A DNA stretch of 64,000 nt, from positions 97 to 64,096 of the forward strand of contig JAZDKR010000024.1 of the NCBI GenBank assembly GCA_043802785.1, written 5' to 3'. The notes beneath the pieces are model-generated. The model worked only from the letters and a program-made list of their open reading frames with translations, had not been told where the DNA came from and made no database searches. The translations under genes and the position numbers were made by a program. This document shows, piece by piece, positions 1-64,000 of the stretch. Numbering within the stretch: position 1 is the stretch's first letter; the number at the start of each line of letters is the position of its first letter. Source of the DNA: Elusimicrobiota bacterium. GTDB lineage: Bacteria > Elusimicrobiota > UBA8919.

Positions 1-35
1 GAAGAAAAGAACACTATCATAGAACGTATCGTTAT

Positions 36-149
36 CTAACAAATATGCTTATATTCAGCGGCATCCATGTTGTTCCGCAGTTTATCTGCTGCTTTCCACA
101 ATTTTTCCTCAAAACCAAGATTTCCACCATTTGAATTATTTTTTTTCAT
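36..149 (-). pseudogene. hsdM: Relic of a type I restriction-modification methyltransferase (HsdM N-terminal region). Translates to [37 protein letters not shown], then a stop.
   Basis: Matches the canonical HsdM N-terminal motif ([21 protein letters not shown]). Only 37 codons remain; the downstream frames do not continue the protein. Confidence 0.5.
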
Positions 150-187
150 AATTTATTGTATCGGGAACTGAATGTTGCCACATTTAT

Positions 188-272
188 GTAGTCGCCTGAT
201 TTATCAGGCGCCTTGGATTTGTAGTTGCCTCATTTATCGGATACAAGGGCGCTCAATAAATTGAGCAACTAC
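188..272. repeat. About 1.5 tandem copies of a miniature element with GTAGTTGC / GCAACTAC terminal inverted repeats. Core: gcctgatttatcaggc hairpin plus gcgctcaataaattgagcaactac.
   Basis: Near-identical copies at 42366-42417, 45794-45884 and 54819-54870. Shorter relatives at 12238-12268, 16118-16142, 24586-24616, 34002-34023 and 44331-44353. Confidence 0.75.
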
Positions 273-327
273 AATAACGAATGAAACCGTGCAAATAAGT
301 CAGTCGCCGAAAGCGACCTAATTTAAA

Positions 328-633
328 TTAACTTATCACTTTTTTGACTTTGAAAAACCTGTCCTCTTTTTCAGGAGCGTTGGCAATTATATCGTCAGCA
401 TTATTGGATTTTCTCATTTCATCTTCGCGAAAAACATTTTTCATAACAATAGCGTGTGATGTTGGCAAAATATTTTCAGTATCTAATTTATTAAGTTCGT
501 CTATATGCTCCAAAACTACATTTAATTGCCCGGCAAATTTATTCTTTTCATCAGCCGTTAAAGAAAGCCGTGCAAGTTTTGCTACATATTCAACATCTTT
601 TATTGTTATTTTCATTGTTCGCTCCGCGAACAC
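328..633 (-). CDS. gatC: Asp-tRNA(Asn)/Glu-tRNA(Gln) amidotransferase subunit C. The likely true start is the internal MKITIKDVEYVAKLARL, near 615.
   Basis: About 95 aa. The N-terminal DVEYVAKLARLSL and the overall pattern fit the GatC family. Confidence 0.8.
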   Translation of the reverse strand: MFAERTMKITIKDVEYVAKLARLSLTADEKNKFAGQLNVVLEHIDELNKLDTENILPTSHAIVMKNVFREDEMRKSNNADDIIANAPEKEDRFFKVKKVIS

Positions 634-726
634 GCGAATAAACGCTAATCTAACGCTAATTATCGCAAATTATTTGCGTGTATTCGCGTTGCCTTCTATT
701 CGTGTCAATTCGCGTTTGTCAATCCA
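611..726. promoter_or_regulatory. Divergent copy of the phased CGCGAA/ACGCTAA direct-repeat array (member A1), lying between gatC and uvrD.
   Basis: TTCGCG / CGCGAA motifs repeated every 10-12 bp. Related to the arrays at 2921-3012, 3361-3441, 9556-9695, 42478-42550 and 50396-50510. Confidence 0.5.
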
Positions 727-2936
727 GCGTATTTTACCAAAAGTTTTTTCCAGAAGCCGGCGTCAAACTGAACAATAACTTTTGATTCGTCGCCGGAACC
801 AATTGCCTCTAAAATTTTCCCCTCTCCAAACTCCGAATGTTTTATTCGCATACCTTTATAAAAATAACCCGCCTCGCCGTGAACAGACCCAGATTGCACT
901 GCTTCCTGTTGAAAATCTGCCATGGCGGGTTGGTGTCCAATCAGAGTTGCATCTCTAAAAATTGGTTCGCGACACTCTTTTTTGAGTCCTGCCTCCTTCA
1001 CAAATCTTGAAGGAATACACCACCTCAATTGTCCATAAACTCTTCGTTGCGAAGCACCTGAAAGATAAAGATGTTCCTTTGCACGAGTCATCCCAACATA
1101 ACAGAGTCGTCTCTCTTCTTCAAGTTCTTCTAATGAATAAGCGGAATCGCCGACAGGAAAAAGTCCTTCCTCAAGCCCGGTGATAAAAACACACGGAAAT
1201 TCAAGTCCTTTGGCAAGATGAAGTGTTATTAATGTAACAAAGTCCTTTTTTTCGTCCCAAACACCAGCATCGGAAACAAGAGCAATATTTTCAATAAATG
1301 TTGCTAATTTTTTGTCCGGAGAATTCTGTTCAAAATCCACAATTGCCGACACAAGTTCCTGGACATTCTCAATCCTAGAACGCGATTCAATATCGTTTTG
1401 TGCCTCTAAAAGTTGAATGTATCCGGTTTCATCAATTACTATTTTTACAATTTCCGAGCAATGCATATTTTCTTTTTCGGCGAGCATTGAATCAATGAGT
1501 TTAATAAATTTTTCAGCCCTCGGGAGTTGTCCGTTTTGATACATTTCTTTTGCCGACTGATAAAGTGTTAAATTTTTGCAATTTGCCACAGCATTATTTT
1601 CTATTGATGAAAGTGTAACTTTGCCTATGCCTCTGGTTGGTGTGTTGATTATTCTTTTGAAACTGATGCTGTCGGAAGGATTATTGATTAACTTCAAATA
1701 GCCGAGGATATCCTTTACTTCCGCCCGCTCATAAAATCGTTGACTTCCGACGACAATAAAAGGCATTCCGAAACGAGTGAGTGTTTCTTCAAAAATACGC
1801 GACTGTGCATTTGTCCTGTAAAAAACTGCAAAATCAGAAAGCGATTTTCCTTCTGCGAAAATTTGGGATTTTATTTTTTCCGCTACACCTGTTGCCTCGG
1901 CAAATTCGTCCCTGAATTCAGTATAAGATACATCCTCGCCCTGTTGTTTATCTGTCCACAAATGTTTCGGCTTTCTGTGATGATTGTAACCTATCAGTTT
2001 TCCCGCTGTCTCAAGTATGTTTTTGGTAGAACGGTAATTTTGTTCAAGATACACGACGGTTGTTTTCTGGTAATCCCTTTCAAACTCCATAATGTTTCGG
2101 ACATCAGCACCACGCCAGGAATAAATCGTCTGGTCATCATCACCAACAACACAGATATTTTTGTATTTCGCCGCCAAAAGTTTCGTCAAAACATACTGTG
2201 CGTAATTTGTATCCTGATATTCGTCAATCATAATATATTTGAATCTTTCCTGATATTTTTCCAGCACACTTCGTGTGTTTTTAAAAAGTTCCACGGTGTA
2301 CCGTAAAAGATCGCCGAAATCAACAGCATTTGCATCTTCTAATTTCTTTTGATAAAGTTCATAGACATCGGCGACAATTTTTTTTATAGAATCCGGTGTG
2401 GTGTTAGCATGAATACTATACGATTCCGCATCCAAAAGTTTGTCCTTCGCGGATGAAATCATTCCCAAAATTAAAGATGGTTTGAATTTTTCAATATCGT
2501 AATTCAACTCTTTAAGGCAGGTCTCAACTATTTTTTTAGAGTCATTACCATCATAAATTGTAAAATCTTTGCCGAAGGGTCCGACCTGCGAGCCGTCAGG
2601 CAAAGTGTGTGCCGCCTCCATCCGTAAAACCCTTGCACAGAAAGAATGATAAGTGGAAATCCAGACATTAGCTGACGACGAACTGACAAGATTATTAATT
2701 CTCTCTCTCATCTGGGCAGCCGCTTTATTCGTAAATGTCATCGCTAAAACATTCCATGGAGCGATGCCTCCGATTTGAAGAATATGGGCGATGCGATAGG
2801 TGATAACACGGGTTTTTCCGGAACCGGCACCGGCAAGAATTAGAAGCGGTCCCTCGGTACATTTCACCGCATCCTGTTGCTTCGGATTCAAATCATCAAA
2901 AAGGTTCTTCATAAAAACAACGCGAATACACGCCAA
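705..2936 (-). CDS. uvrD: ATP-dependent DNA helicase, UvrD/PcrA family. The likely start is MKNLFDDLNPKQ, near 2912.
   Basis: Walker A motif AGAGSGKT. Full-length UvrD/PcrA architecture, about 735 aa. Confidence 0.9.
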   Translation of the reverse strand: MACIRVVFMKNLFDDLNPKQQDAVKCTEGPLLILAGAGSGKTRVITYRIAHILQIGGIAPWNVLAMTFTNKAAAQMRERINNLVSSSSANVWISTYHSFCARVLRMEAAHTLPDGSQVGPFGKDFTIYDGNDSKKIVETCLKELNYDIEKFKPSLILGMISSAKDKLLDAESYSIHANTTPDSIKKIVADVYELYQKKLEDANAVDFGDLLRYTVELFKNTRSVLEKYQERFKYIMIDEYQDTNYAQYVLTKLLAAKYKNICVVGDDDQTIYSWRGADVRNIMEFERDYQKTTVVYLEQNYRSTKNILETAGKLIGYNHHRKPKHLWTDKQQGEDVSYTEFRDEFAEATGVAEKIKSQIFAEGKSLSDFAVFYRTNAQSRIFEETLTRFGMPFIVVGSQRFYERAEVKDILGYLKLINNPSDSISFKRIINTPTRGIGKVTLSSIENNAVANCKNLTLYQSAKEMYQNGQLPRAEKFIKLIDSMLAEKENMHCSEIVKIVIDETGYIQLLEAQNDIESRSRIENVQELVSAIVDFEQNSPDKKLATFIENIALVSDAGVWDEKKDFVTLITLHLAKGLEFPCVFITGLEEGLFPVGDSAYSLEELEEERRLCYVGMTRAKEHLYLSGASQRRVYGQLRWCIPSRFVKEAGLKKECREPIFRDATLIGHQPAMADFQQEAVQSGSVHGEAGYFYKGMRIKHSEFGEGKILEAIGSGDESKVIVQFDAGFWKKLLVKYAGLTNAN

Positions 2937-3012
2937 TCAAACACAAATATTCGCGAATAATTCGCATTACATTCGCGACCATTCGCGTTGTCTCTTATTC
3001 GCGTTTATTCGC
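2921..3012. promoter_or_regulatory. CGCGAA phased repeat array (A2), directly upstream of the uvrD start.
   Basis: Sequence cgcgaata...attcgcgaataattcgcattacattcgcgaccattcgcgttgtctcttattcgcgtttattcgcgtg. It is the same family as the element at 9556-9695. Confidence 0.6.
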
Positions 3013-3418
3013 GTGCATCTTCCGTAACTATCTCTTTAATCTCTTTAATATCTTTAATCTTTACAACATCGGACATTTTCAATTTTGAAAATTTAACCCC
3101 ATACCGATAAATACCGTCTTTCTCTTCGGCACGCATAATTTCACACATTACTTCCATCGGTATACTCATACGCACAAAAAACGGCTTTTTCTCATCAATC
3201 TTAAAATTGGTTTCAAATGCAATCCCGGTTTTTGATAAATCAAAAACGCAACCCTTTCCACTTAATTCAAGAGTTTCTGCATTGTAAATATCCGCCACAA
3301 TCATCATTGGCAACCGTCTGTGTTTTCTTTTTTCTTTTGACATATTTCCACCTCCGTAAAAGCACGCGAATTTACGCGAATCAAACGCAAATATTCGAGA
3401 ATATTCGCGTTCCTTCAT
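3005..3418 (-). CDS. PilZ-domain c-di-GMP-binding protein. The likely start is MSKEKRKHRRL, near 3343; the residues before it are encoded by repeat A3.
   Basis: Has the PilZ signatures: an RxxxR-like stretch (KRKHRRL) and DLSKTGIAFE (a D/NxSxGG-like motif). Confidence 0.65.
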   Translation of the reverse strand: MKEREYSRIFAFDSRKFACFYGGGNMSKEKRKHRRLPMMIVADIYNAETLELSGKGCVFDLSKTGIAFETNFKIDEKKPFFVRMSIPMEVMCEIMRAEEKDGIYRYGVKFSKLKMSDVVKIKDIKEIKEIVTEDARE

Positions 3419-3441
3419 TCGCGTGTATTCGCGTTTTTCAG
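3361..3441. promoter_or_regulatory. CGCGAA phased repeat array (A3), upstream of the PilZ gene.
   Basis: Sequence acgcgaatttacgcgaatcaaacgcaaatattcgagaatattcgcgttccttcattcgcgtgtattcgcg. Confidence 0.55.
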
Positions 3442-4373
3442 AATTTCACAACGAAACTGCCTTTGGGTCTTGCATGGTCTTTTTTTGCTCTTGATTTCAA
3501 CTCTGCCATTTTTTCACCTATAGCCGATAATGGCGGAAACGGATTTTTTTCGTTTGTAAGAACTCCGATTGAGACGGTCATCAATGGAAAGTTTTTCATT
3601 TTGTCATCTTTGTCACGGGAAGTAATATAGCCCTTTTTCGCATCTTCGTCGTCGTAGTATTGGAAAACTAATTTGTCAAATCTTTTCGTCGCAGTGTTCA
3701 CGACATTATCAACTCTGTCAACCGTGGTAATAAAAATAAAATCGTCACCGCCGATGTGTCCTATAAAATCATTCTGATTACCGGCTTCCTCTATTGCTTT
3801 GATAAGAACATCCGCAGTAAACAAAATTGCCTCATCGCCTTTTTTGAAACCGTATACATCGTTGTATATCTTGAAATTATCAATATCCAGATAGCAAAAA
3901 GCAAAAGATCCTTTTTTGATGAGACGGTCTTTGAACTCTTTCTCAATAAAAAAATTGCCGGGAAGTTTTGTCAAAGGATTGTATCCCATACCTTCCGTAC
4001 GTCTTTCTAATAGCCGATCCATGCGGGCTTTTAACTCCTGCACATTAAAAGGTTTTGACAGAAAATCATCGGCGCCAAGTTCAATTCCTTTTGCTTTTTC
4101 CTCGGGACTTATACGGCTTGCGGTGTATAAAATAATCAGTATCGCAGATGTACGCTGGTTGGAACGAAGACGGCGGCAAACCTCATAGCCAGACATTTTC
4201 GGCATTATTAAATCAAGAAAAATAAGGTCGGGTGTGTACGATTCAAGTTTCTTCAACGCTTCTTCGCCAGATGACGCACCTTCCACAATATACCCGTAAA
4301 TTGATAGTAAAAATTCCATATACACAACAACCGATGAATCATCGTCCACAACAAGAATTTTTTTCTTTTCCAT
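3438..4373 (-). CDS. Response regulator with a receiver domain and a GGDEF domain. The motif reads GGDDF and there is no I-site.
   Basis: N-terminal receiver (VVDDD ... FLDLIMP ... SKP). C-terminal GGDEF fold with HIGGDDFIFI. Confidence 0.75.
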   Translation of the reverse strand: MEKKKILVVDDDSSVVVYMEFLLSIYGYIVEGASSGEEALKKLESYTPDLIFLDLIMPKMSGYEVCRRLRSNQRTSAILIILYTASRISPEEKAKGIELGADDFLSKPFNVQELKARMDRLLERRTEGMGYNPLTKLPGNFFIEKEFKDRLIKKGSFAFCYLDIDNFKIYNDVYGFKKGDEAILFTADVLIKAIEEAGNQNDFIGHIGGDDFIFITTVDRVDNVVNTATKRFDKLVFQYYDDEDAKKGYITSRDKDDKMKNFPLMTVSIGVLTNEKNPFPPLSAIGEKMAELKSRAKKDHARPKGSFVVKF

Positions 4374-4443
4374 AAAATACCCCTATACTGACAATTTTAC
4401 CACAAAGTAGCAGAGAAAGATGACAATATGTTCTTCTCACCCT

Positions 4444-5805
4444 TCACGGCCGTATCAGAATACCATGCACTTTTAATATCTGCATCGCCATCTCAAGAAT
4501 CTCATCTTTTACTATATCTTTTTGCCCTCCGGACACCGTCGTAGATGTTTTTACATCATACCTGCCTGACGGCTCGCCTCGCCCTCTTATCGTCGAGGAT
4601 GGCTGCGAAGCGGGCTGCCGAGCAGGTTTTTTGTCCCTGTCTCTGGCATCCGCAATTTCAGTATCAATCTCCTGTTTTTGAAGTGATATCTCTGCTTCTC
4701 GGCTAACCTCAACAACTATGTCTGGTGTAATGCCGCCTGTTTTCTTTTCTTCGTCACGATGAATACATTTTCCCGACGGTGTGTAATACTTCTGTGTCGT
4801 AAGTCGCAAAGATGACTCGCCTTCCAAAGGAAGCAATGACTGCACGGAACCCTTGCCGAATGACTGCATTCCAACAATAATTCCCCTTTTATTATCCTGC
4901 ATACAACCGGCAACTATTTCACTGCCGGATGCGGAACCTTTGTTGACAAGAACGGCAAGCGGAATATCGGAATATGGAGCCGTAGCATCAGCACGATATT
5001 CATATTTTGGAAACTTTCTGCCCTGTGTATAGACGATAAGTTTGTTTTCGCCGATAAATCTTTTACAGATGTCCGCCGCGGTATTGAGCAGCCCACCTGG
5101 GTCGTTTCTTAAATCAACAATTAGTGACTTCATTCCCTTGCTTTTCAAATCTAACAATGCCTTGTCAAGTTCTTCAATTGTCTTGGCAGTCATCTCGGTA
5201 ATTCTAAAGTATCCGATTGACTCGTCCAACATTTTTGTGCAAGTTACAGTAATAATGGGAATATCCTCACGAGTGATTGTTAAATCAAACGGCTCAGTTT
5301 TTTCCCGAAATATCGTAATTGTAACTTTCGTTCCGGGTTTTCCGCGAAGTTTTTCTACTGCTTTATCCGTTGAAATATCTTTTGCACTTTCGCCGTCAAT
5401 TTTTATAATTTTATCCTCGGGCAAAATTCCCATTCTCCATGCGGGCGTTCCGGGGATAGGTGTGACAACCGTAATCCATCCGTCTTTTGAAGATGTAATT
5501 CTGATGCCGAGCCCTCCGAAATGTCCTTCGGTATGAACCTTCATTTCTTTCGCTTCCTGCGGCTCCATAAACTGTGAATACGGGTCAAGAGTTCTTATCA
5601 TACCGTCGGCCGCACCGTAAATAAGTTTTTTCATATCCGGCTCGTCCACATAACTTTCACGGACATAAACTAATATCTGTGACAAAATTTTTATCTGTCC
5701 GTAAATATCGTCACTGGCAGCTTTTATGGTATCAAATTTGGACAGCGACACACTTATTACAAAAAACAAAACAGCGACAAAAACCCAACCTTTTTTCTTT
5801 AACAT
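4444..5805 (-). CDS. ctpA: C-terminal processing peptidase, family S41 (CtpA/Prc-like), with a PDZ domain. Carries an in-frame repeat insertion near the C-terminus, at about 4555-4626.
   Basis: Signal anchor, PDZ domain, GSASGSEIVAG and a conserved S41 core. The insertion encodes PARQPASQPSSTIRGRGEPSGRYD. Confidence 0.8.
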   Translation of the reverse strand: MLKKKGWVFVAVLFFVISVSLSKFDTIKAASDDIYGQIKILSQILVYVRESYVDEPDMKKLIYGAADGMIRTLDPYSQFMEPQEAKEMKVHTEGHFGGLGIRITSSKDGWITVVTPIPGTPAWRMGILPEDKIIKIDGESAKDISTDKAVEKLRGKPGTKVTITIFREKTEPFDLTITREDIPIITVTCTKMLDESIGYFRITEMTAKTIEELDKALLDLKSKGMKSLIVDLRNDPGGLLNTAADICKRFIGENKLIVYTQGRKFPKYEYRADATAPYSDIPLAVLVNKGSASGSEIVAGCMQDNKRGIIVGMQSFGKGSVQSLLPLEGESSLRLTTQKYYTPSGKCIHRDEEKKTGGITPDIVVEVSREAEISLQKQEIDTEIADARDRDKKPARQPASQPSSTIRGRGEPSGRYDVKTSTTVSGGQKDIVKDEILEMAMQILKVHGILIRP

Positions 5806-5811
5806 TTTATT

Positions 5812-5948
5812 TCCCCCAGTTGGAACAGGGTGTAGGGGATAGTGGTTAGGGGATAGTTAAAATCAACGACTTTTCTACACCCTAAATCCTACCCACTATT
5901 CCCTGTCGTTTAACTACTCCCTACTCCCTATTCCCTACTCCCTGCCTT
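5812..5948. repeat. Hairpin made of GGGGATAG-type tandem units plus the inverted copies (ctactccctattccctactccctgcc).
   Basis: Sequence gggtgtaggggatagtggttaggggatag ... ctacaccctaaatcctacccactattccct. Several GGGG runs. Confidence 0.6.
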
Positions 5949-5949
5949 T

Positions 5950-7194
5950 TTATTTCAGCCACACCAGCGGGTCCTGCGGAACACCATTTTTGCGAAATTC
6001 AAAATACAACGACGCATCCTGCGAATAGACGGAAATACCGACGATACCGATATCTTCACCTTTCTGAATATCCTGCTCCTCTTTAACATTTATCTTGTCA
6101 AGATTACCATAAACCGTGTAAAATCCGCCGGAGTGGTCAATAACAACCATTTTTCCGTACGACTTAAAATCGCCCGCAAACACAACTTTTCCTTTGTCAA
6201 CCGCTGCGATATTTTGTCCGAGCGTTGACCTAATCCTGATTCCATTATTTATAATCCATGTATCAAGTTCCGGATGCTTTTGTTTGCCGAAAGTTACAGT
6301 TAAATTATTCCTTAATTCCGACGGTTCACCGTCAATAGGCCATGATATATTACCTTTCTTTTTTGACATTTTTAATCTTTCTAATTGCTCTTCCTCTTTT
6401 TGTCTAACAGTTTTAGTTGCTTTTTTTTCCAAAAGTTTTATTAACTCTGAAAGCATCGTCTCTGAATCCCGCAAATTTGCAACCTCCTGCTCATAAAAGA
6501 CCAGTTTTTTAACTACGGTTGATAATAATTTTTTTTTTTCTTTTTTTTGTCGTGCGTACAATTGTTCAGAGTTTTTTTTCTTTTCTTCAAGTTCTTTTAA
6601 TCCGTTCATCTCCGTTTCAAGTTTTATTTTAATTGTTTCATATTCCTGAACATTTTTTAGCGTCTGCGTGTAAATAAACAATTTTTGCCGTGCTAAAAGT
6701 TGAAGAAACTTATACTGTTTAACCATATCAGCAGACGAATTTGAAGAAAGTATTATTCTTGCAGGATACTGGTCGGTCATGGGTCTCCCTACACCATATT
6801 TATATGCAAATCTTAATTCTTTTTTAAATATATTTTTCCATCTAACCGTTTCAAATTTTGCAGTTTCTAATTTTAATTTCAGTGCATCAATTGATTTTTG
6901 CTGTTTTTTTATTAGTATTTTTGTTCTGTACAATTCGGCTTTTGTGGTTTCAAGTTTCCTTACAGTATTTTCAAGATGCGTTTCAAGAGATGCCTCTTTC
7001 TTCTTTATGGTTTTTATATTATTTTCTTTATGAGAAATTTCCGACTGAACACCGACAAGTTCTTTTCTACTTTCTTTAATTTTCTGTTTATATTCTTTTA
7101 CCTGTTTATCATAATCGGAAGCATAAAGGGCAGGGGTTAGGGTATAGGGTATAGGGTATAGGAAAAGCAAAAACAATAAAATAAATTTTTTCAT
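5950..7194 (-). CDS. envC: Coiled-coil M23 peptidase-domain protein, resembling the murein hydrolase activator EnvC.
   Basis: Signal peptide, a long coiled coil and a C-terminal M23 domain (VVIDHSGGFYTVYGNL). Lies next to ftsX. The N-terminal LYPIPYTLTP stretch is encoded by (GGGTATAG)3. Confidence 0.7.
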   Translation of the reverse strand: MKKFILLFLLFLYPIPYTLTPALYASDYDKQVKEYKQKIKESRKELVGVQSEISHKENNIKTIKKKEASLETHLENTVRKLETTKAELYRTKILIKKQQKSIDALKLKLETAKFETVRWKNIFKKELRFAYKYGVGRPMTDQYPARIILSSNSSADMVKQYKFLQLLARQKLFIYTQTLKNVQEYETIKIKLETEMNGLKELEEKKKNSEQLYARQKKEKKKLLSTVVKKLVFYEQEVANLRDSETMLSELIKLLEKKATKTVRQKEEEQLERLKMSKKKGNISWPIDGEPSELRNNLTVTFGKQKHPELDTWIINNGIRIRSTLGQNIAAVDKGKVVFAGDFKSYGKMVVIDHSGGFYTVYGNLDKINVKEEQDIQKGEDIGIVGISVYSQDASLYFEFRKNGVPQDPLVWLK

Positions 7195-7195
7195 T

Positions 7196-7552
7196 TTATT
7201 TTCTCAATGCTTTCATAAGCGACGATAACATTTTTCCAATTTCTTCTTGTAAACTGCAAACTTTTACAAAACCTTCTTGACTAATATATCCTAAATCTTT
7301 CGCAACCATAACTTGTGTTTCCAATTCTGCTAACGAACCAAATGCTATTGATAAAAACTGTAAATATTCGCCTGTATATTGCCTCCCATATCCTTCCGCT
7401 ATGTTTGATGGAATTGAAACTGACGCCCTTCGCATCTGCGATGTAAGTCCATATATTTCCGTTTTTGGAAAATCCATTGTGGTTTTATATATCAACAATA
7501 CCAACTGATACGATTTTTGCCAAACTATAAGTTCCCGATAACTCTTAAGCAT
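7196..7552 (-). CDS. Four-helix-bundle protein of the family found in 23S rRNA intervening sequences.
   Basis: About 118 aa. The family motifs (IVWQKSYQL ... IPSNIAEGYGR ... FLSIAFGSLAELETQ) are recognisable. Confidence 0.7.
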   Translation of the reverse strand: MLKSYRELIVWQKSYQLVLLIYKTTMDFPKTEIYGLTSQMRRASVSIPSNIAEGYGRQYTGEYLQFLSIAFGSLAELETQVMVAKDLGYISQEGFVKVCSLQEEIGKMLSSLMKALRK

Positions 7553-7566
7553 ACATTCACTATTCC

Positions 7567-8412
7567 CTATCCCCTATCCCCTGCCTTTTTAATTCTTACC
7601 ACAAGGCATATAATCATCAGAACGATAGAACTTATTATAATTTCCGATTTGCTAAAAAAAACAGGTGTTTTGAAGTTTTGAACGAAAATATGTTCATTCA
7701 TCAGATATAAAATATAAAAGCCAATCCCGCCCCCTATAATAGCGTCTATCATGCCAAAAAAGATTTTTTTATCTCGCATAGCAGACACAGCGAGCGATAA
7801 CGAAACAACTGAAATAACAACAAATATAGCAAAAATTAAGTTCAGCCATCCGATCAAAGTATTGAATGTTTTATTTATAGTTAATAGATTTTCCGCTTCA
7901 ATTGAAGTGTAATAGATATCTTCCACACCGCTGAGTATTTTTATTTCTTCCGCAATTTTTTTTACAATTTCCGGATCTTTTCTCTTTAAGTAAATATCAA
8001 CAGTTGCTGGCAACGGATTTTCTCCAAGAATTTCCATCTGTTTGGCAAACTCGGGATTTTTTCTGAATTCATCCATTGCTTCCGTTTTTGAAGTATATTT
8101 TATTTTGTCAATTATTTTTATATTTTCAATTTTTTTGATAAGTTCGTTTTTCTGATGAACATTTAATTTATCGTCAATAAATGCAACTATTTCAACCCGC
8201 TCGGAAAGTTCGGAAAGATAGTAGGAAAGATTTTTCACGATAAGTGAAAAAAAACCGTAAAACACAACCGAAATTGTAACAAATGCTATAACAAGCAGCC
8301 CCTGCAGATTTCTTTGAAATCTAACCACAGGAGCAGGTGATATTTTTTTCATAACGGACTTCATTGTACCATATTTTAACTGCATGTCAACCAACAACCC
8401 TTCACTCTTCAC
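7567..8412 (-). CDS. ftsX: Cell-division permease-like protein FtsX.
   Basis: FtsX-like topology: one TM helix, a periplasmic domain and three C-terminal TM helices. Sits next to the EnvC-like gene. The C-terminal KAGDRG and the TAG stop are encoded by the GGGGATAG repeat. Confidence 0.65.
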   Translation of the reverse strand: MKSEGLLVDMQLKYGTMKSVMKKISPAPVVRFQRNLQGLLVIAFVTISVVFYGFFSLIVKNLSYYLSELSERVEIVAFIDDKLNVHQKNELIKKIENIKIIDKIKYTSKTEAMDEFRKNPEFAKQMEILGENPLPATVDIYLKRKDPEIVKKIAEEIKILSGVEDIYYTSIEAENLLTINKTFNTLIGWLNLIFAIFVVISVVSLSLAVSAMRDKKIFFGMIDAIIGGGIGFYILYLMNEHIFVQNFKTPVFFSKSEIIISSIVLMIICLVVRIKKAGDRG

Positions 8413-9554
8413 TCTTCACGGACTTCTAACCCAGATATGCACAATTCTGCCGTCTTTTTTGACTTATTTTGCAAATCATCTATAACCGCAAACATTTTCT
8501 CCGAATTGTTCTTATCTATTTTATCCAAAATCTGCGAATATATTTTTTCATTGCTATCGTAAATAGGTTCTCCTATCATCTGTAAAAAGTTTTTAATTTT
8601 CGAATATCGTGGTATCGGAACAAAAGGAATTTTATATTTTACAGCCAGAATTAATCCATGCAACCTCATACTTACTATTATGTAAAGTTTAGAAAATAAT
8701 TCCAAAAGTTGCCCTGTATCATTCCATACAAAAATATCAACCGGAACATTTGTATTATTCTTGATTACATTCAGCAATTTTATATCTTTTGACAACTGAA
8801 ACGGTATGAGAACAACTTCGGCTTTCAAGTTTTTTACAATCAAATCGGACAGTTCGGAAAATACTTGGACATCTTTTTTCCAATTTTTTGTTTTTCTTAA
8901 AATTATCCCAACCATTTGTTTTTTAGGTAGAGAACGGTCTTCTTGGAAATCCGCCAAAGTTTTAATGGTGGGCTTGCCCGCCGATGGTTCAGTGGATAGA
9001 GACCGTTCAATTGAGATGACAGGGTCTAAAGACCCTGTTCTACCTCGTACTTTTAAGCCGAAAACAGGGTCAGCCGTAACAGTAATTTCTTTATTTATTC
9101 CAAAAGATACGAGCAACTTCTTATCTTGCTCCGTTCTTACCGTGATAAAATCAACATTGTTGAAACACTTTTTTATCAAAAAAATATTGAATGAATATCT
9201 AATTTCTCCAATTCCGGTGGCATAAATAAAAACGGTTTTTTTGAAAATTTTTGCGGTTAAAATTATCAAAAGATAATACCACAAACTTAATATGCCTGTT
9301 GTATCCTGAAAAAGTCCGCCGCTGCCTGATAACAGCATTTTACATTTTGCAATTTCCTTGACGATAGAAAAAACATTCCATCTGTTGACGGCACACACAT
9401 TATGCTCATTAGAAGTTTCGTTTGGTGTAGCGGATAAAACGGTAATGTTAACATCCGGCTTGTAAAACCGTAGGTCAGTTATCATTGCCTTGAGAATAAG
9501 TTCATCTCCGGCATTTTTGAAACCATAATAACCGGAGATAAGTATATCAGCCAT
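8409..9554 (-). CDS. csaB: Polysaccharide pyruvyl transferase (CsaB-like). Carries an in-frame repeat insertion at about 8966-9062.
   Basis: N-terminal ISGYYGFKNAGDELIL is typical of the pyruvyl transferase family. Confidence 0.7.
   Translation of the reverse strand: MADILISGYYGFKNAGDELILKAMITDLRFYKPDVNITVLSATPNETSNEHNVCAVNRWNVFSIVKEIAKCKMLLSGSGGLFQDTTGILSLWYYLLIILTAKIFKKTVFIYATGIGEIRYSFNIFLIKKCFNNVDFITVRTEQDKKLLVSFGINKEITVTADPVFGLKVRGRTGSLDPVISIERSLSTEPSAGKPTIKTLADFQEDRSLPKKQMVGIILRKTKNWKKDVQVFSELSDLIVKNLKAEVVLIPFQLSKDIKLLNVIKNNTNVPVDIFVWNDTGQLLELFSKLYIIVSMRLHGLILAVKYKIPFVPIPRYSKIKNFLQMIGEPIYDSNEKIYSQILDKIDKNNSEKMFAVIDDLQNKSKKTAELCISGLEVREE
8966..9062. repeat. Palindromic element with core gaccgttcaattgagatgacagggtctaaagacc, sitting in-frame inside csaB.
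   Basis: The same core is found in reverse orientation inside glnN at about 26085-26150. Both copies read through in frame. Confidence 0.7.
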
Positions 9555-9555
9555 A

Positions 9556-9695
9556 TATCGTCGCTTCGCTCCTACGCGAATAATCGCTAATCAAACGCAA
9601 ATATTCGCGAATATCTGCATTCCATTCACGACCATTCGCATTGTTTTTATTCGCGTGTATTCGCGTGCCACTTATTCGCGTCTATTCGCGTTTTA
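9556..9695. promoter_or_regulatory. CGCGAA phased repeat array (A4), the longest copy, upstream of csaB.
   Basis: Sequence cgcgaataatcgctaatcaaacgcaaatattcgcgaatatctgcattccattcacgaccattcgcattgtttttattcgcgtgtattcgcgtgccacttattcgcgtctattcgcg. Nearly identical to 50396-50510. Confidence 0.65.
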
Positions 9696-11161
9696 ATATA
9701 AATCAAAATTATTCCCAAAATCAAACCTAAAAAAATCCCGTTAAAACTTCTCAAAAGCGAAACAAAAAAAGGAGTGTGTATGTGGCAGAATGTATTAATT
9801 ATTGAAATCTGACCTATAATACCGACGATAAAAAACGGTTTCCACAAACTAACCCCACAGGTAAGTGTGGGGTTAGTTTTGTATTTCAGATAAATTGCCA
9901 ATATCATAAAAGGATGACCTATTAGGAATTCCTTAAATCGTGGTCGGACATAAAATATTTTTTCTAAAAACAGACGAAAATTATCTTCTAAAGGTGTAGT
10001 TGAACCATAATTCCCGGTTCTGATGATATAAAAGCCAACTGCAATCAGTAAAAATCCAATAAAAATTGCTTCGCCATACAAAAGCGGTTTTTTCAGAAAA
10101 TTTTTTAAGTTACTTTTATACAGCAAATAAATTAAACATATCACTGGCAACAAAAAGGATATTTTTACTCCTCTAAATGTTTCAACGCCAAGCATAAAAT
10201 CTTTCGTGGATAAAAGTGATGATATTACTGTGCCTGATAAAAGTGAAAAAACTGTTATGACTGAAAAAATCAAAACGGTTTTTATTACCGAAAACTTCCC
10301 GTTAAAATTGTAACAAAAACATAGTGGTAAAAGACAAATTACCGGCGATATCAGTGCTATAAGAAATGAAAATAATTTTGTTAGTCCAACATATCTTGTA
10401 AGTTTGGGATTTACTTTTCCGATTACTTCGGGTTTGCCAATACAAAATCCGGAATTTTCAAGAATTTTCTTTGATTCTTTAATATATTCAAGAGCATTAT
10501 CAAGCGTTGTTTGGGACAAGTCCAGAATTATTATTCTAACATTTCTTTCAAATGCAGCACGATTTATCTTTTCTCCGATGGAGTCCCATTGGACAAGATT
10601 TTTTTTATAATCGGCATCCCATCTCAACTTAAAAACTCTGTAACCGCTGCCGGAATTTTTAAGTATTTTTTTAACTTCTTCCTGTTTGGCAAATTCAACA
10701 ATTCCGAATGTATAATTAAAATTATCTGGTATTTCGCCATAAAAATCGTCAGATAAAATGACTGCCAAAACATTCGGATTTTTTCTTGGGATTATGGAAA
10801 TATCGCCCTGAACCGAAAAAATAATATCAAGATTCAATTTTGAAACGACTGAAATTTTTTCTGATGAAACGCCAAGATATTTTTCCTGTGGAAATTTTTT
10901 GAATTCTGCATCCCCATTACCTTCGGCAAAAAAATCCTTCGCTTTTTCGTCGGAAATGACAACAGTATTTATTCCAGCAATTCTAAAATCTGTTAATTTT
11001 TCTACACCGAAAAAATCCACTATATCGTCATATTTAACGGCAAGTGCAACAGAATTACCGGACTGCTCGCAAATCCTGTTCTTTAACGGAGTAAATAAAA
11101 TTCCTAACAGAATTAAAAGAAAACCCGTGTAAATTAAGACAATTTTTAAAATTTTTTTCAT
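9647..11161 (-). CDS. Polytopic membrane protein of unknown function, with an N-terminal extracytoplasmic domain and a C-terminal block of about 8 TM helices.
   Basis: Hydrophobicity pattern only. I see no recognisable catalytic motif. Confidence 0.4.
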   Translation of the reverse strand: MKKILKIVLIYTGFLLILLGILFTPLKNRICEQSGNSVALAVKYDDIVDFFGVEKLTDFRIAGINTVVISDEKAKDFFAEGNGDAEFKKFPQEKYLGVSSEKISVVSKLNLDIIFSVQGDISIIPRKNPNVLAVILSDDFYGEIPDNFNYTFGIVEFAKQEEVKKILKNSGSGYRVFKLRWDADYKKNLVQWDSIGEKINRAAFERNVRIIILDLSQTTLDNALEYIKESKKILENSGFCIGKPEVIGKVNPKLTRYVGLTKLFSFLIALISPVICLLPLCFCYNFNGKFSVIKTVLIFSVITVFSLLSGTVISSLLSTKDFMLGVETFRGVKISFLLPVICLIYLLYKSNLKNFLKKPLLYGEAIFIGFLLIAVGFYIIRTGNYGSTTPLEDNFRLFLEKIFYVRPRFKEFLIGHPFMILAIYLKYKTNPTLTCGVSLWKPFFIVGIIGQISIINTFCHIHTPFFVSLLRSFNGIFLGLILGIILIYIKTRIDANKWHANTRE

Positions 11162-12219
11162 CCGAATCGTTTTCGCAATTTGTCGCGGTCTTTTTCTAAA
11201 TCTTGCGGGGTTTTTATGGGGAAAAAACGCTCTTCTCTGTTCACTACAACATATTCTGTTTTAAGAGATGAAGAAATATCGCCGGTAAGTTGTTCAAACT
11301 GCACGACTTTTTTATCTTTAATTTTTTTTTCAATATAATAAAACGGAATATCAAATTTTCTGTTTAATAAATCTGCCTTAAAAATATATGTCGCCGTATT
11401 GAAGACAGAAATCAAATCCTGATTAAAATCCAGCGGAAACTTAAACTGTTCTACAATTTCAAGATGACCGTTCACAATAGCAGGTGTTCCACCTTTATCT
11501 CCTGGATATTTTTCTACAAGTTCTATCGTCATTTCGGAATTTCTGTGAATGTGATAACCAAAAATAAGTTCATCAATAGTTGCGCCAAGATTGTCCACAT
11601 TAGAATACCACAAATGCTCCCCGCCGTTTTTAATGAAATCTGCTAAATGTCCGCTTTGAGAAAACGCAAGGACAAAGTTACCATGTCCCGGTCCATAATA
11701 ACTTTCTATTTCCGACTCCACAAAACTTCCGTCGATATTCAACCGTTTTGCAATAAATTGATTAAAACATTTCAGAGCATCCTTAACTCCAAAATAATTA
11801 TTTTTTTCGAGATGTTCAAAAGTCGCATTTTCAGTTGCATAACTGTTCATCAAATATATCGGAATTTTCACACCATGTTTTTGACTTATTTTTTTTATCT
11901 GCTCTAATTTTATTTGAAGAAAACTTTTGCCATCATAGACCTCAATGATGCATTTGACAACTCCACCAAAACGGGTTGCCATTCCGCCATTAACAATCAC
12001 AATACCAAGTTTACCTCTTTTTATTGCATCAGCACCTATAATTTTTAATTTTTCGTTTTGAGAAATATCTTTTTTTGGATTGAAAAATTTTGTTTCATCG
12101 GGTGATTCTACTTTTACTTTTAGTATATTGTTTTTATCGGAAAATTCACCGGCAAGATATTTTTTTCTCAAATCCTCAAATAATTTTTCGTCGTAATTGT
12201 ATTTTTTTAAAATATCCAT
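11158..12219 (-). CDS. Sugar-1-phosphate nucleotidyltransferase, possibly UDPGP-family (putative UTP-glucose-1-phosphate uridylyltransferase).
   Basis: Glycine-rich nucleotide-binding stretch IVIVNGGMATRFGG. Length 353 aa. Confidence 0.4.
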   Translation of the reverse strand: MDILKKYNYDEKLFEDLRKKYLAGEFSDKNNILKVKVESPDETKFFNPKKDISQNEKLKIIGADAIKRGKLGIVIVNGGMATRFGGVVKCIIEVYDGKSFLQIKLEQIKKISQKHGVKIPIYLMNSYATENATFEHLEKNNYFGVKDALKCFNQFIAKRLNIDGSFVESEIESYYGPGHGNFVLAFSQSGHLADFIKNGGEHLWYSNVDNLGATIDELIFGYHIHRNSEMTIELVEKYPGDKGGTPAIVNGHLEIVEQFKFPLDFNQDLISVFNTATYIFKADLLNRKFDIPFYYIEKKIKDKKVVQFEQLTGDISSSLKTEYVVVNREERFFPIKTPQDLEKDRDKLRKRFG

Positions 12220-12237
12220 TCTAATTTTCTATGAGTG

Positions 12238-12268
12238 CAAGTTAATGCCGACCAAGGTCGGCAACTAC
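12238..12268. repeat. Short GCAACTAC-family element, caagttaatgccgaccaaggtcggcaactac.
   Basis: The same 31 bp occurs at 24586-24616. It overlaps the proB stop codon. Confidence 0.7.
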
Positions 12269-13084
12269 ATCAACATTGTATCTGTCACTTTTAATATCGG
12301 TAAGGAATTTTGTGCACCTCACACGGCCAGAAATTATATCGGAAATGCAAACATTTTTTTTGCCGTTTGCTATGAATGTTATAACACCGGCGGCAGTTGC
12401 AATTTTTGCGGCGTCTATTTTTGATAACATTCCACCGACGGAAAATCCGCAGCCGGCATCGGATGTTGCATAATTTTCAATATCACCTGAAATTTTCCGA
12501 ACCAATAAAATTAGTTCCGAATGTTTATTTTTTTTTGGATTTTCTTTATAAAGACCGTCAACATCAGTAAAAATTACCAGATAGTCAGCGTTCACTTTTG
12601 ATGACACCACCGCCGCGAGTGTATCGTTATCACCGAAATTTATTTCTTCCGTTGCAACCGTATCGTTTTCGTTGATGACAGGAATTACTCCCCATGATAA
12701 AAGTTTTAGAATCGTATTTCTTGTGTTAAGGTATCTGTTTCTATCTTCAAAATCATTTTTTGTAAGAAGTACCTGCGCAACAGATATACCGTATTTGGAA
12801 AAAACACTTGCCCATTTATTCATAAGGCCCACCTGCCCAACGGCAGCAGCGGCCTGTTTAGAAGGTAAATCGGATGGCTTTTTTCTGATGTCTAATTTTA
12901 ACATACCTGTTGCAATAGCACCGGAGGAAACAATAATAACCTCGTTTTTCATGTTGCAAAACGAAGCGATTTCTTCGGCGATTTTAGAGATAACATCCTG
13001 CGATGCAACAAGTCCGCTTCCGACTTTTACGACAACCCTATTCTTCATAATTGAACTCATAACTTCCCACCTTAACCATGTCAC
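12242..13084 (-). CDS. proB: Glutamate 5-kinase, short form without a PUA domain. The likely start is MKNRVVVKVGSG, near 13048.
   Basis: Amino-acid kinase motifs (VVVKVGSGLV ... EVIIVSSGAIATG). Sits downstream of obg, as in the conserved obg-proB arrangement. Confidence 0.75.
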   Translation of the reverse strand: MTWLRWEVMSSIMKNRVVVKVGSGLVASQDVISKIAEEIASFCNMKNEVIIVSSGAIATGMLKLDIRKKPSDLPSKQAAAAVGQVGLMNKWASVFSKYGISVAQVLLTKNDFEDRNRYLNTRNTILKLLSWGVIPVINENDTVATEEINFGDNDTLAAVVSSKVNADYLVIFTDVDGLYKENPKKNKHSELILLVRKISGDIENYATSDAGCGFSVGGMLSKIDAAKIATAAGVITFIANGKKNVCISDIISGRVRCTKFLTDIKSDRYNVDVVADLGRH

Positions 13085-14318
13085 CGGGTTTTATACCTTC
13101 TTCTTTTAGCCGATGCTCAATGCCAATTTTTTTCAGTGTATTCTGAAACCTTCTCTCTGATTCTAATTCTTTAAAATTGGTCATCGCAACAAGGTCAAAA
13201 ACTTTTCTGCCTGTAATTTCAAAAACATTTTCTTTTTTATGATTTATGCTACGAACTATAGAAAATTCTGGCTCGTATTTATACTGAACGCTTTTTATTT
13301 CAACAGGTTTTTCCTCTTTTACCTTCTCAATTTTCTTAAAAATTTCTTCCAGTAACGGTCTTAAACCATCACCAGTTATCGCCGAAATCGGAAAAACGGT
13401 TTTTCTATTTTTTTTCCCGAGTTTAGCGAGAAACATTTTTATCGCTTTTTCTGACGAGGGCATGTCAATTTTATTGATTGCTATAACCTGTAATTTTTTG
13501 GCAAGTTTCAAGGAATACTTTTTCAACTCCTTATTTATCGCGATGTAAGTTGAATAAACATTTTTGTTGTCGTATCCGAAAGCATCAACGATATGAAGAA
13601 GAATTTTTGTCCGTTCTATGTGCCTCAAAAAATCATGACCCAAGCCACGGCCGGAAGCAGCACCGTCAATAAGTCCCGGTATATCAGCAAAAACAAGCAT
13701 TTTGCCGTCCCGCCAAGGCGGAATAACCACGCCCAAATTAGGCGATAAAGTAGTAAAAGGATAATCTGCTATTTTTGGTCTTGCCTGTGATACTTTTGCC
13801 AAAAGCGTTGATTTTCCGGCGTTTGGATAACCTATAATCCCAACATCGGCAATCATTTTAAGTTCAAGTTCAGCCGTGCATTCCTCACCCGGCTGACCTA
13901 ATTCCTTAATACGGGGTGCGGTATTTTTTGACGACTTAAACGAGGCATTGCCTCGCCCTCCGCGACCACCAGCGGCAACAATAATTTCCTGCTGATGTTT
14001 TGTTATGTCCGCTATAATAAGACCATTTTTTTTAACAACGGTACCGAGCGGAACTTTTATTACCAGATTTTCTGCCGACTTTCCATAACAATTTTTGCCC
14101 CTTCCATGTTCTCCTTCTTTTGCCCTGTAATTTGAGTGTCTCTGTAAATCCAAAAGTGTTTTGAAATTTTCATCACCGACAATTAGGATATCACCACCAT
14201 TACCACCGTTCCCGCCATTAGGACCACCAAAAGGTTTAAACTTTTCGCGAAGAAAAGAAAGGCATCCATCACCCCCTTTTCCCGCTTTAATAAAAAGTTT
14301 CGCTTTATCTATAAACAT
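13038..14318 (-). CDS. obg: GTPase Obg/CgtA.
   Basis: Obg fold with the GGNGGNGG glycine-rich N-terminus, G-domain motifs (GYPNAGKST) and a C-terminal OCT domain. Confidence 0.9.
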   Translation of the reverse strand: MFIDKAKLFIKAGKGGDGCLSFLREKFKPFGGPNGGNGGNGGDILIVGDENFKTLLDLQRHSNYRAKEGEHGRGKNCYGKSAENLVIKVPLGTVVKKNGLIIADITKHQQEIIVAAGGRGGRGNASFKSSKNTAPRIKELGQPGEECTAELELKMIADVGIIGYPNAGKSTLLAKVSQARPKIADYPFTTLSPNLGVVIPPWRDGKMLVFADIPGLIDGAASGRGLGHDFLRHIERTKILLHIVDAFGYDNKNVYSTYIAINKELKKYSLKLAKKLQVIAINKIDMPSSEKAIKMFLAKLGKKNRKTVFPISAITGDGLRPLLEEIFKKIEKVKEEKPVEIKSVQYKYEPEFSIVRSINHKKENVFEITGRKVFDLVAMTNFKELESERRFQNTLKKIGIEHRLKEEGIKPGDMVKVGSYEFNYEE

Positions 14319-14410
14319 AAAAAAGACAGAGATTAGGAAAATGGAAATTAGGATATTAGGAAAAATCCAAACCCTAATCTCTCAATCTCCCAATCTCTTA
14401 ATCTCTGTAG
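14319..14410. repeat. Hairpin built from GAGATTAG tandem units and their inverted copies (ccctaatctctcaatctcccaatctcttaatctc).
   Basis: Same family as the repeats at 18000-18030, 25640-25700, 36525-36625, 44365-44390 and 53458-53535. Confidence 0.65.
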
Positions 14411-14538
14411 TTAATCTGTGGTTAATTCTTCAAGAAAACTGCATAGCCACGAATTACACGAAAAACTAATTTCTTTTCTTTTTAATTCGTGAAATTCGTG
14501 GCTGATGTTTTATACTTTCATATGCTTTAAAAAATATT

Positions 14539-14823
14539 TTAAGACGGGCTTATCCCACCACATATGGAGGTGATTGGAATTACGCTTATCTTTTTGCGAT
14601 CGTTAGATACCAATTGAAATTCGAGTTTGCCGGTCACTTTTGCAAAAAGCGTGTCATCTTTTCCTACACCAACATTTAACCCCGCATGATATTTTCTTCC
14701 GCGCTGACGAACAATAATACTTCCAGCCGGAATAACTTCTCCTCCAAAACGTTTTACTCCCAGCCGCTGACCAGCTGAATCGCGACCATTACAACTTGAA
14801 CCCTGAGCTTTTGTATGAGCCAT
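14539..14823 (-). CDS. rpmA: 50S ribosomal protein L27.
   Basis: [10 protein letters not shown]...GVKRFGGE, the L27 signature. Confidence 0.9.
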
Positions 14824-14972
14824 GTTAAAATCAGGGTTTAGGGTTTAGGGTTTAGGGTTTAGGGTTTAGGGGTTAGGGTGTAGTTAAAAGTCATTGACTT
14901 TACTATACCCTATCCCCTACACCCTGCCTCTAACTACACCCTATCCCCTACACCCTGCCTCTCTTATTGTCT
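14824..14972. repeat. (GGGTTTA)5-6 telomere-like tract, capable of forming a G-quadruplex, followed by two copies of a roughly 27-bp direct repeat (ctacaccctatcccctacaccctgcctct).
   Basis: Read directly from the sequence. It lies between rpmA and rplU. Confidence 0.8.
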
Positions 14973-14974
14973 CC

Positions 14975-15268
14975 TTATCCGATTTTTGTAATTTCAATTT
15001 CCGTATAATTCTGTCTGTGTCCGATTGTTTTTTTGTAGCCCTTTTTGGGCCTTTTTTTGAATACGATTATTTTTTTGTCTTTTGTGTTGCCGACTACCTT
15101 ACCCGTTACTTTTGCCGACTCAGTACTGATTTTTTTACCTTTGTCTGAAATAAGAATTGACTTAAACTCAACCGTATCACCGATTTTCTTGTCAAGCAAA
15201 TCCATTTTTATCATCTTACCTTCTTCCACTTTGTACTGTTTTCCACTTGCCTCAATTATTGCATACAT
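14975..15268 (-). CDS. rplU: 50S ribosomal protein L21.
   Basis: MYAIIEASGKQYKVEEG, the L21 signature. It precedes rpmA. Confidence 0.9.
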   Translation of the reverse strand: MYAIIEASGKQYKVEEGKMIKMDLLDKKIGDTVEFKSILISDKGKKISTESAKVTGKVVGNTKDKKIIVFKKRPKKGYKKTIGHRQNYTEIEITKIG

Positions 15269-15280
15269 ATGATTACTCCT

Positions 15281-15352
15281 ATTCAGGATTAAGTCGTAAG
15301 GATTAAGAAGTCAGGATTAAGAATTAAGTAAAAACTTAATCCTGCTTTTTTT
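15281..15352. repeat. GGATTAAG tandem repeat with an inverted copy, followed by a T-run. This forms a terminator-like hairpin on the plus strand.
   Basis: Sequence caggattaagaattaagtaaaaacttaatcctgcttttttt. Confidence 0.6.
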
Positions 15353-15353
15353 A

Positions 15354-16052
15354 TTATATCAAATTGTAAAATTTTGTCAAGTGCCACCAAACAAATTTGT
15401 ATATTGATAATGCAATTGTCCAGGATTCAAAAAAATACCTCTTCAAGGCAATTTTATCCGGTGTTATAAATTTAAGCATAACAACCGCTATAATAATATT
15501 CAGAATTGCTATAATGATATACGAAAAAATTTTACCGGTTTTTCGGACATCCGACTGACCAATTAATAACGACTCTAAAGTTAAAAAAATGTGAAAAGAA
15601 TACGAAAAGCCGACGAAAAAAAACAGCCACTCAACATACCTTGTCCAAATGGACTCCTTCGGAGAAACAGGGAAAGCTAGAGATAGAATATAAAAAATAA
15701 AAATTATTAAAAATGTGTAGATGGGAAAAAAATATGGCGCAAGCGATATTAAAAAATTGCTTTTGGTCGTTACGACGCTTCCATTTTTTGAAGAAACATT
15801 AAATTCTTTAACTTTTCCTCGGAATAAAATTGCCCAAAATGCGTGAGTCAGTTCGTGCCCAAAAACATATAATCTGCCCGGAATAGATTTTACTAAAAAA
15901 ATTGCAAAAAAAATTACAAAACCAGAAAGAAACCACCCTTCTGAAGAGCTTAACGGGAAAAGAGAACTAAACAATTTCCCAAACGATTTCAACAATCCAA
16001 GAGCAAACGGGAACAAAACTACAGCCACTGATAATTTTACAAAACCAACCAT
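15354..16052 (-). CDS. Integral membrane protein with an HExxH motif, a putative membrane zinc metalloprotease.
   Basis: GHELTHAFWA sits within multiple TM helices. I cannot assign a family. Confidence 0.35.
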   Translation of the reverse strand: MVGFVKLSVAVVLFPFALGLLKSFGKLFSSLFPLSSSEGWFLSGFVIFFAIFLVKSIPGRLYVFGHELTHAFWAILFRGKVKEFNVSSKNGSVVTTKSNFLISLAPYFFPIYTFLIIFIFYILSLAFPVSPKESIWTRYVEWLFFFVGFSYSFHIFLTLESLLIGQSDVRKTGKIFSYIIIAILNIIIAVVMLKFITPDKIALKRYFFESWTIALSIYKFVWWHLTKFYNLI

Positions 16053-16117
16053 ACTATTAACAGGTCATCCCGATGTGGCTAAAAGCTGGAGACGGTAGAC
16101 GGAAAACCAATCTGCAA

Positions 16118-16142
16118 ACTGCCTGATAAATTGGGCAACTAC
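16118..16142. repeat. GCAACTAC-family short element. Its terminal gTAGttgc supplies the panC TAG stop.
   Basis: Sequence ctgcctgataaattgggcaactac. Confidence 0.6.
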
Positions 16143-17059
16143 AAATCAACAACTACACAATCTATAAGACGGGTTTTGCCCACGATTACAGCAACTGCGA
16201 TTACAACTTTGCTTTTTATGTATTTTACTTCCTTAAGCGTTTCAGCATCACGAATGTCTATGTAGTCAATTTTATCAACATTTGGTAAAATTCCGCCACG
16301 GCGGATTTTTCCGCCAAAGCGGATCTCCGACAATATTTTTTTCATTTCGGAAATGATTTTTTTCGCTAATTTTACATTCTTATGTTTTATTAAATTTTTT
16401 GCCATTTGCAAAGCAAAAGAAATCGCGAGTGATCTTTTTCTTTCTGCCCCAGTTAGATAGGCATTTCTGCTGGACAATGCAAGTCCGTATTTTTCGCGAA
16501 CCGTCGGACAGGTAATAATTTGAACGGGGAAGTTGAGGTCGGAAACCATTTTTCTAATAATGACCGACTGTTGAAAATCTTTTAATCCGAAATATGCTTT
16601 GTCCGGCTGAACGATATTAAAAAGTTTAGCAACAATAGTTGCAACCCCTTTGAAATGTCCGGGGCGAAATTTTCCACACATTATATCCGACAATTTTTCA
16701 ACCATTATGTAAGTCAGATAATTTTCAGGATACATTTCAGACGGTTCTGGAGCAAAAACCAAATCCACACCTTCATTTTTACATATAGCGATATCTTTTT
16801 TAATTGGTCTTGGATATTTGCTGAAATCCTCTTTAGGACAAAATTGCGTCGGATTTACAAAAATGCTGACGACAACTATATCGGTTTCTTTTCTTGCACG
16901 GCGAATTAAGAAAATATGTCCCTGATGTAAGGCACCCATCGTCGGAATAAAACCAATTTTTTTGTTGTGCTGTTTGAATTTGAGCACTAAATTTTGAATT
17001 GATTTGATACTATGAATTATTTTCATTTTTTTGACACAGAGGACAGCTCTCCGTGCCAT
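16139..17059 (-). CDS. panC: Pantoate-beta-alanine ligase. The likely start is MKIIHSIKS, near 17026.
   Basis: GFIPTMGALHQGHIFLI (the HxGH motif) and the overall PanC family pattern. Confidence 0.85.
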   Translation of the reverse strand: MARRAVLCVKKMKIIHSIKSIQNLVLKFKQHNKKIGFIPTMGALHQGHIFLIRRARKETDIVVVSIFVNPTQFCPKEDFSKYPRPIKKDIAICKNEGVDLVFAPEPSEMYPENYLTYIMVEKLSDIMCGKFRPGHFKGVATIVAKLFNIVQPDKAYFGLKDFQQSVIIRKMVSDLNFPVQIITCPTVREKYGLALSSRNAYLTGAERKRSLAISFALQMAKNLIKHKNVKLAKKIISEMKKILSEIRFGGKIRRGGILPNVDKIDYIDIRDAETLKEVKYIKSKVVIAVAVIVGKTRLIDCVVVDL

Positions 17060-17081
17060 TTCTCTGTGATATCAGTGTCTC

Positions 17082-17993
17082 TTATTTTAAGTATTTTCTG
17101 AAAAATTCGCCGACTCTTCTTTCATATTCAATCGGATTTTTGCTGTGTGATTCCATATGATCAGCATCGGCAACTTCCCAAAACTCCTTTGGTGAACCTG
17201 CAATATTATATAATTTTTTTCCTTCTTCAATAGGAATTCTTTCGTCATTTGCACCGTGAATAAAAAATATCGGACGGGGAGAAATTTTAGAGACAAAATA
17301 TATCGCAGAAAATTTTTCTGGGTTAAAGCCAAGTCGCAACCTCGCAAATAGATATGTCACAGGTAACAGCGGATACTTAGGAACTTTATAAAAAAGTTTG
17401 GCATATCTTGAAACAATATAATTGAAACTTGAAAAAGGGGAATCAACAACTATCGCAGATATTCTATCGTCAATTGATGCGGTTAAAATTGAGATAGCAG
17501 CGCCCATAGACACACCGTATACACCAATTTTTTTTGAGAAGTCAGATTTTTCTTTTTTTAGAAAATCCACTGCACCAATCAGGTCAAGCATTTCCAATTT
17601 TCCGATTGATGTAATAAATCCACCGCTGTCGCCATGATTTCTGAAGTCAAAATACAAGAGGTTATATTTGCGCCTTAGTAAATATATCGTTGATGGAAAA
17701 ATGTCCGCTTTGTTGGTACCCCAACCGTGACAAACAATAATTGTTTTATTAGATTTTTCAGAAGAGCGCGAGTGGATGAACCAGCCGGAAATATCTATAT
17801 CATCGGAAGTTTTGAATTTTACTTTTTCGTAATTCAATCCAAAATCTGCCGGATTGATTTCATTCGCAAGTTTCTTAACTTTTAGTATTAGCGATGAGGA
17901 AAACCATCCCCAAATAAAAAAAAGTAAAACAAAAATGATTACAAAATTAAGAAACGCCGGTATTTTAAGAAATAAAATTTCTTTGATATGCAT
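17082..17993 (-). CDS. Membrane-anchored alpha/beta hydrolase.
   Basis: N-terminal TM helix, GVSMGAA nucleophile elbow, and a downstream Asp and His. Confidence 0.6.
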   Translation of the reverse strand: MHIKEILFLKIPAFLNFVIIFVLLFFIWGWFSSSLILKVKKLANEINPADFGLNYEKVKFKTSDDIDISGWFIHSRSSEKSNKTIIVCHGWGTNKADIFPSTIYLLRRKYNLLYFDFRNHGDSGGFITSIGKLEMLDLIGAVDFLKKEKSDFSKKIGVYGVSMGAAISILTASIDDRISAIVVDSPFSSFNYIVSRYAKLFYKVPKYPLLPVTYLFARLRLGFNPEKFSAIYFVSKISPRPIFFIHGANDERIPIEEGKKLYNIAGSPKEFWEVADADHMESHSKNPIEYERRVGEFFRKYLK

Positions 17994-17999
17994 CGGAAG

Positions 18000-18365
18000 G
18001 ATTGTTGGTAATAAAGATTAGGAGATTAGGAAAAAGAGTTAACTCCTCAAAACCAATTACTACTGCTGTGTCCCTAATTTCTTGACATTTGGCTGTTCCC
18101 GACAAATCGGGGCTCGTGGCAATCTCGGTATTAAAGTCGGGATTGCCTGCCCGACAGCTGTCAGGCGGGCTTCGGGCTTTGCCCTCGCAATGAGGCCGTG
18201 TCACAATTACCGTTTTTTTTGGTTTTGTCATTCCCGCATGTCTTTGGCGGGAATCCATTCTTCGACAATGACACAACTTGCTGGATTCCGTGTCAAGCAC
18301 GGAATGACGGACTTTTCAACAATTATGACACAGCCGCAATGACATGTAAAATATTTTATGCCCCC
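18000..18365. repeat. Cluster of nested palindromic elements spanning about 360 bp with no coding capacity.
   Basis: Motifs gtcattcccgc / cgggaatcc, ggattccgtgtcaagcacggaatgacgg and cgcaatgac. The plus-strand ORFs here (17965-18488) are artefacts of the repeats. Confidence 0.7.
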
Positions 18366-18369
18366 CAAT

Positions 18370-19452
18370 TTACAATTTTTCTTCTTTTCCTTCTTTTTTC
18401 GCCACAGACTCGCCTCGCTGCGAAGCGGGCGAACCTACTTGGTCAGCAGCGGGTATGCCGGCGGCTTTTTCGAATATTGCTTTCTTAATCTCGTCACTAA
18501 TCTTCGGGTTTTCCCTTAAAAATAACTTTGAGTTATCCATCCCTTGACCAAGTTTTTCGCCTTTATATACGAACCAACTACCGCTTTTTTCTATCACTGC
18601 GTATTCAACGCCGGTATCAATAATGCTTCCCTCCTGCGAAATTCCTTCGCCAAAAATCATTTCAAACTCCGTCTGTTTGAAAGGCGAGGCAACTTTATTC
18701 TTCACAACTTTAACGCGAACCCTTGTGCCTATTGCGACATCACCATCTTTAATAGTTGTCACTCGTCTGATATCCATTCGGATTGAGGCATAAAATTTTA
18801 AAGCCAAACCACCTGTTGTAGTTTCGGGATTGCCGAACATAACGCCTATTTTCTGTCTGATTTGATTGATGAAAATTATTGTAGTCTTTGATTTTGATAC
18901 GATGGCGGTAAGTTTTCTGATTGACTGGCTCATAAGCCTCGCCTGAAGTCCCATATGTGAATCACCCATTTCACCTTCAATTTCAGCTCGCGGAGTTAAC
19001 GCTGCAACGGAGTCAATAATAATTATGTCAACTGCATTGCTTCGGACAAGTTTTTCCGTAATTTCAAGTGCCTGCTCACCGGAATCCGGCTGAGAGATAA
19101 GAAGTTTGTCAATATCAACGCCGAGTTTTGTTGCATAAACGGGATCCATCGCATGCTCGGCATCAATATATGCGCAGGTCCCACCCAATTTTTGGGCACT
19201 GGAAATTACCTGAAGGCAAAGCGTGGATTTACCCGACGATTCAGGCCCATAAATTTCAACGATTCGCCCTTTCGGAATTCCGCCGACACCAAGTGCCACA
19301 TCAAGTCCGATAATCCCCGTCGGAATTGCTTCAACTTTTTGATGCGGGCTCTCACCGAGACGCATCACGGCACCTTTTCCGTATTCTTTTTCTATCTGTG
19401 AAAGTGCCAACTCCAACGCCTTTTCCTTGTCCGATTTTTCCGCCTTTGACAT
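18370..19452 (-). CDS. recA: Recombinase RecA. The C-terminal tail contains a repeat-derived segment at about 18400-18470.
   Basis: RecA core ([10 protein letters not shown] and so on). The C-terminal [16 protein letters not shown] is encoded by a ctcgcctcgc...gcgaagcgggc element shared with ctpA. Confidence 0.9.
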
Positions 19453-19625
19453 AAAAACCCCTCCTTTTTTCAGTAGTAAGGATTAAGTTATAAGTTATAA
19501 GAATTAAGAAGTCAGGATTAAGAATTAAGTAGTAAGAATTAAGTAAAAACTTAATCCTTAATCCTTAATCCTTATCATTTACCACTTACCACTTACCACT
19601 TAATCCTACCTTGCCTTATTCTACC
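19453..19625. repeat. Arrays of GGATTAAG / CCTTAAT and CCACTTAC tandem units forming inverted repeats.
   Basis: Sequence aggattaag(n) ... cttaatccttaatccttaatcc ... ccacttaccacttaccactt. Confidence 0.7.
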
Positions 19626-19764
19626 AAGTTTTTCTGTAAAAAACAAGGAAAAAACCTTTATCTACAAACAGATCGCCCCTCGCCAGAGTTCGTCGCCTTT
19701 GGCGTGGCGAAGTCTGACGACGAGGGAGATATAAAGGCCGTAAAGCGTGAAGAACTTTCCAACT

Positions 19765-20694
19765 TTATAACTTTCTTTTCTGTATCTTGTACAGTTCTAA
19801 AAGATTTTTCAAAAGCATAACGGTTGTAGTTGCTCCGACTCCGCCGGGAACGGGTGTGATATAACCTGCCACCTCTTTTGCTTGGTCATATACAACATCG
19901 CCAACTATCCTCATTTTCGGCTTACCGGTTTTTTCATCAATCACAAGGTTGCCTTTTTCATCTTTCATCTGTATTCTGTTTATTCCGACATCTATTACGA
20001 TTGCTCCATTTCTCACCATATCACCTTTTATTAAACCGGGAACTCCGACGGCAACAATAAGTATTTCGGCACGCTTTGTATGACTTGCTAAATCCTTTGT
20101 TGCAATGTGGCATACCGTCGGCGTTGCAGATTCCAAAAGTGAAGAAAGAAGCATAAGTATTACCGGTTTTCCCACTATTTCGCTATGACCGACTATTACG
20201 GCTTCTTTGCCTTTGATATTCTCTCCCGTTGATTTTATGCACTCCATAACAGAAAGTGCGGTGCAGGGGGCAACGGTTGGTTGGACGCCAGCATATAAAA
20301 GTTTGCCAAGGTTTGCTGGTGTAACGCCTTCTACATCTAATTCATCCGGAATTGACATCTGAATTTTCCTTGAATTTATATGACCGGGCAATGGCATCTG
20401 TAAAATTATGCCTGTGATTTTTTCGTCCTGTCCCAATTTTCTAATTTCTGAAATTAAATCATCTTCCGAAATGTTGTTATCCAATTGAACAAGATTGTAC
20501 TCAATACCTACTTCTTCGCAAGATAACTTTTGATTTTTTACATAAACTTTACTAGCGGGGTTTTCGCCGACCTGCACGGCAACAAGAACCGGTTTTCTAC
20601 CCGACTGTCTCTTCAATAATTCCGACAACTCCGATTTAACCTCCGTTTTTATTCTCTCCGCAATAATATTGCCATCAATAATTTTCGCACTCAT
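19765..20694 (-). CDS. folD: Bifunctional 5,10-methylene-tetrahydrofolate dehydrogenase / cyclohydrolase.
   Basis: The MSAKIIDGNIIAERIK start and the overall FolD pattern. Confidence 0.85.
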   Translation of the reverse strand: MSAKIIDGNIIAERIKTEVKSELSELLKRQSGRKPVLVAVQVGENPASKVYVKNQKLSCEEVGIEYNLVQLDNNISEDDLISEIRKLGQDEKITGIILQMPLPGHINSRKIQMSIPDELDVEGVTPANLGKLLYAGVQPTVAPCTALSVMECIKSTGENIKGKEAVIVGHSEIVGKPVILMLLSSLLESATPTVCHIATKDLASHTKRAEILIVAVGVPGLIKGDMVRNGAIVIDVGINRIQMKDEKGNLVIDEKTGKPKMRIVGDVVYDQAKEVAGYITPVPGGVGATTTVMLLKNLLELYKIQKRKL

Positions 20695-21278
20695 AGTTTT
20701 ACCTCAATTTTTTTTATTATTTTCTCATATTTTATTTTTGTTTCTTTCACAAATTCAACATCGTCCATACATTTTAGATTAGCATCTATATTGGATTTTG
20801 CCGATTCAATTCCTGCACGCAAAATTGACACACCGCAGGCGACATCGCTTATCAAATTTTTGTTTCCGATTTCTTTTAGTCGTTCCGCCAAAGTTAAAAC
20901 TCCGACGGATATTTCAAAAATTTTACAGGGAACTGATAACGCATTTTTTAATGCTATTTGGATTTTTTCACTTCTTAAAGTATCCTCTTTTGGCAATTTA
21001 TAGGCATCAGAAAGTTTGATATAGGCAGTAACATCTTCGTCTATGAAAGTTGTAAGTTGTAAGTTATAAGTTGTAAGTTTTCCCTGCATTTCTTTAAGTT
21101 CTGTTTGATGTTCTTCGTATCCCTTTTTGCCGATGGTAAAATTAACAACCATCAAAAGACAGGAGACACCCGTAGCAGAAACCAGAGCAGCGGCACTCCC
21201 ACCACCTGGCGCCGGTAATTTTGCGGACAAGTCGTCTAAATATTCTTTGATTGAACAATCTAAATATTTTTTTCTCAT
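20691..21278 (-). CDS. fchA: Methenyltetrahydrofolate cyclohydrolase / cyclodeaminase-domain protein (FchA-like).
   Basis: LPAPGGGSAAALVSATG is the FTCD_C-type signature. Overlaps folD. Confidence 0.65.
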   Translation of the reverse strand: MRKKYLDCSIKEYLDDLSAKLPAPGGGSAAALVSATGVSCLLMVVNFTIGKKGYEEHQTELKEMQGKLTTYNLQLTTFIDEDVTAYIKLSDAYKLPKEDTLRSEKIQIALKNALSVPCKIFEISVGVLTLAERLKEIGNKNLISDVACGVSILRAGIESAKSNIDANLKCMDDVEFVKETKIKYEKIIKKIEVKL

Positions 21279-21322
21279 ATTAAAATTTGCGACTACAGAT
21301 ACAGCAGAGCTTCGCTCTGCAA

Positions 21323-22921
21323 CTACAATTTTATCATCTTTACATCTTTAACTTCTGGTAGGTTTTTAATCTCGGATAGGATATTATCGGTTATCGGATT
21401 ATCCACATTTACAATAGTAATTGCATCGCCGCCGGCGGTTTTTCTGCCAAGTTCCATCGCTGCTATATTTATGGAGTTTTTGCCAAGTATCATACCTATT
21501 TTGCCGACAACACCGGGTTTGTCCACATTGGTAAAAACAAGGATGTTTTCCGAGAGTTCAACATCAACATAATAATCATTGATTTTTACTATCCGAACAT
21601 CCTTTTTTCCGAAAACGGTTCCTGAAATAATGTTCTCGGACTTTTCCGTTTTCAGTTTTAGAACTATGAGATTTGTAAAGTCCGCTGTTTCAGACACTCT
21701 TGATTCCGAAACTTTTATTCCTTTCTCCTGTGCGATAAACGATGCATTTATAAAATTCAAAAACCCAGTGTCACTTACTGGCTCAAGCACCCCTTTTACA
21801 GCGGCAATTGTCATCGGCGACAGGTCGTATTTTGCAACTTCGCCGGAATATTGTATTTCTATTGATAAAATAGCACCAGACATACTGCCTGAAAACTGCG
21901 ACGCATAAGAACCGAGTTTTTCTGCGAGGTTTATATACGGCTGCATTTTTTGGAGTATATCTGACGGAATAAATGGAAAATTGACCGCATTTCTTATTGT
22001 GCCATTTGTAAAAAATTCATCTAATTGTTTTGAGATTTCAACCGAAACATTTGTCTGCGCTTCCTCAGTTGATGCACCCAAATGCGGGGTCATTATCACA
22101 TTGTTCATCTCAAAAAACGGCGACTCTACAAGCGGCTCTTTTTCAAAAACATCCAGAGCGGCACCCTTTACTTTGCCGGATTTCAGTGTTTCGGCAAGCG
22201 CTTTTTCATCAATAAGTCCGCCTCTCGCACAGTTTATTATTCTGACACCATCTTTCATTTTTCCGATTGTTTCCGCATTTATAAGATATTTTGTCTGCTC
22301 GGTTTTGGGAGTGTGAACCGTTATGTAATCGGACCTTTTGAAAACTTCATCCAACGATACGGAGTCAACTCCAAGTTGCACTGCCCGTTCTTTCGAAACA
22401 AACGGGTCATAAACAAGCACTTTCATACCAAACGCCAATAGCCGTTTTGCAACTTCAATACCGATTTTTCCCAACCCGATAATTCCGACGGTCTTTCCGA
22501 AAACCTCAACGCCGACAAACTCCTTTTTCTTCCATTCACATTTTTTAAGCGATGCGTTTGCCTGCGGAATGTTTCTGGACAGGGAGAGAAGCATTGAAAC
22601 GGTATGCTCGGCAGCGGATATTGTATTACCGCCGGGAACATTCATCACAACAATCCCTTTTTTTGACGCCTCTTTGACATCAATGTTGTCCACACCTGTT
22701 CCGGCACGACCGATAATTTTGAGATTCTTCGCTATGTTCAGAACATCTTTTGTAACTTTTGTTTCGCTTCTTACCAAAAGTCCATCGTAATTTCCGATAA
22801 TCTGTAAAAGTTCTTCCGGTTTAAGCCCTGTTTTGACATCAACCGAAAATTCCGGATTTTTAATAAGAATTTCCACACCCTCATTTGCCAATGGATCAGA
22901 AACAAGAATCTTTTTCATCAC
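21323..22921 (-). CDS. serA: D-3-phosphoglycerate dehydrogenase with a C-terminal ACT domain.
   Basis: 2-hydroxyacid dehydrogenase motifs (GRAGTGVDNIDV, GIIGLGKIG) with an ASB/ACT tail. 532 aa. Confidence 0.85.
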   Translation of the reverse strand: MMKKILVSDPLANEGVEILIKNPEFSVDVKTGLKPEELLQIIGNYDGLLVRSETKVTKDVLNIAKNLKIIGRAGTGVDNIDVKEASKKGIVVMNVPGGNTISAAEHTVSMLLSLSRNIPQANASLKKCEWKKKEFVGVEVFGKTVGIIGLGKIGIEVAKRLLAFGMKVLVYDPFVSKERAVQLGVDSVSLDEVFKRSDYITVHTPKTEQTKYLINAETIGKMKDGVRIINCARGGLIDEKALAETLKSGKVKGAALDVFEKEPLVESPFFEMNNVIMTPHLGASTEEAQTNVSVEISKQLDEFFTNGTIRNAVNFPFIPSDILQKMQPYINLAEKLGSYASQFSGSMSGAILSIEIQYSGEVAKYDLSPMTIAAVKGVLEPVSDTGFLNFINASFIAQEKGIKVSESRVSETADFTNLIVLKLKTEKSENIISGTVFGKKDVRIVKINDYYVDVELSENILVFTNVDKPGVVGKIGMILGKNSINIAAMELGRKTAGGDAITIVNVDNPITDNILSEIKNLPEVKDVKMIKL

Positions 22922-22974
22922 GATATCTACCTCCTTAATTTTTATGTTTTGAGACCATTGAAAAATGCTATTAA

Positions 22975-23045
22975 CAGGTCGTTCCTACGGAACTTTTTAA
23001 CTTTATAACTTTATACTATTAACAGGACGCCCCTAACGGGGCTAA
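22975..23045. repeat. ctattaacagg-plus-hairpin (cgcccctaacggggc) dispersed element, 1.5 copies.
   Basis: Relatives at 16055-16090, 25600-25635, 25705-25740, 28540-28570 and 32445-32490. Confidence 0.6.
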
Positions 23046-23103
23046 ATTCTAACTTTCTAACTACAGATTTCATTATACAAAAAATTATGAGAATTTTCAA
23101 ACA

Positions 23104-23142
23104 AAAAAGCGACTCCGATTTATCGGAGCCGCTTTTTTATCA
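23104..23142. terminator. Bidirectional rho-independent terminator candidate downstream of gdhA.
   Basis: Sequence aaaaaagcgactccgatttatcggagccgctttttt: an A-run, a roughly 11-bp stem with one mismatch, then a T-run. Confidence 0.6.
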
Positions 23143-23167
23143 AAGATATGTTTTGATTTTTTGTGTT

Positions 23168-24523
23168 CTACACAATTCCATATGCAACCATTGCTTTGGC
23201 AACTTTTACAAATCCGGCAATGTTTGCACCCGCTAAATAATCACCTTTACAACCATAACTTTCGGCAGCTTCAAGGCAGGATTTATGTATACTTTTCATA
23301 ATCGCTAAAAGCCGACTGTCAACTTCTTCCCTGGTCCATGAAAGCCGCAAACTATTCTGGCTCATTTCTAAACCGGATGTCGCAACTCCTCCGGCATTAG
23401 TCGCTTTTGCAGGTCCGTACAAAGCACCGTGCGACTGAAAAACTTTTATGGCATCAAGATTTGAAGGCATATTGGCACCTTCTGCAACAGCAATGCAGCC
23501 ATTTTTAACAAGTGCTTCTGCATGGGCTTTGCCAATTTCATTTTGCGTGGCACAGGGCAGAGCAAGGTCAACTTTAAGCCCTCCCTCTTTTATCACATCC
23601 CATACACTCTTCCCTTCAAAGTACTTAACCTTAAATTTGTCCGCATATTCTTTTATTCTACCTCTACGGACATTTTTCAACTCCATAATGAAACTGAGTT
23701 TGTCCTTGTTGATACCTGCTTCATCTATAACGGTACCGTTTGAATCAGAAACGCTTATTACTTTCCCGCCCATCTGATTCACTTTTTCAATCGCATACTG
23801 TGCTACATTTCCGGAACCACTAACCGCGACAACCTTGTCTTTAAGGTCTTTCTTTTGTGTGGCAAGCATCTCGGCAACAAAATATACCAAGCCATAGCCC
23901 GTCGCTTCCGGTCGTATCAAACTTCCACCGTATTCAATACCTTTACCCGTCAAAATACCTTCGTGGGCATTAACAATTTTCTTGTAATAACCGTACATAT
24001 ATCCGATTTCTCTTCCGCCAACACCTATATCGCCGGCGGGGACATCTGTATCAGGCCCGATATGACGGTAAAGTTCTCGCATAAATGCTTGACAGAATCT
24101 CATAACCTCATTATCTGACTTGCCTTTTGGGTCAAAATCGGAACCACCTTTCCCGCCGCCCATAGGCAATGTTGTTAGAGAATTTTTGAATATCTGCTCA
24201 AAACCCAAAAATTTTACAATACTGAGATTGACGGATGGATGAAGACGCAGTCCACCTTTATATGGTCCGATTGCGTTATTAAATTGCACCCGAAAACCTC
24301 TGTTAACTTGCACTTCGCTTTTGTCATCAACCCAGGGAACTCTGAAAATTATTGCTCTATCTGGTTCGACAATTCTTTCGTAAATTTTTGCCTTAACAAA
24401 TTCCGGATGCTTTTCTACCGTTGGTTCCAGTGTATCCATAACCTCAGTTACTGCCTGAATGAACTCCGTCTGATTCCCATCTTTCTGCTGCACTTTTGCA
24501 ATTACATCACTGATAACTGACAT
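23168..24523 (-). CDS. gdhA: Glutamate dehydrogenase, NAD(P)-dependent.
   Basis: GGGKGGSDFDPKGKSD and the overall GDH family pattern. 451 aa. Confidence 0.9.
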   Translation of the reverse strand: MSVISDVIAKVQQKDGNQTEFIQAVTEVMDTLEPTVEKHPEFVKAKIYERIVEPDRAIIFRVPWVDDKSEVQVNRGFRVQFNNAIGPYKGGLRLHPSVNLSIVKFLGFEQIFKNSLTTLPMGGGKGGSDFDPKGKSDNEVMRFCQAFMRELYRHIGPDTDVPAGDIGVGGREIGYMYGYYKKIVNAHEGILTGKGIEYGGSLIRPEATGYGLVYFVAEMLATQKKDLKDKVVAVSGSGNVAQYAIEKVNQMGGKVISVSDSNGTVIDEAGINKDKLSFIMELKNVRRGRIKEYADKFKVKYFEGKSVWDVIKEGGLKVDLALPCATQNEIGKAHAEALVKNGCIAVAEGANMPSNLDAIKVFQSHGALYGPAKATNAGGVATSGLEMSQNSLRLSWTREEVDSRLLAIMKSIHKSCLEAAESYGCKGDYLAGANIAGFVKVAKAMVAYGIV

Positions 24524-24585
24524 ATATTCCTCCTGATAATTTAATTAGTTTCTCTGTTAGTTTTTCAACAGAAACTATTTACACA

Positions 24586-24616
24586 CAAGTTAATGCCGAC
24601 CAAGGTCGGCAACTAC
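24586..24616. repeat. GCAACTAC-family short element, an identical copy of 12238-12268.
   Basis: Sequence caagttaatgccgaccaaggtcggcaactac. Confidence 0.7.
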
Positions 24617-24822
24617 TCTGCCTACATCTTTCAAATTCCAATATGATACAATAAAAAAAGCCATCACACTTTACCAACTCTGGTAAAATTGAGGACCACT
24701 TTGTCGCTCTGGCTGGCTATTATAAATAATTTTTAATTTTTGTCAAGTGTTTTTTTGGTTTTTGTCCAACATTTTACAGGATTATTTAATAAGGTTAGTA
24801 TCGCATAGACAACGAATCGGAG

Positions 24823-25515
24823 TTATTTTTCAAAGTCAGCCATTATCAATATTGCTTCAGCAATCTCTTTCATTGATTTTCGTCTATCCATCGCCTGTTT
24901 TTGAATCATATGGTATGCAGAATCCTCCGACAAATTATTTTTTTTCATTAAAAATCCTTTTGCTCGTTCCACAAGTTTCCTGGTTTCAAGTTCTTCAGAA
25001 ATAACTTTTGTTTTCACCAAAAGTTCTGTGTTTTCAATAACAATTGCTGACTGATTTGCAACTGCTGTTAAAACGTTTTCTTCTTTTTTTGTAAATCTAT
25101 GCGGACTTGATGTATAAACATCTATTGCCCCAATCACTTTCCCTTTTACAACAAGTGGAACACACAATAAGGACACAAGTCCTTCTTTTTTGGCAATCTC
25201 TTTGTATTTGTAAAATTTACTTTTTGATATATTCAAAACTACAATTGGTTTTTTTTCCTTTACAACTTTTCCAGCAATTCCTTCACCTGTTTTCAAAGGC
25301 GGTTTTTTCAGATACTCCTCTGAAATTGATTGTGACGCTTTTATCACAAGTTCTTTTTTTTCATTAAGAAGCATCAGTGAACATATTTTTGAACCAAGTG
25401 CCTGGGCAGTAACTGTAACAATGAGTTTTAATATATCGTCACGGTAAAGTTCCGAAGTTATCGCTTGTGAAATTTTTGCAAGTGCTTTAATTATATTGTT
25501 AGAATCTTTTTTCAT
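24823..25515 (-). CDS. GAF-domain protein with a C-terminal ANTAR RNA-binding domain (antiterminator-type regulator).
   Basis: GAF fold in the N-terminal two-thirds. The C-terminal LVERAKGFLMKKNNLSEDSAYHMIQKQAMDRR matches the ANTAR signature. Confidence 0.7.
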   Translation of the reverse strand: MKKDSNNIIKALAKISQAITSELYRDDILKLIVTVTAQALGSKICSLMLLNEKKELVIKASQSISEEYLKKPPLKTGEGIAGKVVKEKKPIVVLNISKSKFYKYKEIAKKEGLVSLLCVPLVVKGKVIGAIDVYTSSPHRFTKKEENVLTAVANQSAIVIENTELLVKTKVISEELETRKLVERAKGFLMKKNNLSEDSAYHMIQKQAMDRRKSMKEIAEAILIMADFEK

Positions 25516-25594
25516 TTTTGTTTGGTTCCGCAGCCGCTACAAACAGAGCCTGCCTGACGGCAGGCGGGACTACGGGCTTCTTATGTTTTTCTAT

Positions 25595-25780
25595 ACATTT
25601 ATTCTATTAATGGGACGCCCCTACGGGGCTAACATCAGAGATTAAGAGATTGGGATATTAGGAGATTAGGGTTTTGACTTTTCCTAATTTTTATTCCATT
25701 TCTACAAACAGGTCAGCCCGATGGGGCTAAAAATCGTATTGCGTATTGCGTAATTCATAATTCATAATTCATAATTGCCC
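25595..25780. repeat. Composite repeat block: a ctattaa-hairpin element, a GAGATTAAG hairpin, a second hairpin element, then (cgtattg)2(ataattc)4.
   Basis: Read directly from the sequence. Confidence 0.6.
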
Positions 25781-25781
25781 T

Positions 25782-28091
25782 TTAATAGACAAAAAGCATT
25801 TCTCTGTATTTCGGAAGAATCCAGTATTCGTCCCCGGTATGTTCTTCAAGGGCGTCAACCGTTTCCCTTAAATTGTACATCAAAGGAATTATTTCCATGC
25901 AATAGAAATTTGCCTTTTCGTCTTCTCGTTCTATTTTTTCCTTTTTGTCAAGCACGGACTGAAGTTTCTCTGTCTTTTCGTAAAGTTCTACGACAAGTTT
26001 TGAATACATTGAGACAATTTCCGATTCTTTTTTCAGCACTTTGGCATCAATTCCATTTATGCAAGGTAGGACAGCCGAGTAGGTTCGCCTGTGGCGAAGG
26101 TCTTTAGACCCTGTCATCTCGGTTGAACGGTCTAAAGACCGTTCACTACCATTCATTGAAATTCCTAAACATGACCTTAAGTTATTTACCGACTCTGCCA
26201 AAACATTCTGATATTTGACTACTGCGGGAAACACAAGTGTTTTAGCCATCATCAAAACGGTCTCAACTTCTATATTTACAACTTTTATGTACTGCTCAAC
26301 CAATATCGTGTAAATTGATTCTATCTCAACTTCGCTCAGAACATTTAATCTTGTGAAGACATCTTTATTTTTTTTGGTTACAAGGTCTTTCAACGATTCG
26401 GGTGTGGTTTTTTTATTCGGCAATCCGCGTTTTTTTGCTTCTTTTTCCCAGGCAGTATCATAGTTGTTACCTTCAAATCTTATTGGCGCTGTTTCAGTTA
26501 TTAAAGGAATAATCGCTTTTAATACAACCCTGTTAATATCTTTCTCTTTTTTCAGATTATCCTCTATTTCTTTATAGAGGTCGTTCAGAACATCGGCGAC
26601 AATAACATTCAGCGTATAATTTGCCATCGCAATAGAATGTGATGAACCCACCGCTCTGAACTCAAACTTGTTGCCGGTAAACGCAAATGGAGAAGTCCTG
26701 TTTCTGTCGCTAGTGTCTCTATTTATCGTCGGTAATTTGCCGATACCCATATCTATAATTGCCTTATCACTATAATCCGCTTTTTTATTTTTTTCCAGAT
26801 TGTTTAGAATTTCTGTGAGTTGTTCTCCCAGAAATATGGAAATTATCGCAGGTGGTGCCTCGTTTGCACCTAATCTATGGTCATTACCGGCTGTCGCAAC
26901 AGTTGCCCGCAACAAATCAGAATACTTATAAACGGCTTTCATTGTAGCGAGCAGGAAAGTTAAAAACTGCAAGTTTGCATGCGGCGTTTTGCCTGGTTCA
27001 AGTAGATTCGTACCGTCGGAATCCGCCATGGACCAGTTATTGTGCTTTCCAGAACCGTTTATGCCCAAAAACGGTTTCTCGTGCAATAAGAGTGCGAGAT
27101 TGTGCCTGTTTGCAATCTTCTTTAATGTTTCCATTATTATCTGGTTATGGTCGGTGGCAACATTGCTGTCCTCAAACAACGGTGCGATTTCAAACTGTGC
27201 AGGAGCAACTTCGTTGTGCCTTGTTTTCACGGGAATTCCAAACTTAAAAAGTTCTAACTCCGAATCATGCATAAACGCAAGAATTCTTTCCCTGATGCTG
27301 CCAAAATAGTGATCCTCCATTTCCTGACCTTTGGGCGGTTTCGCACCGAATAATGTTCTGCCGGTAATGATTAAATCCGGTCTTCTGTTGTAATATGCTT
27401 TGTCAACCAAAAAATATTCTTGTTCGGAACCCACAGTCGCATAAACCCTGTTTATTTTTTTATTTCCGAAAAGGTGCAATATCTTTACGGCAACTTCACT
27501 TAATCTGTCCATTGAACGCAGAAGCGGCGTTTTTTTATCCAATGCCTCACCCGTATATGATAAAAATACACAGGGAATGCAAAGTGTTGTGCCGTTGACG
27601 GCTTCAACCAAAAATGCCGGCGAGGTGGGATCCCACGCAGTATAACCCCTCGCTTCAAAAGTACTTCTCAACCCACCGCTTGGGAAAGAAGAAGCATCTG
27701 GTTCGCCTTGTATAAGATTGCTTCCTGAAAATCTTTCTATGATTTTACCATCTTTGCTGAAACTCAGAAAACTGTCATGCTTTTCCGCCGTCAAACCCGT
27801 CATCGGATGAAACCAGTGAGTAAAATGTGTCGCACCTCTGCCAATTGCCCATTCTTTCATACCTTGTGCAACTTCTTCCGCTAATATCGGTTCAACTCTC
27901 CCGCCTTCCTTGATTATTTTTTTTAACGCTTCATATGTTTTGTAAGGCAGATGTTTTTTCATTGCCTCGTCGTTAAAAGAGTTCATCCCGTATATTTCCG
28001 AGATAGGTTTCCCTTTCATTTTCGTGCTAATCGTCTGGCATAAATTTCTCTGGTTTGTAATTTCTGAAATTATCTGTTCTCTGTATTGCAT
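25782..28091 (-). CDS. glnN: Glutamine synthetase type III. Carries an in-frame repeat insertion at about 26046-26160.
   Basis: 769 aa. The N-terminal HFTHWFHPMTGLTAEKHDSF and the overall length fit GSIII. The insert encodes MNGSERSLDRSTEMTGSKDLRHRR. Confidence 0.8.
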   Translation of the reverse strand: MQYREQIISEITNQRNLCQTISTKMKGKPISEIYGMNSFNDEAMKKHLPYKTYEALKKIIKEGGRVEPILAEEVAQGMKEWAIGRGATHFTHWFHPMTGLTAEKHDSFLSFSKDGKIIERFSGSNLIQGEPDASSFPSGGLRSTFEARGYTAWDPTSPAFLVEAVNGTTLCIPCVFLSYTGEALDKKTPLLRSMDRLSEVAVKILHLFGNKKINRVYATVGSEQEYFLVDKAYYNRRPDLIITGRTLFGAKPPKGQEMEDHYFGSIRERILAFMHDSELELFKFGIPVKTRHNEVAPAQFEIAPLFEDSNVATDHNQIIMETLKKIANRHNLALLLHEKPFLGINGSGKHNNWSMADSDGTNLLEPGKTPHANLQFLTFLLATMKAVYKYSDLLRATVATAGNDHRLGANEAPPAIISIFLGEQLTEILNNLEKNKKADYSDKAIIDMGIGKLPTINRDTSDRNRTSPFAFTGNKFEFRAVGSSHSIAMANYTLNVIVADVLNDLYKEIEDNLKKEKDINRVVLKAIIPLITETAPIRFEGNNYDTAWEKEAKKRGLPNKKTTPESLKDLVTKKNKDVFTRLNVLSEVEIESIYTILVEQYIKVVNIEVETVLMMAKTLVFPAVVKYQNVLAESVNNLRSCLGISMNGSERSLDRSTEMTGSKDLRHRRTYSAVLPCINGIDAKVLKKESEIVSMYSKLVVELYEKTEKLQSVLDKKEKIEREDEKANFYCMEIIPLMYNLRETVDALEEHTGDEYWILPKYREMLFVY

Positions 28092-28109
28092 TGTTTCGCC
28101 TCCTGTTCA

Positions 28110-28160
28110 GGATTAAGGATTAAGTAGTAAGGATTAAGTTTTTTCTTAATCCTGCCTTTG
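28110..28160. repeat. GGATTAAG hairpin (aggattaag tttttt cttaatcct).
   Basis: Lies between glnB and glnN. Confidence 0.65.
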
Positions 28161-28196
28161 TATTTTATTAAATAAATCTTGGAATGTCAAATTTTT

Positions 28197-28538
28197 TTAT
28201 CTGATTGCTTCACATCCTCTTTCGCCTGTTCTTATTCTGATACATTCTGGCAAATCCAGAATGAAAATTTTACCGTCACCGACATTACCTGTATTCGCAC
28301 CTTTTATTATGGCATCAACCGTCGGCTTAACAAAATTTTCGTTGACGGCAATTTCAAGACGAATCTTCCTCAAAAGGTTTCCCGTTTCTTTTACGCCTCT
28401 GTAAAATTCGGTAACACCTTTCTGTCTTCCGTGACCTAAAACCTCACTTACCGTGATAAGATTAACATCGGCAAGGTAAAGTTCCTTTTTTACCTCTTCC
28501 AATTTGTGTGGCTGAATTATCGCAATTATCAATTTCAT
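28197..28538 (-). CDS. glnB: Nitrogen regulatory protein P-II.
   Basis: 113 aa; the canonical P-II sequence and length (MKLIIAIIQPHKLEEVKKEL ...). Confidence 0.9.
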   Translation of the reverse strand: MKLIIAIIQPHKLEEVKKELYLADVNLITVSEVLGHGRQKGVTEFYRGVKETGNLLRKIRLEIAVNENFVKPTVDAIIKGANTGNVGDGKIFILDLPECIRIRTGERGCEAIR

Positions 28539-28727
28539 TTTTCCTCCTATAATAATGTCACCCCTACGGGGTTATTTGCTTGTGAGCGACTATTAACCTT
28601 TCCACCTTTTAATCGTGGAGCGAAGCAAGAAATTTGTAAGGAACCTCGGTTTGCGACTTATTCGTTCCAGGAGCAAACCGCAGAGCGAGTTCTAACGAGC
28701 GTTTCCGACAAATTTACTTGCGAGCGA

Positions 28728-29311
28728 CTATTCAATCAAAGTATATGCACCCTCTTGATGCTGGGTCAAATCAAGTCCAATTATCTCATCTATTTCGCTT
28801 ACCCTGACGCCGATGGTTAAATCAACCAATTTGTAAATGATAAATGTCATCGCAAAAGTATAGACAACGGTAACACAAACTGTAATTAACTGCATTATCA
28901 ATTGTTTCGGGTTTCCGAAAAAAAGACCGTTGTTGCCCGCTGGATTTATCAATTTTGAAGCAAAAAGACCCGTTGCCAAAGTTCCTAATATGCCGCTGAT
29001 ACCATGCACCCCAAAAGCATCAAGGGAATCGTCATAGCCCAATTTTGGTTTGATAAGACCGACCGCAACAAAACAGATAACACTAGCCGAAAAACCTATC
29101 AGTATAGCCGATATAACGGCGAAAAAGCAAGCGAGTATCCGAATAAAACCCATTGCAAACTCAAAACGCAAAGAACAATAAAGCACTGCATTAAAATGCC
29201 AAGAACATTTTTTCTTCTAACTATTCCTCCGTAAAAAAATGCAAGCCCTGTCGTCATCAACATCACAAACCCAGCCGATATCAAAACAAAAGCAGTATCT
29301 CCAGAATTCAT
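28728..29311 (-). pseudogene. amtB: Ammonium transporter relic. Only the N-terminal roughly 65 residues and the C-terminal roughly 140 residues remain, in different frames.
   Basis: The two ORFs 29099-29311 and 28728-29186 match the Amt N-terminus (GDTAFVLISAGFVMLMTTGLAFFYGGIVRRKNVL) and C-terminus (DAFGVHGISGILG ...). The span is 584 bp against about 1.2 kb expected. Confidence 0.75.
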
Positions 29312-29465
29312 ATTTCCCCCTAAACAAAAAAGTCCCTAATTCCACTTTTCCCACTTTGGAATTAAAGACCTCAATGTCTAACGAAAATTTTCTAACCGAC
29401 TCTGGCTACTATGAGGACTACATCGTCCTTTACTTTAATTATATCAAAAGCAATATAATTTTGCT

Positions 29466-29588
29466 AATGACTAACTTTTAGATGTTTTTCTCTCCAATCC
29501 TGATGAAGAACAATCGCCGCCATAATAACTGCAAAAAGTATTAACATCCCAAGACCAATATAAAGACCAATATCTTCCATATTCATTC
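29466..29588 (-). CDS. Small hydrophobic peptide of 40 aa (MNMEDIGLYIGLGMLILFAVIMAAIVLHQDWREKHLKVSH), translationally coupled to the upstream gene.
   Basis: An aaaggagaa ribosome-binding site and an ATGA stop/start overlap. Has a paralog at 30560-30652 with the conserved C-terminus KEKHLKVSH. Confidence 0.5.
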
Positions 29589-29786
29589 TCCTTTATCAAT
29601 AATGGTTCCAATAATTACAAATATTATCCAAAAACTCGCACCTAAAAATATCCTGATAATATTTAACTCTCCTGCTACAAAAGAGCCCAAAATAATTATC
29701 GCAAAAACAAAGTTGGCTGCGTTAAAAAATGCTTTTGCTAAATTTTCTCTTTGTTTTTTTGTAAAATTCATTCTGAGCATAATCAT
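29583..29786 (-). CDS. Small two-TM membrane protein of about 62-67 aa.
   Basis: Has a paralog at 30646-30858 (TKKQ(R/K)ENLAK(A/V)FFN ...). Preceded by a conserved promoter. Confidence 0.55.
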   Translation of the reverse strand: MIMLRMNFTKKQRENLAKAFFNAANFVFAIIILGSFVAGELNIIRIFLGASFWIIFVIIGTIIDKGE

Positions 29787-29815
29787 ACAAAATTATCAAA
29801 TTTTGTCAACCCCGT
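29787..29815 (-). promoter_or_regulatory. Sigma70-type promoter, TTGACA-N16/17-TATGAT. The -10 element overlaps the start codon, so the mRNA may be leaderless.
   Basis: Minus strand reads ttgacaaaatttgataattttgtatgattatgctcagaatg. Conserved in the copy at 30859-30887. Confidence 0.55.
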
Positions 29816-30077
29816 CAGAAAGAATTCCAAAATTTCTAACGTGGTCAAGTGCTTTTTTGGTTTTCCCGAATGAAAAATCTTTAATCCCACTTTGGAATTA
29901 AAGACCTCAATGTCTGACGAACATTTTCTAACCAACTATGGTTTGTAAACTATTTTTTAACTAATACAAACAAAATATATCTTGTTACATATTCTCACTG
30001 TTGTCATTGCTTCGTTGTCCCGACTTGTCGGGACTCCTCGCAATGACGCTTTGCATCAATTTACTCCCGAGCGACCT

Positions 30078-30420
30078 TCATATTTCTGTTGGTATAACCT
30101 CTTTTGAGCGAAACTCTTTTGGGACATAAATATATCCGGAATATGGTTTTTTTTCTTTAACAACCATTCCGGCAAGACCTTCGCCTATTTTAAGTGGTGG
30201 TTTTTTCAAATACTCATTTGAAATTGACTGGGAAGCCCTGATTACAAGTTCATTGTTTTCATTTAAAAGCATTAACGAACATATCTTGAAACCAAATACT
30301 TCAGCAGTAATTGTTACAATCAATTTAAGGATATCGTCAAGATAAAGTTCTGAAGTTATTGCCTGTGATATTTTAGTGAGTGCCTCTATTCACTTACACT
30401 TTTTTCTTTCATATTTTTTT
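30078..30420 (-). pseudogene. Truncated, frameshifted paralog of the GAF-ANTAR gene at 24823-25515. Only the N-terminal third remains.
   Basis: About 70 percent identity to residues 30-120 of the full gene, plus an upstream stretch in another frame. No ANTAR domain. Confidence 0.7.
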
Positions 30421-30559
30421 CCTCCACAAAATAAAAAATCCTCATACCGTCTTTGGCGGATGGCAACATATCATCCGCCTATGGCATGAGGACTACATCG
30501 TCCTTTACTTTAATTATATCAAAAGCAATATAATTTTGCTAATGACTAACTTTTAGATG

Positions 30560-30652
30560 TTTTTCTTTTCTATTCTGGTTAATAACAATTCCACCGATAA
30601 CCAAAGTAAAAGCTAACGCCACAAAAAATAACAAAGTAATCTCATTCATATC
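30560..30652 (-). CDS. Small hydrophobic peptide of 36 aa, the second copy.
   Basis: MNEITLLFFVALAFTLVIGGIVINQNRKEKHLKVSH. Same coupling arrangement as the first copy. Confidence 0.5.
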
Positions 30653-30858
30653 CCGTCTCCTGTATCAAGTATCACACCAATAATTAAAAACGCAAGAAAC
30701 AATATTACACCAACAATAAATGTAAATAGCGAAAATTTATCTGGCGTGGCGATTTTTCCTATAATAAGGGAAGCAAAAACAATTTGACTTAAATTAAAGA
30801 AAACTTTTGCTAAATTTTCTTTTTGCTTTTTTGTTAATTTCATTTCTGACATAATCAT
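30646..30858 (-). CDS. Small two-TM membrane protein, the second copy.
   Basis: Paralog of 29583-29786. The promoter TTGACA-N17-TATGAT is conserved at 30859-30887. Confidence 0.55.
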   Translation of the reverse strand: MIMSEMKLTKKQKENLAKVFFNLSQIVFASLIIGKIATPDKFSLFTFIVGVILFLAFLIIGVILDTGDGI

Positions 30859-31081
30859 ACAAAATTAAAAAAATTTGTCAAGTACTTTTTTTGAGAGTTA
30901 TTCAGGTTTGTGGCAAAAATATGAAGTTATTAAATTGTCAAGCCAGAAATTTATTGTATCATTTCCGTATCATCATTGTGAGATTGGTATTGTCAAAAAT
31001 AAAATGAAAAAAAAGACTACCACGAAAACACGTCTGACTGCCATGCCTGTCGTCAGCAGGCGTGGCTATGCTTCTATATTT

Positions 31082-31945
31082 TCATATACTTTTTACCAAC
31101 CAAACAGCGTAGCCATCTTTCTTCATCTTGTTTTTTATTTTTTCGCCTGTGAGTTTATTTTTTACAAGTCCGAAAACACAACTTCCACTGCCTGACATCA
31201 ACGAAAATTCCGCACCACTTTCAATCAGTAAGTCCTTAATTTTTTTTATTTCAGGATATAAAGGAAGGACAACATCCTCCAATCTATTAAAATGCTTATT
31301 AAGTATATCACTTTTTTTTGTTTCTGCCAAGCGTGAGTAGACGAATTTTGTTGATATTTGATATGGTGGGATGACGAGCACATACCATTCTGTTTTTCTA
31401 ACTTTAAGCGGTGTAAGTTTATCACCTATTCCTTCTCCAAGACATCTTCCGCCACCGTAGGTAAAAAATGGCACATCGGCACCAATTTTTTTACCGATTT
31501 TTGCAAGTTGATTTTTGTGAAGTTTGAGATTCCACAGTTTATTGAGTCCTATTAGAACTGCAGCAGCATCTGAAGACCCTCCGCCCAGACCCGCACCGAC
31601 GGGAATCTTTTTTTTGATTTTTATTTCAACGGCTTTTTTTATACCACAATGTTTTTCTAATAACTCAACCGCTTTATAAACAAGGTTTTTTTTGTCAGTC
31701 GGTACACCCGGCATATCGCAAAGAATTTTTATTCCGTTGGGGAACAGTCCGTTCGGGACAGTCCCCATTATAAAAATGTCGTCCGACAGCGAGACCTCTT
31801 GAAAAATGGTCTTTATGTTGTGATAGCCGTCTTTCCTTTTGCCCAGAACATCCAAAAAAAGATTTATTTTTGCGTTTGCTTTGATTTTCATTTTTCTACT
31901 ACCATTATTTTTTCTGCGTAATGTCAAAATCAACCAAGAAAACAC
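31082..31945 (-). CDS. ispE: 4-diphosphocytidyl-2-C-methyl-D-erythritol kinase. The likely start is MKIKANAKINLF, near 31891.
   Basis: GHMP kinase motif PVGAGLGGGSSDAAAVL and the N-terminal KINLFL. Confidence 0.85.
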   Translation of the reverse strand: MFSWLILTLRRKNNGSRKMKIKANAKINLFLDVLGKRKDGYHNIKTIFQEVSLSDDIFIMGTVPNGLFPNGIKILCDMPGVPTDKKNLVYKAVELLEKHCGIKKAVEIKIKKKIPVGAGLGGGSSDAAAVLIGLNKLWNLKLHKNQLAKIGKKIGADVPFFTYGGGRCLGEGIGDKLTPLKVRKTEWYVLVIPPYQISTKFVYSRLAETKKSDILNKHFNRLEDVVLPLYPEIKKIKDLLIESGAEFSLMSGSGSCVFGLVKNKLTGEKIKNKMKKDGYAVWLVKSI

Positions 31946-32056
31946 TGAATTATTGAAGCACGAAAAATAATTTATTGCTTTTCTTTCCGTGTCTCTGTTA
32001 TGGAGTTTATCCCGATGTAATATCGAGAGGCCTCTGTGGTAATCTTTTTTTCCATT

Positions 32057-32437
32057 TTATTTTATTTTTTCTATTTCTAACTTATGTTTTTTGGCAAAAA
32101 TTCTAACCGACGGAATTGAAAAAATTAAAAACAAAACACCCGTAAAAAATCCAAAAATTTCCGAATCTTCGGATAAAAAGTACCCACCAAAAATACCGAC
32201 GATAAACATAGCGGAAGGTATTCCGTAAAGTATTGCTGAGATTTTTAAGTTTGAGGGTTCAATTTTAAGAAGAACTTTATCACCAACCTCTGCACCGATG
32301 GTATTTTCAACTTCAAGATACATTTGACCGTCGGAAGATTTTTGACAAACACCGCATTTATGACAAAGTAACTGGCGGGTAAAAGACAATTTCAATTTGT
32401 CGCCTGATATATCAACAACCGTTGCAATTTCTTCCAT
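32057..32437 (-). CDS. rseC: RseC/MucC-family protein (SoxR-reducing-system component).
   Basis: N-terminal cysteine pair, a C-terminal two-TM segment, and a position next to an RnfB-like gene. Confidence 0.6.
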   Translation of the reverse strand: MEEIATVVDISGDKLKLSFTRQLLCHKCGVCQKSSDGQMYLEVENTIGAEVGDKVLLKIEPSNLKISAILYGIPSAMFIVGIFGGYFLSEDSEIFGFFTGVLFLIFSIPSVRIFAKKHKLEIEKIK

Positions 32438-32488
32438 GAAAGGATACTATTAATCCGCCGTGGCGGATTCCTACGGAACTTTACAACT

Positions 32489-33292
32489 TTACAATCCCTT
32501 CTGCTGAATGCACTTTGTCGGGCAAACACTAAAACATTCTCCGAGGTTTTTACATTTTGTGTAATCAAATTTGGCAAGATTGTTTTCTATTGAAATTGCC
32601 TTTTCCGGACATTTTTTCATACATAAAATGCAGGCGATACAACCGACATCACAAACTTGACGAACAGTTTTTCCTTTATCGCGCGATGAGCAGGCAACAA
32701 AAAATCTTTTTTCTCTATGAACAGGTTTTATTAAATTTCTCGGGCATGTTCGAACACATGCACCACAAGCAGTGCATTTTTCCTTATCAACCTCTGGTGG
32801 CAGATTTTCTCTCAATTTTATAGCATCAAAAGAACAGGCACGGACACAATCGCCGAAACCCAAACATCCATAACTACACATCACCGTCCCACCGGAAACT
32901 AGCGCTGCCGACAAACATGTTTGGACGCCATCGTAATTTCCTTTTTGTCTTTTGGAGGAAGTATCTCCACCGCAGTGAATACGGGCAACAATTTTTTGTT
33001 GCGAAATACTTTCAACACCAAAAACTTCTGATATTTTTTTTGATGCATCTTCGCCACCAATGGGGCAAAGTCCTATTTTTGCTCCACCTTCCACAATCCC
33101 TTTTGCATAACTGAGACAACCGGCAAAGCCACACGCACCGCAGTTAGAACCCGGAAGCATCCCGAAAATAATTTCAACCATCGGGTCTGCTTTAACGGCA
33201 AATTTTTTAGATGCAATGGCAAGCCCCACCCCAAGCACAAGCCCGAGCGAACCAAGAACAATAACCGGAATAATTATGAAATTCATTTCCAA
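32489..33292 (-). CDS. rnfB: RnfB-like Fe-S protein (electron-transport complex subunit B family).
   Basis: N-terminal TM helix, CGACGFAGC and multiple CxxCxxC ferredoxin motifs. Confidence 0.7.
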   Translation of the reverse strand: MEMNFIIIPVIVLGSLGLVLGVGLAIASKKFAVKADPMVEIIFGMLPGSNCGACGFAGCLSYAKGIVEGGAKIGLCPIGGEDASKKISEVFGVESISQQKIVARIHCGGDTSSKRQKGNYDGVQTCLSAALVSGGTVMCSYGCLGFGDCVRACSFDAIKLRENLPPEVDKEKCTACGACVRTCPRNLIKPVHREKRFFVACSSRDKGKTVRQVCDVGCIACILCMKKCPEKAISIENNLAKFDYTKCKNLGECFSVCPTKCIQQKGL

Positions 33293-33295
33293 ACT

Positions 33296-33970
33296 TCACC
33301 TCCAAATGAACCAAACAAATAGATAGGATGTGAAAACGGCAACTAATGTGAATGGCAGTCCGATTTTTACGAAATCAAAAAATTTTACGGTATAGCCCTC
33401 TTTTTTTAAGATGCCGCAGGCAACGATATTTGCCGATGCACCTATTGGCGTAATATTCCCTCCGATAGATGCACCTATCAAAAGCCCGAACAAGAATAAC
33501 GACGGACTGACACCAAGATTTGTCGAGACGGACATCGCAACAGGCAACATCGCAGCAAGGTACGGAACATTGTCTATAAACGCCGACAAAAATACAGACA
33601 GAAAAACAATCGCCGTAAAGCCGAGAAATATATTTTGTCCTATCAAACCAGACAGAAATACCTATATTTTTAAAATCCAGCCGTTTAATGTAAGTCCGCC
33701 AACCAAAATAAAAATTGCCATCACATTCCAGTTGATAGCCCAGAAAGCATTTTTTTGTGAAACTGCACCAACCAAAATTAAAATAATTACACTAAGAATT
33801 GAGACCTTTGTTCTTCGGTGGGGAAGTATTACAAAAAGTATGTATGCGAGCAAAAACACAGCAAGAGAAATAAACTCTTTGTTCATAGTAAATCTGATCC
33901 TTTGCGTTTTATCGTCCCATATTTCGTATCTCGTGTAGGGCAAACCTTCAGGTTTGCTTATTGTTCGCAA
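33296..33970 (-). pseudogene. ArsB/NhaD-superfamily permease relic. The N-terminal and C-terminal roughly 100 aa remain; the middle is deleted.
   Basis: Two ORFs (33662-33970 and 33296-33646) match the N-terminus and the C-terminus (IDNVPYLAAMLP ...) of anion-permease-type transporters. About 0.67 kb remain of an expected 1.2 kb. Confidence 0.6.
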
Positions 33971-34022
33971 TGCTGAAGCATTGCCCTACAAACGACACGA
34001 CGCCGAGCAATCTCGGCAACTA

Positions 34023-34583
34023 CTACCGTTTATTGAATAGATTCATTGTCTTCTGAATACCGCTCTCAATAAAAACGGAAACGGCATCAGAAGCCCTCAA
34101 AATCGCCGACTTCATTTTTAACGCTTCTTCTTTCGTAAAATCTGAAAGGACAAAATCAACAGCATCAATATCAGTCCCGGGGCGACCAATGCCTATTTTG
34201 ATACGGCAGAACTCATTTGTGCCGAGCGTTTCAATTATTGATTCCACACCGTTATGCCCGCCGGAAGAACCGCTTTTTCTTATCCTCATCCGCCCAGATT
34301 CAATATCCATATCATCGTGGACGACAATAATATCGCTAAAATCAGGACTACCTGCATGGTATTTTTTTACTAATTGTTTTATCGCCAAACCGCTCCTATT
34401 CATAAACAAGGTCGGTTTTACAATAAGGAAATCATCACACAAGGATATAACCGCGCAATCCTTATATTCCTTCCATTTCAGTGATTTATATTCGGCAAAA
34501 TTATCAAGCACCGCAAAACCTATATTGTGCCTCGTATCTGAATACTTTTTTCCGGGATTCCCCAAACCGACTATAATCTTCAT
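34023..34583 (-). CDS. pth: Peptidyl-tRNA hydrolase.
   Basis: MKIIVGLGNPGKKYSDTRHNIGF. The stop TAG is supplied by a GCAACTAC-family element (34002-34023). Confidence 0.9.
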   Translation of the reverse strand: MKIIVGLGNPGKKYSDTRHNIGFAVLDNFAEYKSLKWKEYKDCAVISLCDDFLIVKPTLFMNRSGLAIKQLVKKYHAGSPDFSDIIVVHDDMDIESGRMRIRKSGSSGGHNGVESIIETLGTNEFCRIKIGIGRPGTDIDAVDFVLSDFTKEEALKMKSAILRASDAVSVFIESGIQKTMNLFNKR

Positions 34584-34609
34584 AATTTATCACACAGAGA
34601 ACACAGAGA

Positions 34610-34735
34610 ACTTCTTAAATCAGAATTAAGACATCAGTAATAAGGATTAAGCCGCTCACCCCGACAAGTCGGGGTTCGCTTTAAGTATTAAGTTTTTTCT
34701 TAATCCTTACAACTTAATCCTTAATCCTGCTTCTG
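34610..34735. repeat. GGATTAAG hairpin element with an embedded ccccgacaagtcgggg hairpin.
   Basis: Read directly from the sequence. Confidence 0.6.
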
Positions 34736-35467
34736 TTATTTCTTTTCTTCTTTCTTGGCAGCAGGAGCAGCAGCTTCTTTTTTCGAGACGGTAGCAGGTT
34801 TTGCTTCCTCGCCTTCCTCGCCTTCCTCGGAGAGTTCCTTCTTACCCTTACTTATTACCTCAGGCTCGGCAGCCGCTTCGCCAACTACGGCACTCGGCGT
34901 AACTTCTTCAAGGATCGTCGGTGATGCAATGTTAACAATTATCTGGTCTGGCGCAATTAGAACTTCAACATCTTTTGACAGAACCAAATCCTTTACAAGG
35001 ACCACATTGCCTATCTCAAGATTTGAAATATCAACTATGATTTTCTCGGGAATATCCAAAGGCAGACACTTCACTTTCAGTTCTCGGACGATGTGTGAAA
35101 GAACACCACCGGACCGAAGGACTCCGGGCGCGGAACCTTCAAGTACGACCGGAATAGAAATCTCAATTTTCTTTTTCATACTGATCTGATAAAAATCAAT
35201 ATGGGAAATCGCTCTGGTTATGATATTTTTTTGAATATCCTTTATCAGAACTGTTTTTGAGGTCTTGTCCGGTATGTTAAGCGAGATTATAACATTATGT
35301 CCCGCCCTTTTAAGCAGTGTTCCAAATTTGGCAGCATCAACGGTAAGAGACATACTTGCCATGTCACCGTAAAGAATCGCCGGAATTTTTCCAGACGCTC
35401 TCAACTTCTTCATTTCACCTTTTGAAACCAATTCCCTTGCCTCTGAATCCAATGTGAATTTTTCCAT
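34736..35467 (-). CDS. rplY: 50S ribosomal protein L25 / general stress protein Ctc, with a low-complexity acidic and lysine-rich tail.
   Basis: Two-domain L25/Ctc pattern. C-terminal EEGEEGEEAKPA...KKEEKK. Confidence 0.85.
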   Translation of the reverse strand: MEKFTLDSEARELVSKGEMKKLRASGKIPAILYGDMASMSLTVDAAKFGTLLKRAGHNVIISLNIPDKTSKTVLIKDIQKNIITRAISHIDFYQISMKKKIEISIPVVLEGSAPGVLRSGGVLSHIVRELKVKCLPLDIPEKIIVDISNLEIGNVVLVKDLVLSKDVEVLIAPDQIIVNIASPTILEEVTPSAVVGEAAAEPEVISKGKKELSEEGEEGEEAKPATVSKKEAAAPAAKKEEKK

Positions 35468-35570
35468 AAAATACCGCTAACCCGACGCAAAACTTACACG
35501 CTAAACCGACGCTAAAATGTTTTGCGTCTGTTCTGCGTTCTTGTTCCGCGTCTGTTTTGCGCTCCTTTTA
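35468..35570. promoter_or_regulatory. ACGCTAAA / GCGTCTGTTTTGCG phased repeat array (B1), upstream of rplY.
   Basis: Related to the arrays at 47156-47232 and 49262-49350. Confidence 0.55.
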
Positions 35571-36509
35571 TCACACAAACAATTCCGACACTGATTTTTC
35601 GTCGTGAATTCTTAATATCGCATCAGCCAGAAGTTTTCCAACGGACAAAACCTTTATCTTTTTTGATTTTGATTTACCGTCTGATATAGAATTGGTAACA
35701 ACCACTTCTTTTACCGACGATTTTTCTATTTTTTCGTAGGCACTACCGGCAAAAATTCCGTGAGCGGCTGTTGCATAAATATCATTTGCACCAGCTTTTT
35801 TCAGTGCTTCAACGGCTTTAGTTAGTGTTCCAGCAGTATCAATCATATCGTCAACTATTATAATGTTTTTGTTTTTTATATCCCCAATAATGTGAATTAC
35901 AGCTGCCTCGTCAGGTGAAAGACGCCTCTTATCTATTATGGCAAGCCCGACTTTCAGTCGCTTGGCAAATGAACGGGCACGCTCAACACCGCCGGCATCA
36001 GGAGATACAACAATAACATCGGACAGTTTTTTCTTTTTGAAATAGTCAACAAGCACAGGACGGACAAACAGATGGTCAACAGGTATATCAAAAAATCCTT
36101 GAATTTGTCCCGCATGTAAATCAAGTGTAAGAATCCTGTTGGCACCGGCAACAGTTATCAAATTGGCAACAAGTTTTGCTGTTATCGGAACTCGCGGCTC
36201 AACTTTTCTGTCCTGACGGGAATATCCGTAATAAGGCATCACAGCCGTAATTCTTCCGGCAGATGCACGACGAAGAGCATCAATGATTATGAGAAGTTCC
36301 ATAAGGTTTTCGTTTGCAGGACTGGAGGTTGGCTGAACTACAAAAGTATCGCAGCCGCGTATGTTTTCCATTATTTTTACACTAACTTCTCCGTCAGGAA
36401 AACGACCTGTTTCCAAAGCACCTGCCGGAACTTTAAGAAAACCACAGACCTCTTTTGTTAAATTGCGATTTGCCGAACCGCTGAAAATTTTTAATTTACC
36501 GTAACTCAT
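35571..36509 (-). CDS. prs: Ribose-phosphate pyrophosphokinase.
   Basis: MSYGKLKIFSGSAN and the overall Prs family pattern. Confidence 0.9.
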   Translation of the reverse strand: MSYGKLKIFSGSANRNLTKEVCGFLKVPAGALETGRFPDGEVSVKIMENIRGCDTFVVQPTSSPANENLMELLIIIDALRRASAGRITAVMPYYGYSRQDRKVEPRVPITAKLVANLITVAGANRILTLDLHAGQIQGFFDIPVDHLFVRPVLVDYFKKKKLSDVIVVSPDAGGVERARSFAKRLKVGLAIIDKRRLSPDEAAVIHIIGDIKNKNIIIVDDMIDTAGTLTKAVEALKKAGANDIYATAAHGIFAGSAYEKIEKSSVKEVVVTNSISDGKSKSKKIKVLSVGKLLADAILRIHDEKSVSELFV

Positions 36510-36524
36510 TGAAACCCTCCGTTA

Positions 36525-36625
36525 ACACCAGAGATTAGGAGATTAAGAAATTATGAGATTAGGGATGAGGCAAAATCTCAATATCCTAATCTCCTAATCT
36601 CCCAATCTCCTAATCTCTCTTTTTT
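36525..36625. repeat. GAGATTAG tandem and inverted hairpin element.
   Basis: Sequence cagagattaggagattaagaaattatgagattaggg ... ctcaatatcctaatctcctaatctcccaatctcctaatctctc. Confidence 0.7.
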
Positions 36626-38172
36626 ATCACCTGTCTCCCTCTCGCAATTGCCAGTTTATTGTCAGGAACATTCTCAGTAATGGTTGAGCCGGCAGCAATC
36701 AAAACCCCTTTTCCTATTTTAATAGGCGCAATGAAATTAGTATTGCTTCCGACGAATGTGGAATCGCCAATTTCCGTTTTATGTTTATTTTTACCGTCGT
36801 AATTACAGGTAATCGTGCCGGCACCTATATTTATATTTTTTCCGAGTGTAGAATCACCGATATATGAAAGATGTGAGACCTTTGTATTTTCACCAATAAT
36901 TGATTTTTTAATCTCCGAGAAATTACCGATGAGAGCGTGCCTTGCTATTTTTGTTTCCTTTCTTATATGAGAAAACGGACCTACTCGGACATCGTCGGCA
37001 ATTTCGGCTCCGCAAACAAAAGATGCCTTTATTTCAACATTTTTTCCGACGATGCAATCCTCAATATAACTAAAAGGTCCAATCGTGCTGCCCGTTTTTA
37101 TTTTCGTTTTGCCTTTGATAATTGTTGAAGGTAAAATAGTGACATCTTTTTCAATCTCAACCGTTTCCTCTATGTGAACTGTCCCGGGATTGACAATCGT
37201 AACGCCGGCGAGCATTAGATTTTTAAGAACCTTTTCTCTGATGTAATTCTCCGCTTGGGCAAGTTCGCATCTGTTATTTATTCCCATAATTTCCTTGAAA
37301 TCCTTAATTTTATAGGCGATAACTTTTTTGCGGGAACCGCTTCGACTTAAAATTGACACAACATCCGTCAGATAATACTCGCCTTTTGAATTATCGTTTT
37401 TTATCTCGCGCAGTGCAGAAAAAAGTTCTTTCGACGAAAAGACATAAATACCTGAGTTGATTTCCTTTATTTTTTTGATTTCATATGAGGCATCTTTTGC
37501 CTCAACAATTGACTTAACCGTTCCATCGATATTTCGGACAATTCTTCCGTAATGCGAAGGATTTTCTATCTCGCAAGTAAGCACTGTCGCAACAGCTTTT
37601 TCTTTTTTGTGAACTGATAGCAATTTGTCAACAGTTTCTTTCGTAAGAAGCGGAACATCACCGGAAAGTATAACCAAATCGCCTGTTCCCTCACAACGGG
37701 ACTCCGCACATTTAACAGCATCACCGGAACCAAGTTGTTTTTCCTGTTCAACAAAAACCACCTGACTAAGAGGTTGTCCGACAACCCCTGTTTTTTGGTT
37801 TTGACCGTCATTCCGTGCTTGACACGGAATCCATTCTCCGACGGTAACACAATTTTCTGAGAGCCTGCCCCGCGCTTTGACACGGGGGACCTTTTGACCA
37901 TTGTCGGACAACCTCCCAAGAGCCGTCATGCTTGCCATTCTATCGCTTATCGCTTTTTTGACAAGTTCTGCTTTGTGCCCTACAACGACAATTTTTTTAT
38001 CAAAACCGTTGTCTATAATTTCAATGACCCTTTCAATAATTGTTTTGCCCAAAATTTTATGAAGAACTTTCGGCGTTTCCGACTTAAACCTTGTTCCTTC
38101 ACCTGCAGCAAGAATAATACAAACAATACTTCCCATAGCAATTGAAATACAATGGAACCACGATGGAGACAC
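36610..38172 (-). CDS. glmU: Bifunctional GlmU (UDP-GlcNAc pyrophosphorylase / GlcN-1-P acetyltransferase). Carries an in-frame insertion of about 60 aa, at about 37764-37947.
   Basis: N-terminal LAAGEGTRFKSETPKVLH, a C-terminal left-handed beta-helix (hexapeptide) domain, and the glmU-prs-rplY-pth synteny. The insert encodes WIPCQARNDG, which is also present in a spurious ORF in the 18000-18365 repeat block. Confidence 0.85.
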   Translation of the reverse strand: MSPSWFHCISIAMGSIVCIILAAGEGTRFKSETPKVLHKILGKTIIERVIEIIDNGFDKKIVVVGHKAELVKKAISDRMASMTALGRLSDNGQKVPRVKARGRLSENCVTVGEWIPCQARNDGQNQKTGVVGQPLSQVVFVEQEKQLGSGDAVKCAESRCEGTGDLVILSGDVPLLTKETVDKLLSVHKKEKAVATVLTCEIENPSHYGRIVRNIDGTVKSIVEAKDASYEIKKIKEINSGIYVFSSKELFSALREIKNDNSKGEYYLTDVVSILSRSGSRKKVIAYKIKDFKEIMGINNRCELAQAENYIREKVLKNLMLAGVTIVNPGTVHIEETVEIEKDVTILPSTIIKGKTKIKTGSTIGPFSYIEDCIVGKNVEIKASFVCGAEIADDVRVGPFSHIRKETKIARHALIGNFSEIKKSIIGENTKVSHLSYIGDSTLGKNINIGAGTITCNYDGKNKHKTEIGDSTFVGSNTNFIAPIKIGKGVLIAAGSTITENVPDNKLAIARGRQVIKKRD

Positions 38173-38190
38173 AATTGAAACGCAATTGTA

Positions 38191-38225
38191 TTTCTACTGT
38201 ATTTCTACTGTATTTCTACAAATTT
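38191..38225. repeat. Tandem repeat (tgtatttctac)3.
   Basis: Direct reading. Confidence 0.8.
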
Positions 38226-38236
38226 CTGACGGTTCT

Positions 38237-38309
38237 CTGGGGAGGATGGATTCGAACCATCGTAATGACGGCTCCAAAGGCCGTTGCCTTACCGCTTGGC
38301 TACTCCCCA
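38237..38309 (-). tRNA. tRNA-Gln (anticodon UUG).
   Basis: Cloverleaf folded by hand. Sequence is TGGGGAGTAGCCAAGCGGTAAGGCAACGGCCTTTGGAGCCGTC...GGTTCGAATCC...CTCCCCA. It resembles the E. coli tRNA-Gln 5' half. Confidence 0.7.
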
Positions 38310-38360
38310 ATTACGCTCCCTCGCCAAAGACGAGTCCGCCTCTGGCAGAAAAGGCCGTTG

Positions 38361-38391
38361 CCTTATCCGCATAAGTGTACTACTCCACAAT
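38361..38391 (-). pseudogene. Degenerate partial copy of the 5' half of tRNA-Gln.
   Basis: aaaggccgttgccttatccgc ... ctactccacaatta compared with the tRNA sequence aaaggccgttgccttaccgcttggctactccccaatta. Confidence 0.5.
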
Positions 38392-38659
38392 TACACCCAT
38401 GTTTCCAATTCCCGTAAAAATCGTTATCTCAACTTATATTCTTCTACCTTTTTCAGACGGTAAAAATCAATTTTCGGCATTTAGTATTTAATAGTATTTG
38501 CTGGTATTTAAAAGTATCTTTTTATCAATTTGTAAGGGCAATCGCAGAATCTATAAAAACAGCCACTTTTTAGAGAACAATTAATACCACTTTATCAACC
38601 TTCTTTATTTTACCCAATTAATTCTCTTTTGTCAATGTTTTTTCAGATTATGCATTATC

Positions 38660-38880
38660 ACAAAATAAGCGATTTCGTCGCAATGATTACAGCGATTTAG
38701 AAAGAACGATTACGGCGATGTTTTGTATCGCTGGTATCGTTGACTTTATCGCTGTAATCAGTATCTCCGCCTTTGGCGGAAGTTTCCGATACAACAAGAT
38801 TACACGGATTTCATGCCTAATGCAGATCCGCCTTCGGCGGAAAGTCCCGACGGTGTTATCCCCGCATAGGCGGATTGATG
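38660..38880. repeat. Noncoding block with three GATTACRGCGAT boxes (two direct, one inverted) and two CCGCC(TTT/TTC)GGCGG hairpins.
   Basis: Direct reading. Iteron- or operator-like arrangement in a 500-bp stretch with no ORF. Confidence 0.5.
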
Positions 38881-38914
38881 ACTTTTTCAACGGTCTGATA
38901 ATAAAAAGAGTAAA

Positions 38915-40438
38915 TCAAATATATCCATTAGATTTTTGCAGTAAAAATAAAAATAAATGCGCTGGTATAATTGCAACATTTTCAAAAAGTACTGTATCTT
39001 TGCTTATTAAGAAATATTTTTTTATTCTATCAAGAGAGGCAATATCTCTTTTTGTAACATTGTTTTGATATTTTACTTCAATAGCTGTAAATTCATCATT
39101 TGTATTTTTATAGAGATAATCGATTTCCCGCGAATCATCATAATATAACCATAAAAATGTTATCATTTCCTTCATAGGAAGCGATTCTTTTGTCATAGAT
39201 ATATGATTCCCAACTATTCCCTCAATCATATTACCTGTAATTGTATCATCTAACAGCATTTCTGAACTTACTTCGTATCCGTCTTTACCTTTCAACCAAC
39301 TGTTCATTGAATAACACAAAAAAGGATCAAAGAAGAATATTTTTTTATCTGCTTTAAGTTTATATGTATTTTTATTTAGGTCATACGCATAGAACATTCT
39401 TACAAGTAATGATTCTCTTAATATCTCTGTATACGATATTACTGTTTTATGGTCGGTACTATTGTTTATTTCATGAGCAACATCATTGAAACTATATCTG
39501 CTTCCTTGTCTCCTTAATACACCACCAATTAATTCTCTCATAGTGTCTTCATTTTTTACCATCCTTGATAAATCTCCTTTTAAAACATCTACATACCGTT
39601 CATATATCTCATTGTTAATTTTTTCTTCTTTTTTCTCGCCAAAATACTTATTTGAAATATATGAATTTATGGATTCCGGATAGCCACCTGTAATAAGGTA
39701 CATTCTAAATAGCATATACAACTCTTTTTGATACGGAAGCAATTTTCTCACTGCATTATTGAATTCTTCATATTTTTCAATATCAGCCGAATTCATACTA
39801 TCTATTTCGCTATAAAATTGTCTTAAAGATGCAATTAAATTGGTATCCTGATTACCGTGCCACTCGTGAATATGGTTAATCTGTAATACAAATTCTCTAA
39901 ATGATAGTGGGAAGAACATTTTTTCATTCCCTTCAATATCTCTACCGGGAAGTCTTTCCTTTTTGCTTTTTATATCCCACGGATTTGAACCAGTGGCGAT
40001 TATTGAGCAGTTTTCAGTTACACCGCTATCAGCAAGAGTTTTAAGTTCTAAATTCCAACTATCAACAGCTGATATTTCATCCAGAAAAATATAGAGTGGC
40101 TTTTTGTCCATTCCAATGTTACTTAAGAAAAACTTAATAGCGTCGCCTAATTCCTTTCTTGTTTTACCTGTTAAATTATCGCATGAAAGATAAAATATGG
40201 ATTTTGGGTCAACATTTTTTTTGTCGATTAATTCCTTTATTGTTTGTTTTATCCAAACAGTTTTCCCTACCTGACGCGGTCCTCTTACAACATAAATATT
40301 TTGAGGTTGAGGATCCATCCAAACTCTGTTAAATGTAATTGGTTTAGAAGCCAATTTCTTTAAATGTGGATCATATAAAGAAAAGTTTTTACCAAATTTC
40401 CACCATAAGTTTGCTTCAGCAATTTCTTGTGTTTTCAT
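38915..40438 (-). CDS. AAA+ ATPase, which I recall as the COG1373-like AAA_14/DUF4143 family.
   Basis: P-loop VVRGPRQVGKT, Walker B FLDEISAV, a TGS motif and a C-terminal ...AIEVK... region. 507 aa. Confidence 0.55.
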   Translation of the reverse strand: MKTQEIAEANLWWKFGKNFSLYDPHLKKLASKPITFNRVWMDPQPQNIYVVRGPRQVGKTVWIKQTIKELIDKKNVDPKSIFYLSCDNLTGKTRKELGDAIKFFLSNIGMDKKPLYIFLDEISAVDSWNLELKTLADSGVTENCSIIATGSNPWDIKSKKERLPGRDIEGNEKMFFPLSFREFVLQINHIHEWHGNQDTNLIASLRQFYSEIDSMNSADIEKYEEFNNAVRKLLPYQKELYMLFRMYLITGGYPESINSYISNKYFGEKKEEKINNEIYERYVDVLKGDLSRMVKNEDTMRELIGGVLRRQGSRYSFNDVAHEINNSTDHKTVISYTEILRESLLVRMFYAYDLNKNTYKLKADKKIFFFDPFLCYSMNSWLKGKDGYEVSSEMLLDDTITGNMIEGIVGNHISMTKESLPMKEMITFLWLYYDDSREIDYLYKNTNDEFTAIEVKYQNNVTKRDIASLDRIKKYFLISKDTVLFENVAIIPAHLFLFLLQKSNGYI

Positions 40439-40591
40439 TGTTTTTTCCTTATTCTAGCGTTATTTAGGTATTGTATTCCCCAAATTCGGCTTATTTTAGG
40501 GAATGCGTTCCCCAAACTATCATTTATTTCTTATTCTATTAAAATAATACTATATTTCAATAAAAAAGTCAATACCTAAAATAGTAATTCA

Positions 40592-40786
40592 GTGAAACAA
40601 CTGGATCATGCAAAATTACAAACTTTATCACTAAAGTTGTCTCGGTATTCAAAATTCGCTCACTCGGAACGCTTAACAAAATTTAACAAAGTTCTGTTAA
40701 CTGATGATAAAATGATTACACAGATTAAAAGCCAAATTACATTCACCCCGTTAGATAAGATTCTCTATCTAACGGGGCAGGAATAA
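40592..40786 (+). CDS. Hypothetical small protein of 64 aa. It is the only non-overlapping plus-strand ORF.
   Basis: ORF only; I see no recognisable motif. Confidence 0.2.
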   Translation: MKQLDHAKLQTLSLKLSRYSKFAHSERLTKFNKVLLTDDKMITQIKSQITFTPLDKILYLTGQE

Positions 40787-40824
40787 ACCCATTTTTTAAC
40801 CTGTGTAATCAGACATCCTTCTCT

Positions 40825-41310
40825 TTATATGATGTCTATAATCTTTTTGATTTTTTCATTTGTTACATGTCCGTAAATATGCCCATCAATCGCTACCACC
40901 GGAGATAGTGCACATTGACCGAAACAAGCAACTGACTTCACGGTAAATTTGTTGTCAGAACTTGTGAAAGATTCACTTTCTTGTGAACTCGTGATTTTTA
41001 ATATAGATTTTATTGAATCTAATAGATTTTTTGCCCCTCTGGTATGACAGGCGGTACCACGACAGACAATAATAGTGTGTTTGCCTTGTGGTTGAGTGTT
41101 AAAAAAAGCATAAAACTTAACTATGCTGTAAAGGAGAGAAAGCGGAATCTTTGAATTTTTTTTTGCTATGTATTCCAGTGTTTCTTTCGGTAAATATTTG
41201 TGCGGGTTAAGTTTTTGAATTTCTTCTAATATCCCTAAAATTTCTCCAGGCTTGCCACGATACTTCAAAATAATTCTATCAATTAATTTTTCGTCTGATG
41301 TTTTATTCAT
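40825..41310 (-). CDS. nuoE: NuoE-like thioredoxin-fold [2Fe-2S] ferredoxin (complex I 24 kDa subunit family).
   Basis: Cysteine quartet CRGTACH ... CFGQCALSPV. Confidence 0.65.
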   Translation of the reverse strand: MNKTSDEKLIDRIILKYRGKPGEILGILEEIQKLNPHKYLPKETLEYIAKKNSKIPLSLLYSIVKFYAFFNTQPQGKHTIIVCRGTACHTRGAKNLLDSIKSILKITSSQESESFTSSDNKFTVKSVACFGQCALSPVVAIDGHIYGHVTNEKIKKIIDII

Positions 41311-41329
41311 TTTATCGTAAAGCGAGGGA

Positions 41330-41548
41330 ATCTTGCTGTGCGTGACTGCGGAGCATCAATTTATAAGGTCATTGCGAGCGTTAGCGCTTTGTGACAGAAG
41401 TTCCCGATAGTACTTGTCATTGCGAGGTGAAACCGCCCGCCAAACTGTTACCGAAATTGTGAAGTATTACACATAGGCGGGTGGCAATCCCATAGCGAGA
41501 TTGCTTCGTCGGTCGCCCGAGGCGACCTCCTCGCAATGACACTTCACC
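41330..41548. repeat. Cluster of CATTGCGAGG / CCTCGCAATGAC palindromic elements.
   Basis: gtcattgcgagcg..., gtcattgcgaggtgaaaccgcccgcc ... cctcgcaatgacac. Relatives at 29990-30075, 44150-44290 and 48270-48312. Confidence 0.7.
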
Positions 41549-42348
41549 CTACTTCTTTCTGTATGCCTCTAAATATGAGTCGCAATAAAGTTGTTTGCCG
41601 AGGAGCAGTTCTGTTGTTATCATTGAATTCATCAATTCTTTATCAAGTGGATTTAAAATTGCAGCGTCAAGTCCTGCCTCCAAAGCCATAACAAGAAATG
41701 TTCTGTCAACGAGCATTCTGTCAAGTGTTCCCTGTGACACATTTGACAAACCCAAAATTGTTTTCGGAGGTGGGTCGCAAATAATTTTACATTGTTTGAT
41801 TGTTTCCAAGACAGCACGGGAATGATCCTGGGCAACATTTACAGGAAGAATAACCGCATCAATATAAAGATTTTCCATCTCAATTCCATACTCCATTGAT
41901 GAGCAACTATATTCGCCGCAATCTCTAACCGTGCTTCTGCATTCGCAGGAACTCCTGACTTAGTCATTGTCAAAGCGATAACTTTTGAGTTGTATTTTTT
42001 TGCAAGAGGAAGAAGAACATCAAGTTTTTCTTTCTGCCCTGAAGTAGAATTCAAAAATGAGCCGGGACCTGCCAATGAAAGCCCTCTTTCCATAACAACT
42101 AATTTTGTCGTGTCAACAGCGAGTGGTTTATCAGTCACTTCACGAATTACCGTAATTAACCATTCCATATCTTTCAATGGATCTATTGATGCTGGTCCCA
42201 CATTTACATCAAGGACATCAGCACCTGCTTCTAATTGTTTTTTCGCAAGTTCCTGAATTATCAGTTTGTTTTTTGTCTGAATTGCTTCACTGACATTTTT
42301 AAACATCCCGTTAATCTTTTCACCGATAATAAGCATAAACACCCCCAT
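41549..42348 (-). pseudogene. Pterin-binding methyltransferase (MeTr/AcsE-like, methyltetrahydrofolate:corrinoid methyltransferase family), split by a frameshift near 41839-41896.
   Basis: N-terminal MLIIGEKINGMFKNVSEAIQ ... LDVNVG and a C-terminal half in the second ORF. The frames overlap by about 58 nt, with no homopolymer at the junction. Confidence 0.6.
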
Positions 42349-42365
42349 TAAAATCCGTGAATCGT

Positions 42366-42417
42366 GTAGTTGCCCGATTTATCGGGCATAAAGGCGCTCA
42401 ATAAATTGAGCAACTAC
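42366..42417. repeat. Complete 52-bp element bounded by terminal inverted repeats, gtagttgcccgatttatcgggcataaaggcgctcaataaattgagcaactac.
   Basis: The two ends, gtagttgc and gcaactac, are inverted repeats of each other. Confidence 0.8.
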
Positions 42418-42477
42418 AAAACTGCGACTACACAAACCATGCAACATTGAAATTCTTCACCTGCGGTGAACCTACTC

Positions 42478-42550
42478 GGCGATACAACAATCTAACGCTG
42501 ATATTCGCAAATATTCGCGTTGTCTCTTATTCGCGTCCATTCGCGTTTTT
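42478..42550. promoter_or_regulatory. CGCGAA phased array (A5), upstream of the MeTr gene.
   Basis: Sequence ctaacgctgatattcgcaaatattcgcgttgtctcttattcgcgtccattcgcg. Confidence 0.55.
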
Positions 42551-44137
42551 TTAGAAGTCAAATGAAATTGTTAAGGCGGCGGCGCCGGCGGAAGGAACTT
42601 TTGTGCTATTAGTGATTTCAACCGTGTCAGATGACATAGCAGCACCTAAATCAATAACAAAGTGGGCGAGCGTTAAACCAAATCCGCCGGTATAGGCAAG
42701 TTTTGAAGATGACTCTGCAAGGTTTTTCATCAAACCACAACGCAGAGCAAGATTAAACCATTTGCTGTTAACCAGATTAAACTCGTTGCCAAGACCCCAC
42801 AGACGGGAATCGTAGCATGGAAGTGGTGTTGAGTTTTTCGTCAAATCAATATCTGAAGCAATCGTCCACCAGTTAAATGGCCACACGGCAACGCCGCCTC
42901 TTACCTGCGGCGATATTTTATATTTTGAACTTTCGCCGTCGGCAATCGCTTCCGCCGGCTGATCAAATTTTGGTGAGTTTATATTTCTCAACAAAAGCCC
43001 AAAATTTGTTTTCTTTCCAAAAAACTTTTTTTGAAGTAAAAACCCCAAATCCAAACCAACGGCATTTGAAGTTTTATAGTTATTTTGCAAATCATCAAAC
43101 GGGTCTACCTCATCATCGGAAAGCACTTTTACTTTGGCATAGCCAACATATCCATTCATATATTTCAGGTTGCCACCGACATAAAGCCCTTTGAAAAATC
43201 CGCTCAGTGTAGTTGTTGATTGAACATAAGGTGCAGAATTACCATAGCCTAACGACGCCTCAAAAACGGATGTGCCGCGAACTGTAAGGTTAGATGTGTT
43301 GTTTTTGTACGAACCAGCAGATGAATCGGTTATCAGTGGTTCTATGTATTCAGTATTGTATTTGTTTATTATTGAGACAGCATCTTTAATTTCATCAGGA
43401 GATAACCCCTCTTCAACAGCGGCGTTAATTAAAGCGTTTGCAATATCCTGTGAATTATACACATCACCAAGTTCAATTCCAAAAACAGTACTTGCCGCAT
43501 TTCCTAAATCACCAATCGTACTTGCTAAATCATCTGCTGATTGCTGTAAATCTGGGTCAGAAAGTGGTGAGCCAAGTCCTACAATCCCTGAAAGGTCAAT
43601 GCCTCCTGTCTCACCAAACGATTTTCCAAGCCCTATATTTTTTATATCAATTTCCGGGTCGCAGCCAAAAGATGTAAAATTATTTACTGAAAATGCAAAA
43701 TGGCTAACACGGATGTTCGCACCCGCAGAAATATCTGATAAAATACCTTTTCCTCCTTTGTTCAATTCGTCAAGTATTTTTACAGAATCAAAAAATGTTT
43801 TTAGTTGACTTAACTCTATTGCTGTCCCGTTTTTTTGTGCTTCTGAAATCTTGGCAAACTGGTCGGCAATTTTAGAAAGACGGTCGGCGGAACCAAGAAT
43901 ATCACCGGTTGCTTCCAACTGAACACCGACGGGCATCTGAACATCTACATCTTTGCCAACACCAAGTCCGGCTGGATTATAATACTGCGTCAGTGCATCT
44001 TCGGCGATTGCAATATATGCCCCGCCCATAGACAGAGGCCGAGTACCGAGAATTTTGAAAGAATCAGCGTAAAGACAGTGAGTGAGAGAGTAAGAAAGTA
44101 AGAGAGTAAGAAAAATTAAACCTAAAATCTTTTTCAT
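42551..44137 (-). CDS. Outer-membrane beta-barrel protein with a FadL/TraF-like N-terminal motif.
   Basis: Signal peptide, LSMGGAYIAIAEDALTQYYNPAGLG, and a C-terminal aromatic residue (...ISFDF). Confidence 0.5.
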   Translation of the reverse strand: MKKILGLIFLTLLLSYSLTHCLYADSFKILGTRPLSMGGAYIAIAEDALTQYYNPAGLGVGKDVDVQMPVGVQLEATGDILGSADRLSKIADQFAKISEAQKNGTAIELSQLKTFFDSVKILDELNKGGKGILSDISAGANIRVSHFAFSVNNFTSFGCDPEIDIKNIGLGKSFGETGGIDLSGIVGLGSPLSDPDLQQSADDLASTIGDLGNAASTVFGIELGDVYNSQDIANALINAAVEEGLSPDEIKDAVSIINKYNTEYIEPLITDSSAGSYKNNTSNLTVRGTSVFEASLGYGNSAPYVQSTTTLSGFFKGLYVGGNLKYMNGYVGYAKVKVLSDDEVDPFDDLQNNYKTSNAVGLDLGFLLQKKFFGKKTNFGLLLRNINSPKFDQPAEAIADGESSKYKISPQVRGGVAVWPFNWWTIASDIDLTKNSTPLPCYDSRLWGLGNEFNLVNSKWFNLALRCGLMKNLAESSSKLAYTGGFGLTLAHFVIDLGAAMSSDTVEITNSTKVPSAGAAALTISFDF

Positions 44138-44149
44138 AAAAACCCCCGT

Positions 44150-44290
44150 TTTTGTTTGTCATTGCGAGGTGAAACCACCCGCCCCAAAGGGGCGAGGCCT
44201 CGCCATATGCGGGTGGCAATCCCAAAAAATAGATTGCTTCGTCCTCCGACTTCGTCGGAGTCCTCGCAATGACAACCAAATTAAAATTTG
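44150..44290. repeat. CATTGCGAGG-family palindromic element pair.
   Basis: gtcattgcgaggtgaaaccacccgcc ... cctcgcaatgacaac. Confidence 0.7.
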
Positions 44291-44390
44291 TGATTACAGC
44301 AGAGAAACCATGCCACTAACACAACGCACGGCGCCCGATAAATCGGGCAACTACATCTGTCTTTCTCTCCTAATCTCCTAATCTCTGCTT

Positions 44391-45884
<1,494 letters not shown>

Positions 45885-45936
45885 AACATAGCCGTTGTCG
45901 TGTAGTTCAAATTCCCTATTCCATATTCCCTACCTA

Positions 45937-47139
45937 CTATCTACTACTTATTGCTTCTTTTAACATTGCCGCTTTATCTGTTTTTTCCCAACTAAACTCG
46001 CTTCTTCCGAAATGCCCGTAAGCAGCCGTCTTCTGATAAATCGGTTTATGAAGTTCAAGCGTTTCTATTATCCCTCTCGGTGTTAATAAAAATATTTCCC
46101 TTACCGCTTTTTCAAGTTTGTCATCGGCAACACCTGTTCCGAGTGAATCAACCATTATTGAAACCGGCTCAGCAATACCAATTGCATATGCTAATTGAAT
46201 TATGCATTTCTCTGCTAAACCTGCGGCAACGATATTTTTTGCGATGTACCTTGACATATAACACGCAGAACGGTCAACTTTCGTCGGATCCTTTCCTGAA
46301 AATGCTCCGCCACCGTGAGGTGCCATACCACCGTAAGTATCAACAATGATTTTTCTGCCGGTCATTCCCGTATCCGACTGCGGACCACCTATTACAAATC
46401 TGCCCGTAGGATTTATGTAACAGTCATTTTTGAAACTGAACTTTTCTAAAAGATTTTTTGGAATTGTAGGAACGATTACCGTCTCAATTATTTCCTCTTT
46501 TGCCCAGTTGGCAAGATTTCCAGTTTTCTTGTCCACGGAATCCTCGGTGTGCTGTGTTGAAATAACTATTTTCTCAACGGAAACTGGTCTGCCATCAACA
46601 TATCTTACTGTAACCTGTGATTTACCGTCGGGACCGATGTATTTCAAAATATTTTTTTTCCTTACTTCCGCAAGCCGCATTGTAAGTTTTTGTGCAAGCA
46701 TTATCGGTAGCGGCATCAATTCTTTCGTCTCGTTACAGGCATAACCAATCATAAGTCCCTGGTCGCCTGCACCTATTTCTTTCCCTTTTCTTCCAACACC
46801 CTGCGAAATATCCGGCGACTGGCGGCCGATTGCATTAAGTATCCCGCAGGTCTGGTAATTAAAACCATATTTCATGTCCGTATAGCCGATGTCTTTGATA
46901 ACGCCGCGCGCTAAATTCTGGACATCAATATAGGCATTAGTGGTTATTTCACCACCGACAATTAAAAGACCGACGGTAATGTATGTCTCACAGGCAACCC
47001 GACACCGAAAATTATTTTTCAACGGCGGGTCATGTCTATAGACCTCATCCAATACTGCATCCGAAATTTGGTCGCAGACCTTATCAGGATGCCCTTCCGT
47101 CACCGACTCCGAAGTGAACACATAATTTCCACTAAACAT
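45937..47139 (-). CDS. metK: S-adenosylmethionine synthetase.
   Basis: [23 protein letters not shown] and the overall MetK pattern. Confidence 0.9.
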
Positions 47140-47155
47140 TTTCTCCCCCTTAAAG

Positions 47156-47232
47156 ACCGCTAAACTGACGCTAAACTTTGAAAACCCGCGAAACTAACGC
47201 GAAATGTTTTGCGTCTGTTTTGCGGTTGTTAG
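47156..47232. promoter_or_regulatory. ACGCTAAA / ACGCGAAA phased array (B2), upstream of metK.
   Basis: Sequence ccgctaaactgacgctaaactttgaaaacccgcgaaactaacgcgaaatgttttgcgtctgttttgcg. Confidence 0.55.
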
Positions 47233-48882
47233 ATTATCACAAATTTTTTCGGCAAAATCAAGTAATTTTTTTGTTTTGCCGAGTGAATCTGTTTCAGAGT
47301 ATGTCCTTAAAATCGGCTCTGTTCCCGACGGACGAAGCAATAGCCAACCTGTCCCGCCAAGGCGGGACGGATCAAAAATTATTTTTATTCCGTCATAGGT
47401 TCTGATTTCCTTGATCCCGCCGAGGCGAGACGCGAATTGCCACGAATTTCCGCCAAAGGCGGACGAATTGGGACGAATTTTTTGTTCAATCTGTTTAACA
47501 AATTCTTGCTTATCAACGGGCTTTGAAAGTTTTATATCTCTTCTTAAATAATATGATTTCCCGAATCTTTTTTGCAAATCATCAACTAACTGTGAAAGTT
47601 TTTTCTTTGTTTGCGAAAGCATCTCGGTAATTAAAAGTGCATTTAAGATACCGTCTCGTTCCGGTATGCTGCCTTTCCATCCGTAACCGCCGGATTCTTC
47701 ACCACCGAGCAAAACATTTTCAGCGAGCATTTTTTCACAAACATACTTGAAACCGACAGGAACCTCTTCAAAAGGGAGACAAAATTTTTTCGCAATTCTT
47801 TCGGAAAGATACCCAAGTGAAATCGCCTGAACAACTTTTCCTTTTATTTTTCTTCCTTCTACAAGATACAACAAAATCAGAGGAAAAACAATATGCGGTG
47901 AAAGATATCTGCCTTTGTCGTCTATAACACCCAAGCGGTCAGCGTCGCCGTCAAAAGCAAAACCTACGGCTGCCCCATTTTTCAATACCACTTTTTTTAG
48001 TTCTGTGAGATTTTTTTCTATCGGCTCGGGATTTACTCCGGCAAATAATGGGTCATGAGAATTATGTATTGAATAAATCTTTGAGATTCTTCGTCCCGTT
48101 ATGCGGGACTCAGAATGACTTTGCGAGTCATTTTTGAATCCGCCACAGACGGACTCAAAAATACCAACGCCGCTTCCATGCATATAATCAAGGACAATTT
48201 TGGATTTTGATGATGGATTCAATCTAACAAGTGATTTCAGATATTTTTTGTAATCGCTGATAATATCCACTCTTCGCGTCATTGCGAGGTCGTCACTGCG
48301 ACCTCGCAATGACAATTGTTGGATATCCTCATTATTAGTTTTGACAGCACTCTTATACAGATGTTTTGAAATTGTATTTATGATTTTTTCCGAAACAGAA
48401 CCTCCGTATTGAAGTTTTATTTTTAGACCGTTCCAGTCGGGCGGATTATGACTTGCCGTTATCATCACCCCAAGACAATTGTTTTTTTTACAAAAAAATG
48501 AGACCGATGGCGAAGTTGCTGCCGTCTGCGAAACCGCCGAATGTATCCCATTCGCAGAAATAACTCTTGCAACATGGAGTGCAAATTTCTCCGAAAGAAA
48601 CCTGTTGTCATACCCGACGATAACGACAGGGGATAGGGGGTAGGGGATAGGGTGTAGCGGCGAATGTAAATTCGCTAAATTTGTCCGCCTAGGCGGACCG
48701 CTACACCCTACTCCCTCCACACTACACTCTGCCTTTATATAATCCGCAATCGCCTGAGCAACTATTCCAACATTCTCAAAGGTAAAGTCCCTTGCAATTA
48801 TCCCGCGCCACCCGTCAGTACCAAACTTAATGGCAGGGGATAGGGGATAGGGGATAGGGGATAGTAGTTTTTGTTTTTCCAT
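47194..48882 (-). CDS. Phosphomannomutase / phosphoglucomutase family enzyme carrying about five in-frame repeat insertions.
   Basis: FGTDGWRG, TASHNP, RPSGTEP. Inserts at about 48834-48870, 48627-48729, 48270-48312, 48069-48132 and 47415-47472. Confidence 0.8.
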   Translation of the reverse strand: MEKQKLLSPIPYPLSPAIKFGTDGWRGIIARDFTFENVGIVAQAIADYIKAECSVEGVGCSGPPRRTNLANLHSPLHPIPYPLSPVVIVGYDNRFLSEKFALHVARVISANGIHSAVSQTAATSPSVSFFCKKNNCLGVMITASHNPPDWNGLKIKLQYGGSVSEKIINTISKHLYKSAVKTNNEDIQQLSLRGRSDDLAMTRRVDIISDYKKYLKSLVRLNPSSKSKIVLDYMHGSGVGIFESVCGGFKNDSQSHSESRITGRRISKIYSIHNSHDPLFAGVNPEPIEKNLTELKKVVLKNGAAVGFAFDGDADRLGVIDDKGRYLSPHIVFPLILLYLVEGRKIKGKVVQAISLGYLSERIAKKFCLPFEEVPVGFKYVCEKMLAENVLLGGEESGGYGWKGSIPERDGILNALLITEMLSQTKKKLSQLVDDLQKRFGKSYYLRRDIKLSKPVDKQEFVKQIEQKIRPNSSAFGGNSWQFASRLGGIKEIRTYDGIKIIFDPSRLGGTGWLLLRPSGTEPILRTYSETDSLGKTKKLLDFAEKICDNLTTAKQTQNISR

Positions 48883-48884
48883 TT

Positions 48885-49256
48885 TTATTGTCCGTGTTTA
48901 TCAGTGTCCCTGCCATAATCGTCTTCCAGACGGACAACATCCCAGACCTCCGGAGTTGAAACCTCCAAAAGTGTTACATCACAAAATTTAGAATGCATCC
49001 TGTGAATTTTTTTCGGCGGGATGACGATAACTGAACCTTCTTTCATTATTTTTTTCTCGGAGCGAAGCGAAGATCCCGCAAAGCGGGATAACTCCATAAT
49101 GTATCTACCCTTTAGCGTGTAAATCGTCTCGTGTTTTATTTTATGATACTGTTTGCTTAAGCGATGACCTTTTTTAATAAAAAGGATTTTGCCCACATAT
49201 TTTTTCGTCTGAGCGAACCACTTTTCATATCCCCACGGTTTTTTGACAATTTTCAT
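48885..49256 (-). CDS. Stand-alone cupin, similar to the mannose-6-phosphate-isomerase type II C-terminal domain. Carries an in-frame repeat insertion at about 49049-49094.
   Basis: KPWGYEKW ... LSKQYH. The insert ELSRFAGSSLRSEKK is encoded by ggagcgaagcgaagatcccgcaaagcgggat. Confidence 0.55.
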   Translation of the reverse strand: MKIVKKPWGYEKWFAQTKKYVGKILFIKKGHRLSKQYHKIKHETIYTLKGRYIMELSRFAGSSLRSEKKIMKEGSVIVIPPKKIHRMHSKFCDVTLLEVSTPEVWDVVRLEDDYGRDTDKHGQ

Positions 49257-49261
49257 AAAGA

Positions 49262-49350
49262 ACCGCTAAACTGACGCTAAACTTTGAAAACCCGCGAAAC
49301 CAACGCTAAATGTTTCGCGTCTGTTTCGCGTTCTTTTTCGCGTCTGTTTT
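49262..49350. promoter_or_regulatory. ACGCTAAA / GCGTCTGTTT phased array (B3), upstream of the cupin gene.
   Basis: Nearly identical to 47156-47232, plus extra gcgtctgtt units. Confidence 0.55.
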
Positions 49351-49356
49351 GCGTTC

Positions 49357-50475
49357 CTATAGTTTGCTGTAACTTTTTATAACTGTTTTGTCGGCAATGG
49401 TGCATCCATCGGTTAAATAAGAATGTTCTTCAATTGTGCAATTTTTGCCAATAACTGATTTTTCAATTTTGCTATTTTTCTGTATTCTTGTGCCGTCTAA
49501 AACTATGCAATCGGATAGAAAACAATTTTCCCCAATTTTAACATTATTTCCTAAACATACATTGCCGGAAATTGTGGTTTTTTCAGATAGTTGGGTATTA
49601 TCACCCACGACAAGATGACCGAAAACTCTTACACTTTTTGCTATTTTTGATTCTTTGCCAATAACATTTTTTTTCATCTGGTTCATCAAATCATTGTGAA
49701 TCTGCAAATATTTTTCCGTAGTCCCAATATCAATCCAGTAAGCAGAATAAATGTAACCATAAAAAGGAATTTTTTTGTTAAGTAATGTAGGGAACAGTTC
49801 CCGCTCGACGGAATAAATAACATCAAGCGGCATTTCCTTGAAAATTTCCGGTTCAAAAATATATGTGCCGGCATTGACAGTATCTACGGTAATCTGGCTA
49901 ATAGATGGCTTTTCCAGAAATTGCAATATCTTTCCGTCTTTTGCCGTCTCAACAAGACCAAAACTTGTGGGGTCTGGAACTCTGATGAGGGAAACAGTCA
50001 CCTTTGATTTTTTTTTCTTGTGGAATTGTACAAGTTTTGCCAGATTAATTTCCGTCAGAACATCCCCGTTGAAAATAATAACGGAATCGTCCACAAATTT
50101 TTCGGCATTTTTAATTGCGCCACCAGTCCCAAGAGGCGTTTTCTCAACAGCATATGATATTTTGACACCGAATTTTTTACCATCACCGAAATATTTTTTA
50201 AACTCCGACGGTAAATAAGCCATGCAAAGAATAATGTCTTTTATTCCGTACTTTTTGAGAAGTTCTATCTGATACAAAGAAAACGGTTTGTTGAGCACGG
50301 GCAACAACGGTTTTGGAGTGTTGCAAGTCAATGGTCTAAGCCGCGTGCCAAATCCGCCAATAAGAATTATTGCTTTCATAGTTCGCTCACTCCGTTCACT
50401 CACACGCGAATTTACGCTAATTCCCGCTTCGGCGGGACTAATATTCGCGAATATCTGCGTTCCATTCGCGACCAT
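49357..50475 (-). CDS. Mannose-1-phosphate guanylyltransferase (GDP-mannose pyrophosphorylase) with a left-handed-helix C-terminus. The likely start is MKAIILIGGFG, near 50379.
   Basis: MKAIILIGGFGTRLRPLT...PKPLLP, the nucleotidyltransferase signature. Confidence 0.75.
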   Translation of the reverse strand: MVANGTQIFANISPAEAGISVNSRVSERSERTMKAIILIGGFGTRLRPLTCNTPKPLLPVLNKPFSLYQIELLKKYGIKDIILCMAYLPSEFKKYFGDGKKFGVKISYAVEKTPLGTGGAIKNAEKFVDDSVIIFNGDVLTEINLAKLVQFHKKKKSKVTVSLIRVPDPTSFGLVETAKDGKILQFLEKPSISQITVDTVNAGTYIFEPEIFKEMPLDVIYSVERELFPTLLNKKIPFYGYIYSAYWIDIGTTEKYLQIHNDLMNQMKKNVIGKESKIAKSVRVFGHLVVGDNTQLSEKTTISGNVCLGNNVKIGENCFLSDCIVLDGTRIQKNSKIEKSVIGKNCTIEEHSYLTDGCTIADKTVIKSYSKL

Positions 50476-50510
50476 TCGCGTTGTTTTTATTCGCGTTTAT
50501 TCGCATTTTC
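50396..50510. promoter_or_regulatory. CGCGAA phased array (A6). The core is almost identical to 9556-9695.
   Basis: Sequence atattcgcgaatatctgcgttccattcgcgaccattcgcgttgtttttattcgcgtttattcgc. Confidence 0.65.
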
Positions 50511-51534
50511 TAAAATAGTCAACTGTTTTCTTCAAGCCGTCGCTGAATTTAATTTTTGCCGACCAGCCGAGAATTTTTTTCGCTTTTCTCACATCAAGCG
50601 AACTTTTGAATAACTCGCCAGTCCTCTGATATTCATATACTGGTTTTTGAGAATATCCTGTTATTTTTGAAAGTTCGTAAAAAAGTTGGTTTACCGACTC
50701 TGTCTTTCCGGTTCCTATATTAAAAATTTCGTTTTCGCCTTTGATAAGTGCAATCAAATTCGCATTGACGATATCTGAAACAAAAACATAGTCACGCATC
50801 TGCTCGCCGTCGCCAAAAATATTTACACAGCCCTTCCTTAAGGTCTTTTGAGGAAGGGCTGGGTTTACCTGCTCATTCGCCAGAATTCTGTTGATGAAAA
50901 TCGTCACAACACCCGCTTCGCCGCGAGGGTCCTGACGGGGTCCGTAGACATTGCCATACCTTAAAGCAGTGTATTTTAATCCAGATATTTTTGCGTAATA
51001 ATTAAGATAATACTCAACTGACCGTTTTGCAATTCCATATGGCGAAAGTGGTTCGGGGGTTTTGTTTTCCGTCGGTGACTCTCCACGACGAGTTCCACAT
51101 TCACCATACATCACACCACCACTGGATGCAAAAATGAATTTTTTCACACCGTACCGGACAGAGTTTTCCAAAAGATTTATTGTTCCCAGAATGTTTGTCG
51201 TCGCATCAAATATCGGGTCGGCAACTGATTTTCTCACATCTATCTGTGCAGCGTGATGATTTACAATATCCGGCTTTTCCGTCTCAAATATCTGCATAAT
51301 CCGTTTTTTATTCGTGATGTCTGTGTTGTAAAATTTTGCTTTCGGATTTAAGTTTTCTTTTCTGCCAGTAATTAAATTATCAACAACAATCACACTATGC
51401 CCCTGTTGAATATAAGCATCTACAATATTTGAACCAATAAACCCCGCCCCACCTGCTACTAAAATTTTTAATCCCATTATTGAGGTTGAATCTCCATAAA
51501 TTTTAATTTCCATACTAAAAAAATTGCTTCCCAA
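50497..51534 (-). CDS. NAD-dependent epimerase/dehydratase (SDR family). The likely start is MGLKILVAGGAGFIGS, at 51477.
   Basis: Rossmann GxxGxxG and the YxxxK catalytic pair. Confidence 0.7.
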   Translation of the reverse strand: MGSNFFSMEIKIYGDSTSIMGLKILVAGGAGFIGSNIVDAYIQQGHSVIVVDNLITGRKENLNPKAKFYNTDITNKKRIMQIFETEKPDIVNHHAAQIDVRKSVADPIFDATTNILGTINLLENSVRYGVKKFIFASSGGVMYGECGTRRGESPTENKTPEPLSPYGIAKRSVEYYLNYYAKISGLKYTALRYGNVYGPRQDPRGEAGVVTIFINRILANEQVNPALPQKTLRKGCVNIFGDGEQMRDYVFVSDIVNANLIALIKGENEIFNIGTGKTESVNQLFYELSKITGYSQKPVYEYQRTGELFKSSLDVRKAKKILGWSAKIKFSDGLKKTVDYFRKCE

Positions 51535-52307
51535 ATAATATTTTTCGAAATCTTGGATTTGCCAATCGATCTATCGGCAAAAAATATAGGGTACTCAAAA
51601 ATTTTATATCCGAGTTTGTGTGCCCTGTATTTCATTTCTATCAAAAATCCATAACCCTCTGACTTCACTTCGTCAAGATTTATATTTTCCAGCACTTTAC
51701 GACGGAAACCCATAAAACCAGATGTGCAGTCATTAACAGGCATACATAAAACTGTTTTCGCATACAAATTCCCCAGACGGGATATTATTTTTCTATGGAC
51801 GGGCATTGAATTACAACCGCCTTTTACATAACGAGAACCGACTACTAAATCATAACTTTTGAGTTTTTTTAGGAACCCCAAAAAACATTCCGGGTTATGG
51901 GAAAAATCTGCATCCATAGTAAAAATAAAATCAAAATCTCTTACCAAAGCCCACTTAAATCCTTGAATGTATGCTGTCCCAAGTCCAAGTTTTTTTTCAC
52001 GATGAATAATTTCTAATTGAGATTGCGAAGATTGTTCCAATTCTGTCATATGAGATTGCTTCGTCGTCCCGATCTTATCGGGACTCCTCGCAATGACACT
52101 TTGTGCCGCTTTTAACCCTTCCGATATCTCTCCCGTTCCGTCGGGCGAATTATCGTCAATGATTAAGAGATTGAGATCGCCCGCCACACGGATCGGCGAG
52201 TCCGCCTTTGGCGGAAGATTGAGAACTTGGTCAACAATCTTTTCTATATTTTCTCTCTCGTTATATGTCGGGATTATAATCAAAACTTTACTTTTTTTTA
52301 GTGACAT
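51477..52307 (-). CDS. GT2 glycosyltransferase, polyprenol-phosphate mannosyltransferase-like. Carries two in-frame repeat insertions at about 52175-52214 and 52040-52105.
   Basis: IIIPTYNEREN ... DDNSPDGT. The inserts encode PPKADSPIRVAGD and ...ARSPDKIGTTKQSHMTEL... Confidence 0.7.
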   Translation of the reverse strand: MSLKKSKVLIIIPTYNERENIEKIVDQVLNLPPKADSPIRVAGDLNLLIIDDNSPDGTGEISEGLKAAQSVIARSPDKIGTTKQSHMTELEQSSQSQLEIIHREKKLGLGTAYIQGFKWALVRDFDFIFTMDADFSHNPECFLGFLKKLKSYDLVVGSRYVKGGCNSMPVHRKIISRLGNLYAKTVLCMPVNDCTSGFMGFRRKVLENINLDEVKSEGYGFLIEMKYRAHKLGYKIFEYPIFFADRSIGKSKISKNIIWEAIFLVWKLKFMEIQPQ

Positions 52308-53436
52308 ATTTTAATGTTTTCTTTGAATAATTGTAATAAGAAATATGCGGGCGACCTTGTTTATCAAGCATTATGGATGTATCAAATCCGACAATACCTT
52401 CGGCATCAATCGTCTGAATTTTCCATTCAGAACCCGTCCAGTAAGCATATTTAAGGTCAGAGTTGCCATAATACGAAACGTGCGGAGTCACATCAGGCAA
52501 CTTTGCATCCAGAGTTATTGATGTATATTCACCAACATAACCTTCACTGTCAACCGTCTGGATAGCCCATGCAGAACCAGTCCAGTGAGCATATTTTAAA
52601 TCCCTATTGGTAGCATCATAATATGCTATATGCGGAAAATTATTGCTATCAACCACTATGGAACTATCTTCACCAACTTCACCTGTTGAATCAACCGTCT
52701 GAATATCCCACGAAGAACCAGTCCAACGAGCATATTTTAAATCACCGTTGGTAGAATCATAATATGCTATATGCGGAAAATTATTGCTATCAATCGCGAT
52801 GGAGGTGAACTTGCCTACCGCACCGGCTGAATCAACCATCTGAATATTCCACGAAGAACCAGTCCAATGAGCATACTTTAAGTCGCCGTTGGTAGAATCA
52901 TAATATGCTATATGTTTGAAATCGTTACTAACCGCTATGGAACTATCTTCACCGACTTCGCCTATTGAATCAACCGTCTGAACATCCCACGATAAACCAT
53001 CCCAACGAGCATACTTTAAATCCTTGTTGGTAGAATCATAATACGCTATATGTGAAAAATTGCTACTGACTGCTATAGATGTGAACTTGTATGTTTCACC
53101 GTTAGACGGAGTATATTGTTTTTCCCAAGAATTGCCTGTCCATTTAAGATACCCTACACCTTTTTTGCTACAAAACGAAAGATTAGGAAAATCATTACTA
53201 TCAAGGCACATTGAAGCATACTCTCCTTCTTCATCACTTTCTGAAGTAAGCGTTTGGATATCCCAGCCGTCAACTGGCAAAGATACCACCACTTTTTCGT
53301 CTGTTAGATTTACATTTAATCTTCTTTCCGACTCACAATAAAGGCAGGAAGTGGTAAGTAGTAAGTGGTAAGTGGTAAGGATTAAGAAGGCAGAATTAAG
53401 TAACTTGTTCATCTGTACAATCTGTAATTTTCTCAT
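52288..53436 (-). CDS. Secreted protein made of about 6 tandem repeats of roughly 46 aa (YYDSTNGDLKYA[HR]WTGSSW.IQTVDS.G.VG..SSI ... PHIA).
   Basis: Signal peptide. At the DNA level this is a tandem unit of about 138 bp with high identity. Confidence 0.6.
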   Translation of the reverse strand: MRKLQIVQMNKLLNSAFLILTTYHLLLTTSCLYCESERRLNVNLTDEKVVVSLPVDGWDIQTLTSESDEEGEYASMCLDSNDFPNLSFCSKKGVGYLKWTGNSWEKQYTPSNGETYKFTSIAVSSNFSHIAYYDSTNKDLKYARWDGLSWDVQTVDSIGEVGEDSSIAVSNDFKHIAYYDSTNGDLKYAHWTGSSWNIQMVDSAGAVGKFTSIAIDSNNFPHIAYYDSTNGDLKYARWTGSSWDIQTVDSTGEVGEDSSIVVDSNNFPHIAYYDATNRDLKYAHWTGSAWAIQTVDSEGYVGEYTSITLDAKLPDVTPHVSYYGNSDLKYAYWTGSEWKIQTIDAEGIVGFDTSIMLDKQGRPHISYYNYSKKTLKYVTKKK

Positions 53437-53535
53437 TTTTTTTCCTCCTCCATTAACGACAGAGATTAGAGATTAGAGAATTAGAAAAATCCTTAATCAC
53501 TTAATCACTCAATCTCTTAATCTCCAATCTCTGCC
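53340..53535. repeat. GGTAAGT/GGATTAAG and GAGATTAG hairpin elements flanking the start of the repeat protein.
   Basis: Direct reading. Confidence 0.65.
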
Positions 53536-53537
53536 TT

Positions 53538-54866
53538 TTATTCTCCATCCTCTACATACGACAGTCCAATAAAAAAAGTAATCGGTAATAATATACGCGC
53601 GGTCGTTAAATTATTCTCAAAAAAACCGGCAATCATCAGCATTATGATAGAATACCCAACAGCAAGGTTTAGTGTGCATCTAACACTTCCTTTTTCAGCC
53701 ATCCGTGCACGCTTAAACGCCATTATGGAATTGCCAAACCAAAACAGGACAAAAAGAATTAAACCAATTAAACCCTCGCTAACACCGACATTCAGATATG
53801 TATTATGCGGATGTCCCTTGAGTACATTTAATATATCTTTTTCACTACTTCCCCCTTTATAACACCTGGAAACAATCCATAATAACGGATATTGCTCCTT
53901 TTCCTTTTCAAAATATACTTCTACCTCTTTCCCCCAATTTTCATAGCCGACACCAATTATAGGATGGTTTTTCATTATTTTCAATGCTGTTCCCCACATC
54001 CATAATCGCTCAACATTACTTAAATTTTCTTTCGTATCAAATATACTTATAATTCTACTTTTTATGCTGAAAGAATACTTAAATATACCAATAAACAAAA
54101 GGAAAATCAATCCGGTTCCTAATATGAACCATTTTATTTTTTTTCTCAATAGTATCAATAGTACCGTCAATAAAGTTGCTACATAATATGTTCTTGATCC
54201 ATTCAAAAGAACCGCAATAAAATTAAGCAACGTCAAAACAAATAAACCAACTTTTATTTTCACATTTTCATTAGAATAACAAAAAAATATAAAAGATACT
54301 ATTGCTATTATACTGTAATACCCTCCGGTGTGTAAAAAATTCCTGAAATTCAAACCGATAAATCTGCCGTTTATAAACGGTTGGTTTTTCAAAAATGGAT
54401 AATCAAAATGAAAAATATGCTGTAAAATCCCCAGCAATACAACAAAAGAAGCAACAACCAAAGTAGAATAAACGATTACTTTTATTTTCTTGATATGTAA
54501 CTGCGGAATAACAAAATACGGAAGATGATCCCAAAATTTCCCTCCGTATTTAATCCAATTTGAAGGATTAAAAAAAACTCTCATTGCACGCCAAAAATAA
54601 AGAAAAAGCAGCGGCAACCCTTCCCAACTGGAAAAAAACTTCTTTCCCAACACGAGATTTATTAAAACAATTAAAAGCAGCAAGCCCAGAATAATATTAG
54701 TAACAGCAATTGAGATTGATGTACTTACACCATAAATAACAAGAAGTATAAATATCGTATCGGTAAATATTTTTTTGTCAGTCAGAATGTTTTTCATATC
54801 TATTTTGTCAACTAAATTGTAGTTGCCTGATTTATCAGGCATAACATCGCCCAATAAATTGGGCAA
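53538..54866 (-). CDS. O-antigen ligase/polymerase family membrane protein. The likely start is MKNILTDKK, near 54797.
   Basis: About 10 TM helices and a periplasmic loop with HPHNTYLNVGVSEGLIG. The reported N-terminal 23 residues are encoded by a miniature element. Confidence 0.65.
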   Translation of the reverse strand: MPNLLGDVMPDKSGNYNLVDKIDMKNILTDKKIFTDTIFILLVIYGVSTSISIAVTNIILGLLLLIVLINLVLGKKFFSSWEGLPLLFLYFWRAMRVFFNPSNWIKYGGKFWDHLPYFVIPQLHIKKIKVIVYSTLVVASFVVLLGILQHIFHFDYPFLKNQPFINGRFIGLNFRNFLHTGGYYSIIAIVSFIFFCYSNENVKIKVGLFVLTLLNFIAVLLNGSRTYYVATLLTVLLILLRKKIKWFILGTGLIFLLFIGIFKYSFSIKSRIISIFDTKENLSNVERLWMWGTALKIMKNHPIIGVGYENWGKEVEVYFEKEKEQYPLLWIVSRCYKGGSSEKDILNVLKGHPHNTYLNVGVSEGLIGLILFVLFWFGNSIMAFKRARMAEKGSVRCTLNLAVGYSIIMLMIAGFFENNLTTARILLPITFFIGLSYVEDGE

Positions 54867-54870
54867 CTAC
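54819..54870. repeat. GTAGTTGC/GCAACTAC miniature element. It supplies the TAG stop of the capD-like gene.
   Basis: Sequence gtagttgcctgatttatcaggcataacatcgcccaataaattgggcaactac. Confidence 0.8.
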
Positions 54871-56721
54871 TTGTCTATATTCGCGGGGGCATAATTGGGA
54901 ACCATTTCTTTTAATTTAAGAATGATTTTTTCCTCGTCCATTATAACAGCAAAATGCTCCAGTTCCCTTATATCTTTCCTGATTTTAGATGGGTCAAGAT
55001 TTTCAGGAGTGGTTACATATATTTTTCTATGCTTTGTAATTTTATCTTTTTCTTTGTCCAAAAGTATTTCTTCGTAAAGTTTTTCGCCGGGACGAAGTCC
55101 AACATATTTAATTGAAATATCTTTGTCTAATTTAAGCCCCGAAAGAGCAATAAGGTTTTTTGCCAAATCAACAATTTTTATCTGCTCACCCATATCCAAA
55201 ATAAAAATTTCGCCGACGCCAGAACCCATCGCACCCGCCTGTAGGACAAGTTGCGCCGCCTCGGGAATACTCATAAAATATCTTCGAACATCCGGGTGAG
55301 TTACCGTTACAGGTCCGCCATCCTCAATCTGTTTTTTGAACAATGGAATTACGCTGCCTGTTGAACCGAGAACATTTCCGAAACGAACCGCTATAAACTT
55401 TGTTTTGCTGAACCCTGCTTTTGCCTGCAAAATTTTCTCCGCAACCCTCTTTGTTGCACCCATAACATTTGCTGGATTGACTGCTTTATCGGTAGAAATA
55501 AGAACAAACCGTTCAACTTTGTAATGATGTGAGGCATAAATTAAATTTCTGGAACCAATAATATTATTTTTTATCGCCGAGACCGGATTTTCTTCCATCA
55601 GAGGAACATGCTTATGCGCTGCAGCGTGAAAAACGACATCCGGCCTGTAAGTAAAAAATATGTGCCTCAATAACCCGACATCCTTTATATCTCCAATTAT
55701 TGTCTTATATTTCAATTGGGGATAGAGGGTGGAAAATTCAACTCCGAGATAATAAACATAATTTTCGTGGTTATCCAAAAGAATCAAAAGTTCAGGCGAA
55801 AATTTCACTATTTGCCGACACAACTCCGCACCAATTGAACCACCGGCACCGGTGACCAAAACCCGTTTGTTTCTGATGTAGGAACTTATTTCCGTTTCGT
55901 CTATTTTTACCGATTCCCTGCCCAACAAATCATCCGGCTGAACTTTGCGCGGCTTCACTTCAAGATGCCCGGATATTATTTTATCAAACCCTGGAACGAT
56001 TTTTATATTTGCATCCGTCATCTCGCAATACGAAAGAATGTCTCTTATTGCTTCGCCTTTCACAGACGGTATTGCCAAAATTATTTCTTCAACATCGTAT
56101 TTTGAAACCACATCAGGAATAATTTTTCTGCCACCGAAGATTTTCAAACCGAATATAGAATGCCTTTTTTTGGCAGTGTCGTCGTCAATAAAACCGACTA
56201 TATTCAAGCCAGCGAGCAAATTATTCTGACACTCCCTCAAAACCGCTATTCCCGCCTGACCCGCACCGACAATCAGAACATTCTTTTTTTTTTGTTGTCA
56301 GTGATTCCTTGAATCTTTCTCTTATTAAACGGGTAAAAAACCTGACACCCGATACAAAAACAGTGCACAAAATAAAGTCAATTATGAAAACGGAACGAGG
56401 AAATCCGAAAAAAGTATGATAAAAAAATACGGTTGCAGCGAAAACGACATTAGCAAGAAAATTAGCGAGTATTATATCCCATAAATCGCCAATACTTACA
56501 TATCTCCACAAACCTGTGAACAGTCCGAAAAAATAAAAGAAAAGAAGTTTTATGATAATCAAAAACGGAAGAGTTCTTAAAATAACTTGCCAGTTTTCAG
56601 GAAAAAATGTAAATTCAAACCGAAGATAAAACGCCGAGATATATGCAATAATGATCAGGCACAAATGAAGCAGCACAATCAGAGGCCTTCGTAAATTAAC
56701 TATTATTTTTTTTATGTTCAT
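54867..56721 (-). pseudogene. CapD/WbpM/PglF-like membrane-anchored polysaccharide dehydratase, split by a +1 frameshift at an A10 tract (56284-56293).
   Basis: The N-terminal ORF (56221-56721) has 4 TM helices. The C-terminal ORF has the SDR dehydratase domain. The alternative frame across the tract reads KNVLIVGAGQAGIAVLRECQ. A9 would restore the reading frame. Confidence 0.75.
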
Positions 56722-56745
56722 ATTGAAATTATTTGATAAGATTTT

Positions 56746-57336
56746 TTAATGCTGAACACCTTCTTTTCTAATAACCTTCAGAACAGTCAAAAGAATGATG
56801 TAAATATCAAAAACAAAAGAGCGGTGATTGAAGTAATACTCTTCAAAAGAAACTTTTACGGGAATTGGTAAGTCATCTCTTCCATTTATCTGTGCCCAAC
56901 CGGTAACTCCAGGAATCAGGTTATGAATATTTTTTTTAGTTCGTAATGCCACCAGATCATCCTGATTAAATAACGCAGGACGAGGACCAACAAAACTCAT
57001 ATCGCCCTTAAGGACATTAAATATCTGAGGAATTTCATCAATGCTGTATGCACGCAAGAACTTTCCGATTGAGGTCAAGTAAATTTCTGGATCCTTCATT
57101 AAGTGAGTTGCCAATTGAGGAGTATCAATTTTCATAGTCCTGAATTTAGCCATTTTGAAAATACAATTGTTCCTGCCAATACGATTTGTCCAGAATATAA
57201 CCGGTCCTTTGGAAGATAATTTAATTGCCGCGGCAATAACCAGCATAGGGATACTAAATAAAACTATCAAAACCAAAACCAATATTAAATCAAAAATGCG
57301 CTTTATCATCACATGCAGCTTCAGAAATTGCATCAA
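56746..57336 (-). CDS. Bacterial sugar transferase (initiating phosphoglycosyl transferase, PglC/WbaP C-terminal type). The likely start is MIKRIFDL, near 57309.
   Basis: SIDEIPQIFNVLKGDMSFVGPRP. Confidence 0.8.
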   Translation of the reverse strand: MMQFLKLHVMIKRIFDLILVLVLIVLFSIPMLVIAAAIKLSSKGPVIFWTNRIGRNNCIFKMAKFRTMKIDTPQLATHLMKDPEIYLTSIGKFLRAYSIDEIPQIFNVLKGDMSFVGPRPALFNQDDLVALRTKKNIHNLIPGVTGWAQINGRDDLPIPVKVSFEEYYFNHRSFVFDIYIILLTVLKVIRKEGVQH

Positions 57337-57385
57337 AGATAAGTGGTTACAAAAGAAATATTATTTTTCAGAATGCCAAGAATAT

Positions 57386-58522
57386 CTAAGACAAAAGTTC
57401 GGGTAGTCGCCTTAGCGCATCTTCTATGGGAAGAATTGAAATTTTGCCATCTCTCATTTCACGACTACCTCCATATACAAAATATGCCTTTGACATATGG
57501 TAATCTGCAAGAAAAGACTTTAACCCTTTTAACATGCCCCCTGAAATCCTATTAGTTCGTTTAATCTCAAAAACACAAATCCCTTTATCCCCGTATAACA
57601 CAAAATCCACTTCCGCATTGTCAGCCGTCCTCCAATAGTATATTTTATATCCTAGCCCGTAATCGGTATTTGCGGCATTGAGTTCTTGGAAAAGAAGCGT
57701 CTCGAGACTGATGCCTTCTATTTCTTCGGGCATATCCAAAGGGCCCGCAGGCCTTAAAGTGCGGTAAACTCCCGCGTCAAAAAAATAGAATTTAGGATGA
57801 CCAATCATACGTCTCTTTGCTTTTTTGACAAAAACAGGCACCCTGTAAGCCATAAGCAACTCTTCTAATATTAAAAAGTAACTTTCCACAACCTTGCGAT
57901 CAACGGAACACTCCCTGGCAACCGACGAGATATTAAGGATTGATCCTTGCGAAAAACTTGCTGCTTCAAGGAAACGGGCAAATCCCGCTAAATTTCTGGT
58001 TAAGCCCTCCTGTTGTATTTCCTCTTCCAGATAGGTCTTTACATAACTCTCAAGATATGCCTTTGGATCTTTTTCCATATAAACACTGGGCAACTGTCCA
58101 TATTTAAGCGAATGCCCTAAATTAAAATCTTTACCTAATTCCGATACAGTGAGCGAATGCATATAATAGGTAAGGGCGCGGCCGGCCAGTAAATTTTGTC
58201 CTTTTCTCTTTATCTTTCGCGCATTTGAGCCGGTTAAAATAAATTTATATTTATATTTCTCTATCAAGCGGTGAACCTCATTCAATAGTTCGGGCACTCT
58301 TTGTACTTCATCTATAATAATCCAGTCCTTAAAACCTTCAGGGATTAAGTTTTCTAGCCGTTGCGGATTAGCCAGAAGGTTATTAAAAAGCTCCGCCTCT
58401 AATAAATCCACATATACAGCTTTGGGAAAAGCAGACTTTACCCACGTGGTCTTACCTGTGCCTCGCGGACCAAATAAGAAGAAACTTTTACCTTCAGGCG
58501 AGTGAATTAATCTGGAATACAT
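57386..58522 (-). CDS. AAA+ ATPase (COG1373-like, AAA_14/DUF4143), the second copy in the window.
   Basis: GPRGTGKTT ... IIDEVQRVP ... TGSNA. Confidence 0.55.
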   Translation of the reverse strand: MYSRLIHSPEGKSFFLFGPRGTGKTTWVKSAFPKAVYVDLLEAELFNNLLANPQRLENLIPEGFKDWIIIDEVQRVPELLNEVHRLIEKYKYKFILTGSNARKIKRKGQNLLAGRALTYYMHSLTVSELGKDFNLGHSLKYGQLPSVYMEKDPKAYLESYVKTYLEEEIQQEGLTRNLAGFARFLEAASFSQGSILNISSVARECSVDRKVVESYFLILEELLMAYRVPVFVKKAKRRMIGHPKFYFFDAGVYRTLRPAGPLDMPEEIEGISLETLLFQELNAANTDYGLGYKIYYWRTADNAEVDFVLYGDKGICVFEIKRTNRISGGMLKGLKSFLADYHMSKAYFVYGGSREMRDGKISILPIEDALRRLPELLS

Positions 58523-58568
58523 AGTTCCATTTTACACATATTTTTGGAGTTGTCAAGAGTAAAATTAT

Positions 58569-59534
58569 TCATGTCAATGTCATTCCTCTAACCGTCGCCT
58601 TAATCCCCTCTTCAATGGTAAAAGGTGGTTCCCAGCCAAGCATATTTCTAATTTTACTGCTGTCAACAAGAAGAGTTCCTGTTAATTTCTCCAGCTCTTC
58701 TGCCTTTCCCGCAATCCTACACAGCGCCTTCAAAATACACGAATGCAAAGAAAATAAAACTGCCTTTTTATTCATCGCAAAAGCGAGCATCTTTATTAAA
58801 TCCGGAGTAGAAATATCCTGCCCATCGCTTACCAAAAAAGTCTCGCCTGCTGCCAGCGGATGAGTAACGCAAGTAATAATAGCATCCACCAAATTGCCGA
58901 GGTAAAGAAAACTATGTAAATTCTTTATTTTGCCCAAAGGAAGCGGAATCCTCTTTTTAATTAGATGCATAAGACGGGAAAAATTCCCCGGAGCGTTTGG
59001 GCCATAAACTAATGGCGGTCGTAAAATTACAACTTCCATCCCGGTATTTTTTGCCGCCTTACGCAAGGTTTGTTCAGCCTCCCATTTTGAAACAGCATAC
59101 GCGCCAACCGGATTAGGAATATTATTTTCGGTAAAAGGTTTTCTATCGGTAAATTCCCCATTTACGCCGATTGAGCTAATATAAATGAACTTATGCACAC
59201 CTGCCCGAGCACATGCTATAGCAAGACATTCAGTTCCCAAAACATTAACCCGATGATATACAGAAGCTGGATCACTTTCTTGTTCATCCATTACATGTGC
59301 CCGGCCAGCTAAATGAATAACAAAATCAATATTTTTAAGTGCATTTGTCCAATCGGTTGACTCATTTATATCTCCCACCTGAATATAATCATCAGCCCCA
59401 GTGACATCATGTGCATTATTACGTACAGCCCCTCGGACAATATATCCTTTTTCTTTTAAAGTAGCACACAGATTACGGCCAATAAATCCATTTGCTCCCG
59501 TTACAAGCACTTTTTTACGCTTATCTATTTCCAT
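58569..59534 (-). CDS. NAD-dependent epimerase/dehydratase (SDR).
   Basis: VLVTGANGFIGRNL, YAVSK. Confidence 0.7.
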   Translation of the reverse strand: MEIDKRKKVLVTGANGFIGRNLCATLKEKGYIVRGAVRNNAHDVTGADDYIQVGDINESTDWTNALKNIDFVIHLAGRAHVMDEQESDPASVYHRVNVLGTECLAIACARAGVHKFIYISSIGVNGEFTDRKPFTENNIPNPVGAYAVSKWEAEQTLRKAAKNTGMEVVILRPPLVYGPNAPGNFSRLMHLIKKRIPLPLGKIKNLHSFLYLGNLVDAIITCVTHPLAAGETFLVSDGQDISTPDLIKMLAFAMNKKAVLFSLHSCILKALCRIAGKAEELEKLTGTLLVDSSKIRNMLGWEPPFTIEEGIKATVRGMTLT

Positions 59535-59564
59535 TAAGCAACCTATTCTTCTGTCTTCTACCCT

Positions 59565-60824
59565 CTACCCCTGCCTGACATCTTCACGAGCACTCTCACA
59601 ATTCTTTCGGCAACCTTTCCCAATCCACTTCTCAAATTGTGCCAATAAAACATCCCGCGTAAAATGCTTCTCAAAATACGCCCGTCCCCGTAAACCCATT
59701 TCTTTTCGTTCTGCACCAGTAAGATTAAACATCTTTAAAACACACTCTGAGAGCGCCACATAGTCATCAGCAGGACACGAAAATCCCGCTCCCGATTCCT
59801 GGATCACCTTTGCCCCGTCTCCGTCAAGACACGCCAGAATCGGACGGCCGCATGCCATATACGACTGGATCTTCGCCGGAAGCGTAAGGGCAAATATAGG
59901 ATCTCTTTTTAGGCTAACCAACAACACATCAGCCAAGGCAAAATAACCCGACATTGTCTCTACAGGACGCTTCCCTAGAAGATGCACAGTATTCTCTAAT
60001 TTACGCAGCCGGACCTGCTCTTCTACCCAAGGCTTCATCCGGCCATCTCCGATAATAATCCAATGGATATCTGAAAATTTCTTTAATTTTTCTGCGGCTT
60101 CGATAATTGTTTTAAAGCCCTGCGCGGCGCCGATATTTCCCGCAAACATAATACGAAAACCAGAAAACATTTCTCGACTTTCCGCTGAGTTTTCATTAAC
60201 AGCAACAATTTTATAATTATCCTCTGCCCATTGCGGCCAATAATTAATCTTCGATTCATCAATACCCATTTCCTTAATCCGCCCTACAAAACCGGGGGAG
60301 GAAACAAGAATCTGATCACAACGTTTATAGATAAAATATACAATTTTTTTTACTACGCTCAAAAATAAAGATGACTTAATAGCACCTACGGCAGAAATAG
60401 ATTCAGGCCATAAATCTAAGACATATAAGACTAACTGGACTTTACGAATTTTCCTTAAGACGATAGAGGGTATAGCCATGAGAATCGGCGATATACCATA
60501 TACAAATATAACATCATATTTTTGACTACAAACAAATGGAACAAGCAATGATCCAAATATAACAAAAGACAAATAATTAAGAACTAGATTAAAATTTCCA
60601 CCTTTTCCTCGTGGAATAAGCGGAACACGAATTACCTGAGCTCCGCAATAGTTTTGACGTGTATTTTTGAAAAAATTATAACCGGAGTAAAATTTGCCGT
60701 CCGGATAATTTGGTATTCCGGTTAGGACAGTAACTTGATGCCCTTTTTGTACTAACCCTGTACTTATATCATTAACCCGAAAGTTTTCCGGCCAAAAATA
60801 TTGAGAAACTATTAAAATCCTCAT
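59565..60824 (-). CDS. GT4 glycosyltransferase (WbuB-like).
   Basis: MRILIVSQYFWPENFRVNDIS ... GT4 C-terminal domain. Confidence 0.7.
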   Translation of the reverse strand: MRILIVSQYFWPENFRVNDISTGLVQKGHQVTVLTGIPNYPDGKFYSGYNFFKNTRQNYCGAQVIRVPLIPRGKGGNFNLVLNYLSFVIFGSLLVPFVCSQKYDVIFVYGISPILMAIPSIVLRKIRKVQLVLYVLDLWPESISAVGAIKSSLFLSVVKKIVYFIYKRCDQILVSSPGFVGRIKEMGIDESKINYWPQWAEDNYKIVAVNENSAESREMFSGFRIMFAGNIGAAQGFKTIIEAAEKLKKFSDIHWIIIGDGRMKPWVEEQVRLRKLENTVHLLGKRPVETMSGYFALADVLLVSLKRDPIFALTLPAKIQSYMACGRPILACLDGDGAKVIQESGAGFSCPADDYVALSECVLKMFNLTGAERKEMGLRGRAYFEKHFTRDVLLAQFEKWIGKGCRKNCESAREDVRQG

Positions 60825-60838
60825 AAAAGTAAAATATC

Positions 60839-61879
60839 CTATTTTATGACATCTATATTGGCGCTACTAATGCCCGGGCCAAATTTTGCTGAACGTTTAA
60901 TGTTTTCCAAGTTACTTTTCATCCAGTTTATAGTAATCTTTAATCCTTCATCAAAATCCATGCTTGATTTATAACCAATAATCTTGTTGGCCTTATCTGT
61001 ACTTGCCAATAACCGATCTTTGGTATCCCATTTTCTTTTTGAACCAATTATAATTTCGGATTTACTTCCGGAATATTCTACTATTTTCTCTGCCAAATAA
61101 CCAATCTCAATTTCCCTGCCCCCAGAAAGATTATATGCTTCGCCGATTGCTTCTTTACAATACCCAGAACGCAATAGAGCATCAACCAAATCTAAAACCC
61201 AAGCAAAATCACGAGTAGCATGAGGATTACCGGTTATAACCAAAGGTTTTCCTAACAAAGCCCAGTAAATAAAATTAGGAATTACGTTACGATACTGACC
61301 GGGTACTTCTCCCGGCCCGTAACTATTGAAAAATCTTGTCTTAACTACGGGTAAATCATAATGATGATAAAAAAAGTTACAGTAAAGTTCGCCTAACATT
61401 TTAGTAATCTGATAAGGAGTAGTATGAAATAGAGACATCTGATCCTCTGTAAGCGGTAATTTGCCATGACTACCATAAATTGAACAACCTGAACTGGCGT
61501 ATACAAAACGTTCGACTTTTTCTGACATACTTGCAAATTGAAGTGTACGTAAAATGCCAAGACCATTTACTTCCAAATCTTTTTCCGGATAATCAAGAGA
61601 GTTTTGATTGGCAAAAAGAGCAGCCAAATGAAAAACAATTGTCGGCTTTAAATTGAACACCCTCTTAAGTTCATTTTGATCAACCACACTTCCTTTAATA
61701 AACTGGATATTCCTTTCATTAGGAATACTCCATAATTCAGCGCTAGATAAATCATCTAAAACTATAATTCTCTCTGCTTCCAACGCGCTTAACGCCCTAA
61801 TAAGATTGCATCCGATTGCTCCGGCACCACCGGTTACCAAAACAGTTCTCCCTTTATAGTAAGATTTATACTTATCCAT
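60839..61879 (-). CDS. NAD-dependent epimerase/dehydratase (SDR).
   Basis: VLVTGGAGAIGCNL ... YQITK. Confidence 0.65.
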   Translation of the reverse strand: MDKYKSYYKGRTVLVTGGAGAIGCNLIRALSALEAERIIVLDDLSSAELWSIPNERNIQFIKGSVVDQNELKRVFNLKPTIVFHLAALFANQNSLDYPEKDLEVNGLGILRTLQFASMSEKVERFVYASSGCSIYGSHGKLPLTEDQMSLFHTTPYQITKMLGELYCNFFYHHYDLPVVKTRFFNSYGPGEVPGQYRNVIPNFIYWALLGKPLVITGNPHATRDFAWVLDLVDALLRSGYCKEAIGEAYNLSGGREIEIGYLAEKIVEYSGSKSEIIIGSKRKWDTKDRLLASTDKANKIIGYKSSMDFDEGLKITINWMKSNLENIKRSAKFGPGISSANIDVIK

Positions 61880-61906
61880 TATTTTCTCCTTTTATATTCC
61901 CGACTT

Positions 61907-62926
61907 TTATTTTCCATGCACCTTCCGCATCCACGCTACATACCTCCGAACGCCTTCTTTGATATCAATTTGAGGATTATGCCGTAAATCTCTGCGGCTT
62001 TTACTAAAGTCAACCAATTTCACACGAGTAGTAAAATTCTCCTCTCCTTTATATAGAGCGAGCGACTTATCGGCTTTAGTTTCTTTCAAAATAATTTCAG
62101 CAAGCTCTTCAACGCTGATTCCCCAATCTTCCTTTCCTCCTATATTATAAACTTCTCCGGGAATAAAGTTGTCTACGATGTTTGCAAAAGTTCGACAGGT
62201 ATCTTCTACATAATCAAAAATACGCATATGTCCACGATAAACGGTAAATTTTAACCCATGCAAACAACTATATACTATAATGGGAATCACACCCCGATAA
62301 CGGCTATAATATTCATGCGGCCCATAACAGCCAACCGGCCTAACCCGCACAGTCTCAGTATTAAACATTATCTCGGAGTTTAAACACTGCAATTCTCCTG
62401 CCCACTTTGATATCGCGTAGTCATTCATCTGTTTTATTGCAACTTTCTCCATTACATCTTCGGTCATCAATTTATCATAATCACCATAAACTTCAGCGCT
62501 ACTGAAAAAAATCATGCGAAAATGATGGATTTCCTGAAGACGAAGCATGTTTTTAGTGCCGATGACATTAGTCCGCCAAAGATTCTCATAGTGATCTTCG
62601 CCATTCCAACGGCCATACTCAGCCGCTAAATGGTACACATAATCAAATTTATGATTGCGAAAAATCCAATCCATCTGCTGATAAATTCCTGTATCAGCCT
62701 TGAAGTGTTTAGGGTCTGCTCCCTGAAGTATGTCGCAGGTCCAGACATCATGCCCGCGTGTGCGTAATTCAGAGACCAGATTTGTCCCGATAAAACCTAA
62801 CCCGCCGGTAACTAAAATTTTTAACATGGCTTCATTTCTCCTTTGCTTAAATTTCTTCTGCCGCGCGCATATATTGAACAGTTCGCTTAATTCCGGTTTT
62901 AAAATCATACGGTAAAGGTGCCGCAA
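61907..62926 (-). CDS. NAD-dependent epimerase/dehydratase (SDR). The likely start is MLKILVTGGLGFIGTN, near 62827.
   Basis: Rossmann motif, YAISK. Confidence 0.65.
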   Translation of the reverse strand: MRHLYRMILKPELSELFNICARQKKFKQRRNEAMLKILVTGGLGFIGTNLVSELRTRGHDVWTCDILQGADPKHFKADTGIYQQMDWIFRNHKFDYVYHLAAEYGRWNGEDHYENLWRTNVIGTKNMLRLQEIHHFRMIFFSSAEVYGDYDKLMTEDVMEKVAIKQMNDYAISKWAGELQCLNSEIMFNTETVRVRPVGCYGPHEYYSRYRGVIPIIVYSCLHGLKFTVYRGHMRIFDYVEDTCRTFANIVDNFIPGEVYNIGGKEDWGISVEELAEIILKETKADKSLALYKGEENFTTRVKLVDFSKSRRDLRHNPQIDIKEGVRRYVAWMRKVHGK

Positions 62927-63825
62927 TATCCATAATCGGCTGAAGATTAAACATATATTCCGTGCGGATGTTATTAAGCCTGAAGCTGGTTAAGGGAAAC
63001 TTTTTCCATCCCAAAGATTTAACTACATCCCCGCTTTTTGCTACTAATTTAACGGACCAAAGCGGTAAATGGCGGATTTTTCTTACCCCTAACACCGATT
63101 GGACTTCATTGGCAAATTCGTACAAGTCTACCGGAGGGCTATCCCCTAAATAAAAAACTTTTCTGTCTACCTTCTCAACCGAAGCCAAAAGTAATTGCTG
63201 AATTTGATAAACCATATTTTCCACATACCCCATTGACCTTTTATAATGCCCTGAGCCGATATGAAAATACCAATTACGAGATACTGACTGAAAAAAGTTT
63301 TTGTAAGGTTCTTGTGCATACGGCCCCCAGACTGAAATCGGCCGGATGATTGTCCATGTATAAGGTAAATCCTTCGCCGAACGGACAATCTGTTCTCCAC
63401 GAACCTTGCTTTGTCCGTACAATGTAGTAGGATTATATTCACTATCATCTTTAGGAATATACCCCATTTTGCAGACAAGCAGTGATGAAGTAAATATAGC
63501 ACGCTCAACAGACGGCACTTCCCGCAAAATCCGCACAATACTCTCCACCCCATTTATATTTGCCGCAAAATCACTTAATAGTTTCTCATCCAATACAGTT
63601 TAAAATAACTTCCGGTTTAGTTTTACCAAAAACCTTTTCAAGATTAGGAAAATTCAATACGTCAATATTTTCTATCACCTGATTCGCGTTTTTAAGCAAA
63701 TTAAAATTCTCATAATCATCACGGCAACCTCGGATTGTAGCATATGTCTTGGGAAAACGAACAGACAAATATTGCCACAATTGATGACCAAGCATTCCGC
63801 TTGCGCCTAAAATTATTATGCGCAT
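62847..63825 (-). pseudogene. SDR-type sugar nucleotide reductase/epimerase, split by a frameshift at about 63586-63593.
   Basis: The N-terminal ORF MRIIILGASGMLG (Rossmann fold) and the C-terminal ORF with YGQSK overlap by 8 nt in different frames. Confidence 0.55.
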
Positions 63826-64000
63826 TATCTGTCCTTCCTACGAAAATCCTCTACCCAATTATTTAGGGTCTACTGAAAAATTGTTTTACTCTTAAGTTTG
63901 CGTTAGTATATCAGTAAAGATTCTGTCATTTTCCATCTTTTCTGTTGATAACTCGCTTCGCTTTTGTTAGATTCTTGTCATAGCTGTTGATAAGTTCATC

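What the first reader, a model, noticed from the sequence alone, without database searches (positions are those of the whole stretch)
37764..37947. A 60-aa in-frame insertion in glmU, derived from a dispersed hairpin element (the WIPCQARNDG peptide)
GlmU normally runs straight from the N-terminal pyrophosphorylase motifs to ...QVVFVEQEKQLGSGDAV. Here SDRMASMTALGRLSDNGQKVPRVKARGRLSENCVTVGEWIPCQARNDGQNQKTGVVGQPLS is interposed. The DNA ccgtcattccgtgcttgacacggaatcc is the reverse complement of ggattccgtgtcaagcacggaatgacgg in the intergenic repeat block at 18280-18310. Spurious ORFs in that block translate to the same WIPCQARNDG. An essential cell-wall precursor enzyme is therefore tolerating a 180-bp element in the middle of its catalytic domain.
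Basis: partly seen in the sequence, partly recalled or inferred. Interest (0 to 1): 0.8.

Follow-up and report, generated by a model that had tools for sequence, protein, structure and literature searches.

The report
Mobile hairpin element inserted in-frame in glmU
A 174-base copy of a nested-hairpin repeat, built around the hairpin that Ssn single-strand DNA nucleases recognise, sits in frame in a surface loop of the essential cell-wall enzyme GlmU of an Elusimicrobiota genome; this is a real but already known kind of event, like the palindromic elements found inside Rickettsia genes.

Summary
glmU (36610-38136, minus strand) carries a 58-codon, stop-free insertion (37765-37938). It is absent from the 19 closest GlmU homologues (64-83% identical) and from all solved GlmU structures.

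The 146-nt core of the insert (37770-37915) is collinear, part for part, with a 146-nt intergenic element at 18192-18337. Both have an outer 15-17-bp inverted repeat, a T-rich linker, a forward hairpin, a linker, an inverted partner hairpin, and the closing repeat. Six more copies with this architecture come from other phyla, and their outer stems show compensatory changes.

The hairpin (C-GTC-ATTCCGTG-CTTGA-CACGGAAT-C) has the flanks of the Neisseria NTS/dRS3 repeat, one of the Ssn-related motifs (PMC11893778). In other genomes the identical hairpin flanks small GIY-YIG genes. It also lies in frame inside real genes there.

A phosphosugar mutase gene in this window carries two further hairpin-derived in-frame inserts.

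The insert maps to a helix-to-strand loop and is modelled as disordered. Conserved motifs and gene order are intact. Enzyme activity and the insertion mechanism are inferred, not shown.

Verdict: a new member of a known kind, of moderate interest.

The parts
36610..38136 (-). glmU coding sequence (508 aa from the ATG at 38136; NCBI annotates 520 aa from the GTG at 38172)
   Evidence: Pfam NTP_transferase and Hexapep. PDB GlmU matches at E = 1e-117. Foldseek top hits are all GlmU. prs lies directly downstream, as in relatives. NCBI protein MFH0947858.1.
37765..37938 (-). In-frame insertion of 174 nt = 58 codons (MASMTALGRL...VVGQPLS). It is open only in the frame glmU uses.
   Evidence: Absent from 19 homologues and from PDB GlmUs. 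Empty site seen in L001/L002 DNA. GC is 0.52 against 0.38 for the rest of the gene. One of six frames is stop-free, and 5% of shuffles are stop-free.
37770..37784 (+). Outer inverted repeat, left arm: GAGGTTGTCCGACAA
   Evidence: 100% complementary to 37901-37915. Forms the base of a 20-bp stem in the fold. Aligns with the outer arms of 7 other copies, with compensatory changes.
37901..37915 (+). Outer inverted repeat, right arm: TTGTCGGACAACCTC
37806..37833 (+). Forward NTS/SRM-type hairpin: C-GTC-ATTCCGTG-CTTGA-CACGGAAT-C-CA. On the coding strand it reads WIPCQARNDG.
   Evidence: Exact repeat of 18282-18310. GTC upstream and C downstream of the palindrome, as required for SsnA cleavage and binding. 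The identical hairpin flanks GIY-YIG genes in other genomes.
37867..37890 (-). Inverted partner hairpin: GTC-CCCCGTG-TCAAAG-CGCGGGG-C. It is a degenerate SRM-like hairpin convergent with the first.
   Evidence: Found by the GTC-palindrome-C scan. Second inner hairpin in the fold. Occupies the position of the GGATTnC...GnAATGAC partner in the other copies.
37916..37938 (+). Extra 23 nt between the outer repeat and glmU sequence (CCAAGAGCCGTCATGCTTGCCAT). It contains a half-hairpin-like CGTCATGC and supplies the Met-Ala-Ser... start of the inserted peptide.
   Evidence: Read directly from the sequence against the empty site. Its origin is unexplained.
18192..18337 (+). Intergenic sibling element of 146 nt. 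Outer repeat GAGGCCGTGTCACAATTA / AATTATGACACAGCCGC, forward hairpin at 18226-18258, inverted hairpin at 18282-18310.
   Evidence: Collinear alignment with the glmU insert. 18226-18258 matches the published SRM search string. Lies between a hydrolase-like ORF and recA.

Best explanation
The insert is a copy of a small non-autonomous palindromic repeat. Its unit is about 146 nt: an outer 15-20-bp inverted repeat enclosing two convergent hairpins of the NTS / Ssn-related-motif (SRM) type. That is the motif that GIY-YIG single-strand DNA nucleases of the Ssn family bind and cut.

One copy, together with about 28 nt of adjoining sequence, landed in glmU. The site is the loop between the helix ending at ...KKAISD and the strand VVFVEQ that leads to the uridine-binding Gln-x4-Leu-Gly-Ser-Gly motif.

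The total is 174 nt and has no stop codon in the glmU frame, so the gene stays one open reading frame. The product should be an ordinary GlmU carrying a 58-residue, probably disordered, surface loop. The peptide is a passenger: in an essential gene, only insertions that preserve the frame and the fold survive.

Shown here:
- the insertion and its uniqueness to this genome;
- its composite anatomy and its intergenic sibling;
- the wider element family, with covarying stems;
- the link between the identical hairpin and GIY-YIG genes elsewhere;
- in-frame copies of the same hairpin in other genes.

Inferred:
- that the enzyme is active;
- that spread of the element involves an Ssn-type nuclease or single-stranded hairpin intermediates.
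For: Insertion and its uniqueness.

Composition and frame: GC 0.52 against 0.38, and only one of six frames is open.

Fold: dG -75.6 kcal/mol, z = -4.7, with a 20-bp terminal stem and two inner hairpins.

Sibling element: full-length collinearity with the 146-nt intergenic element at 18192-18337.

Wider family: the same architecture appears in L011, L016, L091, L078 (two copies) and L048. The outer stem is 92% paired across 8 copies, with 7 of 15 pairs changed on both sides. Slid controls give 30-50% pairing.

Hairpin identity:
- It shares CGTCATTCC...GGAATC with the NTS consensus CGTCATTCCCGCGMAVGCGGGAATCYRG.
- It has the GTC and C determinants.
- It was found in at least 120 loci from many phyla.
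- The unconstrained loop is CTTGA in 74 of 117 copies outside the array genome.
- An inverted partner lies within 90 nt in 47 of 113 non-array loci.
- GIY-YIG ORFs sit beside it in 7 loci, on both sides in L030, L118, L042 and L039.

In-frame copies elsewhere: they split a NAD_binding_4 domain in L023 and a GT41 domain in L121.

Same window: two SRM-like hairpins lie in frame in the phosphosugar mutase gene, and both are absent from most or all homologues.

GlmU integrity:
- Invariant motifs are kept.
- Gene order is kept.
- Residues 71-123 have pLDDT below 50 while the flanking core is confident.
- The core matches GlmU structures.
- NCBI annotates an intact protein.
Against: - No Ssn/GIY-YIG gene lies in the 64-kb window, and the rest of the genome could not be read.
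- The glmU hairpin does not match the published degenerate SRM search string; only the 18226 copy does.
- No target-site duplication or consistent flank was found among 8 copies, so the insertion mechanism is unknown.
- The outer-repeat-bounded unit is 146 nt, which is not a multiple of three. The frame is kept only thanks to about 28 extra nt of unexplained origin.
- No second copy with the same outer repeat was found in JGI metagenomes.
- Enzyme activity, transcription and translation of the insert are untested.
Confidence: 0.85

Rival explanations
1. The interrupted glmU is inactive or decaying, and another gene supplies UDP-GlcNAc.
For: A 58-aa insertion lies six residues before the uridine-binding Gln. 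Only 64 kb of the genome could be inspected.
Against: The ORF is fully open across 508 codons. Of the six frames of the insert, only the one glmU uses is stop-free. All columns that are invariant among the 20 aligned GlmU sequences are kept. The gene sits at the conserved glmU-prs locus. No second glmU is in the window (and the ORF scan).
Confidence: 0.08
2. The insert has been co-opted: either the loop has a function in the protein, or the strong mRNA hairpin regulates glmU expression.
For: The transcript segment folds at -75.6 kcal/mol. A related genome (L003) has a different palindrome two codons away, and another relative has a third palindrome in a different loop. This could mark either a selected site or a merely permissive one.
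Against: The insert is absent from every close relative, so it is recent. The peptide is just the translation of a repeat found intergenically. It is modelled as disorder. The three GlmU inserts in relatives are unrelated in sequence, which fits permissive loops better than a shared function.
Confidence: 0.05
3. Assembly artefact: repeat-induced misjoining placed repeat sequence inside glmU in a metagenome-assembled genome.
For: The source is a MAG contig, and the insert contains a 29-nt exact repeat.
Against: Both flanks continue glmU in register. The insert is exactly 58 codons and stop-free, whereas only about 5% of shuffles are stop-free and a third of random lengths would keep the frame. 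Apart from the 29-mer it differs from the other copy, so it is not a duplicated read path.
Confidence: 0.02
4. The segment is an intervening sequence, removed as an intein or an intron.
For: It interrupts a conserved enzyme without breaking the frame.
Against: At 58 aa it is far below the size of any intein. It begins Met-Ala-Ser and ends Pro-Leu-Ser, followed by Gln, so it lacks the splice-junction residues. No intron family or any other Rfam family matches here. It is a copy of an intergenic repeat.
Confidence: 0.01

Closest known systems
NTS / dRS3 repeats of Neisseria and the wider Ssn-related motifs (SRM), targets of Ssn GIY-YIG single-strand DNA nucleases (PMC11893778)
   Same: The hairpin has the ATTCC...GGAAT palindrome, the oriented flanks CGTC... 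and ...C, and clustering into mosaic blocks. The identical hairpin flanks small GIY-YIG genes on both sides in other genomes.
   Different: - The stem is GTG/CAC rather than CGCG/GCGG, and the hairpin fails the published degenerate search string.
- Here it is part of a larger nested palindrome with covarying outer arms.
- It lies inside coding sequence and is translated. The paper's text contains neither 'intragenic' nor 'in-frame'.
- No ssn gene was seen in the window.
Rickettsia palindromic elements (RPE), the 'protein-coding palindromes' (Ogata et al. 2000 and 2002, as summarised in PMC10969869)
   Same: A repeat of roughly 150 bp, palindromic, inserted in frame into unrelated housekeeping genes. 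The ORF is kept and the insert is predicted to sit where the fold tolerates it. Copies also occur between genes (for the description; here).
   Different: The host here is a free-living Elusimicrobiota MAG, not Rickettsia. Sequence relatedness to the RPE families was not tested. RPEs are described as carrying a conserved peptide ORF, whereas here only one of six frames is open.
REPINs (REP doublets) and BIMEs mobilised by RAYT transposases
   Same: Two inverted hairpins separated by a short spacer form a larger hairpin. They are dispersed and clustered, and are linked to a small single-strand-specific nuclease gene flanked by the same hairpins.
   Different: The conserved flank is GTC, not the GTAG of REPs. 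The associated gene is a GIY-YIG nuclease, not a Y1 HUH transposase. REPs and REPINs are extragenic.
Bacterial MITEs (for example Correia, ERIC, Nezha)
   Same: Small size, terminal inverted repeats, no coding capacity, and occasional in-frame intragenic copies.
   Different: No target-site duplication and no parent insertion sequence were found. The terminal repeats covary between copies instead of being conserved.

Membership tests
Ssn-related motif (SRM) / NTS hairpin repeats | Short palindrome predicted to form a hairpin, with an ATTCC...GGAAT-type core | tested here: met
   ATTCCGTG-CTTGA-CACGGAAT forms an 8-bp stem. Compare the NTS and dRS3 definitions.
Ssn-related motif (SRM) / NTS hairpin repeats | Orientation-giving flanks: three nucleotides (GTC) upstream that govern cleavage, and a C immediately after the palindrome that governs binding | tested here: met
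   The glmU copy reads C-GTC-[palindrome]-C-CA. The determinants are as described. The partner hairpin also reads GTC-[palindrome]-C.
Ssn-related motif (SRM) / NTS hairpin repeats | Match to the published degenerate search string HGTCWYN(0-2)YYVSBRHN(0-5)WNVSBRGN(0-2)RNCYNB | tested here: not met
   Only 18226-18258 matches. The glmU hairpin and its twin at 18283 do not match. By my own reading, not a tool result, their stem CCGTG is one base shorter than the string's fixed-length stem positions allow. The string is a hand-made search aid rather than a definition, so I file the hairpin as SRM-type on the other criteria. I flag this failure openly.
Ssn-related motif (SRM) / NTS hairpin repeats | Physical association with genes for small single-domain GIY-YIG (cd10448) proteins, typically flanking them | tested here: met
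   In 835 kb around 120 hairpin loci, 7 loci hold a GIY-YIG ORF next to the identical hairpin. It flanks both sides in L030, L118, L042 and L039. Pfam GIY-YIG E-values are 1e-11 to 1e-16. CDD cd10448 assignment itself was not run. None is in the source window, and the rest of the source genome could not be tested.
Ssn-related motif (SRM) / NTS hairpin repeats | Cleaved as single-stranded DNA by the cognate Ssn nuclease | not testable with these tools
   Needs the enzyme and an oligonucleotide assay.
RPE-type protein-coding palindromes | Palindromic repeat inserted in frame in a protein-coding gene, with the ORF preserved | tested here: met
RPE-type protein-coding palindromes | Sequence membership in one of the Rickettsia RPE families | not tested
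The Ssn paper lists Rickettsia among genomes with more than 300 SRMs, which makes a link worth testing.
RPE-type protein-coding palindromes | Insertion at a position compatible with the host protein's fold | tested here: inconclusive
   The site is a helix-to-strand loop. Residues 71-123 have pLDDT below 50 with no secondary structure after residue 78, while the flanking core is confident. This is a prediction only.
MITE | Terminal inverted repeats and small size without a transposase gene | tested here: met
   15-nt perfect arms, a 146-nt unit, and no long ORF of its own.
MITE | Target-site duplication flanking the element | tested here: not met
   No shared or duplicated flank among 8 aligned copies. 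The junctions in glmU show no direct repeat.
REPIN | Doublet of inverted hairpins separated by a short spacer | tested here: met
   Spacer of 26 nt at 18226-18310 and 35 nt in glmU. The partner lies mostly 9-30 nt away in other genomes.
REPIN | REP sequence with a conserved GTAG end and an associated RAYT (Y1 transposase) gene | not tested
   The conserved flank here is GTC, and the associated gene elsewhere is GIY-YIG. No search for a RAYT gene was run.
Intein | Splice-junction residues (Cys/Ser at the N-terminal end, His-Asn followed by Cys/Ser/Thr at the C-terminal end) and a size of at least about 130 aa | tested here: not met
   The insert is 58 aa, starts Met-Ala-Ser, and ends Pro-Leu-Ser followed by Gln.

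The most novel reading that the evidence does not exclude
Nested palindromes built around Ssn-related hairpins may be a cross-phylum class of 'protein-coding palindromes'. On this reading they spread through single-stranded hairpin intermediates handled by Ssn-type GIY-YIG nucleases. They also enter coding sequence often enough that several housekeeping enzymes in one 64-kb stretch carry them. The Rickettsia RPEs would then be one local instance of the same class. If so, the newly described Ssn/SRM system would be a general source of new loops in bacterial proteins.
Probability: 0.3. Interest if true: 0.7.

Novelty: new member of a known kind. Interest (0 to 1): 0.5.

Why it matters
This is a clean natural experiment on how much foreign sequence an essential, drug-targeted enzyme can carry in its pyrophosphorylase domain.

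It also ties two literatures together. One is the Ssn/NTS hairpins described in 2025. The other is the older finding of palindromic repeats translated inside genes.

The same 26-nt hairpin, with the same unconstrained loop, was found in at least 120 loci from many phyla. It occurs between genes, next to GIY-YIG genes, and in frame within enzymes. The Ssn paper's text contains neither 'intragenic' nor 'in-frame'.

For annotation, peptides such as WIPCQARNDG, SFPRRRES or LSLRGRSDDLAMT inside otherwise conserved proteins mark repeat insertions rather than new domains.

Tried and rejected
- **Protein search with the 58-aa insert alone.** No candidate was found. This used one of three searches and says little, because the index needs three shared 5-residue words.
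- **Metagenome scan for both outer arms** at the right spacing: no hits.
- **Second metagenome scan** for the T-rich linker, hairpin and ATTCT: one hit (L124). Its hairpin is not SRM-like, so it was not used.
- **Literature search by DNA strings:** only unrelated primers.
- **BLAST of the insert against plasmids:** no match.
- **Viral contigs:** one hit in 2.9 million contigs, so phage carriage is not supported.
- **Source contig look-ups** through the look-up of encoding contigs failed for four proteins. The source was identified instead by exact cluster look-up, as an NCBI Elusimicrobiota MAG contig of 64,096 nt.
- **GIY-YIG gene in the window:** none, best E = 0.58. The queries were two consensus-like sequences written from memory, which did find true GIY-YIG ORFs in the loci.
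- **Intein, intron and assembly-artefact readings** were considered and rejected (see the rival explanations).
- **Target-site duplication:** none could be defined.
- **The 50-aa representative (P0244)** of the cluster holding the annotated GlmU is unrelated in sequence. That probably explains why the annotated protein did not appear.
Full report
**1. What is there**

The ORF on the minus strand from 38172/38136 to 36610 is GlmU. It has the nucleotidyltransferase and hexapeptide-repeat domains. It matches solved GlmU structures at E = 1e-117. A model built from it finds only GlmU structures as top hits.

HMMER breaks the match to S. pneumoniae GlmU into two pieces: query 5-66 against chain 4-66, and query 125-505 against chain 66-445. 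About 58 residues therefore have no counterpart.

The 19 closest database homologues are 64-83% identical outside the insert. Those that carry an organism name are labelled Elusimicrobia. They are 449-480 aa long and none has this segment.

At the DNA level, relatives read ...ATAAGTGATAAA-AATATAGTTTTTGTTGAACAG. The window reads ...ATAAGCGATAGA-[174 nt]-GTGGTTTTTGTTGAACAG. The insertion is window 37765-37938.

Its GC content is 0.52, against 0.38 for the rest of the gene. Of its six frames only the one used by glmU is free of stops. About 5% of shuffles of the insert are stop-free.

**2. Anatomy of the insert**

The transcript strand folds at -75.6 kcal/mol (z = -4.7). The fold has a terminal stem of about 20 bp and two inner hairpins.

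- The terminal stem comes from a perfect 15-nt inverted repeat: 37770-37784 GAGGTTGTCCGACAA and 37901-37915 TTGTCGGACAACCTC.
- Inside lie a T-rich linker and the hairpin C-GTC-ATTCCGTG-CTTGA-CACGGAAT-C (37806-37833).
- A 35-nt spacer follows, and then an inverted second hairpin, GTC-CCCCGTG-TCAAAG-CGCGGGG-C, on the other strand at 37867-37890.
- The repeat-bounded unit is 146 nt. A further 23 nt on one side and about 5 on the other make up the 174 nt. Their origin is unexplained. One of them contains a half-hairpin-like CGTCATGC.

**3. It is a full copy of an element that also lies between genes**

In fact the whole unit is collinear with 18192-18337, which is also 146 nt and lies between a hydrolase-like ORF and recA. 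The two share every part:

- the outer repeat (GAGGCCGTGTCACAATTA / AATTATGACACAGCCGC);
- the linker TTTTTTGGTTTTG;
- a forward hairpin;
- the linker ATTCTnCGACnnTnACACAA;
- an inverted hairpin;
- the closing repeat.

The stems differ between the two copies, but each copy keeps its own pairing.

Six of the copies found there have the same architecture: L011, L016, L091, two in L078, and L048. L011, L016, L048 and L078 are MAGs labelled Dehalococcoidales, Dysgonamonadaceae and Prevotella.

Across the 8 copies the 15-pair outer stem is 92% paired, and 7 pairs are changed on both sides. Sliding the partner columns by 1-3 gives 30-50% pairing.

Other loci wrap the same hairpin doublet in different outer repeats. 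One type is TCGTAAAAAGTCG... in Syntrophus-type MAGs. Another is GAGACCTTTGAA.... No target-site duplication is visible in any of them.

**4. What the hairpin is**

The Neisseria dRS3 repeat is ATTCCC-N8-GGGAAT. Its longer, oriented form, the NTS, is CGTCATTCCCGCGMAVGCGGGAATCYRG.

NTS-like 'Ssn-related motifs' (SRM) flank genes for small GIY-YIG proteins (Ssn, cd10448) across bacteria. SsnA cuts single-stranded DNA next to the hairpin. Cleavage depends on the three bases upstream of the palindrome. Binding depends on the C just after it (PMC11893778).

The glmU hairpin shares CGTCATTCC...GGAATC with the NTS and has both determinants.

Three features were not constrained by my search pattern:

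- The loop is CTTGA in 74 of 117 copies outside one array-rich genome.
- The base before GTC is always T or C.
- The two bases after are AG in 81 of 117, as in the NTS.

By my own estimate, about 8 chance matches would be expected for a pattern of 20 specified bases in 596 Gb. At least 120 loci were found.

In 47 of 113 non-array loci an inverted partner hairpin lies within 90 nt downstream, mostly 9-30 nt away.

Seven loci hold a GIY-YIG ORF next to the identical hairpin. It lies on both sides of the ORF in L030, L118, L042 and L039. Four of the seven were checked against Pfam and match GIY-YIG at 1e-11 to 1e-16. This reproduces the NTS-ssn-NTS arrangement of the paper.

Two cautions apply. 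The published degenerate SRM string matches only the 18226 copy, not the glmU hairpin. And the window itself holds no GIY-YIG gene.

**5. The same hairpin is translated in other genes**

In the fetched loci the hairpin lies in long open frames in 13 cases. Three were examined further:

- In L023 it splits a NAD_binding_4 / epimerase domain (...VIPAKAGIQRRELDSRFHGKPWIPCQARND...).
- In L121 it splits a GT41 glycosyltransferase domain (...RHSVLDTESSDLKTLDTDLRRYDG...).
- In L112 it lies in frame (...SFPRRRESRKGNWIPCQARND...) in an ORF with only a sub-threshold PS-DH match.

Within this window, the phosphoglucomutase/phosphomannomutase-family gene (47194-48882, minus strand) carries two more:

- GTCATTGCGAGG...CCTCGCAATGAC at 48278-48313, read as LSLRGRSDDLAMT;
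- GTCATTCTGAG-TCCCG-CATAA-CGGGA-CGA-AGAATC at 48085-48119, read as SHSESRITGRRIS.

The first is missing from 9 of 11 close homologues and the second from all 11.

GlmU of two relatives carries other palindromes in frame:

- L003 has a 48-nt insert, CCCTGTTAGAAAT...ATTTCTAACAGGG, two codons upstream of the window's site. The same outer stem occurs intergenically in the window at 40746-40777.
- P0021 has a 20-aa insert in another loop, with nested stems TTCGAC/GTCGAA and CGCTCAG/CTGAGCG.

In-frame palindrome insertion is therefore recurrent in this lineage, not a one-off.

**6. Consequence for the enzyme**

The site lies between the helix ending ...ELVKKAISD and the strand VVFVE. Six residues further on is Gln131 of the QLGSGDAV motif.

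From established knowledge of GlmU structures, this Gln corresponds to Gln72 of S. pneumoniae and Gln76 of E. coli GlmU, which contact the uracil. In Rossmann-like folds, substrate-binding residues sit at the C-terminal ends of the strands. A loop entering a strand is therefore on the opposite face. That last step is inference.

In the AlphaFold model, residues 71-123 have pLDDT below 50 and no secondary structure after residue 78. The flanking core is confident.

All columns invariant among the 20 aligned GlmU sequences are kept, including LAAGEGTRF...PK, QLGSGDAV, GDVPL and NYDGKNK. prs follows directly downstream, as in relatives. NCBI annotates the gene as an intact 520-aa protein, MFH0947858.1, in an Elusimicrobiota MAG.

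The gene therefore looks functional. No activity data exist.

**7. Mechanism and rivals**

*Most likely (0.85).* A selfish nested-palindrome repeat of the SRM class was inserted into glmU. It persists because the event kept the frame and hit a permissive loop. The peptide is a by-product.

How such elements move is not known. The Ssn authors note that the NTS-ssn-NTS layout resembles an insertion sequence and compare it with REP/RAYT. Three observations fit a mechanism acting on single-stranded hairpins rather than cut-and-paste by a DDE transposase, but they do not prove it:

- the lack of target duplications;
- the covariation of the arms;
- the doublet layout.

*Rivals.* An inactive gene (0.08), a co-opted loop or mRNA structure (0.05), an assembly artefact (0.02), and an intein or intron (0.01). 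The reasons are given under each rival.

**8. Comparison and novelty**

In behaviour this is what Ogata and colleagues described for Rickettsia palindromic elements: repeats of about 150 bp inserted in frame into housekeeping genes (summarised in PMC10969869). In sequence grammar the hairpin belongs with the NTS/SRM repeats.

I did not find the two connected. The text of the Ssn paper does not contain 'intragenic' or 'in-frame'. The only paper in the library that mentions these motifs is that one.

The finding is real and well supported. It is a new member of known kinds rather than a new kind. I score interest at 0.5.

The more ambitious reading is that SRM-based nested palindromes are a general, cross-phylum source of new protein loops and include the RPEs. 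That reading is open and testable.

Noticed in passing
window 47194-48882 (-), hairpins at 48278-48313 and 48085-48119: The phosphoglucomutase/phosphomannomutase-family gene carries two SRM-like hairpins in frame, read as LSLRGRSDDLAMT and SHSESRITGRRIS. It also has several other short lineage-specific inserts, including PIPYPLSP peptides that look like translated heptamer repeats. The first hairpin insert is missing from 9 of 11 homologues and the second from all 11 (62-75% identical).
   Followed up: partly
L003 6185-6235 (GlmU of P0002) and window 40746-40777: A related Elusimicrobia genome has a different 48-nt nested palindrome (CCCTGTTAGAAAT...ATTTCTAACAGGG) in frame in glmU, two codons from the window's insertion site. 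TAAG occurs on both sides. The same outer stem occurs intergenically in the window.
   Followed up: partly
L125 about 1650-1740 (GlmU of P0021): A third relative has a 20-aa in-frame insert (DSAMHRSVSTLSEVERVGSS) in another GlmU loop, encoded by a nested palindrome (TTCGAC...CGCTCAG...CTGAGCG..GTCGAA).
   Followed up: partly
L025, L030, L037, L074, L075, L118, L122 (Thermodesulfobacteriota MAG OZ245366.1): This genome has long tandem arrays of hairpin doublets, with periods of about 112 nt and about 89 nt, next to a GIY-YIG gene. It also has large autotransporter-like ORFs in which the doublet is translated (PSRHSVPDTESSIQLANQYWIPASAGMTE).
   Followed up: partly
window 9000-9034 and 26099-26133: A 35-nt inverted pair, 94% complementary (AGACCGTTCAATTGAGATGACAGGGTCTAAAGACC), lies inside two different long ORFs (8412-9590 and 25785-28106, both minus strand).
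   Followed up: no
window 44559-44577 and 52066-52084: Near-identical small hairpins GTCCCGAT(TGT/CTT)ATCGGGAC lie inside two long ORFs.
   Followed up: no
window, many intergenic regions (for example 15285-15343, 19469-19620, 28095-28167, 34612-34729, 36530-36628, 48620-48864, 53337-53535): Intergenic spacers are filled with runs of 7-nt units (AGGATTA, GGGATAG, AGAGATT, ATTCGCG and their complements), often arranged as long imperfect hairpins between convergent or divergent genes.
   Followed up: no
window 52501-53061: Four tandem copies of a 141-nt unit (47 codons), 78-86% identical.
   Followed up: no
window 18100-18191: Upstream of the intergenic element lies a degenerate GGGATTGCC...CTCGCAATGA hairpin with a further palindrome (GCCTGCCCGACAGCTGTCAGGCGGGC) nested in its loop. 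GCAAT occurs at both ends of the 146-nt element, which suggests one repeat inserted into another.
   Followed up: no
protein cluster of MFH0947858.1 (P0243): The 90%-identity cluster that holds the annotated 520-aa GlmU has an unrelated 50-aa fragment (P0244) as its representative. That is probably why the annotated protein did not show up in the homology search.
   Followed up: partly

What the first reader, a model, noticed from the sequence alone, without database searches (positions are those of the whole stretch)
42366..42417. Miniature-element family with GTAGTTGC / GCAACTAC terminal inverted repeats, where the TIR supplies TAG stop codons
Complete 52-bp units (42366-42417, 54819-54870) and longer 1.5-copy versions (188-272, 45794-45884) consist of a TIR, a perfect palindrome gcctgatttatcaggc, a second palindrome ctcaataaattgag, and the other TIR. 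Shorter relatives sit at 12238-12268, 16118-16142, 24586-24616, 34002-34023 and 44331-44353. In at least three cases the terminal gTAGttgc is the stop codon of the upstream gene: panC at 16139, pth at 34023 and the capD-like gene at 54867. The element also creates the apparent N-terminal extension of the O-antigen ligase ORF. This suggests insertion preference at gene 3' ends, or selection for terminator or stop-codon function.
Basis: seen in the sequence. Interest (0 to 1): 0.7.

Follow-up and report, generated by a model that had tools for sequence, protein, structure and literature searches.

The report
GTAG-headed REP/REPIN repeats in Elusimicrobia
The "miniature element" is a family of 22-base hairpin repeats (REP sequences, alone or as inverted pairs) of a known kind thought to be copied by a dedicated RAYT enzyme; the repeat is real, but its behaviour, including donating TAG stop codons, is already described for such repeats.

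Summary
GTAGTTGC occurs 14 times in the window against 0.74 expected.

The repeating unit is not a 52-bp element with terminal inverted repeats. It is a 22-nt module: an unpaired head, GTAGTT, followed by a 6-7 bp hairpin whose base is GC-rich, e.g. GTAGTTGCCTGATTTATCAGGC. Modules occur singly (7 sites, all on the gene strand), as head-out inverted pairs (the two 52-bp units) and as three-module clusters.

This matches GTAG-tagged REP/REPIN/BIME repeats. No transposase lies in the window (Elusimicrobia MAG). Elsewhere the same modules flank a small HUH-Y1 protein that scores best as a REP-associated tyrosine transposase (RAYT). An independent search with that protein found 80 metagenome loci, and 79 carry GTAG-hairpin modules within 400 bp, mostly with the exact head GTAGTTGC.

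The stop-codon coincidence holds across phyla: 10 of 110 upstream ORFs end on the head's TAG. It was already reported for GTAG REPs (PMC3733652).

The modules have no T-tails, so they are not intrinsic terminators. There are no consistent target-site duplications. They are absent from syntenic contigs of related Elusimicrobia.

Verdict: a new member of a known kind. The mildly notable points are near-identity of the repeat across about 18 phylum-level groups and its presence in phage contigs.

The parts
188..272 (.). Three-module cluster downstream of gatC: 188-209(+) GTAGTCGCCTGATTTATCAGGC; 221-242(+) with a degenerate stem; 251-272(-) GTAGTTGCTCAATTTATTGAGC.
   Evidence: Same architecture and spacers as 45793-45884. 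ssDNA fold z = -6.0.
12238..12268 (-). Single module GTAGTTGCCGACCTTGGTCGGC plus the 3' extension ATTAACTTG. The amino-acid-kinase ORF reads through it (...DVVADLGRH*).
   Evidence: Shares a 31-nt stretch with 24586-24616.
16121..16142 (-). Single module GTAGTTGCCCAATTTATCAGGC with a hybrid, imperfect stem. The head's TAG (16141-16139) is the panC stop.
21304..21326 (-). Single module GTAGTTGCAGAGCGAAGCTCTGC. The head's TAG (21325-21323) is the stop of the serA-like 3-phosphoglycerate dehydrogenase gene. An orphan head GTAGTCGC lies at 21289-21296(-).
24586..24616 (-). Single module, a copy of the one at 12238-12268. It lies between the GAF-ANTAR gene and gdh.
34002..34023 (-). Single module GTAGTTGCCGAGATTGCTCGGC. 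The pth stop (34025-34023) overlaps the head by 1 nt, and the head's TAG follows in frame.
42366..42417 (.). 52-bp head-out doublet (REPIN/BIME-like): 42366-42387(+) and 42396-42417(-). An orphan head GTAGTCGC lies at 42424-42431(-).
   Evidence: Folds as two hairpins, z = -5.2.
44333..44354 (-). Single module GTAGTTGCCCGATTTATCGGGC, 37 nt downstream of ahcY.
44782..44803 (-). Variant module GTAGCGGTCGGATTTATCCGAC lying in frame inside ahcY. It is part of a 27-nt net insertion (...TRSGRIYPT...) that three orthologues lack.
45793..45884 (.). Three-module cluster between metK and ahcY: 45793-45814(+), 45827-45848(+), 45863-45884(-).
   Evidence: Absent from the same intergenic region in L119, L120 and L121.
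54819..54870 (.). 52-bp head-out doublet between the capD-like gene and wzy. The head's TAG (54869-54867) is the capD-like stop. The head's TTG (54866) is the spurious start of the wzy ORF.
   Evidence: L120 lacks a 98-nt segment containing it.

Best explanation
These are GTAG-tagged repetitive extragenic palindromes (REPs).

The unit is a 22-nt module: an unpaired guide-like head (T)GTAGTT, then a 6-7 bp hairpin whose base is GC/CG/CG and whose loop is usually TTTA.

By analogy with characterised REP systems, a single-copy RAYT (TnpA-REP, an HUH-Y1 enzyme) encoded elsewhere in the genome binds the single-stranded form, using the GTAG head plus the hairpin. It cleaves and rejoins nearby, spreading modules in trans without target-site duplications. 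This step is inferred, not shown.

Because the head contains TAG in one frame, and many stems contain TGA in a second frame, a module that lands in or next to the 3' end of a gene closes the ORF at once. Such insertions are tolerated, and the module ends up supplying the stop codon.

Shown here: anatomy, enrichment, stem covariation, the RAYT association in other genomes, and absence from orthologous sites in relatives.
Inferred: the mobilisation mechanism, and any host effect on mRNA stability or translation.
For: Anatomy and enrichment.

Stem covariation: among 158 pattern hits whose three degenerate stem pairs were not forced to be complementary, 148 have all three Watson-Crick, against about 20 expected. 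ssDNA folds give z = -3.8 to -6.2.

RAYT association:
- Y1_Tnp proteins of 137-145 aa lie next to the modules in a Poribacteria MAG (L012, flanked on both sides by inverted modules), an Anaerolineae MAG (L038) and a Doudnabacteria MAG (L044).
- Their best NCBIfam model is REP-associated tyrosine transposase at 67-76 bits, against IS200 at 18-32 bits.
- Their best PDB match is E. coli TnpA-REP 4ER8, E = 1e-8.
- The HUH histidines (H65, H67), WQPNYYEH and Y120-x-x-NNP are conserved in 29 homologues.
- JGI names several homologues RayT.
- A protein-anchored metagenome scan, independent of the DNA motif, gave 80 loci. 79 have GTAG-hairpin modules within 400 bp, 71 on both sides, and 235 heads are exactly GTAGTTGC.

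Other points:
- No consistent target-site duplication at 48 doublets.
- Syntenic contigs of related Elusimicrobia (MetK 87-93% identical; 55 kb) carry no modules, and L120 lacks the capD/wzy doublet.
- Doublets and clusters share spacer sequence, as if copied as composite units.
- Stop-codon spike: 10 of 110 ORFs end at offset +1 and 3 at +9, with every other offset at 3 or fewer.

Literature:
- RAYT subclass 2.4 has the motifs NH[IFV]H / WQ / YIxNNP, REP stems with three G-C pairs at the base, 'double foot' forms, in-frame REP insertions and a multi-phylum distribution (PMC6006769).
Against: - No RAYT gene lies in the 64-kb window (tblastn; Pfam on 30 ORFs). The rest of this genome is not available, so the cognate enzyme is unproven for this organism.
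- The RAYT-like proteins score just below the NCBIfam equivalog cut-off (67-76 bits against 80).
- No transposition or cleavage has been demonstrated for this clade.
- The relatives' intergenic regions are too diverged to give base-exact empty sites, apart from the capD/wzy junction, where the difference is a 98-nt segment rather than the doublet alone.
Confidence: 0.88

Rival explanations
1. A classical MITE: a deletion derivative of a DDE-type insertion sequence, bounded by the 8-bp terminal inverted repeats GTAGTTGC/GCAACTAC and mobilised by a transposase that recognises those ends.
For: Two 52-bp units have perfect 8-bp inverted termini. Copies are dispersed and intergenic.
Against: - 7 of 11 sites are single modules with one head only.
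- There is no consistent target-site duplication.
- No IS with these ends was seen.
- The gene that is consistently flanked by the modules is a RAYT-like Y1 enzyme.
Confidence: 0.03
2. A host-selected cis-acting RNA/DNA signal rather than a mobile repeat. Candidates are a transcription terminator, an mRNA 3' stabiliser or processing site, or a protein-binding site, kept at gene ends by selection.
For: - All 7 single modules in the window are in the sense orientation, just after genes.
- In phage contigs, single modules are almost always sense and sit just upstream of the Shine-Dalgarno sequence and ATG of the next gene.
- The hairpin is maintained by covariation.
- The sequence is conserved across phyla.
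Against: - No T-tail follows the hairpins, and no module is called terminator-like.
- There is no Rfam match.
- Modules are absent from the same junctions in related genomes.
- Crude ORF-based counts in cellular loci of other phyla show no sense bias (27:26 and 16:15).
- The association with RAYT genes is tight.
- This reading can coexist with mobility as a secondary, exapted role.
Confidence: 0.07
3. Ends of an IS200/IS605-type element (palindrome-associated transposable elements) mobilised by an ordinary multi-copy TnpA of the IS200 family, rather than a domesticated RAYT.
For: The associated protein carries the Pfam Y1_Tnp (IS200-like) domain. The mechanism would likewise act on single-stranded DNA and leave no duplications.
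Against: - The protein scores 18-32 bits on the IS200 model (cut-off 55), against 67-76 bits on the RAYT model.
- Most homologue clusters in the protein search are each seen on one to a few contigs.
- The flanks are GTAG-headed REPs in variable number and orientation, not defined left and right ends.
- No TnpB partner was seen.
Confidence: 0.02

Closest known systems
GTAG-tagged REP superfamily (Di Nocera et al. 2013, PMC3733652), including E. coli REP/BIME and Pseudomonas REPINs
   Same: - Short stem-loop with a conserved unpaired 5' GTAG.
- High copy number, mostly extragenic, downstream of genes.
- Frequent inverted dimers.
- Occasional in-frame intragenic copies.
- The head's TAG is used as the stop codon of the flanking ORF.
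   Different: - The head is conserved over 8 nt (GTAGTTGC), plus a preferred T at position -1 (73%), not just 4 nt.
- The two hairpins of a doublet are usually different stem variants (e.g. CTGA and CCAA), so the doublet can fold either as two small hairpins or as one imperfect long one.
- The host is an Elusimicrobia MAG, a phylum absent from the phyla that paper reports for GTAG repeats.
RAYT subclass 2.4 (Quentin et al. 2018, PMC6006769), equal to RAYT Group 4 (Bertels et al. 2017, PMC5581495), with its REPs
   Same: - Catalytic motifs fit: xH[ILA]H, WQ, Y[IV]xNNP.
- REP stem with three G-C pairs at its base.
- 'Double foot' forms with GTAG ... CTAC at both ends.
- In-frame REP insertions in genes.
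- Scattered over many phyla.
   Different: - The proteins here are shorter (137-145 aa against a subclass mean of 194).
- The residue before the first His is N, D or T.
- Bertels reports a low abundance of flanking 16-mers for Group 4 (about 14 per replicon). This window has about 17 modules in 64 kb.
- Assignment rests on motifs only. No phylogeny with reference sequences was made.
E. coli TnpA-REP / REPtron (PDB 4ER8; Corneloup et al. 2021, PMC8266576)
   Same: - Best structural-database match of the associated protein.
- The gene is flanked by its own REPs.
- The GTAG head sits in the position of a guide sequence.
- The TTTA loop is the same as that of the Marinomonas Group 3 REP.
   Different: - Only about 30% identical over the core.
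- The E. coli REP needs a bulged stem, whereas these stems are perfect.
- The cleavage dinucleotide (CT or CA in studied systems) is unknown here. T, not CT, dominates the 5' flank.

Membership tests
GTAG-tagged REP | Short (20-40 nt) stem-loop repeat | tested here: met
   22-nt module with a 6-7 bp stem. Covariation: 148 of 158 hits against about 20 expected.
GTAG-tagged REP | Conserved unpaired GTAG at one end of the palindrome | tested here: met
   GTAG was fixed by the search pattern. Positions 5-8 (TTGC), allowed only one mismatch by the detector, are 89-97% conserved in 245 modules, and the unconstrained position -1 is T in 73%.
GTAG-tagged REP | Many dispersed, mainly extragenic copies | tested here: met
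   About 17 modules at 11 sites in 64 kb. GTAGTTGC occurs 14 times against 0.74 expected. A genome-wide count was not possible.
REPIN/BIME-RAYT system (REPtron) | Inverted REP pairs with a short spacer that can form a larger hairpin | tested here: met
   42366-42417, 54819-54870 and the pairs within both clusters. 48 head-out doublets in other loci.
REPIN/BIME-RAYT system (REPtron) | A RAYT gene in the same genome, flanked by the same REPs | tested here: inconclusive
   None in the window, and the rest of the genome is not available. Met in other genomes: L012, L038, L044 and 79 of 80 metagenome loci.
REPIN/BIME-RAYT system (REPtron) | The associated protein is a RAYT (HUH + Tyr, TnpA-REP-like) and not an IS200 TnpA | tested here: met
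   NF047646 at 67-76 bits (just under the cut-off of 80) against IS200 at 18-32 bits. 4ER8 is the best PDB hit. HUH, WQ and Y-x-x-NNP are conserved.
REPIN/BIME-RAYT system (REPtron) | RAYT binds and cleaves its single-stranded REP | not testable with these tools
   Needs biochemistry (a cleavage and strand-transfer assay as in PMC8266576).
RAYT subclass 2.4 / Group 4 | Motifs NH[IFV]H, WQ, YIxNNP; REP stem base of three G-C pairs; double-foot forms | tested here: met
   Alignment A1 against Table 1 and the text of PMC6006769. The first motif is N/D/T-H-x-H. No phylogenetic placement was done.
Classical TIR-MITE | Both terminal inverted repeats present in every copy | tested here: not met
   7 of 11 sites have a single head.
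Classical TIR-MITE | Target-site duplication flanking the element | tested here: not met
   48 doublets show no consistent flank repeat: k=2, 3 matches (3 expected); k=3, 5; k=4, 1.
Intrinsic terminator | GC-rich hairpin followed by a T-run | tested here: not met
   No module appears among the terminator-like sites. The 3' flanks lack T-runs.
Any Rfam RNA family | Reaches a family's gathering score | tested here: not met
   Only one tRNA in the window.

The most novel reading that the evidence does not exclude
One REP sequence, nearly invariant (TGTAGTTGC + GC-clamped hairpin + TTTA loop), and one compact RAYT clade whose members are about 50% or more identical, are shared by MAGs labelled as about 18 phylum-level groups. 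These include Elusimicrobia, Poribacteria, Omnitrophota, Chloroflexi, Nitrospirae, Zixibacteria, Planctomycetes and the CPR groups Doudnabacteria and Saccharibacteria. The same modules occur in tailed-phage contigs, where they sit in the sense orientation just ahead of ribosome-binding sites. If real, and not a product of MAG binning errors, this is a REP-RAYT system that moves horizontally as a unit on a very wide scale. That contrasts with the prevailing picture of lineage-specific, vertically inherited REPIN-RAYT pairs. The modules may also have a conserved RNA-level role that phages exploit.
Probability: 0.25. Interest if true: 0.55.

Novelty: new member of a known kind. Interest (0 to 1): 0.3.

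Why it matters
For annotation:
- These modules create false N-terminal extensions (wzy).
- They supply real stop codons (panC, the serA-like gene, the capD-like gene).
- They add in-frame peptides (ahcY).
- Recognising them improves gene calls in Elusimicrobia and many other uncultivated lineages.

For biology:
- The finding extends GTAG-REP/RAYT systems to a phylum for which two literature searches here turned up no report.
- It gives a well-defined 22-nt substrate and a compact (about 140 aa) RAYT clade that could be tested biochemically.
- The very wide taxonomic spread of one REP sequence, and its presence in phage genomes, bears on whether REP-RAYT systems are strictly vertical 'domesticated' partners.

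Tried and rejected
- Cyanobacterial SDR/STRR repeats were my first guess from the look of the sequence. I dropped it: MetK places the window in Elusimicrobia.
- CRISPR array or integron attC sites: the spacing is irregular and there is no cas or integrase context. Not pursued further.
- Link to the 23S-rRNA-IVS-protein gene at 7196-7552: it is flanked by a different repeat (GGGGATAGGG runs), not by these modules.
- Exact look-ups of three window proteins found no source contig. The host genome could therefore not be retrieved, and a genome-wide census and RAYT search in this organism were impossible.
- Clustering ORFs around 118 module-bearing loci gave no recurrent neighbour except the three RAYTs.
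- Orientation tests in cellular loci showed no bias: against the gene strand 27:26, 16:15 and 7:7, and against local GC skew 48:52. These tests rest on crude ORF proxies and 8-kb skews, so they are weak. They contrast with 7 of 7 sense in the window and near-complete sense orientation in phage contigs.
- A literature search for the motif itself returned only irrelevant primer matches.

Full report
**1. What is in the sequence**

- The units at 42366-42417 and 54819-54870 are 52 bp long. They read GTAGTTGC-hairpin-spacer-hairpin-GCAACTAC.
- 188-272 and 45793-45884 each hold three modules.
- Single copies lie at 12247-12268, 16121-16142, 24595-24616, 34002-34023 and 44333-44354.

The signal is far above chance.
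- GTAGTTGC occurs 14 times against 0.74 expected.
- GTAGTCGC occurs 6 times against 0.52.
- The 21-22-nt module patterns occur 9 and 7 times against 0.00.

All genes in the window are on the - strand. The window has about 38% G+C and a steady negative GC skew. MetK is 93% identical to proteins of Elusimicrobia MAGs.

**2. The real unit**

Aligning all copies shows that the repeat is a 22-nt module: GTAGTTGC, then a palindrome that begins inside the head. In GTAGTTGCCTGATTTATCAGGC the stem is G7-C22 to A12-T17 and the loop is TTTA.
- Stem sequences differ between copies (CCTGA, CCCGA, CTCAA, CCCAA, CCGACC, CCGAG, AGAGC) but stay complementary.
- I scanned one genome per species with a pattern that left three stem pairs free to mismatch. 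148 of 158 hits had all three pairs Watson-Crick, against about 20 expected.
- The '52-bp element' is two such modules, head-out.
- 7 of the 11 sites in the window have one module only.
- As single-stranded DNA the doublets fold either as two small hairpins or as one long imperfect hairpin, with z = -5 to -6.
- The doublets and the three-module clusters share spacer sequence, as if copied as composite units.

**3. What it is**

A conserved unpaired GTAG in front of a short hairpin, in many dispersed copies and often as inverted dimers, defines GTAG-tagged REP sequences (PMC3733652). It is also the substrate of REP-associated tyrosine transposases (PMC3479197, PMC8266576).

The window itself encodes no Y1 transposase. 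Pfam on 30 ORFs found none, and tblastn found none.

Among the loci returned by the motif scan, three carry a 137-145-aa Y1_Tnp protein next to the modules. They come from Poribacteria, Anaerolineae and Doudnabacteria MAGs.
- In L012 the gene is bracketed by inverted modules. In L044 it sits among several doublets.
- These proteins score 67-76 bits on NCBIfam 'REP-associated tyrosine transposase' (cut-off 80) and only 18-32 bits on the IS200 model.
- Their best solved relative is E. coli TnpA-REP, 4ER8.
- 29 homologues conserve the HUH histidines, WQPNYYEH and Y-x-x-NNP.
- Several are named RayT by JGI, and most clusters are seen on one to a few contigs.

The key independent test was a protein-anchored scan of metagenome contigs, which knows nothing of the DNA motif.
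- It returned 80 RAYT loci.
- 79 have GTAG-hairpin modules within 400 bp, and 71 have them on both sides.
- 235 of the heads are exactly GTAGTTGC.

The catalytic motifs, the three G-C pairs at the stem base, the 'double-foot' GTAG...CTAC forms, the in-frame insertions and the multi-phylum scatter all fit RAYT subclass 2.4, also called Group 4 (PMC6006769; PMC5581495). This assignment rests on motifs, not on a tree.

**4. Evidence for mobility**

- 48 doublets show no consistent target-site duplication, as expected for Y1 enzymes and unlike DDE-type MITEs.
- Position -1 is T in 73% of 245 modules. This is either part of the unit or a target preference.
- Syntenic contigs from three related Elusimicrobia (MetK 87-93% identical, 55 kb in all) contain no module at all. 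The metK-ahcY, ahcY-traF and traF-downstream spacers that hold modules in the window are unrelated in sequence there.
- At the capD-like/wzy junction, relative L120 has the two genes overlapping. The window has an extra 98 nt that includes the doublet.
- A variant module, GTAGCGGTCGGATTTATCCGAC, lies in frame inside ahcY as part of a 27-nt net insertion that all three orthologues lack.

**5. The stop codons**

In the window the head's TAG is the stop of three genes:
- panC,
- the serA-like gene,
- the capD-like gene, which is extended by I-D-K relative to L120, where a TGA ends it.

Two further genes end beside or within a module:
- pth ends on a TAG that shares only its G with the head, and the head's TAG follows in frame.
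- The amino-acid-kinase ORF reads through a module in the open frame and ends just after it.

Across 246 modules from many phyla, 110 have a sense ORF of at least 100 codons ending nearby.
- 10 of them end exactly on the head's TAG.
- 3 end on the TGA at offset +9 in the stem.
- No other offset exceeds 3.

So the coincidence is real and general. It has already been reported for GTAG REPs. My reading is inferential: two of the three frames close inside the module, so insertions into or beside a gene's 3' end are tolerated.

The wzy 'extension' is an artefact. The longest-ORF rule starts at the TTG inside the head.

**6. What it probably does not do**

- No module is followed by a T-run, and none is called terminator-like.
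- There is no Rfam match.
- A role as an mRNA 3' stabiliser, or as a brake on termination-proximal translation, is possible by analogy with E. coli REPs. That analogy rests on my own knowledge of the literature and was not tested here.

**7. Orientation**

- In the window all 7 single modules are on the gene strand, which is also the G-rich strand. Transcription and replication are therefore confounded.
- In cellular loci from other phyla I found no bias against the gene strand (27:26, 16:15, 7:7) or against local skew (48:52). These proxies are crude.
- In 30 IMG/VR contigs that carry the motif, the head strand matches the dominant coding strand in almost every contig.
- One contig, L210, encodes portal, major head and tail proteins. 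Its five modules each sit just upstream of the Shine-Dalgarno sequence and ATG of the next gene.
- Many of these contigs are related to one another, so the number of independent sites is about 18.

**8. Breadth**

These came from MAGs labelled Omnitrophota, Poribacteria (including closed chromosomes), Dehalococcoidia/Chloroflexi/Anaerolineae, Zixibacteria, Nitrospirae, Nitrospinota, Ignavibacteria, Saprospiraceae, Elusimicrobia, WOR-3, Stahlbacteria, Planctomycetia, Acidobacteria, Proteobacteria, Clostridia, Doudnabacteria and Saccharibacteria.

REP families are usually described as species- or genus-specific, so this spread of one sequence is the most unusual aspect. Subclass 2.4 is already known to be scattered over phyla, and MAG binning errors could inflate the list.

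**9. Verdict**

This is a genuine, well-defined GTAG-REP/REPIN family with a cognate RAYT clade. It is a new member of a known kind, in a phylum for which two literature searches here turned up no report. The TIR-MITE model and the terminator idea are not supported, and the stop-codon effect is real but already known. Interest is modest. The open points are the cross-phylum and phage distribution and the strand bias.

Noticed in passing
window 30037-30080(-), 41368-41540, 44158-44275, 44547-44590(-), 48278-48313, 52054-52097(-): A second repeat family: GTCATTGCGAGG-[AGTCCCGA..TCGGGAC hairpin]-GACGAAGCAATCTC. Intergenic copies are 110-170-nt structures bounded by GTCATTGCGAGG / CCTCGCAATGAC inverted repeats. 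Other copies lie in frame inside genes: ahcY ([18 protein letters not shown], shared with L120 but absent from L119 and L121), a phosphoglucomutase (SLRGRSDDLAMT) and ORF 51477-52307 (VIARSPDKIGTTKQSH).
   Followed up: partly
window 7130-7620 (-): A 23S-rRNA-intervening-sequence-protein gene (PF05635, 7196-7552) is bracketed by inverted runs of GGGGATAGGG / CCCTATACCC heptamer-like repeats. It looks like a small inserted cassette.
   Followed up: no
window 44782-44803 (-), inside ahcY: A variant-head module (GTAGCGGTCGGATTTATCCGAC) is translated in the only open frame. It is part of a 27-nt net insertion (...TRSGRIYPT...) that three Elusimicrobia orthologues lack. The same variant head occurs in a Zixibacteria locus (L018).
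   Followed up: partly
L202-L231 (IMG/VR contigs), e.g. L210 43-6386: The same GTAGTTGC modules occur in 30 viral contigs. In L210 (portal, major head and tail genes) five single modules are all sense and lie about 5-25 nt upstream of the next gene's start codon, just before its Shine-Dalgarno sequence. One upstream ORF ends on the stem's TGA.
   Followed up: partly
window 41549-42348 (-): A folP-like Pterin_bind gene is split into two overlapping ORFs (41839-42348 and 41549-41896). This may be a frameshift or a pseudogene. It lies directly downstream of the 42366-42417 doublet.
   Followed up: no
window 28728-29186 (-): This ORF matches only the C-terminal third of the ammonium-transporter domain (profile positions 271-399), so it looks like a truncated or fragmented amt gene.
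   Followed up: no
window 16149-16156, 21289-21296, 42424-42431 (all -): Orphan heads (GTAGTTGT or GTAGTCGC) without a hairpin lie 6-14 nt from complete modules. They may be remnants of decayed or partially deleted neighbouring modules.
   Followed up: no
L122-L201 (RAYT loci): In many RAYT loci a module starts 9-15 nt before, or within about 20 nt after, the end of the tblastn match. The RAYT gene's own 3' end therefore often abuts or overlaps a REP module.
   Followed up: no

What the first reader, a model, noticed from the sequence alone, without database searches (positions are those of the whole stretch)
47194..48882. A phosphomannomutase/phosphoglucomutase gene carrying about five in-frame palindromic-repeat insertions while keeping an intact 562-aa frame
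The conserved PMM/PGM blocks FGTDGWRG, TASHNP and RPSGTEP are all present. Between them sit extra segments that are encoded by sequences dispersed elsewhere in the window. These are: (1) the N-terminal SPIPYPLSP, from (GGGGATAG)n at 48834-48870; (2) CSVEGVGCSGPPRRTNLANLHSPLHPIPYPLSP, from the hairpin at 48627-48729; (3) SLRGRSDDLAMTRR, from cgtcattgcgaggtcgtcactgcgacctcgcaatgac at 48270-48312; (4) SHSESRITGRRIS, from tcgtcccgttatgcgggactc... at 48069-48132; (5) SAFGGNSWQFASRLGG, from ccgccaaaggcgg at 47415-47472, with a second SRLGG a few codons later. Every insert is a multiple of three bases and contains no stop codon. This is the behaviour known for Rickettsia palindromic elements. Five insertions in one metabolic gene is extreme.
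Basis: partly seen in the sequence, partly recalled or inferred. Interest (0 to 1): 0.85.

Follow-up and report, generated by a model that had tools for sequence, protein, structure and literature searches.

The report
Enzyme gene riddled with in-frame repeats
A sugar-phosphate mutase gene of an uncultured Elusimicrobiota bacterium has kept an intact reading frame and all catalytic motifs although about one sixth of it consists of small hairpin and 7-base tandem repeats that are scattered through the genome, a heavier case of the selfish-DNA-in-genes phenomenon first seen in Rickettsia.

Summary
Window 47194-48882 (-) is an intact 562-aa PMM/PGM gene with all four Pfam domains and every catalytic loop.

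These segments are GC-rich (0.55 vs 0.38). Four fold into very stable hairpins (z -3.7 to -7.4). They match DNA elsewhere in the window far better than the gene core does (p=1e-11). In the AlphaFold model they are low-confidence loops between secondary-structure elements. The core is under purifying selection (dN/dS about 0.2).

Three element classes are involved:
- 7-nt (not 8-nt) tandem repeats, some arranged as hairpins
- REP-like hairpins of the form GTCATTGCGAGG...CGAAGCAATC
- minimal TCCGCC/GGCGGA hairpins

The load is genome-wide: at least seven genes in the window carry in-frame inserts. It is also clade-wide: the sister ortholog is 605 aa, the same loops are hit repeatedly, and some lineages have lost inserts.

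This is a new, unusually dense example of a known phenomenon. How the elements move, and whether the inserts are translated, remain inferred.

The parts
47194..48882 (-). PMM/PGM (alpha-D-phosphohexomutase) coding sequence, 562 aa, intact
   Evidence: ORF list. Pfam domains I-IV. PDB 1TUO E=2e-53. AF2 mean pLDDT 87.1 and Foldseek TM 0.91 to 1TUO, normalised by target length. dN/dS 0.19-0.21 against relatives.
48835..48864 (-). Insert 1: four tandem 7-mers (CTATCCC on the sense strand, GGGGATA on the template strand) encoding LSPIPYPLSP, codons 7-16. The template strand is a G4-type motif.
   Evidence: Sequence. Heptamer run detection. 40-44-bit matches to 5809-5868, 7549-7602 and 48613-48672. 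G3N4 x4 pattern 9 vs 0 expected. No alternative start codon between codon 1 and the conserved IKFGTDGWRG. pLDDT below 50 for aa 1-12.
48622..48738 (-). Insert 2 (about aa 52-84): a composite hairpin. The outer stem is made of degenerate 7-mers and their complement. Nested in the loop are a TCCGCC-TA-GGCGGA hairpin (48684-48697) and an ATTCGC-type mini-hairpin.
   Evidence: RNA fold -60.3 kcal/mol, z=-7.35. Inverted repeat I24. It splits Pfam domain I and the 1TUO alignment: query 48-85 against 8 residues in the chain. 3' arm 36-38 bits to other 7-mer tracts. pLDDT 44-51. The one arm 7-mer whose TAG would be in frame reads GAG (read directly).
48278..48313 (-). Insert 3 (aa 187-201, SLRGRSDDLAMT): a palindrome with a 15-bp perfect stem, GTCATTGCGAGGTCG / CGACCTCGCAATGAC, at the domain I/II junction.
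   Evidence: Hairpin scan. Fold -28.7 kcal/mol, z=-7.13. GTCATTGCGAGG has 6 further exact copies in the window. 45-nt in-frame gap against L001. pLDDT 58-71.
48085..48135 (-). Insert 4 (aa 250-266, SQSHSESRITGRRI): a REP-like element GTCATTCTGAG-TCCCG-CATAA-CGGGA-CGAAGAATCTC, in domain II.
   Evidence: 42+9-nt in-frame gap against all three relatives. Fold z=-4.0. Same architecture as the window's GTCATTGCGAGG...CGAAGCAATC family, but only 28-bit sequence matches. pLDDT below 50 for aa 251-264.
47425..47475 (-). Insert 5 (aa 470-486, RPNSSAFGGNSWQFASR): AATTCG-type short direct repeats flanking a TCCGCC-TTT-GGCGGA hairpin (47449-47463), in domain IV.
   Evidence: Alignment occupancy. 34-bit match to 52201-52215. 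TCCGCC hairpin family 7 vs 0 expected. ATTCGCGT 25 vs 2.3 expected, with one copy at 47430-47437. The same site carries different inserts in P0002, P0004, P0009 and P0012.
47351..47368 (-). Insert 6 (aa 505-510, PSRLGG): the GTCCCGCC-TT-GGCGGGAC hairpin in the turn just before the phosphate-binding loop RPSGTEP.
   Evidence: Hairpin scan. Fold z=-3.74. 15 nt longer than all three relatives, in frame. Absent from all 21 close homologs except +2 aa in P0009.
47194..47226 (-). Segment 7: the C-terminal tail TAKQTQNISR plus stop. The frame reads into a roughly 75-nt intergenic repeat.
   Evidence: 70-bit match of 47137-47238 to 49243-49332, and a further copy at 35497-35550. The PMM stop TAG lies where the other copy reads TGG. 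Relatives end 8 or more aa earlier.
48442..48459 (-). Catalytic phosphoserine loop TASHNP (Ser144), untouched
   Evidence: A143 S144 H145 N146 are invariant in 118 sequences.
47935..47952 (-). Metal-binding loop DGDADR, untouched
   Evidence: D311 G312 D313 D315 R316 are invariant.
47686..47703 (-). Sugar-binding loop GEESGG, untouched
   Evidence: E395 E396 S397 G398 G399 are invariant.
47314..47334 (-). Phosphate-binding loop RPSGTEP, untouched
   Evidence: R517 S519 G520 T521 E522 P523 are invariant.
44527..44604 (-). Context: a REP-like element (GTCATAGCGAGG-AGTCCCGAT-ACA-ATCGGGAC-GACGAAGCAATCTC) in frame inside the neighbouring AhcY gene. This gene carries three inserts in all.
   Evidence: Ortholog alignment. 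56-bit match to 52033-52116. The orthologous, partly decayed copy is in L002.
49073..49089 (-). Context: hairpin ATCCCGC-AAA-GCGGGAT in frame in the upstream cupin / mannose-6-P-isomerase-like gene (RFAGSSLR, +8 aa)
   Evidence: A decayed orthologous copy is in L002.
52033..52116 (-). Context: a REP-like element in frame in a Dpm1-like glycosyltransferase (aa 67-90). A second insert at 52183-52236 contains a TCCGCC hairpin.
   Evidence: PDB 5MLZ alignment broken at query 67-90, with a gap at aa about 31-40..
37768..37938 (-). Context: a 57-aa composite hairpin insert in GlmU (aa 79-135)
   Evidence: PDB 4AAW alignment: query 17-78 and 136-517 map to contiguous chain residues 4-66 and 65-445. 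58-bit match to 18265-18324. Sequence.
26083..26142 (-). Context: a hairpin element in frame in type III glutamine synthetase. The same 35-nt element, inverted, lies in frame in the pyruvyl-transferase gene at 8989-9048.
   Evidence: Inverted repeat I19, 94%. PDB 3O6X alignment broken at query 641-691..

Best explanation
The gene is a functional PMM/PGM of the GDP-mannose operon (nucleotidyltransferase, cupin, PMM). Its permissive surface loops and both termini have been colonised, over a long period, by the small repetitive DNA that fills this genome's intergenic spacers. Three kinds are involved: 7-nt tandem repeats, often arranged as repeat / loop / complementary-repeat hairpins; REP-like hairpins with conserved GTCATTGCGAGG and CGAAGCAATC arms; and minimal TCCGCC/GGCGGA hairpins.

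Proposed sequence of events:
- Elements arrive by transposition-like or template-switch/slippage copying.
- Only copies that keep the frame, lack stop codons and land in loops away from the four catalytic loops survive selection.
- Survivors are translated as disordered loop extensions. They then decay as neutral sequence, are extended by further nested insertions, or are deleted.

Shown here: the segments are extra relative to orthologs; they are repeat-derived; they are hairpin-forming; they lie in low-confidence loops; the enzyme core is conserved and under purifying selection; the same happens in neighbouring genes and in related species.

Inferred, not shown: the mode of mobility, that the inserts are translated, and that they are functionally neutral.
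For: The segments are extra relative to orthologs.
- Seven segments fall in alignment columns occupied by fewer than 30% of 117 homologs. At 562 aa the protein is the second longest of 118 (median 477.5).
- There are clean in-frame DNA gaps against the insert-free ortholog L001.

The segments are repeat DNA.
- Insert windows match the rest of the window significantly better than core windows do (p=1.4e-11).
- There are named copies, both intergenic and intragenic.
- Insert GC is 0.55 against 0.38 for the core.

The segments form hairpins.
- Fold z-scores are -7.35, -7.13, -4.0 and -3.7 for inserts 2, 3, 4 and 6. Two control segments of the gene give -1.5 and -0.2.

The enzyme is intact.
- Four Pfam domains and invariant catalytic residues.
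- AF2 mean pLDDT 87.1, with low confidence confined to the inserts, which lie between secondary-structure elements.
- TM 0.91 to 1TUO.
- dN/dS 0.19-0.21, the same as among relatives (0.15-0.24).

Selection on frame.
- Every insert is a multiple of 3 nt and stop-free.
- For inserts 2 and 4, the used frame is the only one of the three sense frames that is open.
- In insert 2, the single arm 7-mer whose TAG would fall in frame reads GAG.

The load is genome-wide. In-frame inserts were verified in:
- AhcY, three inserts
- cupin
- Dpm1-like glycosyltransferase, two inserts
- GlmU, 57 aa
- type III glutamine synthetase
- a pyruvyl-transferase gene that shares the glutamine-synthetase element

The load is clade-wide, with turnover.
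- Orthologs range from 463 to 605 aa.
- Sites 2 and 5 carry different elements in different lineages.
- P0010/11 lack the site-2 insert although they are nested among insert-bearing lineages.
- The orthologous inserts shared with L002 have decayed hairpins there.

Precedent.
- Intragenic in-frame REPs and RPEs are described in PMC3733652.
- 85 of 728 RPEs lie within ORFs in R. felis (PMC1166351).
Against: - No transposase or RAYT gene was identified. Only the 14 window proteins put through Pfam were checked for one, and the rest of the MAG was not available, so mobility is not demonstrated.
- No target-site duplication could be defined. The 'CAAAG' flanking insert 4 is part of the element consensus.
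- Insert 4 and insert 6 have only background-level sequence matches within 64 kb (28-30 bits, against a core maximum of 32).
- Surface exposure was inferred from pLDDT and secondary structure, not from computed solvent accessibility.
- There is no expression or proteomic evidence that the inserts are translated.
- Insert 6 lies only about 7 residues before the phosphate-binding loop, so neutrality is not guaranteed.
- The window also holds decayed genes: an amtB remnant and a split pterin-binding gene. Gene decay therefore does occur in this genome.
Confidence: 0.85

Rival explanations
1. The inserts have been co-opted. The hairpins or G4 tracts would act in cis on the mRNA or DNA. Possible roles are pausing translation at domain boundaries, stabilising the polycistronic mRNA, or, for the N-terminal (CTATCCC)4 tract, switching the gene on and off by slippage, since one 7-nt unit shifts the frame. 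That last role would make GDP-mannose supply for surface glycans phase-variable.
For: - Insert 3 sits exactly at the domain I/II junction, and insert 2 lies between helix 1 and strand 2.
- The N-terminal tract has four units. Four is the preferred number in G4-forming heptamer repeats (PMC4692102). It lies at codons 7-16 of a surface-polysaccharide pathway gene.
- In L002, the two C-to-T changes in the shared AhcY element keep pairing as G-U in the sense RNA.
- Inserts have persisted across a divergence of dS about 0.9.
Against: - The orthologous cupin hairpin has decayed in L002.
- Closely related orthologs do without any insert.
- Different, unrelated elements occupy the same loops in different lineages, which fits permissiveness better than a specific function.
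- Four repeat units is short for efficient slippage.
- No copy-number variants are available: the 90% identity cluster has a single member.
- No terminator-like tails follow the hairpins on the coding strand.
Confidence: 0.1
2. The segments are not translated. They would be removed or bypassed (RNA excision, or ribosomal bypass as for mitochondrial 'byp' GC hairpins), or the gene is a recently dead pseudogene.
For: - The hairpins are very stable: -60 kcal/mol for insert 2.
- Pseudogenes exist in the window.
Against: - If the inserts were removed or bypassed, there would be no selection for length divisible by 3 or for absence of stops. Yet all six internal or N-terminal segments are in frame and stop-free.
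- For inserts 2 and 4, the other two sense frames are closed.
- A potential in-frame TAG reads GAG.
- The core dN/dS of about 0.2 equals that of relatives.
- All catalytic residues are intact.
- Inserts shared with L002 remain in frame after long divergence.
Confidence: 0.03
3. The segments are native, lineage-specific loop elaborations, or they are assembly artefacts of a repeat-rich metagenome bin. On this view they are not insertions of dispersed repeats.
For: - The site-2 segment is shared, in recognisable form, by several related Elusimicrobiota.
- The contig comes from a MAG.
Against: - The same sequences occur in intergenic spacers and in unrelated genes.
- Inserts 3, 4 and 6 are absent even from the sister ortholog.
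- Independent assemblies from NCBI, JGI and Logan show the same kind of in-frame inserts in the same operon.
- Chimeric assembly would not preserve the frame six times: (1/3)^6 is about 0.001 for length alone.
Confidence: 0.02

Closest known systems
Rickettsia palindromic elements (RPE-1 to RPE-8; Ogata et al. 2000/2002, from my own knowledge; counts from PMC1166351)
   Same: Small palindromic repeats that invade both coding and non-coding DNA. In genes they are in frame and stop-free and leave the protein core intact. There are many copies per genome: 728 in R. felis, 85 of them within ORFs.
   Different: - The host is Elusimicrobiota, not Rickettsia.
- The elements here are shorter (15-100 nt) and of several unrelated classes, including tandem 7-mers.
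- No sequence match to RPE consensus sequences could be tested.
- The load per gene (7 segments, about 17% of the protein) and per 64 kb (at least 16 inserts in at least 7 genes) is well above the R. felis average of roughly 3-4 per 64 kb.
GTAG-/CGTC-tagged REPs, including intragenic REPs (Di Nocera et al. 2013, PMC3733652) and REPINs (PMC3116915)
   Same: - 20-40-bp GC-rich hairpins, often paired as inverted dimers, mostly between co-directional genes.
- A minority lie inside ORFs, in frame, sometimes at two sites per ORF.
- On the opposite strand the window's REP-like family reads ...CGTC-GTCCCGAT-loop-ATCGGGAC-TCC, i.e. a CGTC tag next to an 8-bp stem.
- The window also has GTAG-tagged hairpin dimers (D10/D11).
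- RPE-4 and RPE-6 are CGTC REPs according to that paper.
   Different: - Loops here are 3 nt (4-5 in the published families).
- The stem does not start with A/T.
- The tail is TCC rather than CCA.
- The element has additional conserved outer arms (GTCATTGCGAGG / CGAAGCAATC) that do not appear in the paper's five supplementary files held as text; the family consensus sequences themselves are in Figure 2, which is not held.
- Elusimicrobia are not mentioned in the parts of the paper I read (abstract and sections 6 and 15); the full host list in its figures was not seen.
Heptameric tandem repeats of cyanobacteria and xanthomonads (STRR; GGGNATC G4-forming repeats, Rehm et al. 2015, PMC4692102) and the small dispersed repeats nested in them (Elhai et al. 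2008, cited in PMC3116915; details from memory)
   Same: G-rich 7-nt units in tandem, with a preference for four units. They are frequently found as convergent inverted pairs able to form stem-loops, lie between co-directional ORFs, and can host small palindromes nested inside them.
   Different: Those repeats are reported as under-represented in coding regions. Here two tracts are translated inside an enzyme gene, one as a hairpin with nested mini-hairpins. The unit sequences also differ (GGGGATA, GGGTATA, GGGTTTA, AGGATTA, AGAGATT).
In-frame MITE insertions in Coxiella burnetii (PMC5896051, title and abstract only) and GC-cluster / 'byp' hairpins in fungal mitochondrial genes (from memory)
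   Same: Small structured selfish elements that are tolerated inside coding sequences.
   Different: Coxiella MITEs are longer elements with terminal inverted repeats. Mitochondrial byps are bypassed rather than translated and need not be in frame.

Membership tests
alpha-D-phosphohexomutase (PMM/PGM) superfamily (the host gene) | Four-domain architecture PGM_PMM_I-IV | tested here: met
   All four Pfam domains are above their gathering scores. Foldseek TM 0.91 to 1TUO, normalised by target length.
alpha-D-phosphohexomutase (PMM/PGM) superfamily (the host gene) | Catalytic phosphoserine loop (TASHNP), metal loop (DGDxDR), sugar loop (GEESGG) and phosphate loop (RPSGTEP) | tested here: met
   All are present, in invariant columns of the 118-sequence alignment.
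Rickettsia palindromic elements (RPE) | Palindromic repeat inserted in frame in protein-coding genes without disrupting the ORF | tested here: met
   Inserts 2, 3, 4, 6 and part of 5 are palindromic. Insert 1 and the C-terminal tail are not.
Rickettsia palindromic elements (RPE) | [quoted passage not shown] | tested here: met
   Shown within the 64-kb window only.
Rickettsia palindromic elements (RPE) | Insertion sites on the protein surface, away from catalytic residues | tested here: inconclusive
   The inserts coincide with low-pLDDT loops between secondary-structure elements, and the catalytic loops are intact. Insert 6 is about 7 residues from the phosphate loop.
Rickettsia palindromic elements (RPE) | Sequence match to one of the RPE family consensus sequences or HMMs; host in Rickettsia | tested here: not met
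   The host is an Elusimicrobiota MAG. No RPE models were available, so the sequence match itself was not tested. Rfam has no matching family.
CGTC-tagged REP superfamily (PMC3733652) | Unpaired CGTC (or TGTC/CCTC) tag at one end of the hairpin | tested here: met
   The reverse strand of the copies at 52051-52101, 44541-44590 and 30010-30050 reads TTCGTC-GTCCCGAY.... In insert 4 the tag overlaps the stem.
CGTC-tagged REP superfamily (PMC3733652) | Stem of 8-9 bp starting with complementary A/T pairs, loop of 4-5 nt, short CCA-like tail | tested here: inconclusive
   The 8-bp stem is met. The loop is 3 nt, the stem starts G-C / T-A, and the tail is TCC. The published consensus figures are not held, and the family sequences were not found in the supplements.
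REPIN / RAYT system | REPs arranged as inverted dimers, with a cognate RAYT (IS200-like tyrosine transposase) gene flanked by them | tested here: inconclusive
   Inverted dimers are present at 41416/41529, 44158/44262 and 187-274. No transposase family appears among the 14 window proteins scanned with Pfam. The other ORFs and the rest of the genome were not scanned.
G4-forming heptameric SSRs (GGGNATC type, PMC4692102) | Tandem G-rich 7-nt units with at least 4 G-tracts, genome-wide over-representation, and inverted pairs | tested here: met
   G3N4 x4 occurs 9 times vs 0 expected, two of them in PMM. Inverted pairs are seen. G4 folding itself was not tested, and the unit sequence differs.

The most novel reading that the evidence does not exclude
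The repeated use of the same loops may not be due only to permissive selection. It may also reflect targeting: hairpin or 7-mer elements insert preferentially into pre-existing hairpins or single-stranded loops.

Observations that fit this reading:
- PMM sites 2 and 5 and the AhcY C-terminal site each carry different elements in different Elusimicrobiota lineages.
- Insert 2 has mini-hairpins nested in the loop of a 7-mer hairpin.

On this view, once a coding loop is hit it becomes a self-reinforcing landing pad that grows, decays and is occasionally excised. This would be a mechanism of protein-loop evolution driven by ssDNA-hairpin-specific mobile DNA.

A linked possibility concerns the GTCATTGCGAGG...CGAAGCAATC element. 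Its 22 outer bases are identical in more than 15 phyla while its inner hairpin varies freely. It could be an undescribed, pan-bacterial REP superfamily with a conserved mobilising or binding protein.
Probability: 0.2. Interest if true: 0.7.

Novelty: new member of a known kind. Interest (0 to 1): 0.55.

Why it matters
This case shows how much foreign, structured DNA a housekeeping enzyme can absorb without losing its frame or catalytic core. About 17% of this protein is repeat-derived, and about 23% of its sister ortholog.

It extends the 'selfish DNA inside genes' phenomenon from Rickettsia and a few REP-rich bacteria to uncultured Elusimicrobiota. In this lineage it appears to be denser and involves several element classes at once.

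The clade offers a natural map of permissive loops in PMM/PGM, AhcY, GlmU and other enzymes. It also offers a time series of insertion, nesting, decay and loss that could be used to study how mobile hairpins create new protein loops.

Practically, it warns that protein lengths, start sites and 'hypothetical' low-complexity segments in such MAGs are shaped by repeats.

Tried and rejected
- A 12-mer repeat mask of the whole window was too noisy in this AT-rich sequence: 17 kb masked against 10-11 kb in controls. I replaced it with hairpin scans and bit-score-thresholded sliding BLAST.
- I considered a 5-bp target-site duplication (CAAAG) around insert 4. I rejected it because CAAAG(T) precedes other family members and is part of the element.
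- The Rfam gathering scan found only a tRNA, with no family for any repeat.
- A literature search for the element's sequence returned only unrelated primers. The Di Nocera supplements do not contain it. Elhai 2008 is not held.
- Inverted-repeat search in the sister locus L002 found nothing clear in its PMM inserts. This is consistent with decay, so those large inserts could not be tied to repeat families.
- The terminator scan found no hairpin-plus-T-run on the coding strand inside the gene.
- I ran no further search on strain variants, because the protein's 90% identity cluster has a single member.


Full report
**1. What is at the coordinates**

Window 47194-48882 on the minus strand is a single 562-aa ORF that starts at ATG. 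It sits two bases after the stop of the upstream cupin gene.

It matches all four Pfam PGM_PMM domains above threshold. Domain I is matched in two pieces. Its best solved relative is the 464-aa Thermus phosphomannomutase 1TUO (E=2e-53).

The exact protein is on record once, from an NCBI 'Elusimicrobiota bacterium' MAG contig of 64,096 nt.

The gene order is nucleotidyltransferase, cupin / mannose-6-P-isomerase-like, PMM, MetK, AhcY. This order is conserved in three related contigs from NCBI, JGI and Logan. The gene is therefore the PMM step of a GDP-mannose operon.

**2. The extra segments are real**

Close homologs (60-68% identity) range from 463 to 605 aa. I aligned 118 family members and looked for stretches of this protein that lie in columns occupied by fewer than 30% of the others. 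There are seven:

- aa 3-10
- aa 59-81
- aa 187-201
- aa 251-266
- aa 470-484
- aa 506-510
- aa 555-562

At 562 aa the protein is the second longest of the 118 (median 477.5).

At DNA level, alignment to the insert-free ortholog L001 (473 aa) shows clean gaps whose lengths are multiples of three. Examples are 45 nt for insert 3, 42+9 nt for insert 4, and 15 nt for insert 6.

The HMMER alignment to 1TUO breaks or gaps at the same places.

**3. The segments are repeat DNA, beyond chance**

As an internal control, I cut the gene into 36-nt windows and searched each against the rest of the window. Insert windows scored a median of 28.2 bits (maximum 44). Core windows scored a median of 22.3 (maximum 32). 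The difference is significant (Mann-Whitney p=1.4e-11).

Individual matches:

- **Inserts 1 and 2.** The 7-mer tracts match tracts at 5809-5956, 7125-7161, 7549-7602 and 14826-14976.
- **Insert 3.** GTCATTGCGAGG has six further exact copies in the window.
- **Inserts 2 and 5.** The TCCGCC-N2-3-GGCGGA mini-hairpin occurs 7 times against 0 expected.
- **Insert 5.** ATTCGCGT occurs 25 times against 2.3 expected.
- **C-terminal tail.** It is the start of a roughly 75-nt intergenic element, with a 70-bit copy at 49243-49332 and another at 35497-35550. The PMM stop TAG lies where the other copy reads TGG.
- **Insert 4.** This has only background-level sequence matches. Its architecture (GTCATTCTGAG, TCCCG, loop, CGGGA, CGAAGAATCTC) is the same as that of the GTCATTGCGAGG-hairpin-CGAAGCAATCTC family.
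- **Insert 6.** This is a bare 7-8-bp GC hairpin.

Composition also sets the inserts apart. Their GC is 0.55 against 0.38 for the core.

Three units make 21 nt, which explains the 7-residue peptide period LSPIPYP.

**4. Structure of the inserts**

Folded as RNA:

| Segment | Energy | z-score |
|---|---|---|
| Insert 2 | -60.3 kcal/mol | -7.35 |
| Insert 3 | -28.7 kcal/mol | -7.13 |
| Insert 4 | -15.9 kcal/mol | -4.0 |
| Insert 6 | -16.4 kcal/mol | -3.7 |
| Control gene segment 1 | -15.7 kcal/mol | -1.5 |
| Control gene segment 2 | -9.8 kcal/mol | -0.2 |

Insert 2 is composite. Its outer stem is made of degenerate 7-mers pairing with their complement. Its loop holds a TCCGCC hairpin and an ATTCGC mini-hairpin. 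This arrangement suggests nested insertions.

Insert 1 is unstructured on the mRNA. On the template strand it is (GGGGATA)4, a canonical four-tract G-quadruplex motif. Such tracts occur 9 times in the window against 0 expected.

No hairpin in the gene is followed by a T-run on the coding strand.

**5. The enzyme is intact and under selection**

All catalytic loops lie in invariant columns of the alignment:

- TASHNP, with Ser144
- DGDADR
- GEESGG
- RPSGTEP

An AlphaFold2 model built on the 118-sequence alignment has a mean pLDDT of 87.1. Confidence is low only at aa 1-12, about 56-81, 181-200, 251-264, 471-490 and the C-terminal end. These are the inserts, and they lie between secondary-structure elements.

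The model superposes on 1TUO with TM 0.91, normalised by target length.

Over 467 ungapped codons, dN/dS against three relatives is 0.19-0.21. Among those relatives it is 0.15-0.24. There is no sign of relaxed constraint.

Frame conservation argues that the inserts are translated:

- All are multiples of three and stop-free.
- For inserts 2 and 4, the other two sense frames contain stops.
- In the 5' arm of insert 2, the complement of the 7-mer carries TAG. The one unit where TAG would fall in frame reads GAG instead.

The N-terminal tract must be inside the CDS. No ATG, GTG or TTG lies in frame between codon 1 and the conserved IKFGTDGWRG.

**6. It is not peculiar to this gene**

The window has 31 GC-rich perfect hairpins, against 1-8 in Markov controls. 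Fourteen of them lie wholly inside ORFs of my gene map.

In-frame inserts were confirmed by alignment to orthologs or to solved structures in:

- **AhcY:** three inserts, including a GTCATAGCGAGG REP encoding [16 protein letters not shown].
- **Cupin:** +8 aa.
- **A Dpm1-like glycosyltransferase:** two inserts.
- **GlmU:** a 57-aa composite insert.
- **Type III glutamine synthetase**.

A sixth case rests on shared DNA, not on an ortholog or structure alignment. A pyruvyl-transferase gene carries the same 35-nt element as the glutamine synthetase, in the opposite orientation.

That gives at least 16 in-frame inserts in at least 7 of about 58 genes in 64 kb. For comparison, R. felis has 85 RPEs within ORFs in 1.49 Mb (PMC1166351). 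That is roughly 3-4 per 64 kb.

**7. It is clade-wide and dynamic**

In a neighbour-joining tree of the core alignment, this protein is sister to P0004. At 605 aa, P0004 is the only longer family member.

- Inserts 3, 4 and 6 are private to this protein. P0002 has a different 15-aa insert at site 3.
- Site 5 carries different sequences in P0001, P0002, P0004, P0009 and P0012.
- Site 2 carries a related 7-mer hairpin (LHPTPYALHP-type) in many lineages, and other elements in P0007 and P0008.
- P0010/11 lack the site-2 insert although they are nested among carriers. This implies loss.
- The AhcY and cupin inserts are shared with L002, at a divergence of dS about 0.9. In L002 the cupin hairpin has decayed. 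The AhcY stem keeps pairing only through two G-U pairs.
- L003 has a (GGAAGTC)n 7-mer tract at the same AhcY site.

Insertions are therefore old and recurrent, and they are subject to decay and deletion.

**8. What the elements are**

The REP-like family has conserved arms and a hypervariable, self-complementary core.

Read on the other strand, it is ...CGTC-GTCCCGAT-loop-ATCGGGAC-TCC. This resembles the CGTC-tagged REP superfamily of Di Nocera et al. That superfamily includes Rickettsia RPE-4 and RPE-6, and intragenic in-frame copies of it are documented in several phyla (PMC3733652). However, loop length, stem start and tail differ, so membership is inconclusive.

The hosts include:

- Chloroflexota
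- Patescibacteria
- Planctomycetota
- Alpha- and Gammaproteobacteria, including Ca. Tisiphia, Rickettsiales and Bradyrhizobium
- Ignavibacteriota
- Verrucomicrobiota
- Omnitrophota
- Fibrobacter
- Firmicutes

The copies are often arranged as inverted dimers.

The window also has GTAG-tagged hairpin dimers (D10/D11).

The 7-mer tracts resemble the heptameric STRR / GGGNATC repeats of cyanobacteria and xanthomonads. [quoted passage not shown]

No transposase family appears among the 14 window proteins I scanned with Pfam; the remaining ORFs were not scanned.

**9. Verdict**

The most likely account is selfish or replicative spread of small hairpin and tandem repeats. Selection then keeps only in-frame, stop-free copies in permissive loops. 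Survivors are translated as disordered loop extensions and slowly decay.

A regulatory or phase-variation role, for example for the N-terminal 7-mer tract, cannot be excluded, but nothing here requires it.

The phenomenon is known in kind. This is a new and unusually dense instance in a new phylum. Mobility, translation and neutrality remain to be shown experimentally.

Noticed in passing
The inner hairpin varies freely but stays self-complementary. Copies are often inverted dimers. No paper in the library contains the sequence as a repeat.
   Followed up: partly
window 187-274, 42365-42419, 45792-45886, 54818-54872: GTAG-tagged hairpins (TGTAG-TYGCCYGA-TTTA-TCRGGCR) arranged as inverted dimers, i.e. 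REPIN-like. All are intergenic or at gene edges. No RAYT-like gene was seen among the window proteins scanned.
   Followed up: partly
window 28728-29311: The ammonium-transporter gene next to glnB (28197-28538) is a remnant. A 70-aa N-terminal ORF (29099-29311) is followed, in another frame, by an ORF that matches only Pfam Ammonium_transp positions 271-399. This looks like an internally deleted pseudogene.
   Followed up: partly
window 41549-42348: A pterin-binding-domain gene is split into two overlapping ORFs (41839-42348 and 41549-41896) that cover profile positions 23-131 and 159-243. This is a frameshift or a pseudogene.
   Followed up: no
window 29335-30888 and 25246-25492: A roughly 0.4-kb module encoding two small membrane proteins is duplicated (29411-29809 vs 30486-30881, 83-87% identical). 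A fragment of the GAF-ANTAR gene (25246-25492) is copied at 30144-30390 (77% identical).
   Followed up: no
window 14834-14878: (GGGTTTA)6, identical to the plant-type telomere repeat unit, forms one arm of an intergenic 7-mer hairpin. Many different 7-mer units (GGGGATA, GGGTATA, AGGATTA, AGAGATT, AAGTGGT) build hairpins of the same architecture in nearly every intergenic spacer.
   Followed up: partly
window 1-64000: Almost all of the roughly 58 genes are on the minus strand, and GC skew is uniformly negative. This is consistent with a single replichore arm and strong co-orientation.
   Followed up: no
window 52501-53061: Four tandem copies of a 141-nt (47-aa) repeat lie inside gene 52288-53436, a secreted or repeat protein with a weak DUF7253 hit. 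Its N-terminus also runs through a 7-mer tract (53347-53382).
   Followed up: no
window 49357-50475: The nucleotidyltransferase ORF as listed (372 aa) starts 32 codons upstream of the conserved MKAIILIGG start used by the 340-aa orthologs. The extension is encoded by ATTCGCG-type repeats and a TTCCCGC hairpin (50422-50437), so the long start is probably an ORF-calling artefact.
   Followed up: partly
L003 about 7300-7360 (AhcY C-terminal region): A related species has a (GGAAGTC)n 7-mer tract translated in frame (SRKSEVGSRK). It lies at the same AhcY site where the window and L002 carry a REP-like element.
   Followed up: partly
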